Source of the DNA: Myxococcales bacterium
Lineage (GTDB): Bacteria; Myxococcota_A; UBA9042
Assembly: GCA_009692425.1 (NCBI GenBank)
Contig: SHZF01000006.1
Coordinates: 5,704 to 69,703 of the forward strand
Length of the DNA: 64,000 bases
Reading direction: 5' to 3'
Shown here: one piece after another, positions 1 through 64,000 of the stretch
Layout of the letters: each line of letters starts with the position of its first letter
How positions within the stretch are numbered: the first letter of the stretch is position 1
The notes under the pieces: generated by a model
Seen by the model: only the letters and a program-made list of their open reading frames with translations
What the model was told of the DNA's origin: nothing
The model's database searches: none
Program-made: the position numbers and the translations under genes

Positions 1-1036
1 GCGCCGTGCACGCAGGCTTGCCGTCGAGCCCGCACTTGATGACGGCCGCGTTCAGCGGCGCACCATCGGGACACTTCGGCAGCTCGACTGCGCAGGGGTT
101 GCATGCGCCGCCGACGGGCGTCTTGCCTTGCCACACGAACCCTTCGTCGGTGGTGCCGTCACAATCGTCGTCCAGCGCGTTGCACGCTTCGGCCACCGCG
201 CCGGCCGCGGGCGTCTTGCAGATCGTGGCGCCGGCGGCGTCGCACGAGACCAGGCCCGACTCCTTGCCGCAGATGCCGGCGACGACCGTGCACTGTGCTG
301 CCAGCGGCAGGCCTTGGAATTGCAGGCCGTCGTCGACGCTGCCGTTGCAGTCGTTGTCGATGCCGTCGCAGGACTTTTCCGGCGCCTCGAAGCCAGCCAA
401 CGTCGGTGCCTTGCAGGCGCAGCCGATGCAGCCGAACGCCGGAAACTTCGCGGCTGACGTCTTGTCGCAGACGACCTCGACCGCGTCGAGCTTGCCCTGG
501 CACACGCCGTGGTCGCATAGCGGCTTGAGGTCTTGCTTGGCGCCGTCGAAGGCATCGACGATGCAGTTTCCGTCGCTGTCGATGGCGTTGGACTGCACGG
601 CGTCGATCGTGCCATCGCCGTTCGTATCCTTCGGCTGTTTGGGGTCGCCGATTTCGACGCCGTCTGCAATGCCGTCGTCGTCGCTGTCGGCCAGCGCGAC
701 ATTGGTGCCGAGCGTCTTTTCGAGGCCGTTTGCGAGCCCGTCGCCGTCGAGGTCCGAGTCGAGCGGCTGGCAATGGTTTTCCGTGCAGATGCCGCCCGCG
801 CAATCGCCGTCGCCAGAGCACTGCGATGAGCAGCGGCCGAGGTGGCACTCGCCGGAGTCGCAATGGCTGCCTATTCCGCAACTTGCGCCGAACTTGCGCT
901 TCTTGCGGCCAAACAGATCGGCGCACCCGACAACGAGCGGCAGCGCCAGCGCAAGCACGAGCAAGCCGCAGATCCCGTGCGTCCCCGCGCGCACCGACCA
1001 GAGGGCCACTCCTAGAGCCGGGTGCGCGCGAACCAT
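1..1036 (-). CDS. Cys-rich secreted lipoprotein, 3' end cut by the window edge. Hand-translated minus frame begins MVRAHPALGVALWSVRAGTHGICGLLVLALALPLVVGCAD... It carries thrombospondin-type-3-like Ca-binding Asp repeats (DSDLDGDGLANG, DSDDDGIADGVEIGDP, DTNGDGTIDAV, DSDGNCIVD) and C-x-D-N/D-D-C-N/D-G units (CDGIDNDCNGSVDDG, CNALDDDCDGTTDEG).
   Basis: Minus-strand ATG at 1036..1034, then a signal peptide with lipobox (LVVGC). The ORF runs off the window edge, which is why it is absent from the ORF track. Acidic Ca-binding repeats and regularly spaced Cys are seen directly in translation. The repeat style resembles the Myxococcales cysteine-rich repeat. Confidence 0.6.
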   Translation of the reverse strand, partial: MVRAHPALGVALWSVRAGTHGICGLLVLALALPLVVGCADLFGRKKRKFGASCGIGSHCDSGECHLGRCSSQCSGDGDCAGGICTENHCQPLDSDLDGDGLANGLEKTLGTNVALADSDDDGIADGVEIGDPKQPKDTNGDGTIDAVQSNAIDSDGNCIVDAFDGAKQDLKPLCDHGVCQGKLDAVEVVCDKTSAAKFPAFGCIGCACKAPTLAGFEAPEKSCDGIDNDCNGSVDDGLQFQGLPLAAQCTVVAGICGKESGLVSCDAAGATICKTPAAGAVAEACNALDDDCDGTTDEGFVWQGKTPVGGACNPCAVELPKCPDGAPLNAAVIKCGLDGKPACTA

Positions 1037-1294
1037 TACGACCTCTGTGCGACTAGAGCGCGGCCCGCAATCTAGCAGAGCGGCGGGTTGGGCGGGAAGG
1101 CACCGGGTCGGCCTGACGTCGGCCTGACGCTGCGTTGAGGACAATGGCGAGCGCTGCCGTCGTCGTTTGGCGTCTCACCCCCTGGCAGTTTCGCGAGACG
1201 CCTCGGATCGGAAACCGGGGGTGGACGGGGAGGCTGTGCGCCTCTGACGCCAAAAACCGATGCTATGTTCAGATCATACGATCGAGGAGCCAAC

Positions 1295-1310
1295 TGGCAC
1301 GCACCTTGCT
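1295..1310 (+). promoter_or_regulatory. Candidate sigma-54 (RpoN) promoter, TGGCAC-gcacc-TTGCT, 49 nt upstream of the comM ATG
   Basis: Exact -24 TGGCAC at 1295-1300, 5-nt spacer, -12 TTGCT at 1306-1310. An unusually AT-rich patch (1262-1285, ctatgttcagatcatacgatcg) lies just upstream in a ~70% GC background. A GGGAG RBS sits 7 nt before the ATG at 1359. Confidence 0.5.
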
Positions 1311-1358
1311 CCCTAGGTCTGCGCCGGCCGCAACCAAGTGGCCTGCGTGGGAGCCCGC

Positions 1359-2903
1359 ATGCAGTCCAGGATCCTGAGCGCCGCGGTCGTCGGTGTCGAT
1401 GCGCGGCTGGTCGAAGTGGAATGCGACGTCTCCGGCGCCGTGATGGCTTTCGATACCGTCGGGCTACCCGAACTGTCGGTGCGCGAGGCGCGCTACCGGG
1501 TGCGCTCGGCGATGCGGGCTTCGGGCCTGAAGTTCCCCGGCCGCAGCGTCCTGATCAACCTGGCGCCCGCCGACCTGCGCAAGGACGGGACCTGCTACGA
1601 CCTGCCGCTGGCGCTCGCCCTGCTGGCGGCCGATGGGACCCTGCCGCCGGGCGTGCTGGACGGCTTCGTGGTCGTCGGCGAGCTGTCGCTGATGGGCGGC
1701 GTGCGGCCCGCGGTCGGCGTCCTCGCGATGGCCCAGTTGGTGCGCGACCTCGGCTTGCGCGGCATCCTCTGCCCTGCGGACAACGTCGCCGAGGCCCGCG
1801 CAGTCCACGGCATCGAGGTGCGTGCGGCCCAGATGCTGGCCGGCGTCGTCGACTGCCTGCGCAGCGGTGCCGCATGGCCGGAGCCCGCGTGTATGCCGCG
1901 ACCTGTGGCACCGCGCTCCCACGACCTGTGCTGGTCCGACATCCGCGGTCACGCTGTCGCCAAACGTGCGCTTGAGGTGGCGGCGGCGGGCGGGCACAAC
2001 GCCGTGATGGTCGGCACGCCGGGCACCGGCAAGACGATGCTGGCCCGTCGCCTGCCGTCGATCCTGCCGCCGCTCGACGCCAACGAGGCCGTCGAGGTGA
2101 CGAAGGTGCACTCCGTGGCTGGCTTGCTCCACTCCGGCGCGGGCCTCCTGACCGAGCGGCCCTTCCGCGCGCCGCACCACACCATCAGTGCGGCTGCGCT
2201 CGTGGGCGGTGGGTCGATCCCCAAGCCGGGCGAGGTGTCGCTGGCCCACCGCGGTGTGTTGTTCCTCGATGAGTTGGCTGAGTACCCGCGCTACGTGCTG
2301 GAGACCCTGCGGCAGCCGCTCGAAGACGGCACGGTCACGGTGACGCGCGCCCGCCAAGTCGCCCGGTTTCCGTCGCAGGTCATGCTCGTCGCCGCCCTGA
2401 ACCCGTGCCCGTGCGGCCGCCAAGGCTCAGCTACCCATGCGTGCACGTGCTCGCCGGTCGCGCTCAATCGGTACCGCGGCCGGCTGTCGGGTCCCTTGCT
2501 CGACCGCATCGACCTGCAGGTGCGGGTACCGGCGCTCGAAGCGGGCGCGCTGCGCGGGGGCCCCGATGGCGATACGTCCGACACGGTCCGAGGTCGGGTG
2601 TGTGCCGCACGGCGTGTGCAGTACGACCGGTTCGGGCCCGGCGTGACGAACGCCACCGTGCCTATGCCACGCCTGCGCAACATGAGCCCGCTCGCGACGC
2701 CCGTCCACGACGTCCTGCTGCGCGCACTCGAAATGTTCGGCCTGTCGCCGCGTGCCCACGACCGCATCTGGCGCGTGGCGCGCACGATCGCGGACCTCGG
2801 CGGGGTGCATGCCGTCGAGATTGGCCACATTGCCGAAGCCTTGCAATACCGCTGCTTCGACGAACCCTGCGCGCCCTTGGCGACCCGCGCCGCAGCCGCA
2901 TAG
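1359..2903 (+). CDS. comM: ComM/YifB-family Mg-chelatase-like AAA+ ATPase (competence protein ComM homolog)
   Basis: Translation [25 protein letters not shown]..., Walker A GTPGTGKT, and the C-terminal Zn-ribbon-like CPCGRQ....CTCS of YifB/ComM. Start chosen at 1359 (RBS) rather than 1338. Confidence 0.85.
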
Positions 2904-2989
2904 CCACCCCTCGATACCCTGACCGGCCGCCGGGCGTTCTGGCGGACCGGATTTTTCAAGGGCGACATCTCCGTCGCCCCGGAGGCACC

Positions 2990-4009
2990 ATGGCAGACAA
3001 GACCAACGTTCCGCTCCTCGACGACCTCGTTCGCTCCATCGAGAAGGCATTTGGCAAGGGCATCGTGATGGCAGCGGACGGGCCCGCCGTCGATCAGGAC
3101 ATCGAGCCGCTTCCCACCGGTTCGTTCGCGCTGGACCGGGCCCTCGGCATCGGCGGCCTCCCGAAGGGGCGCATCATCGAGATCTTCGGGCCCGAGTCGT
3201 CGGGCAAGACCACGATGGCGCTCTCGGCATTGGCCCAGGCGCAACGCCAGGGCCTCGTGGCGGCCTTCATCGACGCGGAGCACGCGCTCGACCTGAAGTA
3301 CGCCCGCGACCTCGGATGCGACTGCAGCCGGCTGCTGTTGAGCCAGCCCGACTGCGGCGAGCAGGCCATGGATGTCGTCGAGGCGCTCGTGCGCTCTGGC
3401 GAGGTCGGCCTGATCGTGATCGACTCCGTGGCGGCGCTCACCCCCAAGGCGGAAATCGACGGCGAGATGGGCGACAACCACGTCGGCCTGCACGCCCGCC
3501 TGATGTCGCGGGCGATGCGCAAGCTGGCGGCGCTGGCGCACCAGACGGGCACGACGCTCATCTTCATCAACCAGATCCGCATGAAGATCGGCGTCACGAT
3601 GGGGAGCCCGGAGACGACGACCGGCGGCAACGCGTTGAAGTTCTACGCGTCGGTGCGGCTCGACGTGCGGCGTATCGGCTCGCTCAAGCGTGACGAGGCG
3701 ATCTACGGCAACCGGCTCAAGATCAAGGTGCAGAAGAACAAGGTCGCGCCGCCGTTCCGGCAGTGCGAGATCGACCTGCTGTTCGGCCAGGGCTTCTGCC
3801 GCGAGGCCGAGGTGTTTGACCTCGGCGTGCAGCAGGGCGTCATCCAGCGCTCGGGTGCCTTCTACCGCTGCGGCGACGAGATGGTCGGTCAGGGCCGCGA
3901 CCGCGCCGTGGCCGAACTGAAGGCGCGTGCCGAACTGTGCCGGCGCATCGAAGCCAAGCTCGCGGATGCCCCGGCCGACCTCGCCAGCGACCTCGACGAG
4001 GCCGCGTAG
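2990..4009 (+). CDS. recA: Recombinase RecA
   Basis: [27 protein letters not shown]...GPESSGKTT...[22 protein letters not shown]...[11 protein letters not shown]: a full RecA signature. GGAGG RBS at 2981-2985. Confidence 0.95.
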
Positions 4010-4057
4010 CCATCACCTGTCGGAGGCAGCCGGCACGGTGCCGGCGGTCTCGTTGCA

Positions 4058-4075
4058 GATGCACGCGCGTGCATC
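4058..4075. promoter_or_regulatory. 18-bp perfect palindrome GATGCACGCGCGTGCATC between recA and ssb (candidate operator site, or weak hairpin)
   Basis: Self-complementary sequence seen directly, 16 nt upstream of the ssb ATG. A second imperfect palindrome CCGGCACGGTGCCGG lies at 4030-4044. Confidence 0.3.
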
Positions 4076-4090
4076 CATTCGGAGGAAGTC

Positions 4091-4447
4091 ATGGATTTGA
4101 ACAAGGTACTGCTCATCGGCCGCCTCGGCGGCAAGCCCGAGATCAAGAAGTCCGCCGCTGGCGACCCCGTCGCCCGCATGCGGGTTGCCACCAGTTTCCA
4201 GCGCGAGAAGGACGGCGTGTGGGAGAAGGAGACGGAGTGGCACACGGTGGTCGCGTTCGGGCGCACCGCGGAGAAGTGCGGTGAGTTCCTCGACAAGGGG
4301 CGGCTCGTCTACGTCGAGGGCGCGCTGCGCTCGAACGAGTGGACGGACAAGGAAGGCAAGGCCCGCGTCGACCGCGAGGTACGGGCGCGCGACGTGTACT
4401 TCCTCGACAAGGCACCCGCGGCCCCCACCCAAGCGCTCGCCGTGTAG
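4091..4447 (+). CDS. ssb: Single-stranded DNA-binding protein with OB fold, lacking the acidic C-terminal tail (118 aa)
   Basis: MDLNKVLLIGRLGGKPEIKK....WHTVVAFGRTAE...LVYVEGALRSNEWTDKEGK is the SSB OB fold. It ends ...APAAPTQALAV with no D-D-D-I-P-F tail. GGAGGA RBS at 4081-4086. Confidence 0.9.
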   Translation: MDLNKVLLIGRLGGKPEIKKSAAGDPVARMRVATSFQREKDGVWEKETEWHTVVAFGRTAEKCGEFLDKGRLVYVEGALRSNEWTDKEGKARVDREVRARDVYFLDKAPAAPTQALAV

Positions 4448-4486
4448 GCAGCCTCGGTCGCGGCGGATCGTCGCACAGCCCGCAAG

Positions 4487-4521
4487 GGGGCGGGTCCGGG
4501 CACCAGGCTCGGGCCCGCCCC
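4487..4521. terminator. GC-rich hairpin (12-bp stem GGGGCGGGTCCG / CGGGCCCGCCCC, one mismatch) between the convergent ssb and radical-SAM genes; candidate bidirectional terminator
   Basis: Inverted repeat seen in sequence, between the ssb stop at 4447 and the minus-strand stop at 4551. No T-tract. Confidence 0.4.
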
Positions 4522-4550
4522 GCTCGCCGGATCAGGCCAACCGCGCTGGA

Positions 4551-5915
4551 TCAGGCTGCCGCAGTCGGCGTGGCCGGTGCCCTGGCGCTGGTTTCGAGCG
4601 CGGACCCAAACGCCGCACCGGGCAGCGGGCCCGCCTTGCCCATCTTCGTCCGCGCCGGGTTGAAGTAGCCGAACCGCAAATTCGGATGGCGGCGGCGCAA
4701 TTCATGGACCATCGCGAGCATTCCGATCGGCGCGGCGACCGCGTCGGGGCCGAGCACGCGCAGGTAGAGTTCCGGGTCGATGTTCAGGTTGCGGAGCTGC
4801 ACGAGATGGACCCCACCGCGATCGATGAACTGCGAGAGTGCGTCCACTTCCACTGGCGAGTCGGATACGCCCGGGAACATGAAGGCGTTCAGGCTCACGT
4901 ACTTGCCGCGGCTCGACATCTCCACCGCCGACTGCAGGACGTGGTCGAAGGTGTAGCCGCGCGGCTTGTAGTAGGCCGTGTACAACGCGGCCCGCCCGGA
5001 GTTCAGGCTGATGCGGATGCTGTCGAGTCCGGCGTCGGCCAGTCGCGCCACGACCTTGGGCAACGACGCGTTCGAATTCAGGTTGACCACGCCGTTCGCA
5101 GTGCGCCGTCGGATGCCGCGCACGGTCGCTTCGAGCACCTTCGGCTGCATGAGCGGTTCGCCCTCACAGCCCTGGCCAAAGCTGACGACACCGTTCGGCA
5201 CGCGTTCCAAGTGCTGCACAGCCAGTTCGATCAGGTCGTCGGAGCCCGCCGGCGTCGCGATGCGGTCGTGGTTGGCGGCGAAGCTGGAGCCGGTCTGATC
5301 CGAGATGCAGCCGACGCACGCCGCGTTGCAGGTCGATGCAGCCGGCATCGGCGCTTCCCAGCGGCCCAGGAAGAAGTTCTGCGCGGCCCGGCAGTGGTAG
5401 ACGAGCGCGCAGTGCTCGATGTGCGCGAGCGCCCGGTTCGCCGGCGACGCCTTGCGGATGCGCCGCACTCCGCGCTGCACCGCCGCGATGTCGAAGCGGT
5501 ACGGGTCCTGGCGCGGGTCCGCATCGACGCGCACGGCCGGCACGACGAAGCGGCCGTTCATCCAACCGATGGCCGTGTACGCGTACAGCGGAAGGTCCGG
5601 GGCGCCCGGCGCGGTCTCGAAGGCGGGGTGGAGCAACCGCAGATACGCCGGCGCAACGAAAGCCGCTGCCGCCTGCAGCGGACCCGTGTGTGCATCACCC
5701 TCGACTTCGACCAGTTCGTCGATGCCCGCGTCCACTGCCAGCGGACGGCGGCCCGGCAGCACGAAAACGTCGCTCCCCTTCGGCAACGCGATCATCTCGA
5801 CGGCCAGCGGCCGCCGCAGGCTGTCGCCGTCCCAGCAGACCAATGCAAGGTCGGGGTGGTCGAAGATGCGCCCGGCGGAATCGGCGACCACGGCACGCGG
5901 GAAAAGGTCAGGCAT
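4551..5915 (-). CDS. Radical SAM domain protein (CX3CX2C = CNAACVGC) with an ~190-aa N-terminal domain of unknown function
   Basis: Canonical radical-SAM Cys triad, followed by GQGCEGEPLM (a SAM-binding glycine-rich motif). Confidence 0.75.
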   Translation of the reverse strand: MPDLFPRAVVADSAGRIFDHPDLALVCWDGDSLRRPLAVEMIALPKGSDVFVLPGRRPLAVDAGIDELVEVEGDAHTGPLQAAAAFVAPAYLRLLHPAFETAPGAPDLPLYAYTAIGWMNGRFVVPAVRVDADPRQDPYRFDIAAVQRGVRRIRKASPANRALAHIEHCALVYHCRAAQNFFLGRWEAPMPAASTCNAACVGCISDQTGSSFAANHDRIATPAGSDDLIELAVQHLERVPNGVVSFGQGCEGEPLMQPKVLEATVRGIRRRTANGVVNLNSNASLPKVVARLADAGLDSIRISLNSGRAALYTAYYKPRGYTFDHVLQSAVEMSSRGKYVSLNAFMFPGVSDSPVEVDALSQFIDRGGVHLVQLRNLNIDPELYLRVLGPDAVAAPIGMLAMVHELRRRHPNLRFGYFNPARTKMGKAGPLPGAAFGSALETSARAPATPTAAA

Positions 5916-5924
5916 GGGAACTCG

Positions 5925-7085
5925 CTACAGCGTGACTTGGGCGTTGAGCAGCACGTTGAAGCTTGCGATTTCGCCCAAGTTGGCGCCACTGACGCTGGTC
6001 GAGGCGTCCTTCGCGGACTTCACGAACGGGATTTGCACGGCGGCCCCGATCTGCGCGACCTTGAGGTACGTGCGCAGCCCGAACGTGCCGAGCCACACCC
6101 CCTTGACCATGGGAGCGTTTTCCAGTTCGAACAGGCCATCCAACTCCGCCGCGATGCCGACGATGCCGAGGTCGGCCAGCAGACCTGCGCCCACGTTGGC
6201 GTACCGCATGCGCTTTGCGGCACCAAACAGCTTGTCATCGACGGCCTTCGCCATGGGACGCAGATCGACGTACTCGCCGCGCGCGGTCACCTTGACGAAC
6301 ATCAGGTCCACACCGACGACGGCATACGGCGCGTACGACAGGTAGCTGTGCAGGTAGCGCGGGGTCGCGAGCACGTTAGAAAGCGCGATCGTGTCGGCGT
6401 CGGCAGTGCCCGTGGGTGCGTACACGCTCACGCCGGTCGTCCACCCAAAGCCCAGGCTGCCCGCGCCGTAGGCGTCACCGGTGTGCAGGTCGAGTCCGAG
6501 GTTGCCGAGTTCGAACGAGTCGCCCTTGTCGTTGTGGAAACCGGCAATGGCGATCTGGGCCGTCGCTTCGAGCCAGCGCAGGTTCAGGCGGGCGTACGGC
6601 TCGACCGAAAACGTTGTCGTCTTGGCCGGTTTCGACGCGTTCTGGTAGACCTCGACCAGGGTCGCCATCGTCTTGAGCTTCGACGAGTCGATCGTGGCGA
6701 GGTAGGCCTTCTGCGCCGCGGTCGGCGTCTGACCGTGGGCCTTCATCTGGTCCTCCATGGCCTTCTTGAACTCCTCGGTCTTGCCCGCATCGGCAAACTC
6801 CTTCATCTGCTTGGCGTCCACGTACTTCAGGTACTCGACCATCTTCGCGGCCTCGGGATTCGACTTGGCCTGTTCGTCCACCGCCTTCTTCACCGCCGTC
6901 TGGATGACTGCCTCGACAGGAGCCACCTGGAAGTTGGCGCCCGCCGAAATGAACCGGTCCCTTGCGTCGTGTTTCACGGTGCGGCCGACGAACAGGTCGC
7001 CGTTGTTGAAGGGCCGCGCGTTGGCGACACCTGCGGCGCCGATCAGGCCGCACGCCACCATGACTGGCACTGTCCCCCGCTTCAT
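5925..7085 (-). CDS. Secreted protein of unknown function with signal peptide MKRGTVPVMVACGLIGAAGVANA. 386 aa; Gly/Ala/Val-rich C-terminal half, possibly a beta-barrel.
   Basis: Clear N-terminal signal peptide. No recognizable catalytic motifs. The stop lies 9 nt upstream of the radical-SAM start, so an operon is likely. Confidence 0.55.
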   Translation of the reverse strand: MKRGTVPVMVACGLIGAAGVANARPFNNGDLFVGRTVKHDARDRFISAGANFQVAPVEAVIQTAVKKAVDEQAKSNPEAAKMVEYLKYVDAKQMKEFADAGKTEEFKKAMEDQMKAHGQTPTAAQKAYLATIDSSKLKTMATLVEVYQNASKPAKTTTFSVEPYARLNLRWLEATAQIAIAGFHNDKGDSFELGNLGLDLHTGDAYGAGSLGFGWTTGVSVYAPTGTADADTIALSNVLATPRYLHSYLSYAPYAVVGVDLMFVKVTARGEYVDLRPMAKAVDDKLFGAAKRMRYANVGAGLLADLGIVGIAAELDGLFELENAPMVKGVWLGTFGLRTYLKVAQIGAAVQIPFVKSAKDASTSVSGANLGEIASFNVLLNAQVTL

Positions 7086-7285
7086 GCCGTCCTCCCAGGC
7101 CCGCGCGATGGGCGCGCTGCCACGAACGTGGCGCCGACCGAGGAGGCCAGCGCCGACGCAGCCCCCATGCTACGGGTGCGCGCCCCGACCAGCAACCACG
7201 CGGGCTTTGCGGCTGCGGATCCGGTCGCCTATCATCTGACCACGTCCTCGGGCTCACGCCGTCGCGCCGGGGCCAGACGTGGACG

Positions 7286-9370
7286 ATGCCCCAGCACCAG
7301 GCCCCCGAGCGCTACCGAGGCACCTTCTTCGCCCTTGCCGGGGCGCTGACGCTGCTCGGCATCGCACCCATCTGGGTGACCGACATCCTGCCCGTCGTCG
7401 ATGTCGGCTCGCACCTGCACCTGATCAAGATCCTGCACGAGTACGGCTCCAGCGAACTGTTGCAGCGGCACTACGTCAAGGTCGACGCGATCGTGCCGTA
7501 CCTGACCTACTACAAGGCCGTAGATGTGCTCGCCTATTTCGCCCCCATCGAGGTGGCGAACCGCATCGTCCTGTCCGTGGTCGTCGCGGCAATTCCCTGG
7601 TCGGCCTACGCGCTGATTCGGCGAGCGGGGCATGACCGTTGGCTCTTGTTCGGTGTGCTTCCGTGGATGCTGAACCCAGACTTCTTCATGGGGTTCTTGA
7701 ACTTTCTGATGTCGATTCCGCTGTTCCTCTGGCTGCTGTGGGCGCACCTCGGTCTGCTGCGGCGGCCGACGTGGGGCCGCGCGGCGCTCGTCGCAGGCCT
7801 GCTCTGCCTGATGGCGACGACGCACTACCTGCTGTGGGCGGTGGCGCTCGTACTGTTGCCGCTGCTCGCGCTCGTGCACGGCGGCCGCAACGGCTGGCTC
7901 CGCGGGTTGGGCTGGCCGCTGCGCGAGGCGCTGCTCGGCCTGCCGTCAGTCGGCGTACTGATGCCGTGGTTCCTGACATATTTCGTGCTCGCAGACGGTG
8001 TCGCGACGTCGGATCAGGTCGCCAATGCCGCCCAAGGCAGTCTGTGGACACGGCTCGGCAGCGTGTACTCCGGCGAACACCTCGGCCCGGTAGAGAACCT
8101 GCGCCAGTTGTTCGATCAACTGTTCGACGCCATCGATGCGCCGGCGGCTCCGGCCAACCTCTTGCAGCGCAAAGGAGAGCTGATCAGCACGCTGTGGCTG
8201 GCGGGCCTGCTGCTGTGGTTCATCGGCGCCGCCCGGACGCCGGCCGAGTCGACAGACGCCGCGCAGCCGGACCCGACCGCCCCCCAGGGCCGGCGCGACA
8301 CTCCCGTTATTTCAGGCACATCCTACCTCGGCTGGGTGCTGTTGCTGTGCGCTGCGGCCTATTTCGTGCTGCCCAAGCACATGGTGCGACCGATCTGGTT
8401 GTGGGGCGTGAACTTTCGCCTGGCGGAAGTGCTCGCCATCCTCGCGGTCGTCGCCCTGCCCCTGCGACCGTTGGCCGCCGCTGTGGGCGTGCGGGGCCGC
8501 GTCTGGGTCGGGTCGTGTCTCCTGTTCGTGGCGGCCTGTTGGCTGCCCATCGCGACCATCGAGTCATTCCTGTTGGCTCGCACCGAATTCGGCGACATCC
8601 GCCGCGCGCTGGCCACCATTCCTCCGGGCCACAAGGTGCTCGTGCTGCGCCGCAAGCTGCTCAGCAGGCACATGAAGTACACAATATTCAACAATATCAC
8701 AGAGTACTATGCGGTCCTCGTCGGCGGCTACGTGCCGTATTCGTTTGCCGACACGTCGTCCAAGCCCTTCGTCGTCAACCGCAAGTACGCGGTGCCCGCG
8801 CCGCCGTGGGACACGCCGGACGCTTTCAGTTGGGAAGCGCACGGTCGCTACTACGACTACCTCGTCCTGTTCGGCGAATCGGGTGCGGCCCGCGAGCCCT
8901 ATGAAGACCAACTCCCGGCCACGCTGCACACCGTGTACCAGCGCGCCCAATGGCGGGTTCTGCGCAATCCTGTGCCGGCGCAGTGGCCCGAATGGACGCC
9001 GGCCCAATGGGCGGCGGACGCCGACACCCGCATTGCGCGCCGCGTCGAGCCCCTGTTGGCCTTGCGCGCTGCTGCCGACGCAGGTTTTCGCAACCACCTC
9101 GATGCAACCGACGCCGCCGTGGCGGCGGTGCTCGACGCGCTGCCGTGGCTGGAGAGGCGCTGGTCGATTGCCGCCCGTGTCGGCTGGCCGGTCTCGTCGG
9201 CGGCTCCAGTCCAGACAGACGGGGTGTCAGGTCACGGGCCGGGGGAGCAACCAGAAGCGCTCAAGGGGGCGGCGGAGCCTGCGCTGGAGCGACCCTACGT
9301 GCCTGCGGATCCGGGGCCGGACCCTGCCATGGTACCGCCGGAATTGGGGCGACCGTCGTCGACGCCATGA
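7286..9370 (+). CDS. Polytopic membrane protein (about 12 TM, ~450 aa) with a ~240-aa C-terminal soluble domain; putative GT-C-fold glycosyltransferase
   Basis: Hydrophobic helices through the N-terminal two-thirds (LLGIAPIWV, FLWLLWAHLGLL, LLPLLALVHG, etc.). It sits immediately upstream of a polyprenyl-phosphate-sugar-synthase-like GT2. Confidence 0.55.
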   Translation: MPQHQAPERYRGTFFALAGALTLLGIAPIWVTDILPVVDVGSHLHLIKILHEYGSSELLQRHYVKVDAIVPYLTYYKAVDVLAYFAPIEVANRIVLSVVVAAIPWSAYALIRRAGHDRWLLFGVLPWMLNPDFFMGFLNFLMSIPLFLWLLWAHLGLLRRPTWGRAALVAGLLCLMATTHYLLWAVALVLLPLLALVHGGRNGWLRGLGWPLREALLGLPSVGVLMPWFLTYFVLADGVATSDQVANAAQGSLWTRLGSVYSGEHLGPVENLRQLFDQLFDAIDAPAAPANLLQRKGELISTLWLAGLLLWFIGAARTPAESTDAAQPDPTAPQGRRDTPVISGTSYLGWVLLLCAAAYFVLPKHMVRPIWLWGVNFRLAEVLAILAVVALPLRPLAAAVGVRGRVWVGSCLLFVAACWLPIATIESFLLARTEFGDIRRALATIPPGHKVLVLRRKLLSRHMKYTIFNNITEYYAVLVGGYVPYSFADTSSKPFVVNRKYAVPAPPWDTPDAFSWEAHGRYYDYLVLFGESGAAREPYEDQLPATLHTVYQRAQWRVLRNPVPAQWPEWTPAQWAADADTRIARRVEPLLALRAAADAGFRNHLDATDAAVAAVLDALPWLERRWSIAARVGWPVSSAAPVQTDGVSGHGPGEQPEALKGAAEPALERPYVPADPGPDPAMVPPELGRPSSTP

Positions 9371-9457
9371 CGGGCCGGCGTGTGTGCGTCGGGTTGCGTT
9401 CACGTTGCTGCTGGGTCAGGCTCGCGCCGCCGGACCGCCAAGGACCGCTCGGACCCG

Positions 9458-10210
9458 ATGGTTGCTGCCCGACCGCTCCTGATCGTCGTGCCGTGCTACA
9501 ACGAAGCGGCGCGTCTGGCTCCGGATCAGTTCGTAGCGTTTGCGAACGCGGAGCCCGGCATCGGCTTTGTTTGCGTCGACGATGGCAGCACCGATTCGAC
9601 ACGGCGGGTGCTGCACGATCTCGCGACTGCAGCAGCAGGCGGCGTCCACGTGGTCGAACTCGACCGCAACGGCGGCAAGGCCGAGGCTGTGCGGCGCGGG
9701 TTGCAGCACGCGTGTTCGCTCAACGCAACCATGGTAGGGTACTGGGATGCGGACTTGGCAACGCCGCTGGACGCCATCGTCCGGTTTCGTGAAGCGCTGG
9801 CCGCCCGCCCCGGCCTCCACGTGGTCCTCGGTGCGCGGGTAAAACTGCTGGGCCGCGCCATCGACCGCACGCCGAGCCGCCACGTCGTCGGGCGCGTCTT
9901 TGCGACGCTGGCTTCGATGGCCATCGATCTGCCGGTGTACGACACGCAATGCGGTGCCAAGCTGCTGCGGAACAGCGAAGTCCTGCGCGACGCCCTGGCC
10001 ACGCCGTTCCGCTCCCGCTGGGCATTTGACGTCGAGTTGCTGCTGCGCCTGAAACGAGGCTTCGCGGCGCAGCAAACCGGGTTGGAGGCGGTTTGCTGCG
10101 AACTCCCGCTCGACAGTTGGCGCGACGTGCATGGCTCGAAACTGAAAGCAGCGGACTTGCCACGCTCGCTGGCCGAATTGGGCCGCATCTGGTGGGAGGG
10201 GCGGCGGTGA
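9458..10210 (+). CDS. Family-2 glycosyltransferase of the polyprenyl-phosphate sugar synthase type (DPM1/GtrB/CsbB-like)
   Basis: PLLIVVPCYNEAARL...VCVDDGSTDST...YWDADLATP (the DxD-type motif). Confidence 0.75.
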   Translation: MVAARPLLIVVPCYNEAARLAPDQFVAFANAEPGIGFVCVDDGSTDSTRRVLHDLATAAAGGVHVVELDRNGGKAEAVRRGLQHACSLNATMVGYWDADLATPLDAIVRFREALAARPGLHVVLGARVKLLGRAIDRTPSRHVVGRVFATLASMAIDLPVYDTQCGAKLLRNSEVLRDALATPFRSRWAFDVELLLRLKRGFAAQQTGLEAVCCELPLDSWRDVHGSKLKAADLPRSLAELGRIWWEGRR

Positions 10211-10233
10211 CGGGACGCGTCTTCGGGTTGCCC

Positions 10234-10650
10234 ATGCGGGCCAAGATGTGCGTCCAGGCGCTCAGCCTGTTGCTCCCTGCCCTTGCCGTGGCCGCCATCG
10301 TGCGCAAGGTCCTCGACGTGCCGCCGCCAACCCCTCTCGATGTGCACCTGCAACCGGACGGCCAGCGGCTCGGGCTGACCGAAGCCCGCCGCCGCGAGCT
10401 TTTTGCCCAGATCGCCGACCACGATGCCGAATGGTGGCAACGCACGGAGCGCTTTGCCGACGCCTGGTCGCGCCATGACGACTACCACGTGCACCTGGGT
10501 CGCTTTGTTACCGAACTGGCCGTCGAGCACGGACTCGATGAGACGACGCTGTTTCTCGTATACGACGAAGGCGTACACCGCCAGTGGCCGGGCACTGCAG
10601 GTCGCCCCCTGACGCCGACGTGGGTCGTGCTGAAGCCGCGCACGCAATGA
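10234..10650 (+). CDS. Small protein (138 aa) with an N-terminal signal peptide or membrane anchor, unknown function
   Basis: MRAKMCVQALSLLLPALAVAAIV... The start is 24 nt after the GT2 stop. Its TGA overlaps the next gene's ATG (ATGA at 10647-10650). Confidence 0.4.
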   Translation: MRAKMCVQALSLLLPALAVAAIVRKVLDVPPPTPLDVHLQPDGQRLGLTEARRRELFAQIADHDAEWWQRTERFADAWSRHDDYHVHLGRFVTELAVEHGLDETTLFLVYDEGVHRQWPGTAGRPLTPTWVVLKPRTQ

Positions 10651-12476
10651 CGACGACCAGACCGCCCGGGGTGACCGCCGCAGCGCCCGCGTCGGAGGCA
10701 TGGTTTGCCATCGTCGGGTTGCGCCTGCTCCTCTGGCTGGGCGTCGCCGCATGGTGGCTGTGGCCCTGGCTGAGCGACCCCTGGAAGGTCGGCGTGTCGC
10801 AGGACGCCGCGTATTTCTTGCACCACGCGGAAGCCGCCTGGCGCACGTGGGTCCAGTACCGTGAGCTGCCGGTGTGGGAGCCTTGGTTCTGCGGCGGCAT
10901 TCCCGGGCTGGGCAACATCCAGAACAACGCCATCTCCCCGACGTTTGCGCTCACGTTCAGCTTCGGGTTGATGCCAGGCATCCGTCTCGGCTGGCTGCTC
11001 TACGTCGTCGCCGGCATGGAGGGCTCGTATCAGTATGCGCGACACTTCGGTGTCCGCGGCGCCGGCGCCGCGCTGGCTGGCGTGGTCTTCGCACTGTCGG
11101 GGCGGTTCGCGCAGTCTTTCTACGACGGCCAGCCGGTATTTCTCGGTTTCGAGCTTGCGCCGTGGGTCTTGCTGGGCCAGGTCGCCGGGCTGCATTCGTG
11201 GCGGGCGGCGGCCGGTGGCGCGGTGGCGATGGCGATCGTGTTCCTGGAAGGTGGTGCCGTTGCCACGCCGCTCCTCGGGCTCGCGCTCGCCGTCGGCATG
11301 ATCGGGCACACGGTCGATGCACTCGTGCGCCGCAACGTCGCGTGGTGGCGGCCGCTGGGCGTGCTCGTCTTCATGGCCCTCGTCACCGCCGGGTTGAGTG
11401 CGCTGCGCCTGCTGCCCGTCGCGGAGACGGTGCTGACCCGTCCGCGCCTCTGGGAGGGGCGCGAGTCGTATGACATTGCCCACTTGTGGGCGATGCTTTT
11501 CGAACCCTCGACCTTGGGTGGCTACGAGGGGCCCGGCACGTCGTACATTGGCGTGCTCACTGCGGTCGCGTGCCTGACCGCGCTGGTCCGTGCCGATGGG
11601 CCAGCGTGGCGGCTTGCGGCGTGGGCAGGTGCGCTGGGTTGGCTGGCGATGGGTTCGCAAAAGTTCGGCGCGTGGGATGCGCTGCAGTACCTGCCGGTGC
11701 TCAAGAACCTGCGCTGTCCCTTCCGGCTGACGTTCCTGCTGGGCCTCTTCACCGCCATCGGTGCCGGGCGGGCGCTGTGGTTGTGTGAGCGCGACTTGCG
11801 GGACCGGCTGCAGGCTCCGCTGAGCCTGCGAGCGTGGCGCCGGTTGCGGGTGCCATCGCAGGGGGCGCGGGCCATCGCGGCAGGCGCAGCGGCAACCGTT
11901 GCCGTGGGCCTCGGCTTCGTCGTCGCCCGCCAGTCTGCGCAGTTCAATGCGGCGCGGGTCGCAGCCGTGCCGACAAAGGCGACGTCGCGCTGGGCCGACC
12001 AGCCCTTCCGCCAGTCGCTGGGCAATCGCTGGCACGCCCACGTGTGGCCCGCCGTCCACCTGGGCAGCCTAGGCTGCTTCGAAGAGCAGCCGTTCCCGAC
12101 CAGCCCGGCACTGCGCGCCGACCTCGCCGCCGAGGAGTACCTCGCCGATGCCGACGCCGGCCACGTCGAGCGCCGCTCCTGGAGCCCGCACCGCATCGAG
12201 CTCGCGGTCGACCTGAAGCGTCCCGCGACCTTGATCGTCAACCAGAACGACCACCGCGGGTGGGGTTCCGATGTTGGCGCGAAGGTGAAGCATCAGGGCC
12301 TGCTTGCCGTGCAATTGCCCGCCGGCCGCCGCATCGTGACCCTGCGCCACCGCGACCCGCTCGTGTTCGCCGGACTCGGGATCACGGCCCTGACGACACT
12401 GGGCCTGCTGGCGTGGCCGCTGCGGGGACGCCGCCGCCGCGACCCGGTCCCAGCCGCGGTGCCCGGCGACGCCTGA
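10647..12476 (+). CDS. YfhO-like GT-C-fold membrane glycosyltransferase (610 aa)
   Basis: N-terminal multi-TM region. The C-terminus DHRGWGSDVGAKVKHQGLLAVQLPAGRRIVTLRHRDP matches the characteristic YfhO-family end motif (...GW.A.VDGK.V.....AV.VPAGKH.V.F.YRP). It is translationally coupled (ATGA) to the upstream small ORF. Confidence 0.6.
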   Translation: MTTTRPPGVTAAAPASEAWFAIVGLRLLLWLGVAAWWLWPWLSDPWKVGVSQDAAYFLHHAEAAWRTWVQYRELPVWEPWFCGGIPGLGNIQNNAISPTFALTFSFGLMPGIRLGWLLYVVAGMEGSYQYARHFGVRGAGAALAGVVFALSGRFAQSFYDGQPVFLGFELAPWVLLGQVAGLHSWRAAAGGAVAMAIVFLEGGAVATPLLGLALAVGMIGHTVDALVRRNVAWWRPLGVLVFMALVTAGLSALRLLPVAETVLTRPRLWEGRESYDIAHLWAMLFEPSTLGGYEGPGTSYIGVLTAVACLTALVRADGPAWRLAAWAGALGWLAMGSQKFGAWDALQYLPVLKNLRCPFRLTFLLGLFTAIGAGRALWLCERDLRDRLQAPLSLRAWRRLRVPSQGARAIAAGAAATVAVGLGFVVARQSAQFNAARVAAVPTKATSRWADQPFRQSLGNRWHAHVWPAVHLGSLGCFEEQPFPTSPALRADLAAEEYLADADAGHVERRSWSPHRIELAVDLKRPATLIVNQNDHRGWGSDVGAKVKHQGLLAVQLPAGRRIVTLRHRDPLVFAGLGITALTTLGLLAWPLRGRRRRDPVPAAVPGDA

Positions 12477-12503
12477 CCCTGGCCACGCGCAAGGCGACGA
12501 ACG

Positions 12504-14693
12504 CTACAGCAAGCCCGTGTCGAATCCGGCCGCGCGGTAGACCTTGCCCGCGTTCTTGCACTCCTGGCGCGCCGCGAACTCAAAGTGGCGAAAGTGGACC
12601 ATCGTGCCTTCTGCCGCGGCCTGGTACGCGCCGCGCAGTACCGCGTTCTTGATGTGGCCGCCGGACAGTTCGAAGCGCCGGCCGAGTTCGTCCCAGTCCA
12701 TGGCCGCATCGACCGGACAGGTCCGGGGCACCAGCGTCTTCCAGATGCGCCCGCGCAGATCCGCTTCGGGGAACGGGAAGTGCACCTTGAAGTTGATGCG
12801 CCGCTGGAACGCTTTGTCGATGTTCTTCTCCAGGTTCGTCGTCAGGATCACGATGCCTTCGAAGTTCTCGATCTCCTGCAACAGCATGTTCGTCGCCATG
12901 TTGCTGTAGCGGTCCACGCTCGAATCGACCTTCGTGCGGCTTGCGAACAGCGAATCGGCCTCATCGAACAGTAGGATGCCGTGGCTGGCGCGCGCGGTCT
13001 GGAAGATTTTCTCGATGTTCTTCTCGGTCTCGCCGATCCACTTCGACACGACGCGCGGGATCGCGATCTGGAAAAGCTGCTGGTCCATCTCGTTGGCCAG
13101 GATCGTCGCACACAGCGTCTTGCCGGTGCCAGGGTCGCCCGAAAACAGCGCGACGAGGCCCTTGCCGGTCGTCAGTTTGGCGCCGAAGCCCCAGTTGTGG
13201 ATCACGTGGAGCCGCTGCTTGGCCGCCGTGAACATCTCGCCGATGTCCTCGACCGTCTCCTTGGGCACGATCAGGTCGGCCAGCTTGAGTCCCGCGCGGC
13301 GCCGCACCGCATACTCGTCGAGGCTGGCCCGAATCTGTTCGTGGCACGCGGTGCGCAACATCTCGTGCGAGATCACCGGCGCTTCGGGGTTGGCGGCGAA
13401 GGCACGGTTGACCGCCACCTGCATCGCATTGCGCAGCAGCGCGCCGGGGAACTGGTACTGGCCCGCGGTCGACGCCACGTCGCAGTCCGGCGCAAACGCC
13501 ACCCCTTCGGGCTTGTGCAGTTCGAGGATGCGGCGGCGCTCGTCGGCCCCCGGCGTCTCGAGCACGAGTCGCTGCAGCACGAAGCGGTCGAGGTTGCTGT
13601 CCAGCGCGGAACTGTCGAGCGACGTGAGCACCGTGATGCCCGGGTGGCGCTGCAGCATCTCCTGCACGTCGCCGACGCGCGCCGAGCCCTTGCCGAGCAC
13701 GCCATCGACGCCATCGAGCACGGTCACGGCGTCCAGCAGCCGCGCCTGGTCGAGCGAACTGAGCAGCGTGCGCCGAAAGTCGGGCTCGGGCATTTCCGTC
13801 AGCTTCGTCGCGTCGAGTTCCAGCAGCGGCTTGCCGAGGAACTTGCAGATGCCGTGCACGACCATCGTCTTGCCGGTGCCGGGCGGCCCCGACACTTCGA
13901 CGACGATGCCGAGCGGCAACGCGAACGGCGACGATTCGAGCCGAAACGCCTGGCGGCGCGCCTGGATGTCGAGCAGCGTGACCAGCGGCGCCAGCGTGCC
14001 CTCCGGCAGCACGACGTCTTCGAGCCGTGTCGTAGGACGGTGGAACGTCGCAAAACTGCTCATGGTCGTATCGAGCAGGCCGACCTCGCCGAGCAGCAAC
14101 TGCAGCGTGCGCGGTGCCGGCAACACCTCGTAGCCCAGCAGGTTTTCGCCGCCCTGATCGCGCGGTCGCTCGATTTGCACCAGCCGGCTGCGGCGCAGAT
14201 CGGACTCCGGCAAGAAGCGCCCACGCAGCCCCAACCGCTCGACCGGGTCGTGGACCAGGAACTCCAGGCATAGCCGCACATCGACGTAGTTCGCCAGCAG
14301 GTTGTCGTTGAAGCGGGCGATGGCGTCGCGCACATCCACATCGACATGCGGTGCCACGCTGAGCAGCAGGATAAGACGGTCGATGTCGTCGAGTTCGGCC
14401 TGCTGCGCCAGTTGATCGATCGGCAGTTGGATGCCGCGCGTCGCCGCTGCCTCGGCAATCGCCTGCAACGCGTTCGCGTGGGATTGCACTTCCACCTGCG
14501 TCGGCTCGACGGAAAGCACGGCTTCGTCTTCGTTGAGCCCGGCCGCGCGCGCCTGGCGCACCTGGGTCGCCATCACGAGGCGGGCGCGCAGGTGTTGGCA
14601 AGCGGTTGCCAGCCATTGCCGACACAACCGCAGGCGCACGGCGGGGTCGACAGGGACCTCGGTCTTGGCGGGGACGAGCTTCAGGCGGGCCAT
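12504..14693 (-). CDS. Tandem AAA+ ATPase (729 aa): N-terminal ~270-aa domain, a degenerate first AAA module (GPPGTGKT, weak Walker B) and an intact second AAA module (GDPGTGKT / LLFDEADSL)
   Basis: Both P-loops are seen in translation. Sensor-like residues (TTN...) follow the second domain. The gene is monocistronic: divergent from ccmF and convergent with the glycosyltransferase operon. Confidence 0.8.
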   Translation of the reverse strand: MARLKLVPAKTEVPVDPAVRLRLCRQWLATACQHLRARLVMATQVRQARAAGLNEDEAVLSVEPTQVEVQSHANALQAIAEAAATRGIQLPIDQLAQQAELDDIDRLILLLSVAPHVDVDVRDAIARFNDNLLANYVDVRLCLEFLVHDPVERLGLRGRFLPESDLRRSRLVQIERPRDQGGENLLGYEVLPAPRTLQLLLGEVGLLDTTMSSFATFHRPTTRLEDVVLPEGTLAPLVTLLDIQARRQAFRLESSPFALPLGIVVEVSGPPGTGKTMVVHGICKFLGKPLLELDATKLTEMPEPDFRRTLLSSLDQARLLDAVTVLDGVDGVLGKGSARVGDVQEMLQRHPGITVLTSLDSSALDSNLDRFVLQRLVLETPGADERRRILELHKPEGVAFAPDCDVASTAGQYQFPGALLRNAMQVAVNRAFAANPEAPVISHEMLRTACHEQIRASLDEYAVRRRAGLKLADLIVPKETVEDIGEMFTAAKQRLHVIHNWGFGAKLTTGKGLVALFSGDPGTGKTLCATILANEMDQQLFQIAIPRVVSKWIGETEKNIEKIFQTARASHGILLFDEADSLFASRTKVDSSVDRYSNMATNMLLQEIENFEGIVILTTNLEKNIDKAFQRRINFKVHFPFPEADLRGRIWKTLVPRTCPVDAAMDWDELGRRFELSGGHIKNAVLRGAYQAAAEGTMVHFRHFEFAARQECKNAGKVYRAAGFDTGLL

Positions 14694-14872
14694 GGCGTGC
14701 TCCCTCGTAGGCGGCGAGTGTACACAGAATCGTCAGCGCGGCGGTACCGGCTGCGGTGGTCGCGGTGGTCGCAGTGGCCGTGGCCCGCCGTGGCCCGACA
14801 GGCTCGTAGGCGACCGCGAGCGGGTGCGCTACACTCCTGCCGCCCGGCCACTTGGCGGCGGGACGGCACTCC

Positions 14873-17599
14873 ATGCACGACGTCGGCACAGCGCTCCTTT
14901 ATGTGACGTTTGTCGCGATGCTCGGCACGACGCTGACTGCATTCGCGGGTGCGGCCCTGCGCTCGCCAGGCTGGCTGCAGGCGGCGCGCCACGGCCTCAT
15001 GGCGACGTGGCTGCTCATCCTCGCGATGTCGGCGTGCCTGGTCGTGGGCCTGGTGACGCACGATTTTCGCAACCAATACATCGCCGCCTACACCGACGTC
15101 GACATGCCGTTGCCGTACCTGCTCTCGGGATTCTGGGGCGGCGAGAAGGGCGCGCTGCTTTTCTGGGTCACGGCCCTGACGACGTTCGGCGTCTTTGCCA
15201 TCTTGCGCAACCGCAGCCAGACGCCCGTTTTTTTGGGCTGGGTCACGGGCTTCCTCGGGTCGGCGATCGCGTTCTTCGTGATGCTGATGGTGTTCGAGTC
15301 CAACCCGTTCGAGACGTTTGCCGCCGGGCTCGGTCCCGCCGACGGCAAGGGCATGAATCCGCTGCTGCAGAATCCGCTGATGGCCGTGCACCCGCCAAGC
15401 CTGCTGACGGGGTACATCGCGTTTACGTTGCCCTACGCCTTCGGCATGGCCGCGCTGGCGACGGGCCAACTCGACGCCCAGTGGCTGCGCGATACCCGCA
15501 AGTGGACGCTCGTGTCGTGGCTTTTCCTGTCTCTGGGCCTGATCCTCGGCGGCGCATGGGCCTACAACGAACTCGGCTGGGGCGGGTTCTGGATGTGGGA
15601 CCCGGTCGAGAACGCCGGCCTGATCCCATGGTTCACCGCCACCGCGTTCCTGCACTCGGTGATGATCCAGGAACGCCGCAACATGCTGAAGCGCTGGAAC
15701 GTGGTACTCGTGTGCCTGACCTTCCTGCTCACCGTGTTTGGCACGTTCTTGACGCGCAGCCAGTTGATCGATTCCGTGCACGCGTTTGCCGACTCGACGC
15801 TGGCGAGCTACTTCTTGTGGTACATGGCGGCGATTATCGTCGTGTCGACGGCCCTGATCGCGTGGCGCTGGGGTCAATTGCGCGCCGAGGCGTCGCTCGA
15901 CTCGCTGCTCAGCCGAGAAGCCTTCTTCGTGTTCAACAACGTGCTGCTTGTCGGGTGCGCTTTTGTGGTGCTGTGGGGCACCGTCTTCGGCCAGATCAGC
16001 GAGGCCAAGCCGGTGCAGGCGCTGCACAATGCCTTTGCCGACGCGCTGGCGACGATCGGCGTACACATCGAACCGCTGGCCGGCAAGGTCCAACTCGGCG
16101 AGCCGTGGTTCAATCGCGTGATGACGCCGCTCGGCCTTGGCCTCCTGTTGATGACCGGCGTCGGTCCGCTCATTGCGTGGCGGCGCGCAACCCGGCGCAA
16201 TTTCGAGCGCAACTTCGCCCGGCCGATCGTGTGGAGCGCGCTGGTGACGCTGTTCGTGTCCGTGGGCTGGCTGGCGCGCGATGTCGTCCAGACCCGCGAC
16301 GGTGGGCCGTGGGGCGCCGCCTGGACCCGCACGGTCGATGCACTCGATGGCTCGCACGCCTGGGGAATCGCCTGCATCGGGCTGTCGGCGTTCGTGATCG
16401 TGGCGATCGCCCGCGAGTTCCACGTTGCCGCCCGCGCCCGCCAGCGGGGCCACGGCGACAGCTACGGGCTCGCGCTCGTGTTGCTGACGCTCAAGAACAA
16501 GCGGCGCTACGGCGGCTACGTCGTCCACATCGGCGTGGTGTTCTGCTTCCTGGCGTTCGCGGGCAATGCATTCCGGACGTACCAGCCCGAGATCGCGCTG
16601 CATCCCGGTGAGTCCGTCGCAGTCGGTGGCTACGGTCTGACGTTTGCCGGTGGCGAAGACGTGTGGGAAGCCGACGGTGCCTACGTCTCGAGCCGCGCCC
16701 GCATTGTCGTGACGGCCCGCGACGGCACCGTTGCCCCGGAGTTGGTGGCCACGGTGCTGGCCACAGTGCGCCGCTTCGACGCGGCGGCGACGGCTGTCGC
16801 ACGTCCGGGAAGTGCGGCGCTCGCGATCGATTTCGCCGACGCCGCAGCCGGGCGGCGCTTTGCGGCAGCGTGGACCGTGCCGCGGTTGGGCCGCCTGGCG
16901 ACGCCCGCCCACGTCCCTGCCGCCGATGCGCGCGTGCTGGCGCTCGAATTGTCGTCGGCGATGATGGAAGTGGCCGCCGTCGCGCCGCAGGCCGTGATGA
17001 AGGCGTTTGCCGAGGTGCGCAGCGCCGTTGGCCAGTACCCGGTCCCAGTCGAAGTGCGCACGACACCGGGCCAGACGCGCTTCGAACTCGCATTCGGGGA
17101 TGCCGCCGCGCGCAGCCAGTTCGCCGCCGACTTGCGCCGAATCCCGTTGGCCGGCTTCGAATTCGTCGCAGTCGATGCCGACGCCAACCTTGCCGCTGGG
17201 GTGCGGGTTCAAGCCGTCCCGCTTGGTGCCGGCGCAGTCTTGGTGCCCGAGGTCCGCAACTACAAGAAACACCAGAGCCCCACCACCGAAGTCGCCATCC
17301 AGTCTGCGTTCGATCACGACCTGTACCTGGCGATGCGCCCGGCCCAGGCGGCGCGTTCGGTCAGCTTGCTCGCCGTGGTGTTCCCGTTCATCGGCCTGCT
17401 GTGGTTGGGCGCGATTACGCTGCTCGTGGGCGGGGCGATCTGCTTGCTGCCGGCCCAGCGGACGGCGGCGGCGACCGAGTCCGATCCTGAGTCCTCCCCA
17501 TTGACCGGCCACGGCGGACATTCCCAGCCACCGCCGGCTTCCGGCCTCGGCGACGGAATGCCTGCGCCGGCGGTTGCGCTCGCGGTGGAAGGGTCGTGA
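14873..17599 (+). CDS. ccmF: Cytochrome c-type biogenesis heme lyase CcmF with a ~200-aa insertion in the C-terminal periplasmic region
   Basis: WWD domain (WGGFWMWDPVENAGLIPW), conserved His-containing TM helices, the C-terminal PEVRNYKKHQSPTTEVAIQSAFDHDLYLAM block and a final TM helix. Start chosen at MHDVGTALLY (14873). The in-frame ATG at 14852 is also possible. Confidence 0.85.
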   Translation: MHDVGTALLYVTFVAMLGTTLTAFAGAALRSPGWLQAARHGLMATWLLILAMSACLVVGLVTHDFRNQYIAAYTDVDMPLPYLLSGFWGGEKGALLFWVTALTTFGVFAILRNRSQTPVFLGWVTGFLGSAIAFFVMLMVFESNPFETFAAGLGPADGKGMNPLLQNPLMAVHPPSLLTGYIAFTLPYAFGMAALATGQLDAQWLRDTRKWTLVSWLFLSLGLILGGAWAYNELGWGGFWMWDPVENAGLIPWFTATAFLHSVMIQERRNMLKRWNVVLVCLTFLLTVFGTFLTRSQLIDSVHAFADSTLASYFLWYMAAIIVVSTALIAWRWGQLRAEASLDSLLSREAFFVFNNVLLVGCAFVVLWGTVFGQISEAKPVQALHNAFADALATIGVHIEPLAGKVQLGEPWFNRVMTPLGLGLLLMTGVGPLIAWRRATRRNFERNFARPIVWSALVTLFVSVGWLARDVVQTRDGGPWGAAWTRTVDALDGSHAWGIACIGLSAFVIVAIAREFHVAARARQRGHGDSYGLALVLLTLKNKRRYGGYVVHIGVVFCFLAFAGNAFRTYQPEIALHPGESVAVGGYGLTFAGGEDVWEADGAYVSSRARIVVTARDGTVAPELVATVLATVRRFDAAATAVARPGSAALAIDFADAAAGRRFAAAWTVPRLGRLATPAHVPAADARVLALELSSAMMEVAAVAPQAVMKAFAEVRSAVGQYPVPVEVRTTPGQTRFELAFGDAAARSQFAADLRRIPLAGFEFVAVDADANLAAGVRVQAVPLGAGAVLVPEVRNYKKHQSPTTEVAIQSAFDHDLYLAMRPAQAARSVSLLAVVFPFIGLLWLGAITLLVGGAICLLPAQRTAAATESDPESSPLTGHGGHSQPPPASGLGDGMPAPAVALAVEGS

Positions 17600-18183
17600 G
17601 CGCGTTGGTGCTCGGCATCGACCCCGGCTCGCGCAAGATGGGATGGGGACTCGTCGCCGGCAGCGCCGAACGCCCGCGCCGCGTCGATGGCGGCACGCTG
17701 CGGCCGGACGTGCGCGCGGCCCTGCCAGACCGGCTCGGTTGGCTGCTGACGCAACTGCAGGCCTTGTACGCGGCCCATCCCGTAACCGCGCTGGCGGTCG
17801 AATCGGCGTTCGTGCGCGACAATGCCCGCACCGCCCTCGTGCTGGGTCAAGCCCGCGGCCTGCCGATCGCGCTCGCCGCCGCCCGCGGCCTGCCGGTGCA
17901 CGAGTACGCGCCGGCGCAGGTGAAGCGGCGCATCGTCGGGCAGGGCCGCGCCGACAAGCACCAGATGCGCGAAATGGTGAAAGTGCTGCTGAATCTGCCC
18001 AGTCCTCCACCCGAAGACGAAGCGGATGCGTTGGCAGTCGCGCTCGCCCACCTGCGTGCCGCCCACTGGGCCCAGGCCGTCGCGCCGGCCATCGGCATCC
18101 CGCGTGCGGCGGCACCGGCGCGGACTGCGGCCCAAGACGCGTGGCTGCAAGCGCTCGATGCCACGCGCGGGAGGCGGCCGTGA
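17596..18183 (+). CDS. ruvC: Holliday junction resolvase RuvC
   Basis: LVLGIDPGSRKMGWGLV...ESAFV...ADALAVALAHL. The GTG start overlaps the ccmF TGA (GTGA). Confidence 0.9.
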   Translation: MSALVLGIDPGSRKMGWGLVAGSAERPRRVDGGTLRPDVRAALPDRLGWLLTQLQALYAAHPVTALAVESAFVRDNARTALVLGQARGLPIALAAARGLPVHEYAPAQVKRRIVGQGRADKHQMREMVKVLLNLPSPPPEDEADALAVALAHLRAAHWAQAVAPAIGIPRAAAPARTAAQDAWLQALDATRGRRP

Positions 18184-18788
18184 TCGGGTTCCTGCGCGGC
18201 ACCTGCCAACACGTCGGAGACGACCACGTCGTACTCGATGTCGCGGGCGTCGGCTACGAAGTGTTCGTGACCGAGCGTTTGCGCGGCGCGGCGGCCCTGG
18301 GCGTCGCGCTGGAGGTGCGCGTGCACACCGAAGTGCGTGAAGACGCGATCATCCTGTTCGGGTTCGAGCACGCCGCCGAAAAGACGCTATTCCGGTTGCT
18401 GCTGTCGGTCAGCGGGGTCGGGCCGCGCGGCGCCTTGGCCCTGCTGGGCGCGCTGCCACCCGGAGAACTCGCCGTGGCCGTGCGCGACGGCAAGGTGGCG
18501 GCGCTGACGAAGGCGAAGGGCATCGGCAAGAAGACGGCGGAGACGATCATCATCAAGCTGCGCGACCGACTGCCCGCCGACCTGCTGTGGACGTCCGGGC
18601 CGACGCCGCCCGGTCTCACCTCTGTGCTCCCGCCCGGTACACGCGACGTGCTCAGCGCGCTCCAGAACCTCGGCTATCGGCCCGCGCTCGCCGAGCACGC
18701 GCTGGCCGAGGCGCACAAGGCGCATCCGGAGGCCGATTTCGACGGCCTGTTGCGGTCCGCGCTGGCAATGCTCCGGCGGCCCGGCTAA
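18180..18788 (+). CDS. ruvA: Holliday junction branch-migration protein RuvA
   Basis: [30 protein letters not shown]...[17 protein letters not shown]...[13 protein letters not shown]. The GTG start overlaps the ruvC TGA. Confidence 0.9.
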
Positions 18789-18975
18789 AGGCGCCATCGG
18801 AATTGGCCGGGTGTCCCGTGCGGTCCTTTGGGGCGCCATTTTCCTAGTTGGGGCGCCAAGCTCGCGACTTGCCCGACTCGACGGCGCCGGCAGAGGGATC
18901 GACTTGTTGGAGTCGGTATCCTACCTTCGGCCGCCGCCCCCGCTCACGCTACAGGCTGCCACCCGAGACCCGCCG

Positions 18976-20031
<1,056 letters not shown>

Positions 20032-20047
20032 ACGCGGCCGGTTCGTT

Positions 20048-20080
20048 GGAGGCGTTCGCAGTCGTTGTCGCGACGCCTCT
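20048..20080 (+). terminator. Hairpin (GGAGGCGT...ACGCCTCT) downstream of ruvB; weak terminator candidate
   Basis: A 7/8-bp inverted repeat with a 17-nt loop, seen in sequence. No U-tract. Confidence 0.25.
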
Positions 20081-20241
20081 GGCCTGGGTGCGCTCCTGCA
20101 TTGCGCCGGGGCTCGCAGTTACAGTAGGCTGATACCGGGACGGGACTCCCGGCAACTCACCGAACTGGACCGCCCGCCTTGTCGCGTGCGGCCCGTTGCC
20201 CTACATTCGGCCGCCTTCGCGCTCCGCCGGAAACCCCCTCC

Positions 20242-23200
20242 ATGGCCGCCGCTTCCCACTCCCTGCGCCCCGACGCCGACGAACTCGACGCTTCGTCGCT
20301 CGTCGACAACAGCTACCGCATCGTGCGCCTGATCGGCCGCGGCGGCATGGGTTCCGTCTACGAAGCAGAAGACATCCGGCTCGGCCGCTCCGTCGCGCTC
20401 AAGGTGTTGCGTTCCGACCTCGCCAAGGCGCTGCAGGCCGACGAGCGCTTCATGCAGGAAGCGAAGATCCTCGCGCGGATCCGATCGCCGTTCGTCGCCA
20501 CGGTGTACTCGGTCGGCGCAACCGAGGCCGGCCGCACCTACATCGCGATGGAGTACATCGACGGCGAATCGCTCGGCGATCTGCTCGACCGCGAGCGCTG
20601 GCTGCCGCTGCAGCGCGGGGTCCGCATCGCCCAGCGCTGCTGCGAGGCGCTGATGGAAGCCCACAAATTGGGCATCATCCACCGCGACCTCAAACCCGAC
20701 AACGTGCTGCTGACGCGCATCGGCTCCGTCGAGGACTACGTCAAGGTCGTGGACCTCGGCCTTGCCAAGCACGTGCACCCGGCTGGCAACACGTTCAACC
20801 CACGCCTGACGCAGGCCCGGTTGGTCGTCGGCACGCCGGCCTACATGAGTCCGGAACAGGCCGCCGGCCAGGAAGTTGGCCTGCCATCGGACCTCTACTC
20901 GCTCGGCGTGATCCTGTACGAGATGATTACGGGATACCTGCCCGTCGATGGCGAGTCGCCGCAGGACTTCCTGCGCGCCCACCAATTGCAGGCGCCACTG
21001 TCGGTCAACCAGCGCCGCCAGGACCTGGTGTTCCCGCCGGTCGTCGACGCTTTTTTCAAGAAGGTGCTGGCAAAGGCTCCCGGCGACCGACCCCAGGATG
21101 CGCGCGCGTTCGCGCGGGAACTCGAAAAGTTCGAGGGAATCTCCGCGGAATCGCGCACCACGCGCCAGACCGCGCCGGCCCATGGTGCGCGCACCCCACG
21201 CAAGCACGCCTCGTCGGTGGCCCCGACGATCGATCTGCTCGAAGAGCGCCTGGACCGGGCGAAGGACCGCGTCCGCCTCGAAGTGATCGGTGTGGTGTCG
21301 TGCACCCGCGCCATGCTCTACGAGACGATCGACACCTTTGTCGGCCAGGTCGCCGAGCGCGCGGACGCGCCGGTGGTGATGCGGATCCGCGTGCCGCCGC
21401 CGGGGCGGCGCTTGCCGCTGGCGTGCCTTTTCGAAGAAATCCGAATTCGTGCCGGGTTGTTCGACGACGACGCGCCATCTGCTGCACGGCGCAAGTTGCT
21501 CGGCTGGGTCCAGGCGCTCATGCCAGACCGGCCCGACCGTGCGAGTCAGGTCGCACACCTGATTGGCCTTTTTCTGCGCGTGGAGTTCCCCGATTCGCCG
21601 CACCTGTCGCACGCGCGCGCCGTGCCAGAGGTCGCGCGCATGGCGGGCGGGGCGGCGTTGGTCGATGCCCTGCGCGGAATCGCTGGTCGATCCACGCTCG
21701 TGCTGATCCTCGAACGGTCGGATCACTTCAGCGAGACGGAGACGGTGTTCCTGCGCCGGTTGGTGCGCCAACTCGGTGCCACGCCCGTGCTGCTGATCGG
21801 TGCGTGGGTCAGTCGCGGCGACGACGTGCCCGCCGGGCTGGCCGGCCTGTTCCTGCCGGGTTCGGTGGCGCGGGTGCCCGCCAAGGACGCGTTGCAATTC
21901 GACCGACTGCTCGACGCGCCAGCCCGCCGCGCGCTGGCGACCGTCGTGAGGTTGGGCGCGCCGGTGTGGCCGGACCTGCTGGAGGCCGCCTTGGGCGTGC
22001 CGGCCGCCCCGAGCCTGGCCCGGCTGATGGCGGCAGGCGCCGTGCGGTCGATGCCCGCGAGCCGACTGGCGTCACAGGTCGAGTATTCGCTCGGCGATTT
22101 TCCCGATGCCGTGGCGGCGGAATCGGAACAGGTCGAGATCGACTACGTGCGTGTGCTCGCCTGGATTCACGCCCAGGCCGTCGTGCGGCCCGAACTCTGG
22201 GTCGGCCGTCTCTCCACGATCGAGGCGCAAGCCGGCGACCTCGTGATGGCCGGCGCCCACGCGCGCCAGGCCGCCGAACTGATGCGGGGGCTGGGTGCCC
22301 TGCCTGAGGCGCTCCAGCAGTTTGAGGTCGCTCGCCAGCACGCGCTCGACCTGCGCACGGCCGGCAAGATGACCGAGGGCGCCATCGGCCTGGCTGAGGC
22401 CGCTTCGAGCCTGGCGTCCTGCCTGGCCGAGCGCGGCGATCACGAAGCCGCGGCGGACCGCACCCGCGAGGCCATTGAAGCGCTGCGGCAGTTGCCGGGC
22501 TTGCGCGAAGAGGACTGGTACCGGCTCGGCGTGCCCCTGCTGGCTGCCTGGGCGACGAGTGAGACTGCGTGCGGGCGGGCGGCGGGCGCGGTGCCTCCGC
22601 TGGAGACGCAGGTCACGCTCCTGCTGAAGTCACAACTTCCGCGCGCGGCGGAACAACTGCCGTTCGTGCGCCTCGCGTTGGGCAAGGCGCTGGGCGCGAC
22701 GAGCAACGTCCGCAAGGGCCTCGAGGTCTGGACGGCCGCGCTCAACAGCCTGCCGGCGCAGCCGTTGCCCACATTGTCGGCGGAACTGTCGATGCGGATC
22801 GCCGACGCCTACCGCACGCTCGGGGACGGTGACCGCGCCGTTGCCCACGCCCGCAAGGCATTGGCGGCGGCCCGCGATGCCCGCAATCTGGTCGTCGAGG
22901 TGGAAGCGCTCCGGGCACTCGCACTGGCCTTGCGCGACATCGGGGAATTGGACGACGCCGAGGCCCAACTCGGTGAGGCCCTCAATGCCCTCGGTCGGCT
23001 CGACCGTCAGCGCCTGGCCGCGGAAATCTCGGTGCTGCTGGCAGACATCCTGCAGGCGCGCGGGGCCGTCGACGAGGCCGACGCCGCGCTCGCCAAGGCC
23101 TGCCGAGCGTTCGCCGCGCTGCCCGATCTGGTCGGGCTGTCGGATGCCCTGCGGCGGCGCGGCGAAATCCAGATGGCGCACGGCATCTACACGCGCGCCC

Positions 23201-23538
23201 AGGCCTTCGCCGAAGAGGCGGCGCGCCAAGGGCAACTCGCCAGCCATGTGCCGCTGCGCATCAAGGCCCTGTTGTTGGCGGCGCGAGCCTGCGCGGCCGG
23301 CGGCGATTCGAAGCCCGCTCACACGGTCATGGAAGAGGCATTTTCGCTGGTTGCACCCGACGTGCCCACCGTGGAGCGCGCCGACTGCATGGTCGTGCTG
23401 GCCGACCTGCTGGAGGCTGCGGTGCTCACGTCGGATCGCATGCCGCGCTCGTTGCTCGAAGAGGCCAAGGACATCTACCTGCAGGTCGATGCGACGCCCG
23501 AGGCCGAACGCATCGGCCGCCGTCTGCGCGCCATGTAG
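20242..23538 (+). CDS. Ser/Thr protein kinase (1098 aa) with a central NTPase/NB-ARC-like region and C-terminal TPR repeats
   Basis: Kinase subdomains GRGGMGSVYEA, VALKVL, HRDLKPDN, DLGLAK, GTPAYMSPE. The long C-terminal half is Ala/Leu-rich with TPR-like periodicity. Confidence 0.85.
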   Translation: MAAASHSLRPDADELDASSLVDNSYRIVRLIGRGGMGSVYEAEDIRLGRSVALKVLRSDLAKALQADERFMQEAKILARIRSPFVATVYSVGATEAGRTYIAMEYIDGESLGDLLDRERWLPLQRGVRIAQRCCEALMEAHKLGIIHRDLKPDNVLLTRIGSVEDYVKVVDLGLAKHVHPAGNTFNPRLTQARLVVGTPAYMSPEQAAGQEVGLPSDLYSLGVILYEMITGYLPVDGESPQDFLRAHQLQAPLSVNQRRQDLVFPPVVDAFFKKVLAKAPGDRPQDARAFARELEKFEGISAESRTTRQTAPAHGARTPRKHASSVAPTIDLLEERLDRAKDRVRLEVIGVVSCTRAMLYETIDTFVGQVAERADAPVVMRIRVPPPGRRLPLACLFEEIRIRAGLFDDDAPSAARRKLLGWVQALMPDRPDRASQVAHLIGLFLRVEFPDSPHLSHARAVPEVARMAGGAALVDALRGIAGRSTLVLILERSDHFSETETVFLRRLVRQLGATPVLLIGAWVSRGDDVPAGLAGLFLPGSVARVPAKDALQFDRLLDAPARRALATVVRLGAPVWPDLLEAALGVPAAPSLARLMAAGAVRSMPASRLASQVEYSLGDFPDAVAAESEQVEIDYVRVLAWIHAQAVVRPELWVGRLSTIEAQAGDLVMAGAHARQAAELMRGLGALPEALQQFEVARQHALDLRTAGKMTEGAIGLAEAASSLASCLAERGDHEAAADRTREAIEALRQLPGLREEDWYRLGVPLLAAWATSETACGRAAGAVPPLETQVTLLLKSQLPRAAEQLPFVRLALGKALGATSNVRKGLEVWTAALNSLPAQPLPTLSAELSMRIADAYRTLGDGDRAVAHARKALAAARDARNLVVEVEALRALALALRDIGELDDAEAQLGEALNALGRLDRQRLAAEISVLLADILQARGAVDEADAALAKACRAFAALPDLVGLSDALRRRGEIQMAHGIYTRAQAFAEEAARQGQLASHVPLRIKALLLAARACAAGGDSKPAHTVMEEAFSLVAPDVPTVERADCMVVLADLLEAAVLTSDRMPRSLLEEAKDIYLQVDATPEAERIGRRLRAM

Positions 23539-23575
23539 CCCGGCCCGACTGAACACGCGCACCGTCGACCGACTG

Positions 23576-24172
23576 CTACGCGCGCCGCGCTCCCATCACC
23601 AACTTCATCAACTCGTCGCGCGTCGCGGGCTGATCCCGGAATGCGCCAAACATCGCACTCGTCACCGTCACCGCGTTCGGCTTGCGCACCCCACGCATCA
23701 CCATGCACATGTGGGTCGCTTCGATGATCACCGCGACACCCGATGGCTGCAGCGCGTTCTGGAGCGCCTGTGCCACCTGCGTCGTCATGCGTTCCTGCAC
23801 CTGCAGTCGGCGCGCAAAGACATCGACGACGCGCGCAAGCTTCGACAGCCCGACCACCTTGCCGCGCGGCAGGTAGGCGACGTGCGCCCGCCCGATGAAC
23901 GGTAGCAGGTGGTGCTCGCACAAGCTCGAAAAGTCGATGTCGCGCACGAGCACGATCTCTTCGTTGTCGACCTCGAAAATCGCCGAGCGCACGATGGCTT
24001 CGGCGTCCTCCTGGTAGCCCGCCGTCATCGCACGCATGGCGGCGGCCACACGCTGCGGCGTCCTGACGAGGCCTTCGCGCGCAGGGTCTTCGCCGACGTG
24101 CAGCAGCAGGTCGTGCACGAGGTCTTCCATAGGCGTCACGGGCGGCATGGGCTCCTTGCGTGCGGCGCTCAC
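23576..24172 (-). CDS. folE: GTP cyclohydrolase I
   Basis: ...[20 protein letters not shown]...[15 protein letters not shown]...: the FolE active-site Cys/His motifs. Confidence 0.9.
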
Positions 24173-25140
24173 AGCGGCGGCGCGATGGACTCGAGAATCT
24201 GGTGCAACACGGCATCGACTGCGGCCCGGCCCGACGACGACCCGCCGCCGGCTGCCACGACGCGGTGGCTTGCGATCGGCAGGAACATGCGCTGCACGTC
24301 GTCCGGGGTCGCATAGGAGCGGCCCGTCACCAGCGCGCGCGCCTGCACAGCCCGATAGAATCCGATCGCGGCGCGGGTCGACAGGCCCAACTCCAGGGCG
24401 CGATGGCCCCGCGTCGCATGGGCCAAGGCGTGCAGGTAGGCGAGCACCTCGCGCGCCACGTGAACCGACTCCGCAGCTCGCTGCAAGCTCTCGACACCGC
24501 TGCGGTGCGCGACCGGCGCGGGAGGGTCAGTTGGCGCACCATGGGCGGCGATCAGCGCGAGTTCCTGCTCCGCTTCGAGGTAGCCGACCGAGACCCGCAG
24601 CAAGAACCGATCGAGCTGCGACTCCGGCAACGGGTACGTTCCGTGGAATTCCCTTGGGTTCTGCGTGGCCAGCACGACGAACGGCGCAGGCAGCGTGTGC
24701 GTGTGGCCATCGACGGTCACGCGCCCTTCGGCCATCGCTTCGAGCAGGGCGGACTGCGTGCGCGGCGTGGTGCGGTTGATCTCGTCGGCCAGCAGGACGT
24801 TGCAGAACACGGGTCCCGGCTTGAACTCGAACTGCCGCGCCTGGCCGTCCCAGATGCTGACGCCCACGATGTCGGCCGGCAGCAGGTCCGACGCGAACTG
24901 GATGCGGTGGTGGCTCAGCCCGAGCGCATGCGCGAACGCCCGCGCCAAGGTCGTCTTGCCAACCCCGGGCACGTCTTCGAACAGCACGTGGCCGCGGGCC
25001 AAGATTGCGACGAGCACTTCTTCGACCACGTCGCGCTTGCCCACGAACACGCGCTCGACCGCGGCGACAATGTCGCGACACAGCGCCTCGGGACGTGAGT
25101 CACCGCCGCCCTCGATCATTTCCACTGCTGCGCCGCTCAT
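24169..25140 (-). CDS. MoxR-family AAA+ ATPase
   Basis: [18 protein letters not shown]...VLLADEINR...VLATQNP: the MoxR signature. A 4-nt overlap with folE downstream and with the TPR gene upstream. Confidence 0.85.
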
Positions 25141-26381
25141 GGTGCTGCCTTGGCGGGCTGAGGGCAGTACGCCGTCGCCGCCCGCGCGTGGGCGAGCCCG
25201 GCTTCGCCAGCGCGCGCCTGCTGTTCGGGAGATGCGGCCAAACCATGGACCTGCAGTTCCCGGTCGACGGCACGCTGCAGCGCCGCCGCGTCGCGATCGT
25301 GCCGGCAGTGGTGGTCCGCCAGGCGCCCCACGACGATGCTGCGCAACACGAGATCGTCGGCAGTTGCCAATTCGTCATCGCCGGCACGGCGCTTCCGCAG
25401 CGCTTCGCGGGCAGCGAGGGCTCCCATCAACGCCACGTCGGGTCGTCCCGCATCGAGCGCGATCTCGGCGCGGTTGCGGTGCAGACCGGGTTCGTCGGGG
25501 GCTGCGGCAACGGCCTGGTCCAGCGCCTGGAGTGCGCCGTCGAAGTCCTGCTCCTTGTGGCGGGCGGCGGCAAGGGCATTCCAGGCCGGCGCACTCGCAG
25601 GTGCAACCCTGACCGCGCGCAGCAGAACGGTGGCAGCGCGCTTGGCCTCGCCGGTCTCGACGAGCAACGTGCCCAATTTGCGCAAGGCGTCGGCGTGCTG
25701 TGGGTCCAGTTCGAGACACCGCGTCAGGGCGGCTTCTGCCTTGGCCGCTTCGCCCGCCACGAGGTGTACGTCCGCCAGGATCAGCCAGGCTTCGGGCAGC
25801 AGGGGCGCCAGTTCGGTGCTGCGGCGCGCGGCATCCAGCGCCTGAGGCAGACGGCCGCGCCCCAGCAACGCGCGCGCCGCCTGGATCTGCAAGGCCGGGT
25901 CGGCCGGATGGAGCGCGAGGCCCGCCTCGGCGACCTGGCCCGCCCGCACGTACTCGCGCTGTTGCACGAGCAGGGCCGCCAGCCGCGCCGCAGCGACCGC
26001 GTCACGTGGCACCAAGGCAAGCCGCCGCGCGTAGGCACGGACCGCAAGGTCGGGCTTGCCTGCGCCATCGAGCGCCTTCGCGTGCAGCCCGGCTGCGTCG
26101 GCGTCGGCGGCGTCCTGTTGCAGGCGCGGCTCCAGCAGCGCGACGGCCGCGGCATGGTGGCCGCGCAGGATGTGAGTCTCGGCCAGCGCGAGGATGGCCG
26201 TTCGATCGCCCGCGGCCGCAGCGGGTTCCAGGGTCGCTGCGGCCTCGATCAGACGGCCCTCGTCGCGCAGCGAGACGCCGCGCTCGACCGGCGACCGCGC
26301 ATCGGTGCGTTCGGGCGCCCCACAGGCGACGACGCACAAGGCGCTACTGTACAGCAATCGGGCGTCGCCCCAGCGCATCAC
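25137..26381 (-). CDS. TPR-repeat lipoprotein (lipobox LCVVACG); GTG start followed by ATG
   Basis: Repeated 34-residue Ala/Leu-rich helical units. Signal peptide with lipobox Cys. It overlaps the moxR start (ATGA). Confidence 0.7.
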   Translation of the reverse strand: MMRWGDARLLYSSALCVVACGAPERTDARSPVERGVSLRDEGRLIEAAATLEPAAAAGDRTAILALAETHILRGHHAAAVALLEPRLQQDAADADAAGLHAKALDGAGKPDLAVRAYARRLALVPRDAVAAARLAALLVQQREYVRAGQVAEAGLALHPADPALQIQAARALLGRGRLPQALDAARRSTELAPLLPEAWLILADVHLVAGEAAKAEAALTRCLELDPQHADALRKLGTLLVETGEAKRAATVLLRAVRVAPASAPAWNALAAARHKEQDFDGALQALDQAVAAAPDEPGLHRNRAEIALDAGRPDVALMGALAAREALRKRRAGDDELATADDLVLRSIVVGRLADHHCRHDRDAAALQRAVDRELQVHGLAASPEQQARAGEAGLAHARAATAYCPQPAKAAP

Positions 26382-26410
26382 TTCACGCCCCAGCGCATCA
26401 CTTCACGCCC
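26371..26410. repeat. Perfect 20-bp tandem duplication (CAGCGCATCACTTCACGCCC x2) spanning the ferredoxin stop codon and the start codon of the TPR-lipoprotein gene
   Basis: Counted directly: copies at 26371-26390 and 26391-26410, with a third partial copy CAGCGCGACC following. Each copy encodes R-W-G on the minus strand, so both flanking proteins share the RWG tripeptide. Confidence 0.9.
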
Positions 26411-26772
26411 CAGCGCGACCGGTTCGCGGCGACGGCGGGCACGCTCGGGCGCGACTTGCGGATGATCTGGCCAGTAGCGTCGCGAACGGGTACCGCGACG
26501 GCAAACGCCGACGGATGCTCTTCGCAGAGGACGTTGATTGCTGCGTCGGCCTGCAGCAGATCGGGAAGTTCACGGTCCTCGTAGATCGCACCCCACGGGC
26601 ATTCCGGTTCGCACGCGCCGCAGCTGATGCACTGTGTCGGGTGGATGTAGAGCATCGCCGGACGCTCGGGCGGTGCAGCGTGGAGCGGCTCGTAGATGCA
26701 CTCGACCGGACAGACCTCGACGCAGCCGCGGTCCACGCAGTCGATGCAGAGGCGGGTGATCACGTAGGTCAT
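26398..26772 (-). CDS. fdxA: 7Fe/2x[4Fe-4S]-type ferredoxin (FdxA-like)
   Basis: [27 protein letters not shown]...[17 protein letters not shown]: two ferredoxin Cys clusters. Confidence 0.85.
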
Positions 26773-26997
26773 GCAAGCAGGGAGGGCCGGTCGGCCCGCG
26801 CGGGGACCCGTATCCTCGCCCAAGCCGCTGCAAAGCTCAAAGCGTAGGCTGCAACTGCGTGCAATCCATCCGGACCCCGTGCAAACTCAAGGTCCTCGCT
26901 CCCGCCGCGGACCCGTGCTTGAATGCTCCGGTGGGTTCGGGCGTTGCAGCGTTCGAGCCGCCGACAGACGCGTCGCCGCCGCCAGAAGGAGTCAGAG

Positions 26998-28797
26998 ATG
27001 CACACCTTGTCGCCCCCCAGCGCACGCTTCGCCCCGCCCGCCGGGGTCCGCGTGACGCTTGCCGCCGTCGTCGCGGCGTTCGTGTTGGTCGCGTGCGGTC
27101 CGGTGTATGTTCAGGATCGCGATGACGGCTACTACGGATACAATCCACCGCCCTACGGTGCCGCGTCGCAGCCGTACGGCGGGGCCGCAGGCACGCAGCA
27201 GACGGGACCTGACGAGCACTTCGGCGACCTCTCTGCCCACGGCACCTGGGTGTGGACGGCCGACCACGGACGCGTGTGGGTGCCGTATGCCAACCGGACC
27301 GCCGGGTGGCGCCCCTACTTCTATGGCCGCTGGGTCTTCACTGACTACGGCTGGACCTGGGAATCCGACGAGGCGTGGGGCGCCGGACCGTATCACTACG
27401 GCCGCTGGGTCTGGGCGTCGGCGTACCGTTGGGCGTGGGTCCCCGGCTACACCTGGGCGCCGGCGTGGGTCGTCTGGCGTCATGGTGGCGGGTGCGTCGG
27501 CTGGGCGCCGATGCCCCCGGAGGGTGGTGGGCACGCGTCGGTCCACTTCTCGTACTGGGTCTTCGTGCCGCAGGGCCACATGCACAGTCACCGCGTGCAG
27601 CAGGTCGTCGTGCAGCCTGCCGAAGTCGAGCGCGTGTACCAGCAGACGGTGGTCATTCAAAACCAGGCCCAGATTCGCGGGGCGAGCGGCCAGGCGGTCG
27701 TGTACCAGACGGGCCCCGCGCCGGAGCAGGCGCAGCAGTGGACCAACCAGCCCACGCAGACGCGTGCGGTCGACTCCGTACCGAGCGCGGCGCCGCGCGG
27801 GATTCCTGCCGGGACGCGCGAACCGACACCGGGCCGCGGCCCGCCGGCATCGGCGCGCGACGGCGGGCGCAGCGGCCTCGACACGGGGCCGCTGCCGGGG
27901 CGCGGCGTGGGGCCAGACCCCGCTGGTGGCGCACCGTCTCGCGGCGGGGTTGCGCCTGGCGAAGCGCCGCCGGAGCGCTCGGGCACGGCCGGCGAGATTC
28001 CGGACCGCCGCGCCGACACCGGCCACTGGCCGACAGGAACGCTGTCTGGTCAGGAACAGCCACCGGGCGTACGCACGCCGCCCGGGTACGCGCCTCCGCC
28101 CGCCCGCGAAGCGCCCGGCTATGCCCCTCCGCCTGCTCGTGAGCCTCCCGCCTACCAGCCACCGCCCGCGCGCGAGGCGCCCGGGTACGCGCCGCCTGCC
28201 GGTCGCCAACCTCCGCCTGCCTACACGCCGCCCGCCCGCGAGGCGCCCGGGTACGCGCCGCCTGCCGGTCGCGAACCTCCGCCTGCCTACACGCCGCCCG
28301 CCCGCGAGGCACCCGGGTACGCGCCGCCTGCCGGTCGCGAACCTCCACCTGCCTACACGCCGCCCGCCCGCGAGGCGCCGCCGCCTGCCCCGACACGCCC
28401 TGGGTCCAGCTACGAAGCGCCGGCGCGCGGGCGCGAGCCTCCCCCCGCAGCGCCCGCCGCTCCGCCCAGCCGGCCTGGCGCCGGGTACGAGCCGCCGCCC
28501 GCTCCGGCCGCGCCGCCGAGTCGGCCCGGTGCCGGCTACGAGCCGCCGCCCGCTCCGGCCGCGCCGCCGAGTCGGCCCGGCGCCGGCTACGAGCCTCCCA
28601 CGCGGCGTGGCGATCCGCCGCCGAACACGGAAGACGAGTACCACAAGGGTTTCAGCGATAAGCCGACGCGTGGCGCGCCGCCGCCACCGCCGCCGACCGC
28701 GCCGCCCACGAACACGCGCCGGCCCGCTCCCCCTCCGGCTCCCGACCGCGACGCCGAGCCTGCCCCGGCCCCGGTGCCGGCACCGCGCTCACGCTGA
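26998..28797 (+). CDS. Lipoprotein (LVACG) with a Trp/Tyr-rich N-terminal domain (GRWVF / GRWVW / YxWxPGYTWAPAWVVW motifs) and a ~330-aa Pro-rich tandem-repeat tail
   Basis: AGGAG RBS plus a signal peptide. Pro/Ala/Tyr low-complexity repeats (PPAREAPGYAPPAGREPPPAYT x ~5; PPPAPAAPPSRPGAGYE x3) are seen in translation. Confidence 0.7.
   Translation: MHTLSPPSARFAPPAGVRVTLAAVVAAFVLVACGPVYVQDRDDGYYGYNPPPYGAASQPYGGAAGTQQTGPDEHFGDLSAHGTWVWTADHGRVWVPYANRTAGWRPYFYGRWVFTDYGWTWESDEAWGAGPYHYGRWVWASAYRWAWVPGYTWAPAWVVWRHGGGCVGWAPMPPEGGGHASVHFSYWVFVPQGHMHSHRVQQVVVQPAEVERVYQQTVVIQNQAQIRGASGQAVVYQTGPAPEQAQQWTNQPTQTRAVDSVPSAAPRGIPAGTREPTPGRGPPASARDGGRSGLDTGPLPGRGVGPDPAGGAPSRGGVAPGEAPPERSGTAGEIPDRRADTGHWPTGTLSGQEQPPGVRTPPGYAPPPAREAPGYAPPPAREPPAYQPPPAREAPGYAPPAGRQPPPAYTPPAREAPGYAPPAGREPPPAYTPPAREAPGYAPPAGREPPPAYTPPAREAPPPAPTRPGSSYEAPARGREPPPAAPAAPPSRPGAGYEPPPAPAAPPSRPGAGYEPPPAPAAPPSRPGAGYEPPTRRGDPPPNTEDEYHKGFSDKPTRGAPPPPPPTAPPTNTRRPAPPPAPDRDAEPAPAPVPAPRSR
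28176..28373 (+). repeat. 66-bp in-frame tandem repeat, about 3 near-perfect copies plus degenerate flanking copies from ~28080, encoding PPAREAPGYAPPAGREPPPAYT
   Basis: Seen directly in nucleotide lines 28141-28380, with single-base differences between copies. Confidence 0.85.
28440..28591 (+). repeat. 51-bp in-frame tandem repeat, about 3 copies, encoding EPPPAPAAPPSRPGAGY
   Basis: Seen directly in nucleotide lines 28441-28600. Confidence 0.8.
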
Positions 28798-28857
28798 ACT
28801 TCCCGCCACCCGTCACTTCAGCTACGCTTGCGGCCGCGTTCGCGCGACGGAGGAGCC

Positions 28858-29883
28858 ATGGCCGAAATCATGACGCTGGCGCGGCACATCCTGCAGCGCA
28901 AGCGCAAGTACGATGCGGCCACCGGCGACTTCACGCTGCTGCTCAACCACCTCGCGCTCGCCACCAAGGTCGTGTCGCGCCAGGTCGCGCGCGCCGGGTT
29001 GCTCGACGTGCTGGGCAAGACGGGCACCGAAAACGTCCAAGGTGAGGAGGTCAAGAAACTCGACCTCATCGCCAACGAACTCCTGATCGAGTTGCTGAAC
29101 GACCTGCCGATGGTGTGTGCGATCGCATCGGAAGAGGACGAACACATCCGCCACACCGAGGCCGGCCGCCTCACCGGCCGCTATCTCGTCTGTTTCGATC
29201 CTCTCGACGGTTCTTCGAACATCGACGTGAACATCACGATCGGGACGATCTTTTCGATCCGGCGGCGCGCCGACACCGGATGCGAAGCCGTCGCCGAAGA
29301 CTTCTTGAAGCCCGGCACGGAGCAGGTCGCGGCCGGGTACTGCATCTACGGCTCGTCGTCGCTTTTCGTGTACTCGACGGGCGACGGCGTCGACGGCTTC
29401 ACCTTGGACCCGAGCGTCGGCGAATTCGTGCTGTCGCATCCGGGCATCCGCATTCCCGACGAGGTGGCCTGCTTCAGTGTCAACGCCGCCAACCGCCGCA
29501 ACTGGTACCCGGAGACGGTTGCCTACGTGGACCACCTCGGGCTCGGGTCCGACGTTCGCTACAAAAAGACGAGCCTGCGCTACGTGGGCACGCTGGTCGC
29601 CGATGTCCACCGCAATCTGTTGGTCGGCGGGGTGTTCCTGTATCCCGGCGACCGCAAGGCGCCCCACGGCAAGCTGCGCCTGCTGTACGAGGCGCACCCG
29701 CTTGCCTACCTCGTCGAGCAGGCGGGAGGCGCGGCGACTGACGGCGTGGGCCGCATTCTCGACATCGTGCCGACCGGCCTGCACATGCGTGTGCCCCTTG
29801 TGATCGGCAACCGCCGCGAGGTCGACCTGTATGCCGAATTCACCCACCGCTACGCCGCGATCCCTCCCGACGCCACCACCTGA
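28858..29883 (+). CDS. fbp: Fructose-1,6-bisphosphatase class 1
   Basis: MAEIMTLARHIL...DPLDGSSNIDVN...GYCIYGSSS...YEAHPLAYLVEQAGG. AGGAG RBS. Confidence 0.9.
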   Translation: MAEIMTLARHILQRKRKYDAATGDFTLLLNHLALATKVVSRQVARAGLLDVLGKTGTENVQGEEVKKLDLIANELLIELLNDLPMVCAIASEEDEHIRHTEAGRLTGRYLVCFDPLDGSSNIDVNITIGTIFSIRRRADTGCEAVAEDFLKPGTEQVAAGYCIYGSSSLFVYSTGDGVDGFTLDPSVGEFVLSHPGIRIPDEVACFSVNAANRRNWYPETVAYVDHLGLGSDVRYKKTSLRYVGTLVADVHRNLLVGGVFLYPGDRKAPHGKLRLLYEAHPLAYLVEQAGGAATDGVGRILDIVPTGLHMRVPLVIGNRREVDLYAEFTHRYAAIPPDATT

Positions 29884-29884
29884 T

Positions 29885-30367
29885 ATGGTGGCCGAACGCC
29901 TGACCCACCTCGACACCGGTGGCCACGCCCACATGGTGGCCGTCGAGGCCAAACCCGAAACCCACCGGACTGCGACGGCCGAAGCCATCGTGAAGTTGGG
30001 GCCGGCCGCCCTGGCCGCCGTGCGCGCCGGCACCCCGAAAGGCGACGCGCTCCAAGTGGCGCGCCTTGCCGGCATCCAGGCGGCCAAGCGAACCGCGGAA
30101 CTCATCCCCCTGTGCCACCCCTTGCGGTTGACGCACGTTGCGGTGCAGGCGCAGGTGGACGATGCGGCCGGCGTTGTGCGGATATCGGCTCGCGTCGAAG
30201 CCATCGACCGCACGGGCGTAGAGATGGAAGCGCTGGTGGCCGCCAGCGTCGCCGCGTTGGCGCTGTACGACATGATCAAGGCGATCGACCGTGCGGCCAG
30301 CATCGAGCGCGTGGTCGTGGTCGAAAAAACCGGCGGCCGTAGCGGGCATGTCAGGCCGCACGGGTGA
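29885..30367 (+). CDS. moaC: Cyclic pyranopterin monophosphate synthase MoaC
   Basis: LTHLDTGGHAHMVAV..KPETHRTA...IPLCHPL....ALYDMIKA...VVEKTGG. The ATG is 2 nt after the fbp stop. Confidence 0.88.
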   Translation: MVAERLTHLDTGGHAHMVAVEAKPETHRTATAEAIVKLGPAALAAVRAGTPKGDALQVARLAGIQAAKRTAELIPLCHPLRLTHVAVQAQVDDAAGVVRISARVEAIDRTGVEMEALVAASVAALALYDMIKAIDRAASIERVVVVEKTGGRSGHVRPHG

Positions 30368-31362
30368 GTGGGGCCGCGCCGCCGCGTGACTGGGAGGCGA
30401 CTGCCCGCGCCGACCTGCGCGTGCCCCTGCGCTCGCTGCGCACCGAGGTTCGCCACCTCGAACGCCTGCTGGGCCGGTTGCAGGAGGACGCCAAGCAGGC
30501 CGCCGACGCTCCGGTGCTGCGCGCCGAGGCCGAACTCCTCAAGTTCAACCTGCGCACGGTGCCCAACGGTGCAACGCGCGTGCGACTCGCCCTGCCGTGG
30601 GACCCTGCGGCGGCCCGCGACGTGGCGCTGCGCCCAACCGAGTCTCCGCTTCATGCCATGGAGCGTCGCTTTCGCCGGGCCCGCGGCATGGAGGCGGGGG
30701 CCCGTGAGATTGCGCGGCGGGTCGAAGTGGCGACGGCAAGGCTGGCGACGGTCGTCAGTTTGCGCACGGAGTTGGACGGCTGGCTGGCCACGGTGACCGC
30801 CTCCTGCGCCGCGGCGGCGGAGCACCCAGTGCGTGGGGCGTTCGAGTCGTTGGTGGCGGCCCTGTGCGATCGCGTGCGTGCGCTCGGCCTGCGCGTGACC
30901 GACGACCCGATCGCCGCACCTGACGTCCAGCGCGCCGCAAGGGCCACCGGAGGCAAGCTGCCGCCAGGTGTCGACGCCTTCACCTCTCCGTCGGGCCGCG
31001 CCGTACTCGCGGGACGCAATGCCGCCGCGAACGACCGGCTGGTGGCGACCTTGCTGCGAGGACGCGATGCCTGGTTCCACGTGAAGGACCGCCCCGGCGC
31101 CCACGTCGTGCTGCGCGTCGACGCGGGAGCGGAGCCTGCGGAAGGCGACCTGTTCGCCTGCGCTGCACTGGCTGCACACCTGGCCGGCGTGCCAAAGGGG
31201 GAGGCGGTCGATGTGGCGTGGGCGCGCGGCAAGAGTGTGCGCAAGGCCAAGGGCGCTCCGGCCGGCACCGTCTACCTCGCCGCTCCCCATACCGTGCGGG
31301 TGCGGGTCGACGCGGCCGTCGTCGATGCGTTCTACCAGCGCCGGGCGTCCCAGCCCGTATGA
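30364..31362 (+). CDS. NFACT-R (DUF814) domain protein: a short RqcH/FbpA-like protein that lacks the N-terminal NFACT-N domain
   Basis: C-terminal FHVKDRPGAHVVLRVD...VDVAWARGKSVRKAKGAPAGTVYL is the DUF814/NFACT-R signature. The GTG start overlaps the moaC TGA. Confidence 0.6.
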   Translation: MSGAAPPRDWEATARADLRVPLRSLRTEVRHLERLLGRLQEDAKQAADAPVLRAEAELLKFNLRTVPNGATRVRLALPWDPAAARDVALRPTESPLHAMERRFRRARGMEAGAREIARRVEVATARLATVVSLRTELDGWLATVTASCAAAAEHPVRGAFESLVAALCDRVRALGLRVTDDPIAAPDVQRAARATGGKLPPGVDAFTSPSGRAVLAGRNAAANDRLVATLLRGRDAWFHVKDRPGAHVVLRVDAGAEPAEGDLFACAALAAHLAGVPKGEAVDVAWARGKSVRKAKGAPAGTVYLAAPHTVRVRVDAAVVDAFYQRRASQPV

Positions 31363-31405
31363 CGCTGGCGTGGTGACAAGTCGGGTTGCGCGGCGAGGGT
31401 GGGCA

Positions 31406-34400
31406 TCAGGGCGTGCCGAGCTTGGCGCACAGGCGGTTGCGCAGCAGCGTAACACCCAGCTTCGAACGCACCGCCAGGTCGAAACAGCCGTCGCCGTCGA
31501 CGTCGGCGCGCGCGAGCGCTAGGGGCGTGTTCGCCGTGCGCAGCTTGCCCTCGTAGTGAATGAAGGCCGCCGACCCCGGCCCAGTCGCGTCGCTGACTGG
31601 CGCGCCGGTGCCCAGGTAGAATTCGACGACCGCCGCCTGGCGGTCGATGTAGGCGATGTCGGGCACGTCATCCTTGTTCACATCGACGGACAGCAGCGCA
31701 CCCACGTCGGCCTCCAGGTCCTCGGTCAGCGTCTGCTTGGGCTTGAACAAGGTGCCGTCGCCGCGAATGAAGCCGATGCTCGACGGCAGCGCACACAGCA
31801 GGTCCATCCACGCATCGCCGTCGAAGTCGTCGCACACGCAGGTCTTGTTGCCGGCGCCGATCACGAACTCCTTGGCCACGTCGGTGCCCAGGTTGCCGAC
31901 CGACCGGACGACCGAGACGTGGCCGAGCTTGCCGTTGATCGTGAACACGCTCGGCAGCTTCAGGCCCGGCCCCCACGGTGCCACGCACACATCGAAGGGG
32001 TCTTGCTCGACCTTGCGGTAGGTGACATCGATGTTCTTGGCCCACAGGCCGGATTTCGGGTCGATCCACTTCCACTGGTCCTTCTGCGGCACGTGTTTGA
32101 ACGTCTGTACGGTCAGCTTGCCGCCGGCCAATTCGCTCCGGAAGTAGCGGACGCGCGCCTCCAGGTACTGCTGCTTTTCGTTCGAGACGGAGCCACTGGA
32201 CTTCATCACCGTCGCGAGGTCGATCCGCTTGTCGCTGTCGAAGTCGCCGGTCGCGATGCCGATCGGGTTCCGACCGGCGGCGAGTGCCACCTGTGGCTTG
32301 ATGACGCACGGCTGCGATACCGAGCAGGCGGGCCCGACGGCAAACGGGTCCTTGTCTGTGCCCTGGAACAGGAAAAGGGAGGCTCGCTGGAGCGGCGCGC
32401 CGCTGCCGTAGCCCGACAGTGGCTTGGTCTTCTTTTCGTCGCCGGCAAAAAAGTTCTTGCAACAGAGTTGTTTGGGCAATTCCGGCTCGCCCGCTGCAGG
32501 TGCTGGCGGCGAATCGACACCGAACAGGTTGTCGACCTCGTTCGTAGCGGCCCACTCGCACGGTCCGCAGGCCGGCGACGAAACTGTGTCGTCGCCGATG
32601 TCGTAGTCCGCGTTATCACGGGTGAGCGCCAAGTCCGCGATTTTGTCGTCGGTCAGGTCGACCGCTCGGAGCGCAGACACGCTACCGAAGGAGGAAATTG
32701 TCCCTTGGCCGCAGTCCGCCGAGGCGCCGGACTGGGCGGCGTGGGCGTAGGGGGCGAACTCGCCCCCGCGCGGCGTCGGAAGAAGTTTCTTGTTGAAATT
32801 CATGTAGATGCTGATCGGCCATGCCGGCTTGTGGATTACCCCGCCGCCTTCGAGCACGCAAGTGCCCTGCGAGCCGGGCTGCATCGACCAGCTCGACTTA
32901 CCTATCACCAACAATTCAGGAAACTTGTCCGTGCCGAGGTCGATAAAACTGAAGTCCGCCAGTTCGGACGGAGCCAGGGCGTTCGTGTTCTCCGGCCGCG
33001 CGCACAGGTGGTAGGCGTTGGGCGCCGCGTATTCGCCGTCCGGCAGGCCCCACGCGACGTTGACTCCGTTCGGCGCAGCGTCGATCGAGACGATGTCCTG
33101 GGCGCCGTTGCCATCGAGGTCGACCGCTTTCGCCGCGCCTACCGCGCCTCCCAGCACCCACGACCGGAAACACATTGCCATATGGCTGCTGTCCGAGGCC
33201 AGCACCGGCAAGACGGTCACCTCGCGCCCCGCCGCCGTCACGATGAGGTACGGAGAGCCCTTGGGGCCGATCGGTGCGACCTGTACGGCCGTCGCGTTGA
33301 CTCCGACGATCTGGCGATAGGACCCGGGATCATAGAAGAACGTGCCGTCGTGCTTGCCTTTCAACCACCGCAACCCCTTCGTTGTGGCGACGATGAGGTC
33401 CGGTCCGTCGTTCGTACCGGGAGCGCTCCACTCGACCGGTACGATGAGCGTCGTGTCTGCGTAGTCGGGCAACACGAGACCGTCCTGGGCTTGTTCCAGG
33501 CGCCCGTCGACGCCGGCATTGCGATAGCAACTGATCACGGGGCGGGTGCCTTCGCCCACGCACACGTCCGGCAGCGACTTGTCGTCCTTGTAGTAGTCAC
33601 CCACCGCGATGGAAGTGACCTGGGTGACGCCCTTGTTGACGACGGGTGCTTCCAACTCCTTGAAAATCGTTCCGATCGTGATCGTCGCGAGGTCGAGTTC
33701 GCCACACGGGACGGCAGCGTCCGCTTTTTTCGCCTTGCAGGTCGGTTGCGGCTGCAGGCGCACGACCGAGAGCCCGAAGTTGTCAGACTTGGCACCCACG
33801 ATCAGGTCCTTCGCGCCGTCCTTGTCGAGGTCTGCAAAGGCCGCCGACAGCGGTTCCTCGGGCAACGACCGCTTGTCGAGCACCTTGAACGTGCGCACGG
33901 TCTTCTCGCCATCCTTCGTCTTGACCGTCTTGTCCCACGCCAGCAGCGCCCATGCGGTGGGCCCCGTCACGGCATCGATGCCGACCGCGATGACGTCGAG
34001 GTCCGCGTCGCCGTCCAGGTCTTCGACGAACAGGCGTTTGACGTTGCCGACCAGAATCCGGTAGGGCGCTTGGTGCAACTCCGCGTTATCAACAATCTTT
34101 CCGTCTTTTCCGAGAAGTGGCGCGCCCGTCGCATCCAGTGCGATGTCTGGCGCCAGCGGGTCGAACGCTCCGCCATGCACGGCGGGATCGTCGGCCCGCG
34201 GCAGGCCACGGCGTAGCACGAGGCCCTCGGGCGTGGCGACCAGTGCGTCGAGCAGCGTGTCCTCAGGGTCGAACTGATCGATCGCGAAATCGTTGATTTT
34301 CTGTAAGAACTTGTCCGATTCGTCCGAATTGCCCAGGAACGTGGGTTGCCGCACGATGCGCACTCTTGCCTCGACGCGGCTCCCATTGCCTACGGCGTCG

Positions 34401-35140
34401 GTGCTGTCGAGCGCGACGATCCAATGCGCGCTGCCGTCGAAGCGCCGGTCGATGGTGTGCTTGAAGGCGCCGGGCTTGGTCAGCTTCAACAGTTCCACCG
34501 GTTCGGCGCCCTCCTGGTCAAGGCGCACGGTGAGGCTCGCGCTGCCGAAGTTCTTCTCGGCTACCGACCCGATCACGTCGAACTTGCCGATGTACACGCG
34601 CCCGTCGAGTTTCTGCTTCTGTGGGTCTGTCAGCGCCAACGTCGGACCGCAATTGTCGACCTCGACATCGACGGACGCCTGGCCCGTCGTGCCGGTCGGC
34701 TTGCCATCGGCCGTCACGATCAACGACACCGAGGAGCCACACTTGAAGAGGAACGTTTTTTCATTCGGCTTCTTCGGGTCGTCCTGCTTCGTGTCGGTGG
34801 CGAACGTACACGAGAAGGTGGTGCCCGTGCGTGTGCACGCGCCCTTCGTGTCCGCCGCCGCGATCGCCATCGCAGACACCGACGCGCCGTTCTTCGTGGT
34901 GACGGAGCCGGACACCGTGACGGTCTTCGAGACGATTGCGGTCGGCTGCGCACTCGGAGATTTGATCTGGACCACGATTTCGGCCGTCGGCGTCGTCGAG
35001 CCCGCGCTGCCCTCACCGCCTGCGGTGCTACAGCCGACCCCGGTACCGGCGCACCAGAGCGCAGCGAACGCGGCGTGCATTGCCAGGTGAGAACGCAGCC
35101 GAGAGGTGTCCCGTCCCGGTCGAAAGACCTTGCTTGCCAT
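31406..35140 (-). CDS. Large FG-GAP/VCBS-type repeat lipoprotein (about 1225-1244 aa), secreted or outer-membrane
   Basis: Multiple Ca-binding loop motifs typical of integrin-alpha/FG-GAP repeats (DLDGDADLDV, DLDKDGAKDL, VDLDGNGAQDIV, DFDSDKRIDL, DFDGDAWMDL, DVDGDGCFDL). Lipobox WCAGTGVGCST. The true start may be the internal Met at 35083. Confidence 0.75.
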   Translation of the reverse strand: MASKVFRPGRDTSRLRSHLAMHAAFAALWCAGTGVGCSTAGGEGSAGSTTPTAEIVVQIKSPSAQPTAIVSKTVTVSGSVTTKNGASVSAMAIAAADTKGACTRTGTTFSCTFATDTKQDDPKKPNEKTFLFKCGSSVSLIVTADGKPTGTTGQASVDVEVDNCGPTLALTDPQKQKLDGRVYIGKFDVIGSVAEKNFGSASLTVRLDQEGAEPVELLKLTKPGAFKHTIDRRFDGSAHWIVALDSTDAVGNGSRVEARVRIVRQPTFLGNSDESDKFLQKINDFAIDQFDPEDTLLDALVATPEGLVLRRGLPRADDPAVHGGAFDPLAPDIALDATGAPLLGKDGKIVDNAELHQAPYRILVGNVKRLFVEDLDGDADLDVIAVGIDAVTGPTAWALLAWDKTVKTKDGEKTVRTFKVLDKRSLPEEPLSAAFADLDKDGAKDLIVGAKSDNFGLSVVRLQPQPTCKAKKADAAVPCGELDLATITIGTIFKELEAPVVNKGVTQVTSIAVGDYYKDDKSLPDVCVGEGTRPVISCYRNAGVDGRLEQAQDGLVLPDYADTTLIVPVEWSAPGTNDGPDLIVATTKGLRWLKGKHDGTFFYDPGSYRQIVGVNATAVQVAPIGPKGSPYLIVTAAGREVTVLPVLASDSSHMAMCFRSWVLGGAVGAAKAVDLDGNGAQDIVSIDAAPNGVNVAWGLPDGEYAAPNAYHLCARPENTNALAPSELADFSFIDLGTDKFPELLVIGKSSWSMQPGSQGTCVLEGGGVIHKPAWPISIYMNFNKKLLPTPRGGEFAPYAHAAQSGASADCGQGTISSFGSVSALRAVDLTDDKIADLALTRDNADYDIGDDTVSSPACGPCEWAATNEVDNLFGVDSPPAPAAGEPELPKQLCCKNFFAGDEKKTKPLSGYGSGAPLQRASLFLFQGTDKDPFAVGPACSVSQPCVIKPQVALAAGRNPIGIATGDFDSDKRIDLATVMKSSGSVSNEKQQYLEARVRYFRSELAGGKLTVQTFKHVPQKDQWKWIDPKSGLWAKNIDVTYRKVEQDPFDVCVAPWGPGLKLPSVFTINGKLGHVSVVRSVGNLGTDVAKEFVIGAGNKTCVCDDFDGDAWMDLLCALPSSIGFIRGDGTLFKPKQTLTEDLEADVGALLSVDVNKDDVPDIAYIDRQAAVVEFYLGTGAPVSDATGPGSAAFIHYEGKLRTANTPLALARADVDGDGCFDLAVRSKLGVTLLRNRLCAKLGTP

Positions 35141-35385
35141 GCTTCATCCCGTGGCGGTGCCCTGGCTGCCGCACTGCCGCACCCTGCATTTTCCCGTACG
35201 GCCCTGCCGGGTCAAGGAAAACCGCGTGGGTCGGCAGATCGCGTCCACTTTGGTCGGCGGTCCGCCTCGCCCCCAACCTGGGTGAGACCGTGACTGAGAC
35301 GGGGACCGAGACCGAGACCGCCCCAGTCGCCTGGAATCTCTCGTGACCTGTGAATCGGAAATAAGGATTCGCATTCGCGGCTCGT

Positions 35386-35401
35386 TGGCACGCTCGTTGC
35401 A
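35386..35401 (+). promoter_or_regulatory. Candidate sigma-54 promoter, TGGCAC-gctcg-TTGCA (perfect consensus), 45 nt upstream of the radC ATG
   Basis: -24 TGGCAC at 35386-35391 and -12 TTGCA at 35397-35401. An AT-rich patch (35351-35375, gaatcggaaataaggattcgcattcg) lies immediately upstream. A GAGGAA RBS precedes the ATG at 35446. Confidence 0.55.
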
Positions 35402-35445
35402 TCCCTGCATGGCACGCCGGCTGGACGCGGCGGCGAGGAACTGTC

Positions 35446-36084
35446 ATGGCGCAGTTGTGCACATACTTGGCGCCGCGGAGCGCCGCGGGTTCCGGATCCG
35501 TCCAAACACTCTCCGATGTCGACCTTGTCGCGGTCTTGATCGGGCCGACGCCAGACGACCGGTGGCGGGCCTGCGCCCTGGTGGCCCGCCAGGCGAGCCT
35601 CGCCGCGCTCGGGGTGACCCTCCGCGCGCCGGGCCACGATCTCGATGGCGCGTCGCACAGGCGGTTGCTTGCCGCTGTCGAGTTGGGGTGCCGCGCGCTG
35701 GCCGACAAGTGCGATGCGGCGCAATTGCGGCGGGTCCAGGACCTCGTGGCGCGCTACCGGGACCTCGCCCTGTCCGACGCCGAACAACTCGTCGTCGTAT
35801 GCCTCGATGCAGGCCGACATCTGGTGGCTGAGTATCGATTTCACGGCGGACTCGACAGCGTCACGGCGCCGCTGCCCCTGCTGCTGCGCCGCGTGCTGGA
35901 GTCGGGCGCTCCCGGCTTTGCGCTGGTCCACAACCATCCGAGCGGCGACCCGCGGCCGAGCGCGGCCGACCGTGCGTTTACGGAGCGGGTCGCCGCGGCG
36001 GCGCGCCTGTGCGATCTGCGCCTTTTCGAGCACGTCGTGGTGGCTGCCCGTGGCTGGGCGCGGGTACCCGGCGGTACGTCGTGA
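35446..36084 (+). CDS. radC: RadC-family JAB/MPN domain protein
   Basis: N-terminal LSDVDLVAVLIG, plus the JAMM motif HNHPSGDPRPSAAD. Confidence 0.85.
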   Translation: MAQLCTYLAPRSAAGSGSVQTLSDVDLVAVLIGPTPDDRWRACALVARQASLAALGVTLRAPGHDLDGASHRRLLAAVELGCRALADKCDAAQLRRVQDLVARYRDLALSDAEQLVVVCLDAGRHLVAEYRFHGGLDSVTAPLPLLLRRVLESGAPGFALVHNHPSGDPRPSAADRAFTERVAAAARLCDLRLFEHVVVAARGWARVPGGTS

Positions 36085-36632
36085 GCGCTTGTGCGACCGC
36101 GGCGTCGGCGCGAACGAGGCACGGGCCTTCGACCGTGCTGGGACCGGTCGTCGGCTGGGCCTTGTTGCTGGCCGTCGCCGGGCTGCGTGCCGTGGTGCCT
36201 GCGCCCGATTTTGCAGGGGCCACGGCAGAGCCGCGCGCGAACGAGACCCGCCTTGCCGCCCGAGGTTGCCTCGACCCCGTCACTGCGACCGCCCCGCAAT
36301 GGCAGGCGCTGCCCGGCGTGCGCCGCAAGCTGGCCGAAGCCCTCGCGACGCGCTGCCGCGGCACGCTCGACTGCCGAGCAGGCGCTTTGCCGGACGGTGT
36401 GGGCGGCCTGGGCCCCGTGCTGCGCGCGCGGGTTGGTCCTTGGCTATGCCAGCGCGGTCCCGCCGGGCACCTTCTCGAGTTCGAAGGCGTCGTGAAGCAC
36501 GCGCACGGCCAGTTCCGTGTACCGATCATCGATCACGACGGAAATCTTGATCTCGCTGGTCGAGATCAAAAGGATGTTGATCCCTGCGTCGCCGAGAGCC
36601 TGGAACATGCGCAACGCCACGCCGGGCTGTGA
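36081..36632 (+). CDS. ComEA-like helix-hairpin-helix protein. The 3' extent is uncertain: the ORF as read overlaps the convergent lysC by 189 nt.
   Basis: The GTG start overlaps the radC TGA (GTGA). An N-terminal hydrophobic segment ([13 protein letters not shown]) is followed by [20 protein letters not shown], which resembles the ComEA HhH motif (LNTA..EEL..LPGIG...A..I). The first in-frame stop is at 36632. Confidence 0.35.
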
Positions 36633-37706
36633 CCGCATGCCGGCGCCGACGACCGAAACCTTGGCGACGCCCTTGTTACAGTCCAGCGTCGTGAAGCCGA
36701 TCGCGTCGTGCTGCGCGTTCATCAGTTCAACCGCGCGGTCGGCGACGTTGCCCGCCACCGTGAAGCAGACATCGGTGCGGCCGTGGATCGCCGGGTTCTG
36801 GATGATCACGTCGACGTTGATGTGATCGTTCGCGAGCGCGCGAAACAGTGCGGCGGCCTTGCCCGGCTGGTCCGGTACGCCGTGCACCGTGAGCCACGCC
36901 GTGTTGCGGTCGTGGGCGATGCCGATGACGACCGCCCCTTCCATCCCGCTCTGCATCGCTGCCTCCTGTGGATCGGCGTCCGGCACGACCCAACTGCCCG
37001 GGCCGTCCACGAATGTGGACAGGCAATGGATGCGGACCCTGTATTTCAAGGCGAATTCAACTGATCGCGCCTGCAGCACCTTGGCGCCGAGACTGGCGAG
37101 TTCGAGCATCTCCTCGCACGAGATCACGTCGATGCGGCGTGCCTTGGCGTACACATTGGGGTCGGTCGTGTAGATGCCGTCGACGTCGCTGTAGATTTCG
37201 CAGGCATCGGCCTGCACCGCCGCCGCCAACGCAACCGCCGACAAGTCGCTGCCGCCGCGGCCGAGCGTGGTGATGTTGCCTGCCGCATCGACGCCCTGGA
37301 AGCCGGCCACGACCACGATCGCCCCGTCCGCCAGCGCTTCTTGCACCGGCTCGGCGTCGATCGTCTGGATGCGAGCCTGGCCATGGGAGCTGTCGGTTTC
37401 GATCCGCACCTGGTGGCCCAGAAAGCTGCGCGCGTCGGCCCCTTGCTCCTGCAGCGCCAAGGCCAGCAGCGCGATCGATACCTGCTCTCCGGTCGCAAGC
37501 AGCACGTCGATTTCGCGATCGTGTGGCTTCTTCGTCAGCTGGCTGGCGAGTTGGAGCAGGCGGTCGGTTTCACCGGCCATCGCCGACACCACGACGACGA
37601 CGCGGTGGCCGGCGCGGTGCGTTGCCAGCGCGCGGCGGGCGACGAGTTGGATGCGTTCGGCGCTGGCCATGGAGCTGCCGCCGAATTTCTGGACGATCAA
37701 GGACAT
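36444..37706 (-). CDS. lysC: Aspartate kinase
   Basis: [14 protein letters not shown]...[15 protein letters not shown]...two C-terminal ACT domains. Confidence 0.9.
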
Positions 37707-37722
37707 GTGGCGGTCGAAGGGT

Positions 37723-38697
37723 TCAGGGCCTGGCGGGCTGGACTTCGCTGAGCACCGCGAACTTCACGGTGGCGGGATGCGGCGTGATCGACAGGCCCTT
37801 GCTGACCGCTGCCGTCAGGCGTGCGGTGCGTTCGCTGCGGGCGATCGGCCCACCGACCTCGGCCACGACGAGGAACTGTGGAGGCTGGCGCACGAACGTC
37901 GCCACGGCGCGAGCGAGGCCTTCAACGCGCACGGCGACGTCCGCAGGGTCCACAATGCAGCGGCTGCCATCGGGGCAACCGCGCACCGAAACCGGCACGC
38001 CCGGCAGCGTGCGCTCGACGTCGCCTTCGTCGAGGTGCACCGACACAGTCACTTGATCCGCTCCCAAGCGCACAAGGTGTTCTGCCGGCGGCAACAGGCT
38101 CGCGACGACGCGCAGGTCTACCTCGGTGCCGGCGAGATCGACGGGAGTGGCACGCACGGACGCCACGCGGCGGACCGCCGACGCCGGTCCCGACAGGCGC
38201 ACCCGGTCGGGGTCGACCCGCAGGCTGCGCGGTCCCGCGCGAAAGCCTGGCGCCGCTTCGCCGGTGGTCGACGCCTCGACAAGGACCATCCGCTCCTCCA
38301 GTTTCTCCAGCCGCACGTCGAACGCCGTCGGCGTTGCCGACACCACGTCGATGTGCCGAACCGGAAGCTGCTGTTCGATCGCGCGCGCCTCGAAGATGTA
38401 GCGCTCCCCGTTGCGGTACGCGCCGAGGTCCACGACCAGCCGCAAGCTTGGGTCGCCGAGCAACTCGCGCACCCCCGCCCAGCGGCCCCGTACGCGGATG
38501 CGCAGGCGCTCTGGTGCCGTGCCCGTGAACACCTCGCCACGCCGCTGGTTTGTCAATACGACCGGCACGTCGAAGTCGGCCTCGCGCACGCTGTCGCGCT
38601 GGACGACGAGGTGGACCAGCACCGCCAACAGGACCGCCAGCGCCTTCAACCCGAAGTTGTGCACAGCCAATTCGCGCAGGCGATGGAGTAGCTCCAT
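37723..38697 (-). CDS. cdaR: YbbR-domain protein (CdaR-like regulator of diadenylate cyclase)
   Basis: An N-terminal TM helix ([14 protein letters not shown]) followed by repeated YbbR-like beta-rich segments. The ATG overlaps the cdaA stop (TGATG). Start taken at MELLHRL. The upstream in-frame extension is Arg-rich junk. Confidence 0.65.
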
Positions 38698-39692
38698 CAC
38701 GGCAAGCCTCCTTCGTCGCCGGCGGGCGCGGTCGGTTCGTGGGTTGCAACGGCCGGCACTTGGCTCGCCTGGGCCGGCTCCGGACCCGATTCGACGCGCG
38801 GCAGCTGCTGCGTCGGGCGCGCCGGTCGCGGTGCCGTGGCGGCGGGCCCGTGCACGTGGATGCGGCGGCGCCACGCCCGCTGCCATGGCGCCTGAGTGTC
38901 CGACTGGTCGCCGAATAGCAGGCGAAAGCGTTCGCGCAGGTCGGCCGGCGTCAGGTTCAGGTCGAGTTGGCCCATGTATGCCAGCGAACAGGTGCTCGTC
39001 TCTTCCGACACGATCACCACGACGGCATCGGTCTCGTCCGCCAGGCCCAATGCGGCCCGGTGGCGCGACCCGAGCGTGCCGGGGATGCCCGCGCCACCGG
39101 CAAGCGGCAAGAAGCACGCCGCCGCCGCCACACGCCCCTTCTGGATGATGACTGCGCCATCATGCGTCGCATTCGTGTGCTCGGGGATGAAAAGTGCCAG
39201 CAGCAGCTGCCACGAGACGTTGGCCTGCACCTTGACCCCGTCCTCGACGAACCGATCCAGCGGCGCCTCCTGCTCGATGACGATCAGCGCGCCGAGTTGG
39301 CGGCGGCTGAGTTCGGTCGTGGCGCGCAACACCTCTTCGAGCATCTCGCTGGCGGCCGGGTTGCTCGTCGAGAACACGATCGGCGCCCGGATGAACGATG
39401 TCAGCGCGCGGCGGATGTCGTCTTGGAACAAGATCGCCAGCAGCACGACGATCGAGGTGATGAAGCGGTCGAGCAACCAGTTGACCGTTGGCAGGTCGAG
39501 CACCTGATCCTGGCTCACCCAATACACGCCGAACAGCATCGCGATCGCGACCAGCATCGCGCCGGAGCGGGAGCCGCGCAGCAACCGCAGCAACTGGTAG
39601 ATGAGGATCGCGACCAGCGTGATGTCGAGCAGCCAACGCCAGCTCAGCAGCTTGGGCAGCAGCAGCTCGAAGCTTGTCACGCTACCTCCCAA
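38697..39692 (-). CDS. cdaA: Diadenylate cyclase (DisA_N domain), membrane-anchored CdaA type
   Basis: Three N-terminal TM helices, then HDGAVIIQKGRVAAAACFLPL....GSRHRAALG....VVVIVSEETS, the DAC-domain motifs (DGA, RHRAA). Confidence 0.8.
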   Translation of the reverse strand: MGGSVTSFELLLPKLLSWRWLLDITLVAILIYQLLRLLRGSRSGAMLVAIAMLFGVYWVSQDQVLDLPTVNWLLDRFITSIVVLLAILFQDDIRRALTSFIRAPIVFSTSNPAASEMLEEVLRATTELSRRQLGALIVIEQEAPLDRFVEDGVKVQANVSWQLLLALFIPEHTNATHDGAVIIQKGRVAAAACFLPLAGGAGIPGTLGSRHRAALGLADETDAVVVIVSEETSTCSLAYMGQLDLNLTPADLRERFRLLFGDQSDTQAPWQRAWRRRIHVHGPAATAPRPARPTQQLPRVESGPEPAQASQVPAVATHEPTAPAGDEGGLP

Positions 39693-39704
39693 CAGGCTGC
39701 TGCG

Positions 39705-40568
39705 TCAGCCGGCGTCGCGAATCGCCTTAGCCACATCGACGACCTCTCGCAGTGCGGCGACGTCGTGCACGCGCACGAACGCGGCTCCGGCGAGTACGGC
39801 GGCCGTCACCGCGGCGGCCGTAGCGAAGAGCCGGTCACGCGGCCCCGGCGCGGGCCGTCCGGCGGCGGCAACCACACCACCGAGAAACGACTTGCGCGAG
39901 GGACCCAGATACAGCGGCAGCCCGAGGGATTCAAGGGCTGGTTGACGCCGCAACAGCGCGAGGTTCTGGGCCAGGCTCTTGCCGAAGCCGAGACCGGGAT
40001 CGATCGAGAGCTGCGTGCGCGCCACGCCGGCGGCCTGCGCCCGGGCCACGGCTCCGGCCAGCCCCGCCGCGATGACGTGCACCGCGCCTTCGACGTCGTC
40101 TGGCAACGCTTCGGCGCGGGTCGTCCAGCCCATCGCAGCCGGCGCAATCGGACAATGCATGAGAACCCACGCGGCGCCCGCAGCCGCGACGACCGCGCCC
40201 ATCGCGGGGTCGCCGAAGCCGCTCCCGTCGTTGACCATGACGGCACCCGCCCGCAGCGCGGCGGCGGCGACCGCTGCGTGGCGCGTGTCGACCGCGATCG
40301 GCACGGATACGCGCTGCCGCAAGGCCAAGATGGCGGGCACGACGCGTGCCAACTCCAACTCGACGCTCACAGGTGCCGCGCCCGGCCGGGTCGACTCGCC
40401 GCCCACATCCAGCAGGTCGGCTCCTGCCAGCGCCAGTTCCGCCCCGCGCGCCGCCACCGCGGCGGGGTCTGCCAATTCGCCGCCGTCGGAGAACGAGTCG
40501 GGCGTGGCGTTGAGGATGCCCACGAGGTACGGGCGCCTGAGGTCCAAGGTGGTGTCGCCCAAGTGCAT
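39705..40568 (-). CDS. folP: Dihydropteroate synthase
   Basis: LVGILNATPDSFSDGG....DLLDVGGESTRPGA...VPISVDT...MVNDGSGF (pterin-binding motifs). Start at MHLGDTT. The upstream ORF extension is repeat-derived junk. Confidence 0.85.
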   Translation of the reverse strand: MHLGDTTLDLRRPYLVGILNATPDSFSDGGELADPAAVAARGAELALAGADLLDVGGESTRPGAAPVSVELELARVVPAILALRQRVSVPIAVDTRHAAVAAAALRAGAVMVNDGSGFGDPAMGAVVAAAGAAWVLMHCPIAPAAMGWTTRAEALPDDVEGAVHVIAAGLAGAVARAQAAGVARTQLSIDPGLGFGKSLAQNLALLRRQPALESLGLPLYLGPSRKSFLGGVVAAAGRPAPGPRDRLFATAAAVTAAVLAGAAFVRVHDVAALREVVDVAKAIRDAG

Positions 40569-40613
40569 CGCGCTTCCTTGCCCGGAGCGGACGCCAGCGC
40601 CCCGAGCGCACCC

Positions 40614-40685
40614 CGTGCCCCGATCGCCTCCCGTGCCCCGATCGCCTCCCGTGCCCCGATCGCCTCCCGTGCCCCGATCACCCGG
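40614..40685. repeat. 18-bp tandem repeat CGTGCCCCGATCGCCTCC, about 3.7 copies, in the ftsH-folP intergenic spacer
   Basis: Counted directly in lines 40561-40690. Three perfect copies, and a fourth ending ...GATCAC. Confidence 0.9.
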
Positions 40686-40695
40686 GCCGACGCCG

Positions 40696-42609
<1,914 letters not shown>

Positions 42610-42706
42610 GGACTTGTAGTGTTTCAACGCGCGCTCCGTCGGCCGGGGGCAGTCGCCCACGCTTGGCTGCAGCGGGCCTGTTGCGCAAACACCGCCGTCC
42701 TGCAAG

Positions 42707-43753
42707 TTAGTCCGCAGGGGCGGGGTCCGCAACGTCGCGGGCGACGATTCGCCACCCGGTGCCCGCCGTCGTGACAAGCAACCCATGAACATAACATGGA
42801 GTTCGTCGGCCCCGTTGGTGCCAGCGCCACACGTTGTCGAGCGCGCGCAAGCTCGGCGCCGCTGTGCCCAATCGGGACGCCAGGTGGCGCACCAGCGCGA
42901 GCGCGCAGGGCCGGTCGAGCGCAACCCCAGCAAGATCGACGACCATGGACCTGTGGGCCGGATCCTCGACGATGCGGGTCCCGAGCGCGAGCCGAATCCA
43001 CCCGTCGAGCGCGCCATCGTGCTGCGCCAGGGCGTCGGCGGTGCGCGCCAGTCCGCGGACGGCACCCGGCAGGGCCCGTTCAAGTGCCGGCAGGGCATCG
43101 CTGCGCACCCGCGTTCGCGCATGGCGAGCATCGCGATTCATCGGGTCGAGGTCGGCCGTCGCAAGCCAACCCGCCCACCGTGCCCACGCGGCGAGTTGGG
43201 AACGGTCGAGATCGAGGGCCGGTCGCACGACCCCGTCTTCGCGCATCCGACGTATCCCGGCCAGCGCGTCGGGCCCCGCTCCGCGCGCCATCCGCAACAG
43301 CAACGTCTCTGCGAGGTCGTCTGTGTGGTGCGCAGTCGCTGCGCACGCGCAACCGAGGTCGCCGCGCACGCGAGCCAGCGCCCGGTAGCGTTCATCGCGT
43401 GCTCGCGCCTCCACCTGCGCCCCCGGCGTCAGGACGACACGTACAACGGCAACGGGCAGCGCGAGCGACTCGGCCAGCAAGCGGACTTGGGCAGCCACGG
43501 CGCCGCTTTCGGGCCGCAGTCCGTGGTCCACGTGCGCCACCGCAAGGGTGTGCCCGAGCGAAGGCTGCAGCGCCACCAGCAGCGCGAGCAGGCCCATCGA
43601 ATCCGGGCCGCCGCTGCACGCGACCAGCACGCGGTCGCCCGGATGCCACAAGCCATGGCTGCGGACCGCTCGCCGCACCATGTCGAGCGACTGGCGCAAG
43701 GGCCGCGCGTGTGGCAGGTCGGCGGGAGTTGCGGGCGTGCGATCCGGTTCCAT
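42707..43753 (-). CDS. tilS: tRNA(Ile)-lysidine synthetase
   Basis: PP-loop [15 protein letters not shown]...[10 protein letters not shown]. It sits in the conserved tilS-ftsH order. It occupies the lower part of the long minus ORF 42707-45628, whose upper part is an antisense artefact. Confidence 0.8.
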
Positions 43754-43843
43754 GGCGACCGCGACTGGCGAAGGTGGGAATCTCATTGCACCGCATGCGC
43801 GCCGCGGCGTACACTTTTTGCCCTTGCCGCCGAGGCCTCTCCG

Positions 43844-45595
43844 ATGCCGAACAACCTGCTGCCCGTGCCAGACGCGGTCGTTGCTCCCCCTGCGCCGCTG
43901 CGTCGCTGGCCGAAACTGCCCGCGACGCCCCACGCTGTCGCATCGGCCCAGTTGCCGGCGGACGCGGACCCCCGCCTGACTGCCTATGCCGCGGCCGTCC
44001 ATGCCAGCGGCGCGCCAACGCGGCACCTGTCGCTCGACGGACGGCCGATCGACGCCTGCTACCTGCCTGCCCGCCCCGACGTGGGCCACTTCGAGCAGGT
44101 CGGCGTGCCCGGCCAGTACCCGTACACGCGCGGCGTCCACGGCGACATGTACCGCGGCAAGCCTTGGACGATGCGCATGTTCGCCGGGTTCGGCACGCCT
44201 GAAGACACGAACCGGCGCTTCAAGTTCCTGCTCGCCCAGGGCCAGACCGGCCTGTCGACCGCATTCGACATGCCGACGCTGATGGGCTACGACCCCGACC
44301 ATCCGATGAGCGAGGGCGAAGTGGGGCGCGAAGGCGTGTCGGTGGCCCACCTCGGCGACATGGACCGGCTGTTTGCCGACATCCCGCTGGGAGACGTGAC
44401 CACGTCGATGACGATCAACGCGCCTGCGGTGGTGCTGTTGGCCCTGTACGTCGCGGTTGGCGAGCGCCGCGGCGTGCCCCACCACCGCATTGCGGGTACG
44501 CTCCAGAACGACATCCTGAAGGAATTCATCGCCCAAAAAGAGTGGATCAGCCCGCCGCGTCCGTCGATGCGCATCATTCGCGACATGCTGGCGTACTGCA
44601 CGCGCGAACTGCCGCGTTGGAACACGATCAGCATCAGCGGCTACCACATCCGCGAAGCCGGCGCGACGGCCGTGCAGGAACTCGCGTTCACGCTGGCCGA
44701 TGGCATCGGCTACGTGGAAGCGGGCCTCGAAGCCGGACTCGACGTCGATGCGTTCGCTCCGCGCCTGTCGTTCTTCTTCGACATCCATGACGATTTCTTC
44801 GAGGAGATCGCAAAGTTGCGCGCGGCGCGGCGGCTGTGGGCCCGGCTCATGAAGGAGCGCTACGGCGCCAAGAACCCGCGCTCGATGATGCTCCGCACGC
44901 ACTGCCAGACCGCCGGCGTGTCCCTGACGGCCCAGCAACCACTGAACAATGTCGTGCGCACGACCTGGCAGGCGCTCGCGGCCGTGCTCGGCGGTACGCA
45001 GTCGCTGCACACGAACAGCCTCGACGAGACCTACGCCTTGCCGACCGAAGACACCGCGAAGTTGGCATTGCGCACGCAGCAACTGCTGCTCGACGAGTCG
45101 GGCGTGGCCAACACGGTCGATCCCTTGGGTGGCTCGTGGTTCGTCGAGCACCTGACGGACCAGATGGAGGCCGAAGCGCTCGTCATCTTGAAGAAGATCG
45201 ACGACATGGGTGGTATCGTCCACGCGGTCGAAATCGGCTATCCGCAGCGCGAAATCGCCGAGTCCGCGTTCCGTTTCCAGCAGCGCGTGGAGTCGGGCGA
45301 GCGCGGCATCGTGGGCGTGAACCGCCATGTCGAGTCGGCGTCTGCCTCGATTCCGCTGCTGCACATCGACGCAGAAGTCGAGCGGGGTCAGTTGGCGCGC
45401 TGCCTGCAGTGGAAGCGCGACCGCAACGCGGCGGCCGCCCAAGCTGCCCTCGACGCCGTCAAGCGTGCGTGTGCATGCACCGAAAACGTCGTGCCGCCGA
45501 TTCTCGCCGCCGTGCACGCTGGGGTCACGGTCGGCGAGGTCAGCGACGCCTTTCGCCAAGTGTTCGGCGTGTACCGCGACCCGGCTTTCCTGTAG
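43844..45595 (+). CDS. Methylmalonyl-CoA mutase family protein, catalytic (substrate-binding TIM-barrel) domain only (584 aa), with no B12-binding domain
   Basis: [52 protein letters not shown]....HTNSLDE: the acyl-CoA mutase core. The protein ends right after the barrel plus linker, with no DxHxxG domain. Confidence 0.8.
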
Positions 45596-45670
45596 CCAGA
45601 ACAGTGGGTCGACGCCGTGTTTCCGCACGACGCCGTCTCCTGCCGCGTTCGTGCCCGGGTGCCCACGGGA

Positions 45671-47398
45671 TCAGTCGCCGACGAGCACGACGACCGCGAT
45701 CTGGCCGGCGCGGGTGCCGTGATCCTGCACCACGTGGAGACCGAGCCGCCGACCTTCCGGTGCCGTCACGATATCGGGCAATTGCAGCCGGCGCAGTTCG
45801 GGCAGCGACGCAGCCCACGCCCGGAGCCGGCCACGCAGCAAGCCCCGATCGCGCGCGGCGTCGAGCGCCTGGGCCGATGCGCCCTCGAGTTCTCCTTCGA
45901 GCACTCGTTCGGCAGCGAGCCGGGCGACGGCATCGAGCGACAGGTCAGGGTCCAGCCGGGGGAGCCCTTTTTCCGAGCGCTGCCGCTCGATTTCCGAATG
46001 CAATCGAGCCGCTTCCACCGACTCATCGATGTCGATGACCGGCCGCGAGAAGAGCTGTGTCAACCACCAGCGGCGCCGGCCCCCGTCCTGTTCCTCGCCC
46101 GCAACGCCCAGTCCGACATGCGTGAGGTCGGGGTCGAGCAGGTTGCGGCGGTGCCCCAGACTGTGCAGCAGGCCGAGTTCCGCCTCCCAGATCGACGTGT
46201 TGTGTGCCAGGTTCTCGGCCGACGCCACGGCGCGGTAGTTGGCCGCTTCCAGGCGCTGCACGTGCAGGCCGGTCGTGGGCGAGCGGTGGCCAAAGAAGCC
46301 GCGGTCGCGCATGTCGACGCTGTGGTTGCGCGCCACTGCTGCCAGCCCGTCGTCCCAACGCAACAGGGGCACCCCGTGGGCAACGCGGTCGCGGTTCAGG
46401 AGATCGAACGCCCAGCGCGCCGCCTCGTCGGCGCTCGTGAGATGCCCCTCATCCGGAGCCTGACGCGCAATCAAGCGGCGCGGAGGGGCCTGCCCGACGT
46501 AGACCCGGACCTGGACGACCTTGCCCGGTCCATCGGGCCCGGTGCCAACCAACTGCATCTCGAGTGCGCCGACGTGTGCGCCGACGTCTACTTCGACCGC
46601 GATCCGATCGCCGGAGCGCTCGAACCGGCCGTGATCGAAGCGACCGTCTGGCCACAATACGAGCGCTTGCAGATCGCTCCAGGTCTCGAGCAGGCGGCCG
46701 CGCATCGACCACGTACCGCCCAGCGCCGCCGTGGCGGGAAATGGCGCCAACTCGACCGGCATGCGCGTGCCGAGCACGCCGACGTGGCGCGGCAGGCGTT
46801 CCGCCGGGTTCCACACCTCGCCGACCCCGACCCGCAGGGGACCGGACCCCGAAGGTGGCTCTTGCAGCACGGCCGCAATCGCCTTGCGCAGCGATGCTTC
46901 GTCGTCGGTCGTCGTGCGCAGGTGCTGGAACACCGTGTCGCCTGCGATCGCTCCGCTGCCGGCAACCAGAAAGTCGCGGGCGTCGGCGGGCGACTCGGCG
47001 GCCGACTCCGAGGCCTGCACGACCAGTTCGCGCGCGGCGCGGCCAAGGTGGCGGTCGTACGTGGCGCGTCCCCGGGACAGTTCGCGCACGAGCGCGTCGT
47101 AGTGGTGGTCCGTCTCGTTGGCCGGCGCTGCCAGGTACGTCGATGCCGGCGGCTCGGACAGCACGACTTCGACGTCGCGCGTCGGCTCCGCGCGGCTCTC
47201 AGCGAGGGCGGGAGCCGCCGGTTCGCGCGCGACCGCCGTCGAAGCCTTGCGCGCCGAAGCCAGGCGCGGTGCCGATGGGGTCGGCTGGTGCCAAGCCAAA
47301 CCCGCGCGGGCGTTGTCGGGCGCGCGCGCGGCTCCCCACGCCGCCGCAGCAAGCACCGCCAGTGTCCCCGCGATCAAGAGGCGTCGGCCAGCACCCAT
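45671..47398 (-). CDS. Secreted protein with CAP/SCP/PR-1-like domain(s) (576 aa)
   Basis: Signal peptide MGAGRRLLIAGTLAVLAAAAWGAARA. CAP-like block GLAAVARNHSVDMRDRGFFGHRSP....AENLAHN. The start is the internal Met at 47398. The 45617-47863 plus ORF is an antisense artefact. Confidence 0.6.
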   Translation of the reverse strand: MGAGRRLLIAGTLAVLAAAAWGAARAPDNARAGLAWHQPTPSAPRLASARKASTAVAREPAAPALAESRAEPTRDVEVVLSEPPASTYLAAPANETDHHYDALVRELSRGRATYDRHLGRAARELVVQASESAAESPADARDFLVAGSGAIAGDTVFQHLRTTTDDEASLRKAIAAVLQEPPSGSGPLRVGVGEVWNPAERLPRHVGVLGTRMPVELAPFPATAALGGTWSMRGRLLETWSDLQALVLWPDGRFDHGRFERSGDRIAVEVDVGAHVGALEMQLVGTGPDGPGKVVQVRVYVGQAPPRRLIARQAPDEGHLTSADEAARWAFDLLNRDRVAHGVPLLRWDDGLAAVARNHSVDMRDRGFFGHRSPTTGLHVQRLEAANYRAVASAENLAHNTSIWEAELGLLHSLGHRRNLLDPDLTHVGLGVAGEEQDGGRRRWWLTQLFSRPVIDIDESVEAARLHSEIERQRSEKGLPRLDPDLSLDAVARLAAERVLEGELEGASAQALDAARDRGLLRGRLRAWAASLPELRRLQLPDIVTAPEGRRLGLHVVQDHGTRAGQIAVVVLVGD

Positions 47399-47477
47399 GC
47401 AGCCACGGTAGGGCTGCCGCGCGGCCGATGCAACCATTTTGGCGTGTGCAGAGGCGCCGCGGGCACAGGCGGGCCCC

Positions 47478-49454
47478 TCAATCGGCGTCGGCTACCGCCA
47501 CCGGCGTCGCTGCGGCGCGCGCGACGGACGCGGTCAGCAGCACGGCGATCGCCTGGTCGAGGCCGCCATCTTCGACCGTCACGACGCAGGTCACGCCCAG
47601 CGCGAGCAACCGGGCGCGGTCCGCAGCAGGGATGGTGCCGCCGACAATCACCGCAATGTCGGTGCCGCCCCGCGCTGCGAGTTCTGCCAGCGTCGCCGCC
47701 GCGAAAGCGAGGTGCGCGCCCGACAGGCTCGACAGGCCGATGGCGTCGACGGCCTCGGCGATGGCGGTCGCGGCGACGTCTGCCGGCGTGGTGCCGGGAC
47801 CCAGCCACACCACCTCGGCGCCGGCATCGCGCAAGCCCAGGGCGAGCAACCGCAGCGCGTTGATGTGGCCGTCGAGGCCGGCCTTGGCCAGCACGATGCG
47901 CCGGCGCGGCTGCGGCATCGCAGGGCCACCGGCTCCGCGGGCCGTGGGGCTGCGCGCCAGGCCATCGACGCCGAGTGGGGCGCGCCAGCGCGGCCCGGCA
48001 CTGGCCAGCAGCACGTGGGTCCATTCGCCCGTCGTGCCGCCGGCCGCCGCGAACGCCACCGAAGCCGCCAACACGCTGGTGCCTGCCCGCGCCGCTTCGG
48101 CGAGACCCGACTTCGCGTGCTCCCATGTCGCCGCGTCGCGCGCCATGCGCCAGTCGTGCAGATCGGCCGCCCGCCGCTGTCCCGCGGCACCATCATCCGG
48201 GTCGCTCCCCGTGCCGTCGCCCGGGCCCGTCGCGAGCCCCAGGAAGGGCACCACGTCTTCGAAACAGTTCACGCCGACCCACGGCCGCGTCCCGGTCTCG
48301 ACACCCGTTCGCCACTGCGCCATGCGCTGCGCCAGCGTGGTCGCCAACTCCTCGATGGCGCGGCCATACCCCATCGCCGGTACCCGCAGCGCGATCTGCC
48401 GTGCGGCCGCTTCGATGCGCGCCGTCTCCGCCTCGATCACGTGCGAACCGGCAAAGATGTCGGGCCAGTCCGCGATGCCCGTCTCATGCAGGAGCACCTG
48501 TTGCGTGCGCAGGGCCAGCGTCTGTTCGGCTGCGTCCGGCAGGGCGAGGGCCTCGCGGAATCCCGGCAACTGGAGCGCGCCCACACGGGCGGATGCCGAC
48601 AGCACCGCCGGCAACGCCTGCAGGGCGATGCGGACGATGTTGAGTTCAGGCTGTTGCGCCGCCAGCGTCAGCGACCGGACCTGGCAGCCCGCGCGAAATC
48701 GCGGCGTGCACCCGTAGCGTTCCTGACACAGTGCCGGCCACAGGCGCGCGTACGCCCGCACCTTGCAGATTTCGGGCACAAGTTCGAGCCCGGAATTGAT
48801 GAAAAAGCTCACCGTATCGACAACGCGGGCAAAAGTCGCGCCGTCGAGCCGCGGCCGTACCGTATCGAGCAGCAGCAGGGCGCCGCCGAGGGCCCAGCCG
48901 ACTTCGTCCACGGGACCCGCGCCCGATTCCATCAGGTGATACCCACAGGCATTCATCGGGTTCCATCGCGGTGTCCACTGCGCCGACGTCACCACGAGGT
49001 CCGCCTGCAGCCGCAGCGACATGGCGGGGTCGAAGATGTAGGTGCCGCGAGCGACGAATTCCTTGAGCAGATCGTTCTGGGTCGTGCCGCGGAGTCGCTC
49101 GCGGGCCACGCCCTGCCGATCCGCGAGCGCGAGGTACAGCGCGTACAGCCAGGGTGCCGTCGCGTTGATCGTCATCGACGTGTTGGCGGTAGCGAGATCG
49201 ATGCCGTCGAAAAGAGCCGCCATGTCGCCAAGGTGGGCGACCGACACGCCGGCGCGGCCGACCTCGGGCAACGCGAGCGGGTCGTCGGGGTCGTAGCCGC
49301 ACTGCGTCGGCAGGTCGAACGCCACCGATAGGCCGGTCTGACCGCGCGCGAGGTTGTCGCGGAAGCGGCGGTTCGTTGCAACCGCGTCGCCGAAACCCGC
49401 GTAGGTCCGGACGATCCACGCAGGCTTGGAGAGAGTGGCGGGCAAGGGCGTCAC
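47478..49454 (-). CDS. Methylmalonyl-CoA mutase family protein, fused catalytic and B12-binding domains (658 aa; Ecm/MeaA-like size)
   Basis: The core IVRTYAGFGDAVATNRRFRDNLARGQTGLSVAFDLPT is paralogous to the 43844 gene. The C-terminal Rossmann domain has a B12 motif variant AKAGLDGHINA (DxHxxA instead of DxHxxG) plus SxL and GG motifs. It lacks the N-terminal arm present in the paralog. Confidence 0.8.
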   Translation of the reverse strand: MTPLPATLSKPAWIVRTYAGFGDAVATNRRFRDNLARGQTGLSVAFDLPTQCGYDPDDPLALPEVGRAGVSVAHLGDMAALFDGIDLATANTSMTINATAPWLYALYLALADRQGVARERLRGTTQNDLLKEFVARGTYIFDPAMSLRLQADLVVTSAQWTPRWNPMNACGYHLMESGAGPVDEVGWALGGALLLLDTVRPRLDGATFARVVDTVSFFINSGLELVPEICKVRAYARLWPALCQERYGCTPRFRAGCQVRSLTLAAQQPELNIVRIALQALPAVLSASARVGALQLPGFREALALPDAAEQTLALRTQQVLLHETGIADWPDIFAGSHVIEAETARIEAAARQIALRVPAMGYGRAIEELATTLAQRMAQWRTGVETGTRPWVGVNCFEDVVPFLGLATGPGDGTGSDPDDGAAGQRRAADLHDWRMARDAATWEHAKSGLAEAARAGTSVLAASVAFAAAGGTTGEWTHVLLASAGPRWRAPLGVDGLARSPTARGAGGPAMPQPRRRIVLAKAGLDGHINALRLLALGLRDAGAEVVWLGPGTTPADVAATAIAEAVDAIGLSSLSGAHLAFAAATLAELAARGGTDIAVIVGGTIPAADRARLLALGVTCVVTVEDGGLDQAIAVLLTASVARAAATPVAVADAD

Positions 49455-49475
49455 GTCATCGGCGCCATGCGCGCG

Positions 49476-49526
49476 TTGCGCAGCGTGTCGTTCCGCAGCG
49501 TGTTCTTCCGCAGCGTGTTCTTCCGC
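49476..49526. repeat. 15-bp direct repeat TTCCGCAGCGTGTTC, 3.3 copies (two identical, one with 2 mismatches), in the 78-bp spacer between the rplS stop and the mutase start
   Basis: Counted directly in lines 49441-49530. Confidence 0.9.
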
Positions 49527-49532
49527 GGGGCC

Positions 49533-49907
49533 CTATTCGGCCGCGTCAGATTCGTTCGCACCGCGCGGGTCGATCTTGCGCAGGCGGGCCGCGCGGCCCT
49601 GCAGGTCGCGCAGGTAGTAGATGCGGCTGCGGCGCACCTTGCCCGACGACATCACCTCGAGCTTCAGGATGCGCGGGCTGTGGAGCGGAAAGATGCGCTC
49701 GACACCGATGCCGTTCGAGATCTTGCGCACCGTGAACGTCGAGTCGACGCCCGAGCCCGTGCGGCGCAAGACGACGCCCTCGTAGACCTGGATGCGCTCT
49801 TTTTCGCCCTCGATGATGCGGCCGTGTACGCGGACGGTGTCGCCGGTGCGGAAGTTAGGCAAGTCGAAGCGAAGGTGGGCGCGCTGCACGGTGTGAACAA
49901 GGCTCAT
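49533..49907 (-). CDS. rplS: 50S ribosomal protein L19
   Basis: ...[28 protein letters not shown]...[21 protein letters not shown].....G.VRR..IYYLR. Confidence 0.92.
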
Positions 49908-49978
49908 CTCAGGTCTCCCTGCCGGTCCCTCGCGGGTGGTCGGCTTCTCGCGGCTGGCGGCGTGCGGGCTGCACGCCG

Positions 49979-50572
49979 TCAGTGGTCCCCGGTCAGGCGG
50001 TCGAGCACGATGGCTGCGGCCGCGCGGACGGACAAGTGGTTGTAGCGCGGGCCGGCGGGGCTGCCGTCGAGCGCGTCGAATGCGGGCGCACGGCCCACGG
50101 GCGGCAGGCGCAAGTCGGCGGTCGCGACGACCGAGGGTGCCAAGCCCCAGCCCGTGCCGAACACGACCACAATGGGTGCTCCGTTCGGGTCGCCCAGTCG
50201 TTCGCGCAGTTCCGCAAACGGCGTCGTATCGCGTTGCATGCGGGCGCCCGTCATCACCAGCACCGGCGCGCGGCCGGTGCGTTCGCGTACGTCAACGCGC
50301 ACGGCGTCGAGCGACGGCAGGGTGCACAGCCGCCGCATGGCGTCGGCGCGCCGCTCATGGCGGCTGCCTTGGCCTTGGGTCCAATGCCCCACGACCTCGT
50401 CCACCATGCGCTGTTGCAGCGTGACCGGAGTCACGATGTAGACCGCGCTCGCACCAAACGTTCGGCCAGACCGAGCCAGGTCGTGCAGGTCGACGTTCGT
50501 GATGGCTGTCGCCACCACCTCCCCGCGCCGGTTGAGCACGGGGTGGTGAACGAGGGCGAGAAAGATAGCCAT
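49979..50572 (-). CDS. Conserved hypothetical protein in the trmD-rplS cluster, possibly with a SPOUT-like fold
   Basis: N-terminal [36 protein letters not shown] and C-terminal [11 protein letters not shown]....[16 protein letters not shown] resemble SPOUT methyltransferase motifs. There is no firm family call. Confidence 0.45.
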
Positions 50573-50585
50573 GTGCTCCTGGAAG

Positions 50586-51401
50586 TCAACCGCTTTCTGT
50601 CGGTTTCGCGAGTCCTGTGGTCATTTCGTCGACCACCGGTGCCGCCGACAAGCCTGCCAACTGGGCCCGATCGTCGGGCGACAGCGGCGCGCTGGCAAGC
50701 AGATCGGGCCGCCAGCGCGCGGTCCGTGCCAACGACTGTGCGCGGCGCCAACGCACGATCGCCGCGTGATCGCCCGACAGCAACACCGCGGGCACGTCGC
50801 GGCCCTGCCACTGCCGCGGCCGCGTATAGTGCGGGTGCTCGACGAGGCCATCGGCGTGCGATTCTGCCGACAGTGACGCCGCGTTGCCGACCACGCCCGG
50901 CAGCAGGCGGGCGACCGCTTCGACGACCGCCATCGCGGCGACTTCGCCCCCTTGCAGCACGAAGTCGCCGAGCGACAGGACCTCATCGCAGAGGTCTTCA
51001 ATGCGCGCGTCGAAGCCCTCATAGCGTCCGCACAGCAGCACGAGGCCACCCGCTTCGGCGTACTGCTCGGCCCTGCGCTGGTCGAAACGGGCCCCGGCCG
51101 GCGACAGCAGCACGGTACGGATCCCGGCCGGCCGCCCCACGCACACCGCCGCGAGGCACGCGGCGATCGGCTCCGGTTTCAACACCATGCCCGCCCCGCC
51201 ACCGAACGGGGCGTCGTCGACCGTGTGGTGCCGGTCCATCGCAAACGCGCGCCAGTCGTGGACCGCAAGGTCGATGCGCCCGGCCGCGATCGCCTTGCCG
51301 ATCAGGCTCTCCCGGCGCAGCGACTCGAAAAGCCCGGGAAACAGCGTGAGCACGTCGAACCGATAGCACGGCGGCACGGCGGCCGCGGCGGGGGCTTGCA
51401 T
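50586..51401 (-). CDS. trmD: tRNA (guanine37-N1)-methyltransferase
   Basis: RFDVLTLFPGLFE.....GKAIAAGRIDLAVHDWR.FA.DRHHTVDDAPFGGGAGMVLK...LLCGRYEGFD.R.....DEVLSLGDFVLQGGE. Confidence 0.9.
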   Translation of the reverse strand: MQAPAAAAVPPCYRFDVLTLFPGLFESLRRESLIGKAIAAGRIDLAVHDWRAFAMDRHHTVDDAPFGGGAGMVLKPEPIAACLAAVCVGRPAGIRTVLLSPAGARFDQRRAEQYAEAGGLVLLCGRYEGFDARIEDLCDEVLSLGDFVLQGGEVAAMAVVEAVARLLPGVVGNAASLSAESHADGLVEHPHYTRPRQWQGRDVPAVLLSGDHAAIVRWRRAQSLARTARWRPDLLASAPLSPDDRAQLAGLSAAPVVDEMTTGLAKPTESG

Positions 51402-51407
51402 GGCGGC

Positions 51408-51932
51408 CTACTCGCTGCGCCAGTCGTGGATGTCGCGCACGACGATCTCGCCGGCCACGCGGCCGAGTTCCTCGATGGCGGGACTGCCCGGCGGCAGCAG
51501 GACGCTGCCGCCCGCGTCAAGCGTCAGGTGCAGCATGTCGTGCCCGCCGGCCACCACGATGCCGCGCACGACGCCGACGCGCGCCCGCGTATCCGCATCG
51601 AGCACGGCGGCCCCGACAAGGTCGGCGAGCCAGATCTCGTCGGCACCCGGTGGCGGCAGTTGGTCGGCATCGACCTGGAGCGTGCCGTGCGTGAGCCTGG
51701 CCGCCGCTTCGCGATCGTCGATGCCGCGCAACGCCAAGATCGGTCCGCCGGTGGCGCCGCGCACACTGTGGATCGCGAACGTGCGTGCAGGTTGCCCTGG
51801 CACGTGGACGTCGATGGCCTCGACGGCGTCCAACACGGTCGAACCGGGGTCGTGCAGGTGCACCCGCAGTTCGCCATGCACGCCGTGGGGCCGTCCGATG
51901 CGCCCGACCTCGATGCGGCGCGGTTCCGCCAT
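51408..51932 (-). CDS. rimM: Ribosome maturation factor RimM
   Basis: MAEPRRIEVGRIGRPHGVHGELRV... and the C-terminal PRC barrel. The upstream in-frame extension to 52289 is Arg-rich junk. Confidence 0.8.
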   Translation of the reverse strand: MAEPRRIEVGRIGRPHGVHGELRVHLHDPGSTVLDAVEAIDVHVPGQPARTFAIHSVRGATGGPILALRGIDDREAAARLTHGTLQVDADQLPPPGADEIWLADLVGAAVLDADTRARVGVVRGIVVAGGHDMLHLTLDAGGSVLLPPGSPAIEELGRVAGEIVVRDIHDWRSE

Positions 51933-52027
51933 CGGTCTGGCCGCTGCGCGGGTGGGAGCGCGCGGGCGGCCAGCGGGCGCGGGTCCAGGCGAGGGCACAT
52001 CTAGGCCAGTTGCGGGCACGGGTGTTT

Positions 52028-53074
52028 TCACAGGGTGATCTCGTCTTTCAACTCGCGGCCCATCAGGTTGCGCAGCGCGTCCAGCGGCGCCAGGCCCTCG
52101 TGCAGCACGCGGTAGGTCTGCTCCAGGATGGGCGCTTCGACGCCGAGTTCCTGCGTCAGGCGCCACGCGGAACGGCTGGTGAGCACGCCTTCGGCCACGG
52201 CCGTCATCGACGCGAGGATGGCGCCGATCGACTCCCCGCGTCCCAGCCGCAGCCCCACCGTGCGGTTGCGCGACAGGTCGCCGGTGCACGTCAACACGAG
52301 GTCGCCGATGCCGGAAAGCCCTTGCAACGTAAGTGGATTTGCGCCCTTGCGTACTGCGATCCGGGTGATTTCAGCGAGCCCGCGCGTGATGAGGCCGGCG
52401 CGCGCGTTGTGGCCGAAGCCGAGGCCATCGGCGGCCCCGACTGCGATCGCGATCACGTTTTTCAGGGCGCCACCGACTTCGACGCCCTCGACATCGTTGG
52501 ACGCGTAGCAACGAAAACGGTTGCCCGACAGTTCCTTCTGCAGCCAGCGCGCCAGCCGTGCGCTGCGGGCCGCCACCGTGACAGCGGTCGGGCTGTTGAT
52601 GGCCACTTCGGCCGCAAAGGACGGCCCGGACAGGTAGGCGAGCCCCGCGTGCATACGGCGCGGCAGCACGCGCTCGTAGATTTCGCTGATGAGCTCGAGT
52701 GATTCGTTGTCGATCCCCTTGGAACAACTGACGATTACGTGTTCGTCCGTCAGCCATGGTTCCATCCGGCGCGCCAGCCCGGCCACGTGCGGAGTTGGCA
52801 TCACGGTGAGCAGCACGCGCGAGCGGCGCACGCACGCTTCGAGGTCCGCGGTCGCGTGCAGGGCCTCGGGCACCAAGTGGCCGGGGAGGTAGCGCACATT
52901 CTCACGGCCGTCTTGGATCTGTACCGCGACGCTCGGATTGTGTGCCCACAGCAGCGTCGGCTTGCCGCAGCGTGCGGTGTGGATGGCGAGTGCTGTGCCC
53001 CAGGCACCGGCGCCGACCACGCCGATCGGGTAGGCGTCGCGCAGCGGGAGTCCCGTGGGCAGCGCGGCGGTCAT
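52028..53074 (-). CDS. gpsA: NAD(P)H-dependent glycerol-3-phosphate dehydrogenase
   Basis: IGVVGAGAWGTALAIHTA.....SCSKGI...LSGPSFAAEVA....GALKNVIAIAVG. Start at MTAALPTGL. The upstream part of the 52028-53887 ORF is junk. Confidence 0.9.
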   Translation of the reverse strand: MTAALPTGLPLRDAYPIGVVGAGAWGTALAIHTARCGKPTLLWAHNPSVAVQIQDGRENVRYLPGHLVPEALHATADLEACVRRSRVLLTVMPTPHVAGLARRMEPWLTDEHVIVSCSKGIDNESLELISEIYERVLPRRMHAGLAYLSGPSFAAEVAINSPTAVTVAARSARLARWLQKELSGNRFRCYASNDVEGVEVGGALKNVIAIAVGAADGLGFGHNARAGLITRGLAEITRIAVRKGANPLTLQGLSGIGDLVLTCTGDLSRNRTVGLRLGRGESIGAILASMTAVAEGVLTSRSAWRLTQELGVEAPILEQTYRVLHEGLAPLDALRNLMGRELKDEITL

Positions 53075-54549
53075 GGACGGCCTCCGGGGCGCGGTTCGTG
53101 GGCCCGCGCGGCGTGGTACAGGTCGTGCAAGCTGCGGTCGAACGCGGCCGGGCGGCAGCGGCGACGGGCCCAATCGCGCAAGGCGCGCACCTGCTCCGCG
53201 TAGGTTTCCACGAGCGGCACCGATTTGGAAAGCACCGCCTCGACGTCGTCGGTCGTCAACGCGCGCCCTTCGCTGAAGGCAACGGCCAGCGCTTCGACCA
53301 GCGCTTCGGCCACCTCGGCGCCGGTCAGCTTGTCCGCGGCATCGGCGAGGCGGCCCGTATCGAAGTCCGCCGCAGCGCGGCCCGAGGCCCGCAGGTGGAT
53401 GGCGACGATCTCTTCGCGCACGCGGCGGTCGGGCAGGTCGACAAAAAACGTCTCGTCGAAGCGGCCCTTGCGCAGCAGTTCCGCCGGCAGGTGGTCGGCC
53501 CGGTTCGCCGTCGCCGCCACGAACACGCCGGGCCGCGGGCGGTCGAGCCAGGTGAGCAGCGCGCCGAACAGTCGGGCACCCGACTCCGACGGCGCATCGC
53601 CGACGGTGGCGAAAGCCTTGTCGATCTCGTCGATCCACAGCACGCACGGTGCCATGGCTTCGGCGACCTGCAGCGCCCGCCGCAGGTGCTCGTCGGGCGA
53701 CCCGTGCTCGGCGTAGAGGCGTGCGAGGTCGAGGCGCGCCAACGGCAGCCCCAGTGCGCCGGCAGACGCCTTTGCAATCAGGGATTTGCCGCAGCCCTGC
53801 ACGCCGACCATGAACGCCCCGCGCGGCGGCGGCAGGCCATAGGCGCGGGCGGCGGGTGTCAGGGCCTCGCGCCGCCGCAGCAGCCACGCCTTGAGCGCAT
53901 CGAGCCCCCCCACGCGGTCCAGTTGCGGCACGTCGTCGACCACTTCGAGCACGCTCGACCGGGCCACAAGATCGCGTTTTTCGTGCTGGAGTTCGGCGAC
54001 TGCCACCGGCCCGGCCAGCCCCGCCTGGCGCACGCGCTTGAGCGCCCGCCGCGCCTGACCAAGCGTCAGCCCGGCCAGCGCCGCGACCGCCGCGTCGGTG
54101 TGTCCGGCGTCGGCGCCAGCAAAGGCGGCTTGCGCGAGTGGCGCCAGTTCCGGTGGGCCGGGCAGGGGCAACTCCACCACGGCCAGGTCACGGTCGAGGT
54201 CGGTCGGTGGCCACGGTCGGGCGGCCAGCAGGACGACCGCATGGCCGGCACGCTCGATCGCGTCGAGGTGTTCGAGCAACAGGCGCGCGAACCCGGCGTC
54301 GCCCAGCAGTCGATCCGCCTGCGGCAGCGCGAGCACGGTGGGCCGCTCCTGCTGGACCAGTCGTTCGAGGAGTTCCCGCGCCACACCGGCAGGCTCGAGA
54401 GCGCCGAAAGTCGCCACTTGGACCGTCAGCGGCGACCCCTGTGCAGCGACGCCGAGCACGCGCACCGCGTCCCGTTCGTCGCTATGGAGCACCCCGACCA
54501 GCGGGTAGCGGGCGCGCAGCCGATCGCGCAGCGGGGTGGCCCGGTCCAT
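53071..54549 (-). CDS. AAA+ ATPase (492 aa): N-terminal ~215-aa degenerate nucleotide-binding-like domain plus a classical AAA module (GVQGCGKS / VLWIDEIDKAF / TANRADHLP..LLRKGRFDE)
   Basis: Walker A, Walker B, sensor-1 Asn and Arg-finger seen in translation. A 4-nt start overlap with gpsA downstream. The start lies 4 nt after the stop of the NtrC-family regulator upstream. Confidence 0.75.
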   Translation of the reverse strand: MDRATPLRDRLRARYPLVGVLHSDERDAVRVLGVAAQGSPLTVQVATFGALEPAGVARELLERLVQQERPTVLALPQADRLLGDAGFARLLLEHLDAIERAGHAVVLLAARPWPPTDLDRDLAVVELPLPGPPELAPLAQAAFAGADAGHTDAAVAALAGLTLGQARRALKRVRQAGLAGPVAVAELQHEKRDLVARSSVLEVVDDVPQLDRVGGLDALKAWLLRRREALTPAARAYGLPPPRGAFMVGVQGCGKSLIAKASAGALGLPLARLDLARLYAEHGSPDEHLRRALQVAEAMAPCVLWIDEIDKAFATVGDAPSESGARLFGALLTWLDRPRPGVFVAATANRADHLPAELLRKGRFDETFFVDLPDRRVREEIVAIHLRASGRAAADFDTGRLADAADKLTGAEVAEALVEALAVAFSEGRALTTDDVEAVLSKSVPLVETYAEQVRALRDWARRRCRPAAFDRSLHDLYHAARAHEPRPGGRP

Positions 54550-54552
54550 GGC

Positions 54553-56019
54553 CTACCCGCCCGGCCGCGGCGGTCTGCCGACCGGCGCAGGCACATCGAT
54601 GGCGTACTGCTTGATCTTGTACTGCAGGTTGCGCGGCGAAATGGCCAGCAGGTCGGCCGCGTGCGTGCGGTTGCCGGCCGTCTGCTGGAGCGCCGCGAGG
54701 ATCAGCGCGCGCTCCGTCGCCTCGACTGCGTCGGGGATCGACAGCGTGTCGCGCGCGGGCAATGCGACGGCCTCGTGCCCACCCGGGCTGCGATCCAGGC
54801 GCACGAGTTCCGCCGTCAGGACGCCCCCATCGGCCAGCACGCAGGCCTGCTCGATCACGTTGCACAGTTCGCGCACGTTGCCCGGCCAGTGGTGGGCGAT
54901 CAGCTTGGCGCGGGCCGCGGGCTGCACCGCGCGAATCTGCGTGCCGAGTCGTTGGTTCGTCTTCTCGACGAAGTGTTCGATCATCATGTCGATGTCGTCG
55001 CGCCGCTCGCGCAACGGCGGCACGGCGAGTTCGATCACGCTCAGCCGGTAGTACAGGTCTTCGCGGAACCCACCGTCGCGCACCCGGAGGCGCGGGTTCA
55101 CCGCCGCCGCCGCCAGCACGCGCACATCGACTGCGATCGGCCGGTTCGAACCAACGCGGCGCACCTCGGATTCCTGCAGCACGCGCAGCAGCTTCACCTG
55201 GAGCGAGAGGGGCAGGTCGATGATCTCGTCGAGGAAAAGCGTGCCCCCGTGGGCCTCCTCGAACAAGCCACGGCGATCCTGGTGGGCATCGGTAAAGGCG
55301 CCGCGCACGTGGCCGAACAGCTCCGATTCCAGCAAGTTCGGCTGGATGGCGCCGCAGTTCACCGCGACGAACGGCTGGCGCGCCCGCGGGCTGGCGAGAT
55401 GCAGCGCGCGGGCGACGAGTTCCTTGCCACTGCCCGACTCGCCCGTGATCAGCACCGTCGAGGCAAACCGCGCGATGCGTTCCACCTGGCGGAACAGCGC
55501 GAGGATGGGCGCCGTCTGGCCGACCATGCCGTAGAAGCTACGCCCCTGCGGAATCACGTCCTCTTCTCTCACGGTCGCTGCGTCGTCCGCCGCCACATCG
55601 ACGACCAATGGCGGCGGCGCGAGCGCGTGCTGGCGAGCCTTCTCCACCGCGAGCCGCACCTTGAGTTCGGCTTCGGCGAGGCGGAACGGTTTCGACAGGT
55701 AGTCGACGGCGCCCAGCCGAATCGCTTCGAGCGCCGTTTCGAGGCTGCCATACGCGCTCATCACGACGGTCGGTGGCAGGCGCTCCTGACGGGCCAGCAC
55801 TTCGATGACTTCGAGGCCGGTCATGCGCGGCATCTGGAGGTCCATCAACAGCAAGTCCGGCATGCGTTGGCGCAAGGCGAGCAGGGCCTGGGCGCCGTCA
55901 TGGGCGCACTGGGTCTCGATGCCTGCCCGCTCGAGGTGGTCGGCCACCAACGCAGCGAACGGCACCTCGTCATCCACGATCAGCACGAAAAGTGGCTGCT
56001 TGCCGACGGGAATCGCCAT
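54553..56019 (-). CDS. Sigma-54-dependent response regulator (NtrC family): receiver domain, AAA+ sigma-54 activator domain and Fis-type HTH
   Basis: Receiver LIVDDE...DLLLMDLQMP. EBP core VLITGESGSGKELVARALH, the GAFTGA motif variant GAFTDA, ESELFGH. C-terminal HTH AGNRTHAADLLAISPRNLQYKIKQY. Confidence 0.9.
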   Translation of the reverse strand: MAIPVGKQPLFVLIVDDEVPFAALVADHLERAGIETQCAHDGAQALLALRQRMPDLLLMDLQMPRMTGLEVIEVLARQERLPPTVVMSAYGSLETALEAIRLGAVDYLSKPFRLAEAELKVRLAVEKARQHALAPPPLVVDVAADDAATVREEDVIPQGRSFYGMVGQTAPILALFRQVERIARFASTVLITGESGSGKELVARALHLASPRARQPFVAVNCGAIQPNLLESELFGHVRGAFTDAHQDRRGLFEEAHGGTLFLDEIIDLPLSLQVKLLRVLQESEVRRVGSNRPIAVDVRVLAAAAVNPRLRVRDGGFREDLYYRLSVIELAVPPLRERRDDIDMMIEHFVEKTNQRLGTQIRAVQPAARAKLIAHHWPGNVRELCNVIEQACVLADGGVLTAELVRLDRSPGGHEAVALPARDTLSIPDAVEATERALILAALQQTAGNRTHAADLLAISPRNLQYKIKQYAIDVPAPVGRPPRPGG

Positions 56020-56096
56020 CCTTGGTTGCGCCTCACGAGACTGCGCTTTGTGTTCACCGCGCCGCAGGCGTGGCACTCAATTGGCACGCCAATGTA

Positions 56097-56372
56097 CTAG
56101 GAAGCCTGCTTGCGCGCCTCGTCCAAGAAGGCCACCCGCGTGTCGTGCAGGAGCCGATCGAGCAGCGCCGCCTCCTCGGGGGTCAAGTTGCCGTGCGTCT
56201 TGGCGCGCAGCATGACGAGCATGTCGATCGACTGGCGCGCCATCTCGATGTTCGAGTCGCCGTGGTGGCCGGTGGGGTCGGGCACGCGACCCAAGTGCAC
56301 CATCGTGGAGCCCGCCAGGGACAAGATGAAGGTCGAGAAGTCGATGCTGCCCGGAGCGTTCGTCGAGGTCAT
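56097..56372 (-). CDS. Small conserved protein (91 aa), DUF1844-like
   Basis: IDFSTFILSLAGSTMVHLG....MARQSIDMLVMLRAKTHGNLTPEEAALLDRLL matches the pattern I recall for DUF1844 family proteins. Same strand, 77 nt upstream of the regulator. Confidence 0.55.
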   Translation of the reverse strand: MTSTNAPGSIDFSTFILSLAGSTMVHLGRVPDPTGHHGDSNIEMARQSIDMLVMLRAKTHGNLTPEEAALLDRLLHDTRVAFLDEARKQAS

Positions 56373-56600
56373 GGCCGGCCTTTCCGCGTGCGCGTTGGAA
56401 TGTCGGCGCGTGGTCGGCGGTTGTCAAGGTGCGCGCCAAGCCTCGGCGCGCCCTCCTCGACGGGATACGGGAGCCGCGCTACGATGCTGCACGCCCACGG
56501 ACCGGCGCTCACGCCCGCTGCGCCAGTAGCGGGCGCCCGCGTCCCCCACACGTCCTTTGCCTCTGGCGCCTGCCGCGTGCGCCCTGCGAGCCCGCCGCGC

Positions 56601-57617
<1,017 letters not shown>

Positions 57618-57740
57618 CCCGGATCCGCCGGCCCGGGGAGGTCCGCCGGCACATCGACCCTGGATGGCCAGTTATTTCGAGATGTTGCCAGCTTCGCAGC
57701 TGGGGCACCAACCCGCCGCTGCTTGGTCGCCAACCCCCCT

Positions 57741-60700
57741 CTACGCAGGCGCCGTTGGGCCGGGGCGCCGCACGATGCGGGCGGCCTGGATCACGGGTGC
57801 GGCGGCGACGGGTTCCGGGGCCAGTCGAGACCTGGCTGCGGTCGTGGTGGCGGCTGACTTTGCCTTTGGCGAGTTCTTGGCTGCAACAGTCTTCGCCGGC
57901 GCCGCCTGCTTGGCCGTGCGTTTGCCGGTCTGGGCCCCGGTCCGAGGACCCGTCGCAGCGCGCTTGGTCCCCCGCCGCGGCTTGGCTTTGGGTGGCTTGC
58001 CGAAATGACGCAGCCTGTCGAGCGCTCCTTCGAGCGTGAGATCGTCGGGCTGCGTGCCCCGCGCCAGCGACGCGTTCAGGGTGCCGTTCGTCACATACGG
58101 GCCAAAGCGTCCATCGAGCAGACGTACCTCGCCGCCCCCGTCCGGATCCTTGCCCAACGTGCGGCCGGCCTTCTGCGCTGCGGCCCCGTCGAGCAATGCC
58201 AGGGCGTGGGCCAGCGTCACGCCGTCGACCGCGGTGCCTTTGGGCAGCGTCTTGTTCGCGGCGCCATCCGTGACGTACGGGCCATAGCGACCGTTCCACA
58301 GTTCGATCGCCTTGTCCGCGTGGGTGCCGAGGGCGCGCAGCATCGCGCGTTGACCCGCCTTGGGTTGGCGTAGTGCCGCCAAGGCTTCCGTCAGCGTGAT
58401 CCGCGCGGCCAGCACGCCGACATCAAGGCTGCGCGTCTGGCCGTCACTTTCCACGAAATCGCCGAAGCGGCCCGTCTTGGCAACGACCGCCTTGCCCGTG
58501 CGCGGGTCGTCGCCGAGTTCGCGAGGCAGTGCCAACTGTGCCAGCGCCGTCTCGAGGTCGAGGGCCCCCGGTTCCATGCCTTTCGACAGGCTGACCCGTC
58601 GCGGCTCCTTGGCGCCGTCTTCGGTTTTCGCTGACCCGTTGGCCGGCCCGCCCAACTGTAGGTACCAGCCGAAGCGACCGTTGCGCAGGTAGACCGCTTC
58701 GCCCGTGGTCGGATCGGTTCCCAACGGGGCGTCGCCTTTCTGGCGTGCCTCGATCATCTCGACGGCGCGCGCCACCGTCAGTTCATCGGGCGCCTGCTCT
58801 TCGGGCACGCTGGCGGTGCGATCGCCGATCTTCACGAAGGCGCCAAACCGGCCAATCCGCACGACCACCGCCTCCCCGCTCGGCGCGCTTCCGATCGGCA
58901 CGGCACTTGCCTCAGCAGGGTCGATGCGATCGCGCACGGTCTCGAGCAACTTCGACAGACCCGGCACCGGTCCAGAATCGCCGACCTGGGCAAAGCCGTC
59001 CTCGTAGAACGCACGCAGGTATGCGCCGGCCTTGGCCTCCCCACGCGCGACCGCATCGAGTCGGCTCTCCATCTCGGCGGTGAAGCCGTAGTCCACGAGG
59101 TGGGGCATGTGCTTTTCGAGCATGGCGACCACCGCCATGCCGAGAAACGTCGGCACGAGCGCCTGGCCCTTGCGGAACGCGTACTCCTTGTCGAGCAGGT
59201 TCTGGAGGATGGCCGCATACGTGCTGGGGCGACCGATACCTTGCTCTTCCAATGACTTGACGAGTGATGCGTCGGTGAGCCGGGCCGGCGGCCGGGTCTC
59301 GTGACCATCGACGCGCACGGGCGGCTGGCCCCAGATCAAGGCATCGCCGGCCTCCAGCGCCGGCAGGGGCCGATCGCGGGCGTCGAGCGCGGCCTCCGGA
59401 TCATCGGAACCCTCGACGTACGCGAGTAGGAATCCAGGGTTGCGCGTCACGCGGCCGGTCGCGCGAAACACGGCATCGTCGACCGCGATGTCGAGCGTCG
59501 TCTGCTCCACCTGCGCATCGACCATCTGGCTGGCGACCGTGCGCTTCCAGATCAGGTCGTACAGGCGCGCCGCGTCGCGCCCCATCGCGCTCGCCACGGC
59601 GTCGACCGGCTGGAAATGGGTACCTGCCGGCCGGATTGCCTCGTGGGCCTCCTGGGCGTTGGCCGACTTCGTCTGGTAGCGCCGCGGCTTCGGCGGCAGG
59701 TTGGCTGGCCCGTACTGGTCGGAGATCAGCGTGCGCGCGGCCTGCAGCGCCTGCTCCGAGAGCGTAGTCGAATCGGTACGCATGTAGGTGATGAAGCCCG
59801 ACTCGTAGAGTTGCTGCGCCACCCGCATCGCGTCGCGTGCCGACATGCGCAGCTTGCGGTTGGCCTCCTGTTGCAGCGTCGAGGTCGTGAACGGCGGGTA
59901 GGGCCGCAGCGTCTGCGGGCGCACGTCCTTGCTCTTGACGCGGGCGGGCCGGCCGGCCAGACGCTCGGCCAACGCGCGGGCGCCCGCCTCGTCGAGTTGG
60001 AGGACGCGCGGGTCCTTCAATTGTCCGGTGACGTCGTCGAAATCGCGGCCATCGGCAAGCTTGCGATCGCCGACACGCAGCAGCCCGGCGTCGAATGCCG
60101 TGGCGTCGCGTTGCGGCGCAAAGCGGCCGGTCACATCCCACCAGGCCGCCGTGACGAACGCGATGCGCTGCCGTTCGCGCTCGACCAACATGCGCAGCGC
60201 CACCGACTGCACCCGGCCCGCAGACAACGACGGCTTGATCTTGCCCCACAACAGGCGGCTCACGTCCCACCCGTACAGGCGGTCGACGATGCGGCGGGCC
60301 CGCTGGGCCACGACGAGGTGCTCGTCGAGGGGGCGTGGGTGGGCGATCGCGTGATCGATCGCTTCCTTGGTGATTTCGTGGAACACCAATCGCGACGTCG
60401 GAACCTTTCGTTTCGGATCGAGGACTTCGCGCAGGTGCCAACTGATCGCCTCGCCTTCGCGGTCATCGTCCGTCGCGAGGTAGAGTTGACCGGCCGTCTT
60501 GAGCGCCGCCTTCAGCGTGTCGATCTGGCGCTTCTTGTCGGGCGGAACGAAGTAGATTTCCTCCAGCGGCTCAAAATGGTTGTCGAGGTTGACCCCATAG
60601 TTGACCCAGCGCGCGCTGCGGCGCTCGTCGCCCTCGGCCAGGTCCGCCTTGCGCTCGACGAGGTCGCGCACGTGGCCGACGCTCGCCTCGACGATGTACG

Positions 60701-60803
60701 GCTTGCCGAGGAACCGGCCCAGGGTGCGCGCCTTCGTCGGAGACTCGACGATGACGAGCACGGGCCCGAGGGGCGCTGCGCCGTGCGAAGTCTTGCTTGC
60801 CAT
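57741..60803 (-). CDS. topA: DNA topoisomerase I with C-terminal Zn-ribbon-like / RFG(P/A)Y repeats and a Lys/Ala-rich basic tail
   Basis: TOPRIM VIVESPTKARTL, active-site Tyr region GFITYMRTDS, repeated GRFGAFVK / GRFGWYLQ / GRFGDFV / GRYGPYVT / GRFGPYVT motifs, then the tail KPPKAKPRRGTKRAATGPRTGAQTGKRTAKQAAPAKTVAAK... Start at MASKTSHG. The upstream ORF extension is rejected. Confidence 0.9.
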   Translation of the reverse strand: MASKTSHGAAPLGPVLVIVESPTKARTLGRFLGKPYIVEASVGHVRDLVERKADLAEGDERRSARWVNYGVNLDNHFEPLEEIYFVPPDKKRQIDTLKAALKTAGQLYLATDDDREGEAISWHLREVLDPKRKVPTSRLVFHEITKEAIDHAIAHPRPLDEHLVVAQRARRIVDRLYGWDVSRLLWGKIKPSLSAGRVQSVALRMLVERERQRIAFVTAAWWDVTGRFAPQRDATAFDAGLLRVGDRKLADGRDFDDVTGQLKDPRVLQLDEAGARALAERLAGRPARVKSKDVRPQTLRPYPPFTTSTLQQEANRKLRMSARDAMRVAQQLYESGFITYMRTDSTTLSEQALQAARTLISDQYGPANLPPKPRRYQTKSANAQEAHEAIRPAGTHFQPVDAVASAMGRDAARLYDLIWKRTVASQMVDAQVEQTTLDIAVDDAVFRATGRVTRNPGFLLAYVEGSDDPEAALDARDRPLPALEAGDALIWGQPPVRVDGHETRPPARLTDASLVKSLEEQGIGRPSTYAAILQNLLDKEYAFRKGQALVPTFLGMAVVAMLEKHMPHLVDYGFTAEMESRLDAVARGEAKAGAYLRAFYEDGFAQVGDSGPVPGLSKLLETVRDRIDPAEASAVPIGSAPSGEAVVVRIGRFGAFVKIGDRTASVPEEQAPDELTVARAVEMIEARQKGDAPLGTDPTTGEAVYLRNGRFGWYLQLGGPANGSAKTEDGAKEPRRVSLSKGMEPGALDLETALAQLALPRELGDDPRTGKAVVAKTGRFGDFVESDGQTRSLDVGVLAARITLTEALAALRQPKAGQRAMLRALGTHADKAIELWNGRYGPYVTDGAANKTLPKGTAVDGVTLAHALALLDGAAAQKAGRTLGKDPDGGGEVRLLDGRFGPYVTNGTLNASLARGTQPDDLTLEGALDRLRHFGKPPKAKPRRGTKRAATGPRTGAQTGKRTAKQAAPAKTVAAKNSPKAKSAATTTAARSRLAPEPVAAAPVIQAARIVRRPGPTAPA

Positions 60804-60921
60804 GGTTGCCCTTGCCTTGCCGCGCAGTGCGGCCAGCCGATCCCGCTCGCTATGACTCTCGAAGCCCCGCGACAACGCGCTGTGCGGGCGCCGTTGGGCT
60901 CTGCTCTGTGTCGGCCACGGC

Positions 60922-61902
60922 TCAGCGCCGGAACGCTCCACCGGGCAAGCGCTGGATGCGCCCCGCCAAGCATGCCGCCAGCAGCGTCGCCGCCGTGGCG
61001 CTGCGGTCCAGCCCGGTGGCTGCCGCCAAGGCCTCGACCGACGCCCCCGCCGCGCCGGCTTCGGCCAGCGCCATCTCGAGGCGCGCGCGCTCCAGAGCCG
61101 ACCAGCCGGCGACGTCTGGCAGGGCTTGCGGCGGGACCGCAGGGGGCGCGTAGCATGGCGGGGCGGTTGGCGGCTCGTCAATCGGCAATCGCGGCGGGCG
61201 CCCGACAGCAGGGCCTTCGCGCGGTGGCTCCGGATCGCGTCGCAGCCAGTCAGCGCAACGTCCGGCCGCCAGTCCTGCGACGAGTTGGCGCGCATCATCC
61301 GGTGTTGCAAGTGCCCGGGCTCCGGATGCCAGCAACCTGTTCGTGCCCGCGCTGTTCTCCGTGCCCGGGGTCCACGGGGTCGCCAGAACGGGTCGCTGCA
61401 AGCGCCAGGCGTGGCGGCAGGCATGCAGCGAGCCGCTGCGGACCTCGGCGCACACGGCGACCACCGCATCGACCAGGCGCGCGACCAGCAGGTTGCGGAT
61501 CAGGAAGCGTGCCGGTGGCGCCGCGGCGCCCGGCGGCTGGCACGACAGTACAGCGCCGAGCCGGGCGATGGCCTCGAACAACTGGGCATTCTCGCGCGGA
61601 AACGGCACGTCGATGCCACCCGGCAACACCGCACACGGCGAGCCACCCGCCTCGAGCGCCCCTTGCAAGGCGGCCGTATCGACGCCGACCGCGCCGCCGC
61701 TCCACACGTCTGCCCCTGCCGTGGTGAGCCATGTGCCGATCGCGCGCGCCAGATCGTTCTGATCGCGTGTCGCCGCCCGTGCCCCGATCACGGCGACCCG
61801 CACCCGCCCGGCGGCGGGCAGCGAACCTGCCACCCACAGCGTGGCGTGGCCGGACGGTCGGCCGCACGCGTCTCCCGCCACGGCCTCGATCGACATCGCC
61901 AT
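60922..61902 (-). CDS. dprA: DNA processing protein DprA/Smf
   Basis: Rossmann-like VAVIGARAATRDQNDLARAIGTWLTTAGADVWSGGAVGVDTAALQGALEAGG...AVLP.GID; conserved dprA-topA adjacency. Start at MAMSIEAV. Confidence 0.78.
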   Translation of the reverse strand: MAMSIEAVAGDACGRPSGHATLWVAGSLPAAGRVRVAVIGARAATRDQNDLARAIGTWLTTAGADVWSGGAVGVDTAALQGALEAGGSPCAVLPGGIDVPFPRENAQLFEAIARLGAVLSCQPPGAAAPPARFLIRNLLVARLVDAVVAVCAEVRSGSLHACRHAWRLQRPVLATPWTPGTENSAGTNRLLASGARALATPDDARQLVAGLAAGRCADWLRRDPEPPREGPAVGRPPRLPIDEPPTAPPCYAPPAVPPQALPDVAGWSALERARLEMALAEAGAAGASVEALAAATGLDRSATAATLLAACLAGRIQRLPGGAFRR

Positions 61903-62061
61903 GAATCCTCCCTGCTTGGTGGCCTGCCGCCCGCCATGGTGGGCCGAGCGCGCGAAAAGCCCGCCCACAAACAGGTTCGCTCCGGGCGGCCACGTGACGC
62001 GGGTACACTCCGCCAGGGTGGGGTCAGTCCGCCCCAAGGTCCGATTCGCCTGGCGGCGGCT

Positions 62062-63423
62062 TCAGTGGCTGCGCTGCAGGCGGGCAGCGTAGAAAGCGTC
62101 CATGCCCGCCAGCAAGGGGTGTGTGCGGAGATCGCCCGCGGCGTCGAGCAGGGGGCGCACCCACGTCGCGCCGCCCGGGTCGCGGACGAAACCGGGGTGG
62201 GCTGCCAGGAAGCGTCCGACGACGAGTGGCCCCTCTTCTTCGGCAAACGAGCACACGGCGTACACGAGGTGGCCCCCGGGACGCACCAGGTCGGAGGCCG
62301 CCGCGAGCATCCGTGCTTGCAGGGCGTGGTGGCGCGGCAGGTCCGCAGCGCGACGCCGGTGGCGGATTTCGGGGCGGCGCCGCAGCGTGCCCAGCCCAGA
62401 GCACGGCGCGTCGACCAGCACCGCGTCCCAAGCCTCCCGGTCGAGGCCGAGATCGGTCGAGGCGTCCCCGGCGATCGTCGCGTCGAGCGGGTGGCCGGCC
62501 TGGCGGGCCAGCGCGGCGGCATCGGCCAGCTTGGGTCCATCGAGGTCGATCGCCGTCACGCGGGCCCCGGCTGCCGCGAGCGCCAGGGCCTTCACGCCCG
62601 CTCCGGCCGCCACATCGGCGGTGCGAGCACCGGGTGCCGGAGCCAGCCACCGCACGACGGCAGCGCTCGCGGCATCCTGCGCCAGCACCGCCCGGCGCGC
62701 GAACGCCGACGTCGCGAACACCCCGCCGCCATCGGCGCAGCGCACGCCGGGTACCGCCACTCCGTCGAGTTCCGCCACGGCGACGCCTGCCGCGGCCAGT
62801 TCCGCCCACACGAGCTCCGCGTCGCCTGCAGGGACATGCAGGTGCAGTGGCGCCGGCTGATCAAATGCGGCGTGGAGCGCATCGGCATCGAGTCCACAGA
62901 TGGCAGCCAACCGGCGCGAGCGCAGCGCGATCCAGTCGGGGAGCGAAGTTGGGGACCCTGCTTGCGGCAACGTGGCACCGGGCTCCGGCCGCCGCCGCGC
63001 GAGGCCGCGCAGCACCCCATGCACGAAGCCGACCGCGCGCCCCGCGACGAGACCCTTGGCGGCCTCGACCGTCGCATCGACCGCGGCGAAGGCCGGCACG
63101 CGCGGCAGGTACGCGAGTTGGCACGCGCCGACGCGCAACGCGATCAGCACCTCCGTGTCGAGGCCACAGAGCCCGTGGGCGCAAGCGTGTGCGAGCCAGC
63201 GGTCGAGCACGCGCTGGTGCCGCAGGGTCGCGTAGACGAGTTCCGTCACCAGCCCGCGGTCTGGCCCGGCCAACTCCGGCGGAGTGCCCAGCGCCTCGCG
63301 GACGGCGATCTGGCTGCCTGCCGTGCCGTCTTCGACCGCAAGCAGAGCGACGATGGCGCGGCGCCGCACGGACACGCCAGGCGGCAGGCTGTGTTCAGGC
63401 GTCGGGTTGGGCGACAGCGGCAT
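62062..63423 (-). CDS. rsmB: 16S rRNA (cytosine-C5)-methyltransferase RsmB/Sun family (NusB-like N-terminal domain plus NOL1/NOP2/Sun methyltransferase)
   Basis: SAM motifs VLVDAPCSGLGTLRRRPE, AVCSFAEEEG, and the catalytic PC/C pair. Start at MPLSPNPT. The upstream extension is rejected. Confidence 0.82.
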   Translation of the reverse strand: MPLSPNPTPEHSLPPGVSVRRRAIVALLAVEDGTAGSQIAVREALGTPPELAGPDRGLVTELVYATLRHQRVLDRWLAHACAHGLCGLDTEVLIALRVGACQLAYLPRVPAFAAVDATVEAAKGLVAGRAVGFVHGVLRGLARRRPEPGATLPQAGSPTSLPDWIALRSRRLAAICGLDADALHAAFDQPAPLHLHVPAGDAELVWAELAAAGVAVAELDGVAVPGVRCADGGGVFATSAFARRAVLAQDAASAAVVRWLAPAPGARTADVAAGAGVKALALAAAGARVTAIDLDGPKLADAAALARQAGHPLDATIAGDASTDLGLDREAWDAVLVDAPCSGLGTLRRRPEIRHRRRAADLPRHHALQARMLAAASDLVRPGGHLVYAVCSFAEEEGPLVVGRFLAAHPGFVRDPGGATWVRPLLDAAGDLRTHPLLAGMDAFYAARLQRSH

Positions 63424-63505
63424 GCGTGGTAGGTTCAGCGTCCTGCCAGCGGGTCCGGCGCGGTCGGCACTTTCCGCTCCCAGCGCGCCGCCCGTCAAGT
63501 TGCCC

Positions 63506-64000
63506 ATGACCCTGCCCGCCCGCCGATCGTGGAGAACCCTGCTGCCGCTCATCGGCACGGTCGTGCTCGTCGGCTGGTTTGTCCATTCGATGGACCGCGC
63601 GGGCTTCGTCCATGCCCTGCAGCTCTGCGACGTGCCGATGCTGGTCGGTGGTCTGGCCGTCGCGGGGCTCATCGCGTGGCTCTATGACAGCTGGACGCTG
63701 ACCTGGCTCGTGCATGCGACGCTGGGGCACCGCGGCCGCCCCGAGCCGGTCGGCTTGCGCGAACTTGCGCCGGTCAAGGCCGCCTCCTACGTGCTCAACA
63801 TCGCGAACTACCACGCCGCGACGTTGGGCATTGCCTGGGTGATCGCGCGCCGCAAGCAGGTGCCGTTCCTCGAAGGGGCCGGCGCGGTGGCTGCGCTGTC
63901 GTGGATCGACCTGGTGGCGGTGACGACCATGGCGACGATCGGCCTGCAGATCGCCCCGGATGTCGTCGGCGGGGCGCCCGCACTGCAGGGGTGGTTGCAA
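63506..64000 (+). CDS. Integral membrane protein, 5' partial at the window end (UPF0104 / lysylphosphatidylglycerol-synthase-TM-region-like flippase family?)
   Basis: MTLPARRSWRTLLPLIGTVVLVGWFV... with successive TM helices. The ORF runs off the window, so it is absent from the ORF track. Confidence 0.4.
   Translation, partial: MTLPARRSWRTLLPLIGTVVLVGWFVHSMDRAGFVHALQLCDVPMLVGGLAVAGLIAWLYDSWTLTWLVHATLGHRGRPEPVGLRELAPVKAASYVLNIANYHAATLGIAWVIARRKQVPFLEGAGAVAALSWIDLVAVTTMATIGLQIAPDVVGGAPALQGWLQ

Follow-up and report, generated by a model that had tools for sequence, protein, structure and literature searches.

Isobutyryl-CoA mutase (ICM) is known as the two-subunit IcmA/IcmB of Streptomyces cinnamonensis and as the fused IcmF. 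These enzymes have Phe and Gln where methylmalonyl-CoA mutase (MCM) has Tyr89 and Arg207. The ICM subunit genes are unlinked in Streptomyces as well, SCO4800 and SCO5415 being icmB and icmA. In a transcriptome table for S. coelicolor these are given as 'isobutyryl-CoA mutase' and 'methylmalonyl-CoA mutase', at distant loci (PMC6629963). Ethylmalonyl-CoA mutase (ECM; Ecm/MeaA), as in Rhodobacter sphaeroides, Methylobacterium extorquens and Streptomyces, is a fused enzyme of about 640-670 aa with an armless N-terminus.

The window, which is the whole 64-kb stretch of DNA that was analysed, reaches 43.8 kb to one side of a locus with two mutase genes and 14.5 kb to the other. Protein 1 (43844-45595, plus strand) consists of the substrate barrel, and protein 2 (47478-49454, minus strand) of the barrel plus a B12-binding domain; the Pfam scans bear out these two architectures, as read earlier. 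It is likely that protein 1 is an ICM large subunit and protein 2 a mutase of the ECM lineage, and that their adjacency is peculiar to this genome. Each is an unremarkable representative of a known family.

The gene of protein 2 runs from a GTG at 49454 to a TGA at 47478, is intact, and encodes 658 aa with a native GC3 of 0.84-0.85. An NCBI record named 'protein meaA' is identical to it. PF01642 covers residues 11-483, but only profile positions 45-508 of 512, which means that the N-terminal part is missing. The earlier note had remarked on this missing arm; it is indeed missing, but it is no oddity, since four characterised-type ECMs and a Leptospira homologue begin at the same place. The B12-binding domain (residues 519-629, 47568-47900, minus strand) is matched by PF02310 and TIGR00640. 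The AlphaFold model folds as a two-domain mutase, with a TM score of 0.75-0.77 to holo human MCM and a pLDDT of about 80-93 in the B12 domain, whose superposition on 2yxb and 4r3u_C, chains of stand-alone small subunits, gives 1.5-1.6 Å over about 130 aligned residues. There was no ECM among the solved-structure matches. Protein 2 scores 365 bits against the MCM equivalog, under its cutoff of 876 bits, and matches no ECM-specific NCBIfam model.

In a neighbour-joining tree the family of protein 2 (clade F2) is sister to the ECM clade, which holds the Ruegeria, Paracoccus, Methylobacterium and Streptomyces ECMs and the Leptospira homologue, and it stands apart from MCM, ICM and 2-hydroxyisobutyryl-CoA mutase (HCM). 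Over the core barrel segment (residues 10-400), protein 2 and the four characterised-type ECMs are 47-51% identical; the figure is 44% for the Leptospira homologue and 37-39% for fused MCM. The substrate barrel (48006-49424, minus strand) carries RTYAGF (Tyr18), VARGTY (Arg136), CGYH (Tyr172-His173) and ALQLPGF, the ECM-type replacement of the MCM 'HTN' stretch. Several features are shared with ECMs only: a start about 10-15 residues ahead of the W-I-x-R-T-Y-A-G motif, the motifs NTSMTINATAPW, GTTQND, C-x-Y-H and Q-V-x-S, and a 3-residue insertion with Q-L-P in place of H-T-N.

Gene neighbourhoods point the same way. In four distinct relatives (56-70% identity), drawn from both main branches of the family and including the closest relative, the orthologue ends an operon with methylsuccinyl-CoA dehydrogenase. 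The order is a Ccr-like reductase, (an HpcH lyase), an acyl-CoA dehydrogenase of 531-557 aa, and the mutase. Start and stop codons overlap or abut in three of these loci (L011, L012 and L015), and in L014 they are separated by 4 bases. Among solved structures the dehydrogenase is matched best, and along its whole length, by 8ciw, a (2S)-methylsuccinyl-CoA dehydrogenase (E 4e-121), and its N-terminus is extended in the manner typical of methylsuccinyl-CoA dehydrogenase (PMC5798300). Of 17 neighbourhoods examined, 13 lack the operon, among them that of this window, and no ccr, mcd, mch or mcl gene was found in the 64 kb. Upstream of protein 2 lies rplS, for ribosomal protein L19 (49533-49907, minus strand; ENA gene calls with PF01245 on contigs with the identical protein). 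It starts a rimM-trmD-methyltransferase-rplS block, in which a domain scan confirmed trmD and Methyltrn_RNA_4.

Protein 2 could also act on a different alkylmalonyl- or carboxylated CoA ester, with a specificity of the clade's own, which we regard as unlikely. The clade is after all sister to the characterised ECMs and not nested in them, and several active-site-adjacent motifs differ (AGFG for AGHS, RAGCQVRS for RYGVQVNS, PGFREA for PAWNEA). The partner reductase is distant from canonical Ccr, at 52-75 bits against a cutoff of 378, and in a basal subclade the linked genes are fabF-fabH and one for an ArsA-like ATPase instead. What speaks against this is that the neighbours in L011 and L012 are the steps that follow ECM. 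In L012 the stop codon that the mutase gene overlaps is that of a full-length homologue of methylsuccinyl-CoA dehydrogenase. In L011 a MaoC protein adjoining the mutase, a mesaconyl-CoA hydratase homologue, has beta-methylmalyl-CoA dehydratase 8hgn as its best match (E 7e-81), and a malyl-CoA-lyase-type gene lies 5-7 kb upstream.

By its signature residues and gene neighbourhoods, protein 2 thus most likely belongs to the ethylmalonyl-CoA mutase lineage, as a sister clade outside the characterised ECMs. Its most likely reaction would be the conversion of (2R)-ethylmalonyl-CoA into (2S)-methylsuccinyl-CoA, as part of an ethylmalonyl-CoA-type pathway. An earlier claim was that the CoA ester of either mutase cannot be read from the sequence. 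For protein 2 this is countered by the Tyr/Arg pair, the ECM-specific motifs and orthologues that adjoin methylsuccinyl-CoA dehydrogenase, and for protein 1 by the very specificity positions that the earlier note had named.

The gene of protein 1 runs from an ATG at 43844 to a TAG at 45595. The length of 584 given earlier is right for codons counting the stop, and the protein has 583 aa. Its only Pfam domain is PF01642 (MM_CoA_mutase), over residues 66-575 and practically the full profile (5-512 of 512, E 9e-215), and it scores 739 bits against TIGR00641 (acid_CoA_mut_N). It is an acyl-CoA mutase barrel without a B12 domain, and it is not a truncated fused enzyme.

In an alignment with controls, protein 1 has Phe113 at the MCM Tyr89 position (RMFAGF, 44174-44191, plus strand), the ICM signature. 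Gln231 stands at the Arg207 position (FIAQKEW, 44525-44545, plus strand), so that the carboxylate-binding arginine is absent. Ala140 corresponds to HCM Asp117, and Tyr267-His268 to MCM Tyr243-His244. The controls came out as expected: Mycobacterium ELW1 HcmA has Ile/Asp/Gln, and a Brevibacillus mutase whose gene adjoins methylmalonyl-CoA epimerase has Tyr/Ala/Arg. At the Phe113 site MCM reads RQYAGF and HcmA RQIAGF. With Phe/Gln in place of the Tyr/Arg carboxylate pair, the substrate class is readable as the ICM type. All 200 relatives examined are alike: the signature varies neither in the 120 database homologues (68-90% identity) nor in the 80 GTDB loci, although the latter were gathered by peptide patterns containing the Phe and Gln motifs, which biases that count more than the first.

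It is quite improbable that protein 1 is of a different carboxylate-free branch, be it as a 2-hydroxyisobutyryl-CoA mutase or with isovaleryl- or pivalyl-CoA as its main substrate. HcmA (4r3u) is its closest solved structure (E 3e-172), but protein 1 has Phe and Ala for the HCM markers Ile90 and Asp117, which the ELW1 control does have. HMG-CoA lyase and enoyl-CoA hydratase, which are leucine/isovalerate-type genes, adjoin the small subunit in a Myxococcia relative, and IcmF converts isovaleryl- and pivalyl-CoA too (PMC10481361). The Phe113 site bears on the pivalyl-CoA reading. Native pivalyl-CoA mutases have a residue smaller than Phe there, which counts against it.

Protein 1 is therefore still best described as a predicted large subunit of the isobutyryl-CoA mutase (IcmA) type, on its signature residues and its gene neighbourhood. 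It would be the catalytic subunit of a two-subunit enzyme that interconverts isobutyryl-CoA and n-butyryl-CoA. For this it would need a separate IcmB-type B12-binding subunit of about 135 aa, and it would probably be served by a MeaB-type chaperone; the genes for both would be elsewhere in the genome.

That neither gene is nearby had been noted, and this holds for the 64 kb. A tblastn of the window with the fused B12 domain, the small subunits of Streptomyces canus and Mycobacterium ELW1 (HcmB) and two MeaB proteins has the B12 domain of protein 2 as its sole match. Regular expressions for D-x-H-x-x-[GAS]...S-x-L...GG and for the MeaB P-loop add nothing to it. Pfam scans of most other large ORFs in the window found only housekeeping genes, and Rfam found no cobalamin riboswitch in it. 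A Myxococcia small subunit, used as a database query, matched no contig of interest.

A lone large subunit, presented as something notable, is however usual in this lineage, since 64 of 80 relatives, closer ones included, have no small subunit nearby. The other 16 loci do have one of about 135 aa; in 14 of them it follows directly, and in L097 and L101 the distance downstream is some 2.2-2.4 kb. An upstream meaB is found at one of the 80 loci. A Deinococcus plasmid has the order meaB, small subunit, large subunit, with the same Phe/Gln signature. Together with the invariant signature, this indicates that the family of protein 1 is a two-subunit ICM of the normal kind. Divergent from protein 1 and next to it is tilS, a PP-loop tRNA-lysidine synthase (PF01171; 42707-43753, minus strand), and the tilS-ftsH neighbourhood is kept in relatives at 60-78% identity (L001-L003, L026-L030 and L104).

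The B12 domain of protein 2 does carry DGHINA (residues 528-533, 47856-47873, minus strand), a D-x-H-x-x-A variant of the D-x-H-x-x-G cobalamin motif. Earlier it was suggested that this may weaken binding. Apart from two members of its clade, all other aligned mutases (MCM, canonical ECM, small subunits) have Gly at this site, and each of the 68 canonical ECM loci whose motif could be read has DGHSNG. In addition, V-T-V stands late in the domain of protein 2 and its closest relative, where [FY]-[TG]-P is usual. It would nevertheless be very surprising if cobalamin were bound poorly or not at all, and protein 2 were a decaying or regulatory paralogue. DGH[VITL]NA occurs in 117 of 120 homologues by pattern, and 116 by alignment (52-100% identity), with Asp, His, S-x-L and G-G retained and the catalytic residues conserved; this argues for selection rather than decay. 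The intact ORF, native GC3 and confidently modelled domain agree. Loss of function is unlikely on these residues, and cobalamin would be bound base-off/His-on via Asp528-His530, with Ala533 for the usual Gly. DGHxNA is a hallmark of the clade, and the conserved Gly-to-Ala change a minor curiosity.

Most databases name protein 1 a methylmalonyl-CoA mutase ('methylmalonyl-CoA mutase N-terminal domain/subunit'), and archaeal and Brevibacillus large subunits share 52-58% identity with it. That it is the large subunit of a split MCM, as in archaea and some Firmicutes, is still highly improbable: both carboxylate-binding residues are gone, the Brevibacillus enzyme next to the epimerase retains Tyr/Arg, and the score against MCM equivalog NF006944 is 629 bits, below the 876-bit cutoff.

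Between the mutases, on the strand of protein 2, is a gene for a secreted CAP/YkwD-domain protein, as had been seen (45671-47437, minus strand; 588 aa; PF00188 at residues 345-462, TIGR02909), with a hydrophobic, signal-like N-terminus. It is a bystander, possibly co-transcribed with protein 2; no homologue occurs at the 80 protein 1 loci, and the ORF that follows the mutase in L008 is not similar to it. The 1.9 kb between the mutase genes, and the lack of a further B12 domain in 64 kb, could suggest that protein 2 lends its B12 domain to protein 1, or that the two pair like MCM alpha-beta, but this is hardly credible: the genes lie on opposite strands and are separated by an unrelated gene, the active sites are each complete but different, the flanks (up to 10 kb) of the 80 protein 1 loci hold no second mutase, and the protein 2 loci examined hold no protein 1 gene. 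The two genes are adjacent by chance, in this genome only, and their functions are probably unrelated.

Compared with known systems, protein 1 is like IcmA/IcmB and IcmF in its Phe/Gln pair, and like IcmA in being a barrel-only large subunit of the 560-580-aa class. Its relatives likewise have the B12 domain on a separate protein, whose gene need not adjoin. Unlike the Streptomyces ICM, it comes from the Myxococcota, has a longer N-terminal stretch, and keeps its place beside tilS-ftsH. With HcmA of Aquincola tertiaricarbonis it shares the barrel-only form and the Gln at the Arg207 position, but not Ile90/Asp117.

The fold of both proteins is that of MCM (human MMUT, P. shermanii MutB, S. meliloti BhbA), but both fall under the equivalog cutoff. 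Protein 1 lacks the Tyr/Arg pair; protein 2 retains the equivalents of Tyr89, Arg207 and His244, and resembles holo-MCM structures at the TM scores above, but it has neither the N-terminal arm nor the H-T-N stretch. Protein 2 differs from Ecm/MeaA in its modest identity and sister position, in D-G-H-x-N-A for D-G-H-S-N-G, in A-G-F-G for A-G-H-S following Tyr, in the remote reductase of its relatives, and in a gene that is here detached from the pathway operon. It is like Ecm/MeaA in its fused architecture and length, its Tyr/Arg/Tyr-His substrate residues and ECM motifs, and the pathway neighbours of its relatives.

The window holds two intact mutase genes, each from an acyl-CoA mutase lineage that is already known. 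Protein 1, the barrel-only enzyme (43844-45595, forward strand), has PF01642 as its sole Pfam match, covering profile positions 5-512 of 512, and PF02310 is absent. Protein 2, the fused enzyme of 658 residues (47478-49454, reverse strand), carries PF01642 from profile position 45 on, plus PF02310. An earlier note on this DNA had described the two architectures, the lack of a B12 subunit or MeaB gene in the window, and the DGHINA motif of protein 2; all were confirmed by Pfam, tblastn and regular expressions. It gave protein 1 as a catalytic-only protein of 584 residues. The barrel without a B12 domain stands, and the length is corrected to 583. That protein 1 is a truncated pseudogene of a fused enzyme, which the note gave as a refuting case, can be dismissed because the whole profile is covered, relatives are 515-615 residues long (save one 705-residue call), and a convergent gene begins 75 bp past the stop.

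The genes around protein 1 are on the reverse strand. To its left lie aspartate kinase (36444-37763), cdaA (38697-39704), folP (39705-40619), ftsH (40696 onward) and tilS (42707 to about 43753). To the right of it are a CAP-domain protein (45671-47437), protein 2, rplS (49533-49907), an RNA methyltransferase (49979-50620) and trmD (50586-51407). Elsewhere in the 64 kb the genes are housekeeping ones, among them topoisomerase I, ruvB, GTP cyclohydrolase I, FBPase, moaC and ccmF. Searches of the window for tRNAs and riboswitches found neither, and promoter and terminator scans gave no signal above chance. A radical-SAM protein adjoins a 386-residue open reading frame (ORF) that has no Pfam match (4551-7085, reverse strand), and a 729-residue double AAA+ protein has a winged-helix domain at its N-terminus (12504-14693, reverse strand).

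The G+C content of the window is about 69%, and this produces spurious long ORF extensions. One 936-residue ORF (42785-45595, forward strand) is such an artefact: it includes protein 1 and overlaps tilS. ENA called it at 903 residues, and for that reason database records do not contain the exact protein 1. Similarly, an ftsH ORF starting from the ATG at 43131 (40696-43131, reverse strand) would be 811 residues long and run over the 3' end of tilS; in relatives, FtsH has 643 residues.

Which substrate each enzyme rearranges had been held to be unreadable from sequence. The question is largely answerable, for protein 1 from two active-site positions and for protein 2 from its motifs and the operons of its relatives. 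In methylmalonyl-CoA mutase (MCM), Tyr89 and Arg207 hold the substrate carboxylate. Isobutyryl-CoA mutase (ICM) and IcmF have Phe and Gln there. In an alignment with controls, protein 1 has Phe113 and Gln231 at these positions, and its motifs R-M-F-A-G, S-T-A-F-D and I-A-Q follow the Phe/Gln pattern of ICM. Protein 2 has Tyr18 and Arg136, a pair common to MCM and ethylmalonyl-CoA mutase (ECM). The controls separate cleanly. A Brevibacillus large subunit, which adjoins methylmalonyl-CoA epimerase and carboxyltransferase, has the MCM pattern R-Q-Y-A-G and I-A-R. In Mycobacterium sp. ELW1, which degrades isobutylene, the plasmid-encoded HcmA shows the pattern of 2-hydroxyisobutyryl-CoA mutase (HCM), R-Q-I-A-G, S-V-D-F-D and V-A-Q. 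At the positions of the HCM active-site markers Ile90 and Asp117, protein 1 has Phe113 and Ala140, and the ELW1 control has Ile and Asp. The residue rules for ICM, IcmF, ECM, HCM and pivalyl-CoA mutase were checked against internal controls only.

The combination F-A-Q-Y-H occurs in all of the 120 best database homologues of protein 1 (68-90% identity). It is also present in 80 of 80 GTDB species-representative loci, a scan whose patterns themselves contained these motifs. Neither protein passes the MCM equivalog model NF006944, which has a cutoff of 876 bits: the scores are 629 bits for protein 1 and 365 for protein 2. Judging by these residues, the label 'methylmalonyl-CoA mutase' is probably wrong for protein 1 and many of its Myxococcota relatives, which instead carry the ICM signature.

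An ICM-type large subunit is expected to have a partner of about 135 residues. The whole window was searched by tblastn, using three B12 domains and two MeaB proteins as queries, and by motif regular expressions; both found only the fused B12 domain of protein 2. A weak tblastn match at 9880-9933 falls within a glycosyltransferase-like ORF. Among the 80 GTDB loci, 16 have a PF02310 protein of about 135 residues after the large subunit, 14 of them directly downstream and two (L097 and L101) some 2.2-2.4 kb downstream. One of the 80 also has meaB. These 16 are more distant relatives, at 60-67% identity, from Binatia, Bdellovibrionales, Oligoflexia, Myxococcia and Eisenbacteria. A Deinococcus plasmid has the order meaB, frameshifted small subunit, and large subunit with the Phe/Gln signature. 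By such gene orders, the family of protein 1 appears to behave as a normal two-subunit enzyme. The Deinococcus small-subunit gene (sp. KNUC1210, L018:4323-4708) also contains an in-frame stop, and is missing from the PLSDB gene table.

The small subunit is absent from the flanks of the 64 closer relatives and of three further long contigs. The divergent tilS-ftsH neighbour is kept in the five closest GTDB loci and in two more (L104 and L001); the best identity to protein 1 in the GTDB scan is 78%. Since this neighbour is kept and the closer relatives also have no small subunit nearby, the orphan arrangement is old and stable in the lineage. A large subunit without a linked partner is the usual state there and no sign of a defect.

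The ICM subunit genes are likewise unlinked in Streptomyces. In S. coelicolor they are presumably SCO4800 and SCO5415. Both of these genes are listed in a transcriptome table (PMC6629963). A protein-database search with a Myxococcia IcmB, the B12 subunit, placed none of its best 120 matches on the window contig or on the contigs of relatives; these matches are Myxococcia/Anaeromyxobacter-type.

Some loci of this family merit separate mention. A 156-residue ORF conserved downstream of the mutase in two relatives (L024 and L025) was a candidate for a cryptic small subunit, but was dismissed because it is lipoprotein-like and has no B12 motif. In an uncultured Myxococcia (L101:9827-16181), the B12 small subunit lies 2.4 kb downstream of the ICM-type large subunit and is itself followed directly by genes for an HMG-CoA-lyase-like protein and an enoyl-CoA hydratase, a hint of a connection with leucine/isovalerate metabolism. 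Two loci (L029 and L030) encode relatives of protein 1 at 73-78% identity and conserve the tilS-ftsH synteny; they come from MAGs titled 'uncultured Enterobacteriaceae bacterium' and 'Klebsiella pneumoniae', and these taxonomy labels are almost certainly wrong.

Protein 2 is identical to the NCBI entry 'MAG: protein meaA [Myxococcales bacterium]', and is also found unchanged on ENA contigs of 6-10 kb. It has the architecture of ECM: a fused barrel and B12 domain of about 650 residues, starting just before R-T-Y-A-G. The missing N-terminal arm had been noted as an oddity. It is a lineage trait, since every aligned ECM (from Ruegeria, Paracoccus, Methylobacterium and Streptomyces, together with a Leptospira homologue) also starts a few residues before that motif. 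The family of protein 2 shares with ECMs the motifs NTSMTINATAPW, GTTQND, C-x-Y-H and Q-V-x-S, which MCM lacks; both also have three inserted residues and then Q-L-P in place of the H-T-N of MCM. These ECM-specific motifs come from the alignment made here, and not from the literature. Protein 2 retains the Tyr, Arg and Tyr-His residues that hold the carboxylate in MCM, and Y-R-Y-H-Q-L-P is present in 118 of 120 homologues. Its best matches in plasmid and chromid records, at 42-45% identity, are ECM genes from Methylobacterium, Streptomyces, Paracoccus, Tritonibacter and Ruegeria; the last of these bears the annotation meaA and lies two genes from ccrA. In neighbour-joining trees, the clade that contains protein 2 branches as sister to these ECMs and the Leptospira homologue together, and well apart from MCM, ICM and HCM.

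A function for this family is supplied by the gene neighbourhood of its relatives, as far as gene order can predict it. In four separate relatives from both main branches (L014 at 70% identity, L015 and L012 at 63%, L011 at 56%), the mutase closes an operon that begins with a Ccr-like reductase and continues with an optional HpcH/HpaI lyase and an acyl-CoA dehydrogenase of 531-557 residues. In L011, L012 and L015 the start and stop codons overlap or directly adjoin, and in L014 they are separated by 4 bases. Methylsuccinyl-CoA dehydrogenase and beta-methylmalyl-CoA dehydratase are enzymes that consume the product of ECM. Among solved structures, the operon dehydrogenase best matches (2S)-methylsuccinyl-CoA dehydrogenase; the match spans the full length and takes in the N-terminal extension that defines this enzyme (PMC5798300). 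In L011, a MaoC protein beside the mutase matches beta-methylmalyl-CoA dehydratase.

The Ccr-like reductases at the head of these operons (L011:1526-2680, L012:7124-8299, L014:6437-7594 and L015:5955-7130) are 385-391 residues long. Their alignment to the crotonyl-CoA carboxylase/reductase model runs over the whole length, at 52-75 bits against a cutoff of 378. Their single solved match is Ccr (E 1.6e-6), and a Ruegeria CcrA query did not match them at E 1e-10. They could be very divergent enoyl-CoA carboxylase/reductases, or plain reductases.

The mutase gene in the window is detached from the pathway operon, as it is in three other relatives. No ccr, mcd, mch or mcl gene was found in the 64 kb, and no pathway association at 12 other loci. 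A basal subclade at 51-53% identity and about 62% GC, which also has DGHINA, shows a different order (L150:4280-10396; also L107 and L112): fabF-like KAS, fabH-like KAS III, an ArsA/ParA-like P-loop ATPase, the mutase, and an overlapping ORF of 152-170 residues without a Pfam match. The ATPase might have a MeaB-like chaperone role. A metagenome scan for relatives of protein 2 returned mostly canonical ECMs, and added nine clade members, all from this fabF-fabH subclade. The canonical loci, which have ccr nearby, serve as a control: DGHSNG is found in all 68 with a readable motif.

DGHINA, at residues 528-533, departs from the canonical D-x-H-x-x-G cobalamin motif, and had also been taken for an oddity. 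It too is a lineage trait: DGH[VITL]NA is found in 117 of 120 clade members by pattern, and in 116 by alignment. The Lys preceding the motif is conserved in the clade as well. Other elements of the B12 domain are kept, namely D528, H530, an S576-x-L577-type SSLSG and G605-G606, and PF02310 matches at E 5e-19. The Ala is fixed among widely diverged genes that have kept their place in pathway operons, which argues that it is under selection, and that the domain is very likely functional and His-on. A second departure of the B12 domain is confined to a sub-branch: around residues 620-630 (window 47560-47650), V-V-T-V-[EA]-D occurs in protein 2 and in P0002, its closest relative, in place of the V-[FY]-[TG]-P of other clade members, ECMs and MCMs.

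An AlphaFold model of protein 2, made from a shallow alignment of 12 sequences, has a mean pLDDT of 74.5 and a pTM of 0.80, with a weak stretch at residues 259-326. It compares to holo human MCM with a TM score of 0.75-0.77. Its superposition on 2yxb and 4r3u_C, which are chains of stand-alone small subunits, gives 1.5-1.6 A for about 130 aligned residues. The solved structures that were matched include no ECM.

The clade-wide change from Gly to Ala is a small natural experiment on cobamide selectivity. One rather improbable reading goes much further. The clade, in Myxococcota, Binatia and allies, would be a distinct alkylmalonyl-CoA mutase branch, in which the fixed D-x-H-x-x-A reshapes the cobamide-tail pocket and so gives another cobamide preference or binding mode. 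It would serve a variant ethylmalonyl-CoA-type pathway with a divergent Ccr-like reductase/carboxylase, and its basal members would feed FabH/FabF. Nothing suggests a new mechanism.

The two mutase genes are side by side only in the window genome and on near-identical ENA contigs. Flanks of up to 10 kb around protein 1 relatives contain no second mutase or CAP gene, and no protein 1 gene occurs near the mutase in relatives of protein 2. A metabolic link from valine via isobutyryl-CoA, butyryl-CoA and crotonyl-CoA to ethylmalonyl-CoA is possible, and purely inferred.

The presence of protein 2 suggests that uncultured Myxococcota and related phyla have an ethylmalonyl-CoA-type pathway, and hence depend on adenosylcobalamin for it. 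The enzymes of this pathway differ widely from those of the alphaproteobacterial and actinobacterial models. On plasmid pFER4 of Paracoccus ferrooxidans (L005:5998-13674), meaA lies about 2-5 kb from ffh-rpsP-rimM-trmD, while in the window (47478-51407) the ECM-type gene directly follows rimM-trmD-methyltransferase-rplS. This shared proximity to the trmD region may be coincidence or an old linkage.

What the first reader, a model, noticed from the sequence alone, without database searches (positions are those of the whole stretch)
53071..56372. DUF1844, NtrC-family sigma-54 activator, second tandem-AAA ATPase and gpsA as one transcription unit
An enhancer-binding protein (itself AAA+) is followed, with a 3-nt gap, by a classical-clade AAA ATPase whose N-terminal half looks like a degenerate second nucleotide-binding domain. 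That ATPase in turn overlaps gpsA. The regulator has GAFTDA instead of GAFTGA in the sigma-54 contact loop. In NtrC1/PspF studies that substitution class alters or abolishes sigma-54 engagement, so this regulator might act differently. With two strong sigma-54 promoters in the window, this is a candidate cognate activator, with no evidence yet.
Basis: partly seen in the sequence, partly recalled or inferred. Interest (0 to 1): 0.5.

Follow-up and report, generated by a model that had tools for sequence, protein, structure and literature searches.

The report
Ordinary sigma-54 activator beside Ycf46-like ATPase
The four genes are real and form a conserved cluster in an uncultured myxobacterial lineage, but the regulator's "odd" GAFTDA loop is a common natural variant that has been shown to work, so nothing suggests it behaves unusually.

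Summary
On the minus strand lie DUF1844 (56372-56097), a REC/sigma-54-AAA+/HTH response regulator (56019-54553), a 492-aa AAA ATPase after a 3-nt gap (54549-53071), and gpsA after a 4-nt ATGA overlap (53074-52028). The array then runs on into rimM-trmD-RNA methyltransferase. The same order recurs in four complete related loci and in part of a fifth.

The interpretation of GAFTDA is not supported:
- Asp occupies position 5 in 48 of 49 orthologues.
- It occurs in 23 of about 148 motifs in a sample of 50%-identity cluster representatives found without a word index.
- NorR G266D, which creates exactly GAFTDA, still forms open complexes.
- The sigma-54 activators FlgR and DVU2106 carry Asp at position 5 naturally (DVU2106 reads GAFTDA).

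The operon has a conserved TTGACA-type promoter, not a -24/-12 one. The regulator-ATPase link is limited to one clade of the ATPase family. Nothing ties the regulator to the two genuine-looking sigma-54 promoters, which precede comM-like and radC-like genes. Verdict: a new member of known kinds, of low interest.

The parts
56398..56427 (-). Conserved promoter-like element TTGACAAC-N16-ACATTC (TTGACA at 56427-56422), 26-55 nt upstream of the DUF1844 ATG. It is not a -24/-12 promoter.
   Evidence: The same 30-nt pattern (TTGACAAC...[AT]CATTC) lies 59-116 nt upstream of DUF1844 in the window, L081, L082 and L089; L083 lacks it. No conserved GG-N10-GC site was found in the cluster.
56097..56372 (-). 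DUF1844 small protein (91 aa), first gene of the array.
   Evidence: PF08899, E 8e-26. It lies directly upstream of the regulator in all five complete loci and overlaps it by 4 nt in L082 and L083. A distant DUF1844 (48% identity, L169) has no such neighbour.
56071..56087 (+). Direct repeat TGGCAC-N5-TGGCAC in the DUF1844-regulator spacer. It is also a 1-mismatch -24/-12 look-alike pointing antisense.
   Evidence: It is not conserved in L081-L083 or L089, where the spacer is absent or different. Significance unknown; probably chance.
54553..56019 (-). NtrC-family response regulator and sigma-54 activator (488 aa): REC domain, AAA+ domain, lid, Fis-type HTH.
   Evidence: Pfam. No NCBIfam equivalog reaches its cut-off; the best is AtoC at 420 bits against a cut-off of 714. 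Invariant among 49 orthologues: phospho-acceptor D60, S88, Walker A GESGxGKE (193-200) and Walker B D264/E265. D16, D17 and K110 are conserved in at least 90%. Closest solved relatives are LuxO, NtrC4 and NtrC1.
55285..55302 (-). GAFTDA, the sigma-54-contacting L1 loop (aa 240-245).
   Evidence: G240, A241 and T243 are invariant; F242 is F in 46 and Y in 3; D244 is D in 48 and G in 1; A245 is A in 48 and S in 1.
54556..54591 (-). Clade-specific C-terminal tail PAPVGRPPRPGG, after the HTH.
   Evidence: The ..P[AG][PQ]VGRPP[RK] tail is present in nearly all full-length hits of P0001-P0059. It is absent from nearly all paralogues at 51% identity or less, which end at the HTH; P0064 and P0089 keep it. 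G481 is invariant and R482/P483 are conserved in at least 90%.
53950..54549 (-). ATPase residues 1-200: degenerate AAA+ module (alpha/beta core plus helical lid) with no Walker A or Walker B.
53071..53949 (-). ATPase residues 201-492: active classical-clade AAA domain plus lid and a conserved C-terminal helix.
   Evidence: PF00004. Matches p97/Cdc48 D2 at E ~1e-45. Invariant in 58 family members: K255 (Walker A), D307/E308 (Walker B), N349 and R360/R363. Pore-loop-1 is shortened and lacks hydrophobic-Gly.
52028..53074 (-). gpsA, NAD(P)H-dependent glycerol-3-phosphate dehydrogenase (348 aa). Its start overlaps the ATPase stop (ATGA).
   Evidence: NCBIfam NF000942, 407 bits against a cut-off of 257. 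Junction read.
49979..51932 (-). Co-directional continuation of the array: rimM (51932-51408), trmD (51401-50586) and a SAM-dependent RNA methyltransferase (50572-49979).
   Evidence: Gene calls and Pfam families. The same order recurs in L081-L083, followed there by rplS.
56601..57617 (+). Divergently transcribed sigma-70-family factor (regions 1.2, 2 and 4; no region 3 hit). It is a conserved neighbour.
   Evidence: Pfam. Present in the same position in L081-L083.

Best explanation
This is a conserved gene array in an uncultured Myxococcota lineage: DUF1844, a response-regulator sigma-54 activator, a Ycf46-family AAA ATPase, gpsA, rimM, trmD, an RNA methyltransferase and rplS. It is probably read from a TTGACA-type promoter that is not sigma-54-dependent.

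**The regulator.** It is a conventional NtrC-class enhancer-binding protein.
- An unlinked histidine kinase would phosphorylate D60 of the receiver domain (inferred).
- The AAA+ domain would then form a ring, hydrolyse ATP and use its L1 loop to remodel sigma-54 holoenzyme at promoters elsewhere in the genome (inferred from family membership).
- The Asp in GAFTDA is the normal, selected state of this family and is compatible with sigma-54 activation. Conservation is shown here; competence is shown experimentally in other proteins.
- The clade-specific GRPP(R/K) tail after the HTH most likely adds a minor-groove DNA contact (inference).

**The ATPase.** It has an inactive AAA-like module followed by one active classical AAA module, the architecture shared with cyanobacterial Ycf46. 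It most likely works as a ring-forming remodelling ATPase with an unknown substrate. Its co-translation with the regulator and gpsA reflects co-expression with growth and envelope housekeeping genes, not a special sigma-54 mechanism.
For: - Domain content and motifs.
- Junctions.
- Conserved synteny at 51-69% ATPase identity: window, L081, L082, L083 and L089, with L090 partial.
- Monophyly: the linked clade is monophyletic in a rough NJ tree.
- Promoter: a conserved TTGACA-type element and no conserved -24/-12 site.
- GAFTDA conservation and frequency.
- GAFTDA function: NorR G266D, FlgR and DVU2106.
- ATPase fold: N-domain results.
- Ycf46 relationship: full-length homology to cyanobacterial proteins, one of them named 'stress-responsive protein Ycf46' by UniRef.
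- Sigma-54 in this organism: two exact, correctly placed -24/-12 sites make it likely that the organism uses sigma-54.
Against: - No transcript data, so the extent of the operon and the promoter are inferred.
- Neither rpoN nor a cognate kinase is in the window (a crude motif scan).
- No target promoter or enhancer has been identified for this regulator.
- In NorR, G266D lowered ATPase cooperativity and escaped regulatory-domain repression. An Asp-type loop could therefore go with a somewhat different control logic.
- The tight and conserved regulator-ATPase coupling is not explained by 'co-expression' alone.
- The active AAA domain lacks a canonical pore-loop-1, so a threading remodeller is not certain.
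Confidence: 0.7

Rival explanations
1. One reading: the Gly-to-Asp change in the L1 loop weakens or redirects sigma-54 contact. The protein would then act as a sigma-54-independent regulator or repressor, or under altered control.
For: Most substitutions at this Gly inactivate NorR. G266D changes ATPase cooperativity and escapes repression by the GAF domain. For VfmH (GAFTDA) no sigma-54 was found in a pull-down, and its authors left the question open.
Against: Asp is under strong purifying selection in the family, and the rest of the sigma-54 machinery is intact. Asp at this position occurs in about 15% of the motifs read among neighbouring regulator families. NorR G266D, FlgR and DVU2106 all activate sigma-54 promoters. 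One orthologue has Gly at this position, which suggests Asp and Gly are interchangeable.
Confidence: 0.08
2. The regulator and the Ycf46-like ATPase are functional partners. The ATPase would remodel, disassemble or chaperone the regulator ring or its complex with sigma-54, perhaps by recognising the conserved C-terminal GRPP tail, with DUF1844 as an adaptor.
For: Gaps from a 4-nt overlap to 9 nt in three of four loci where both genes are called (52 nt as called in L083), conserved across the whole clade. The regulator carries a clade-specific C-terminal tail. DUF1844 is co-conserved.
Against: None of about 160 loci of the wider ATPase family has an adjacent regulator. Close relatives at 41-44% identity sit in unrelated contexts. 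The ATPase-gpsA adjacency recurs in another clade without the regulator, so gpsA is a partner at least as consistent. A 'GRP' tail next to an HTH is more simply a DNA-binding arm. No interaction data exist.
Confidence: 0.12
3. The regulator is the cognate activator of the two sigma-54 promoters in the window, which lie upstream of the comM-like and radC-like genes. This is compatible with the best explanation and is listed separately because the first reader proposed it.
For: It is the only enhancer-binding protein in the window. Both promoters are exact matches, intergenic and correctly placed. Both have GAGAC-containing repeats about 70-125 nt upstream, and the one before radC is the only such cluster in 64 kb.
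Against: The sites are 19 and 53 kb from the regulator. Myxobacteria encode dozens of these regulators (own knowledge). The 8-9-mers shared by the two upstream regions are about what chance gives. No such element was looked for or found near the regulator's own operon. A paralogue near comM in L088 has no -24/-12 site there.
Confidence: 0.15

Closest known systems
NtrC-family response-regulator enhancer-binding proteins (NtrC1/NtrC4 of Aquifex, LuxO, AtoC, ZraR)
   Same: Same REC, sigma-54 AAA+, lid and Fis-type HTH architecture, with all catalytic and phospho-acceptor residues present. Best solved matches are LuxO, NtrC4 and NtrC1 at E 1e-83 to 1e-87.
   Different: It reaches no NCBIfam equivalog cut-off. 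It has Asp at L1 position 5 and a clade-specific GRPP(R/K) C-terminal tail. No kinase is adjacent.
Natural and engineered GAFTDA activators: FlgR (Campylobacter and Helicobacter), DVU2106 (Desulfovibrio vulgaris) and NorR G266D
   Same: The same residue at the same loop position. All three are reported to activate sigma-54 promoters.
   Different: They have different regulatory domains and targets, and the NorR case is a laboratory mutant. No experiment has been done on this protein.
Ycf46 (cyanobacterial and plastid AAA ATPase, e.g. Synpcc7942_0417)
   Same: Full-length homology at 35-39% identity over more than 90% of the protein. Same length (about 500 aa) and the same two-module plan of a degenerate AAA followed by an active classical AAA.
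   Different: The myxobacterial clade has lost the [TM]VG[RK]SE pore-loop-1. It sits in a DUF1844-regulator-gpsA operon, not a cyanobacterial context. The reported KaiC interaction and CO2/stress phenotypes of Ycf46 cannot be transferred.
Type II (tandem) AAA ATPases with one inactive ring (NSF, p97/Cdc48, Pex1/Pex6)
   Same: Two stacked AAA-fold modules, only one of which has intact catalytic motifs. The active module is of the classical clade.
   Different: Here the inactive module has no nucleotide-binding motifs at all. There is no separate N-terminal substrate or adaptor domain, and the protein is only 492 aa.

Membership tests
Bacterial enhancer-binding protein (sigma-54 activator), NtrC response-regulator class | Sigma54_activat AAA+ domain with Walker A GxxGxGK(E) and Walker B DE | tested here: met
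   PF00158, E 5e-67. GESGSGKE at 193-200 and D264/E265 are invariant in 49 orthologues.
Bacterial enhancer-binding protein (sigma-54 activator), NtrC response-regulator class | GAFTGA-type L1 loop competent for sigma-54 contact (F/Y at position 3, T/S at position 4) | tested here: met
   The loop reads GAFTDA. F and T are kept. Asp at position 5 is classed as functional in PMC3162934 and PMC4641369 and shown to be active in NorR G266D.
Bacterial enhancer-binding protein (sigma-54 activator), NtrC response-regulator class | Receiver domain with phospho-acceptor Asp, acidic pair, Ser/Thr and Lys | tested here: met
   PF00072, E 4e-26. D60 and S88 are invariant; D16, D17 and K110 are conserved in at least 90%.
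Bacterial enhancer-binding protein (sigma-54 activator), NtrC response-regulator class | C-terminal Fis-type HTH | tested here: met
   PF02954, E 3e-13.
Bacterial enhancer-binding protein (sigma-54 activator), NtrC response-regulator class | ATP-dependent open-complex formation with sigma-54 holoenzyme at a -24/-12 promoter | not testable with these tools
   This needs biochemistry or genetics. The only indirect evidence is that two exact -24/-12 sites in the window imply the organism uses sigma-54.
Named equivalogs (AtoC, NtrC, NtrX, ZraR, LuxO, FlgR and others) | Score above the curated NCBIfam cut-off | tested here: not met
   The best hit is AtoC at 420 bits against a cut-off of 714. All others are also below their cut-offs.
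Classical-clade AAA ATPase | PF00004 domain with Walker A Lys, Walker B DE, sensor-1 Asn and second-region-of-homology Arg fingers | tested here: met
   PF00004, E 4.5e-27. K255, D307/E308, N349 and R360/R363 are invariant. Matches p97 D2 at E 1e-45.
Classical-clade AAA ATPase | Pore-loop-1 aromatic/hydrophobic-Gly for substrate threading | tested here: not met
   The window has ..YAEHG--SPDE.. where cyanobacterial Ycf46 has ..STVGRSE.. and p97 has ..WFGESE...
Ycf46 family | Full-length homology (about 500 aa) to cyanobacterial or plastid Ycf46, including the N-terminal half | tested here: met
   35-39% identity over 91-94% of the query to cyanobacterial proteins. P0234 is named 'stress-responsive protein Ycf46' in UniRef. 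Prochlorococcus and Nostoc loci were also recovered.
Ycf46 family | Match to a curated Ycf46 model or a reciprocal best hit to a reference Ycf46 | not tested
   No Ycf46 model appeared in the Pfam or NCBIfam results. The AFDB library was unavailable.
Tandem (type II) AAA ATPase | Two AAA-fold modules in one chain | tested here: met
Tandem (type II) AAA ATPase | Nucleotide-binding motifs in both modules | tested here: not met
   The N-terminal module has no P-loop and no Walker B. It is a pseudo-ATPase module.

The most novel reading that the evidence does not exclude
DUF1844, the response-regulator sigma-54 activator and the Ycf46-like pseudo-tandem ATPase form one regulatory machine. The second AAA ring would act on the activator, perhaps through its clade-specific C-terminal GRPP tail, or on sigma-54 complexes. 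That would tie sigma-54 transcription to phospholipid synthesis (gpsA) and ribosome maturation (rimM, trmD) in this myxobacterial lineage.
Probability: 0.1. Interest if true: 0.6.

Novelty: new member of a known kind. Interest (0 to 1): 0.22.

Why it matters
Mainly as a correction. GAFTDA should not be flagged as a defective or exotic sigma-54 contact loop, because Asp at position 5 is one of the commonest natural variants and is experimentally competent.

Three secondary points:
- The work delimits a conserved, undescribed gene neighbourhood that puts a non-cyanobacterial Ycf46 relative next to gpsA and a sigma-54 activator. This could give a genetic handle on the poorly understood Ycf46 family.
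- It shows that the N-terminal half of that family is a nucleotide-free AAA-like module.
- It points to sigma-54 promoters in front of competence-type genes (comM-like, radC-like) in a myxobacterium.

Tried and rejected
- **Sigma-54 autoregulation.** A -24/-12 look-alike upstream of DUF1844 (TGGCGCGCACCTTGA, 56438-56424) overlaps a TTGACA box that is conserved in four loci, while the GG/GC elements are not. No -24/-12 site sits at a conserved position in L081-L083.
- **TGGCAC-N5-TGGCAC repeat.** The repeat at 56071-56087 was considered as an enhancer or antisense promoter. It is not conserved, so I dropped it.
- **Public genome and metagenome scans with the ATPase.** They served as a negative control for regulator linkage, not as an orthologue census.
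- **Shared enhancer motif upstream of the two sigma-54 promoters.** The shared 8-9-mers are at chance level. Only the GAGAC clustering is notable.
- **comM near a GAFTDA paralogue in L088.** There is no -24/-12 site there.
- **Supplements of Francke et al.** I searched them for GAFTDA counts, but the stored files are truncated and uninformative.
- **AFDB fold search for a Ycf46 label.** The library was unavailable.
- **DUF1844 literature.** No functional paper was found.
- **Terminator scan.** None was found, but such scans are weak at 70% GC.
- **rpoN box and kinase H-box motifs in the window.** Neither was found (a crude regex).
Full report
**1. What is in the sequence**

Between 52028 and 56372 the minus strand carries four tightly packed genes.

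- **DUF1844** (56372-56097, 91 aa; PF08899, E 8e-26).
- **A response regulator** with Response_reg, Sigma54_activat (E 5e-67), AAA_lid_14 and HTH_8 domains.
- **A 492-aa protein** with one PF00004 AAA domain at residues 247-371.
- **GpsA.**

Reading the junctions directly gives the following:

- The regulator's TAG is followed by 'gcc' and then the ATPase ATG, a 3-nt gap.
- The ATPase TGA and the gpsA ATG share ATGA, a 4-nt overlap.
- The regulator most likely starts at ATG 56019 (488 aa), which leaves 77 nt after DUF1844.
- Independent gene calls on two public contigs carrying the identical proteins agree with these coordinates.
- They also show that the co-directional array continues with rimM (after 95 nt) and trmD. 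An RNA methyltransferase follows in the window.
- A sigma-70-family gene is transcribed divergently from 56601.

No terminator-like site lies anywhere in 49.0-57.8 kb. This is weak evidence in DNA of about 70% GC.

**2. The GAFTDA loop**

The motif is at residues 240-245. Four lines of evidence bear on whether it is unusual.

*Orthologues.* In an alignment of 49 orthologues (53-75% identical), G240, A241 and T243 are invariant. F242 is F in 46 and Y in 3. D244 is D in 48 and G in 1. The phospho-acceptor D60, S88, Walker A GESGxGKE and Walker B DE are invariant in the same alignment, and K110 is conserved in at least 90%. The protein is therefore under selection as a working, phosphorylation-controlled ATPase.

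*Word-indexed hits.* Of the 120 best hits, 113 read GAFTDA, 3 GAYTDA and 2 GSFTDA, and my pattern missed 2. This list favours sequences that share words with the query. It does include paralogues of about 50% identity in quite different neighbourhoods in Bradymonas sediminis and a Polyangiales genome.

*Search without a word index.* I ran a full HMMER search against representatives of 50%-identity clusters. The 149 best new representatives gave these motif counts:

| Motif | Count |
|---|---|
| GAFTGA | 97 |
| GAFTDA | 20 |
| GSFTGA | 17 |
| GSFTDA | 3 |
| other variants | a few singletons |

Asp at position 5 thus occurs in about 15% of the motifs read among neighbouring regulator families.

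*Literature.*
- Bush et al. isolated NorR G266D, which converts GAFTGA to GAFTDA. It binds enhancer DNA, forms rings, hydrolyses ATP (less cooperatively), forms open complexes and activates in vivo.
- In that study only D, N, Q, S, C and M were tolerated at this Gly, and D and N escaped repression by the GAF domain (PMC2941729).
- Kazakov et al. list GAFTDA among the variants that maintain activity, and assign sigma-54 targets to DVU2106, which carries it (PMC4641369).
- For VfmH the question was left open.

Commonness is shown here. Function is shown in other proteins and implied here by purifying selection. I conclude the loop gives no reason to expect unusual behaviour. The residual caveat is that an Asp-type loop may go with a different coupling between the regulatory and ATPase domains.

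**3. The ATPase**

- **Active domain.** Its C-terminal part matches D2 of p97/Cdc48/VAT at E about 1e-45. It keeps Walker A K255, Walker B D307/E308, sensor-1 N349 and the Arg fingers R360/R363, all invariant in 58 relatives.
- **Family.** The whole protein, including the N-terminal half, aligns at 35-39% identity over more than 90% of its length to cyanobacterial proteins of about 500 aa. UniRef names one of them 'stress-responsive protein Ycf46'. Scans of public genomes recovered the family in Nostoc, Microcystis, Prochlorococcus, Verrucomicrobiota, Chloroflexota and Myxococcota.
- **Fold of the N-terminal half.** AlphaFold2 with this alignment gave pLDDT 84 for the whole chain and 96.8 for residues 1-200 alone. 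The N-terminal model is a five-stranded alpha/beta core followed by a helical bundle.
- **No nucleotide site.** The position of the P-loop reads ..LHSDERDA.. and there is no hhhhDE.

One further detail concerns the active domain. Cyanobacterial members keep a pore-loop-1 of the form [TM]VG[RK]SE. All non-cyanobacterial relatives, including this one, are 2-3 residues shorter there and have no hydrophobic-Gly pair.

**4. Is the regulator-ATPase pair conserved?**

Yes, but only in one clade.

- **Directly verified loci.** L081, L082, L083 and L089 (ATPase 51-59% identical) show sigma factor (divergent; L081-L083), DUF1844, regulator, ATPase, gpsA. L081-L083 continue with rimM, trmD, methyltransferase and rplS. 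L090 is cut at its 5' end.
- **Spacing.** Regulator-ATPase spacing ranges from a 4-nt overlap (L081) to 9 nt (L082), with 52 nt as called in L083. DUF1844 overlaps the regulator by 4 nt in L082 and L083.
- **Shared contigs.** Eighteen contig lengths are shared between the regulator hit list and the ATPase hit list. Many also appear in the DUF1844 list.
- **Tree.** In a rough neighbour-joining tree without support values, all linked members form one clade.
- **Outside the clade.** Relatives at 41-44% identity sit in unrelated contexts. None of the other roughly 160 family loci fetched has an adjacent regulator.
- **ATPase-gpsA without the regulator.** Five loci (L002, L091, L093, L094, L103) keep the ATPase directly upstream of gpsA without any regulator. 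The upstream genes differ: a type II/IV secretion ATPase in L094 and a rhomboid-TPR protein in L002. Four of them form a separate clade (L002 groups elsewhere, with P0190), and none lies in the regulator-linked clade.
- **DUF1844.** A distant DUF1844 has no regulator beside it.

Two conclusions follow. The pairing with gpsA is at least as persistent as the pairing with the regulator. And the ATPase family as a whole does not depend on an enhancer-binding protein.

**5. Promoters**

Upstream of DUF1844 the window has TTGACAACCGCCGACCACGCGCCGACATTC (56427-56398). The same 30-nt pattern, TTGACAAC...[AT]CATTC, lies 59-116 nt upstream of DUF1844 in L081, L082 and L089, while L083 lacks it. This is a TTGACA-type -35 box with a conserved downstream element, not a -24/-12 promoter. 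The overlapping look-alike TGGCGCGCACCTTGA has GA instead of GC at -12 and is not conserved. No -24/-12 site occupies a conserved intergenic position in the cluster. The operon therefore does not appear to be sigma-54-dependent or autoregulated through sigma-54.

**6.

Exact TGGCAC-N5-TTGC occurs twice, against 0.16 expected from shuffles. Both sites are intergenic and about 40-50 nt upstream of start codons. The downstream genes are a ComM/YifB-like Mg-chelatase-family ATPase (1359-2903) and a RadC-like protein (35446-36084). They look genuine and imply that the organism uses sigma-54.

The regulator studied here is the only enhancer-binding protein in the window, but nothing links it to these sites.

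- The 8-9-mers shared by the two upstream regions are about what chance gives.
- The one suggestive feature is GAGAC. The only cluster of three or more GAGAC/GTCTC within 60 bp in the whole window lies 70-100 nt upstream of the radC promoter.
- The comM promoter has GGCGTCTC-N18-GAGACGCC about 100 nt upstream.

This remains a lead, not evidence.

**7.

Nearly all full-length regulators of the ATPase-linked clade end in a conserved tail..ID.P[AG][PQ]VGRPP[RK].. (window PAPVGRPPRPGG). Nearly all paralogues at 51% identity or less stop at the end of the HTH.

From general knowledge, a 'GRP' core flanked by basic residues is typical of AT-hooks and of the minor-groove arm of the Hin DNA-binding domain. 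I therefore favour an extra DNA contact. A role as a recognition tag for the neighbouring ATPase cannot be excluded, and it is the basis of the 'novel case'.

**8. Verdict**

- The anatomical interpretation is right.
- The functional speculation about GAFTDA is not supported.
- The regulator is an ordinary NtrC-class sigma-54 activator that matches no named equivalog.
- The ATPase is a Ycf46-family member with a pseudo-AAA module and one active module.
- What is new is only the conserved neighbourhood in an uncultured Myxococcota lineage and some family-level details (pseudo-AAA module, lost pore loop, GRPP tail).
- Function beyond family membership is inferred, not shown.
- Interest is low (0.22). 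The most novel reading still open, a functional regulator-ATPase machine, has a probability of about 0.1.

Noticed in passing
window 1295-1309 (+) and 1359-2903 (+); 35386-35400 (+) and 35446-36084 (+): The two exact sigma-54 -24/-12 matches (2 found, 0.16 expected) sit 40-50 nt upstream of a ComM/YifB-like Mg-chelatase-family ATPase and a RadC-like gene. dprA and topA lie at about 57.7-62.6 kb, so several competence-type DNA-processing genes share this window, and two of them appear to be sigma-54-driven.
   Followed up: partly
window 35284-35318 and 1169-1202: The only cluster of three or more GAGAC/GTCTC within 60 bp in the 64-kb window lies 70-100 nt upstream of the radC-like sigma-54 promoter. 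The comM-like promoter has an inverted repeat GGCGTCTC-N18-GAGACGCC about 100 nt upstream. These may be a shared enhancer; untested.
   Followed up: partly
window 54556-54591 (-), regulator aa 477-488: A conserved C-terminal tail P[AG][PQ]VGRPP[RK] follows the HTH in nearly all regulators of the ATPase-linked clade and is absent from nearly all paralogues at 51% identity or less. It resembles an AT-hook or the Hin minor-groove arm.
   Followed up: partly
window 56071-56087 (+): Direct repeat TGGCAC-N5-TGGCAC in the DUF1844-regulator spacer, which is also a 1-mismatch -24/-12 look-alike pointing antisense to DUF1844. It is not conserved in related loci.
   Followed up: partly
window 56398-56427 (-); L081, L082 and L089 upstream of DUF1844: Conserved 30-nt element TTGACAAC...[AT]CATTC, 59-116 nt upstream of DUF1844 in four of five loci. 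The downstream half does not look like TATAAT. It might be read by an alternative sigma factor such as the divergently encoded one.
   Followed up: partly
ATPase aa 279-286 (window ~53692-53715, minus strand); alignment A1: Pore-loop-1 of the active AAA domain is [TM]VG[RK]SE in cyanobacterial Ycf46. It is 2-3 residues shorter and lacks hydrophobic-Gly in every non-cyanobacterial relative, which raises doubt that these proteins thread substrates.
   Followed up: partly
L002, L091, L093, L094, L103: The Ycf46-like ATPase lies directly upstream of gpsA without any enhancer-binding protein, outside the regulator-linked clade of the family (four of the five loci form one clade). This recurrent ATPase-gpsA adjacency hints at a link to glycerol-3-phosphate or phospholipid metabolism.
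   Followed up: partly
P0054 (orthologue-level hit, 56% identity): The one family member that reads GAYTGS instead of GAFTDA. It is either a natural reversion to Gly or a mis-assigned paralogue or chimera.
   Followed up: no
window 49979-51932 (-): rimM-trmD-methyltransferase (followed by rplS in related loci) sits directly downstream of gpsA with no rpsP in front. The usual rpsP-rimM-trmD-rplS operon seems to have been re-headed by the DUF1844-regulator-ATPase-gpsA block.
   Followed up: no
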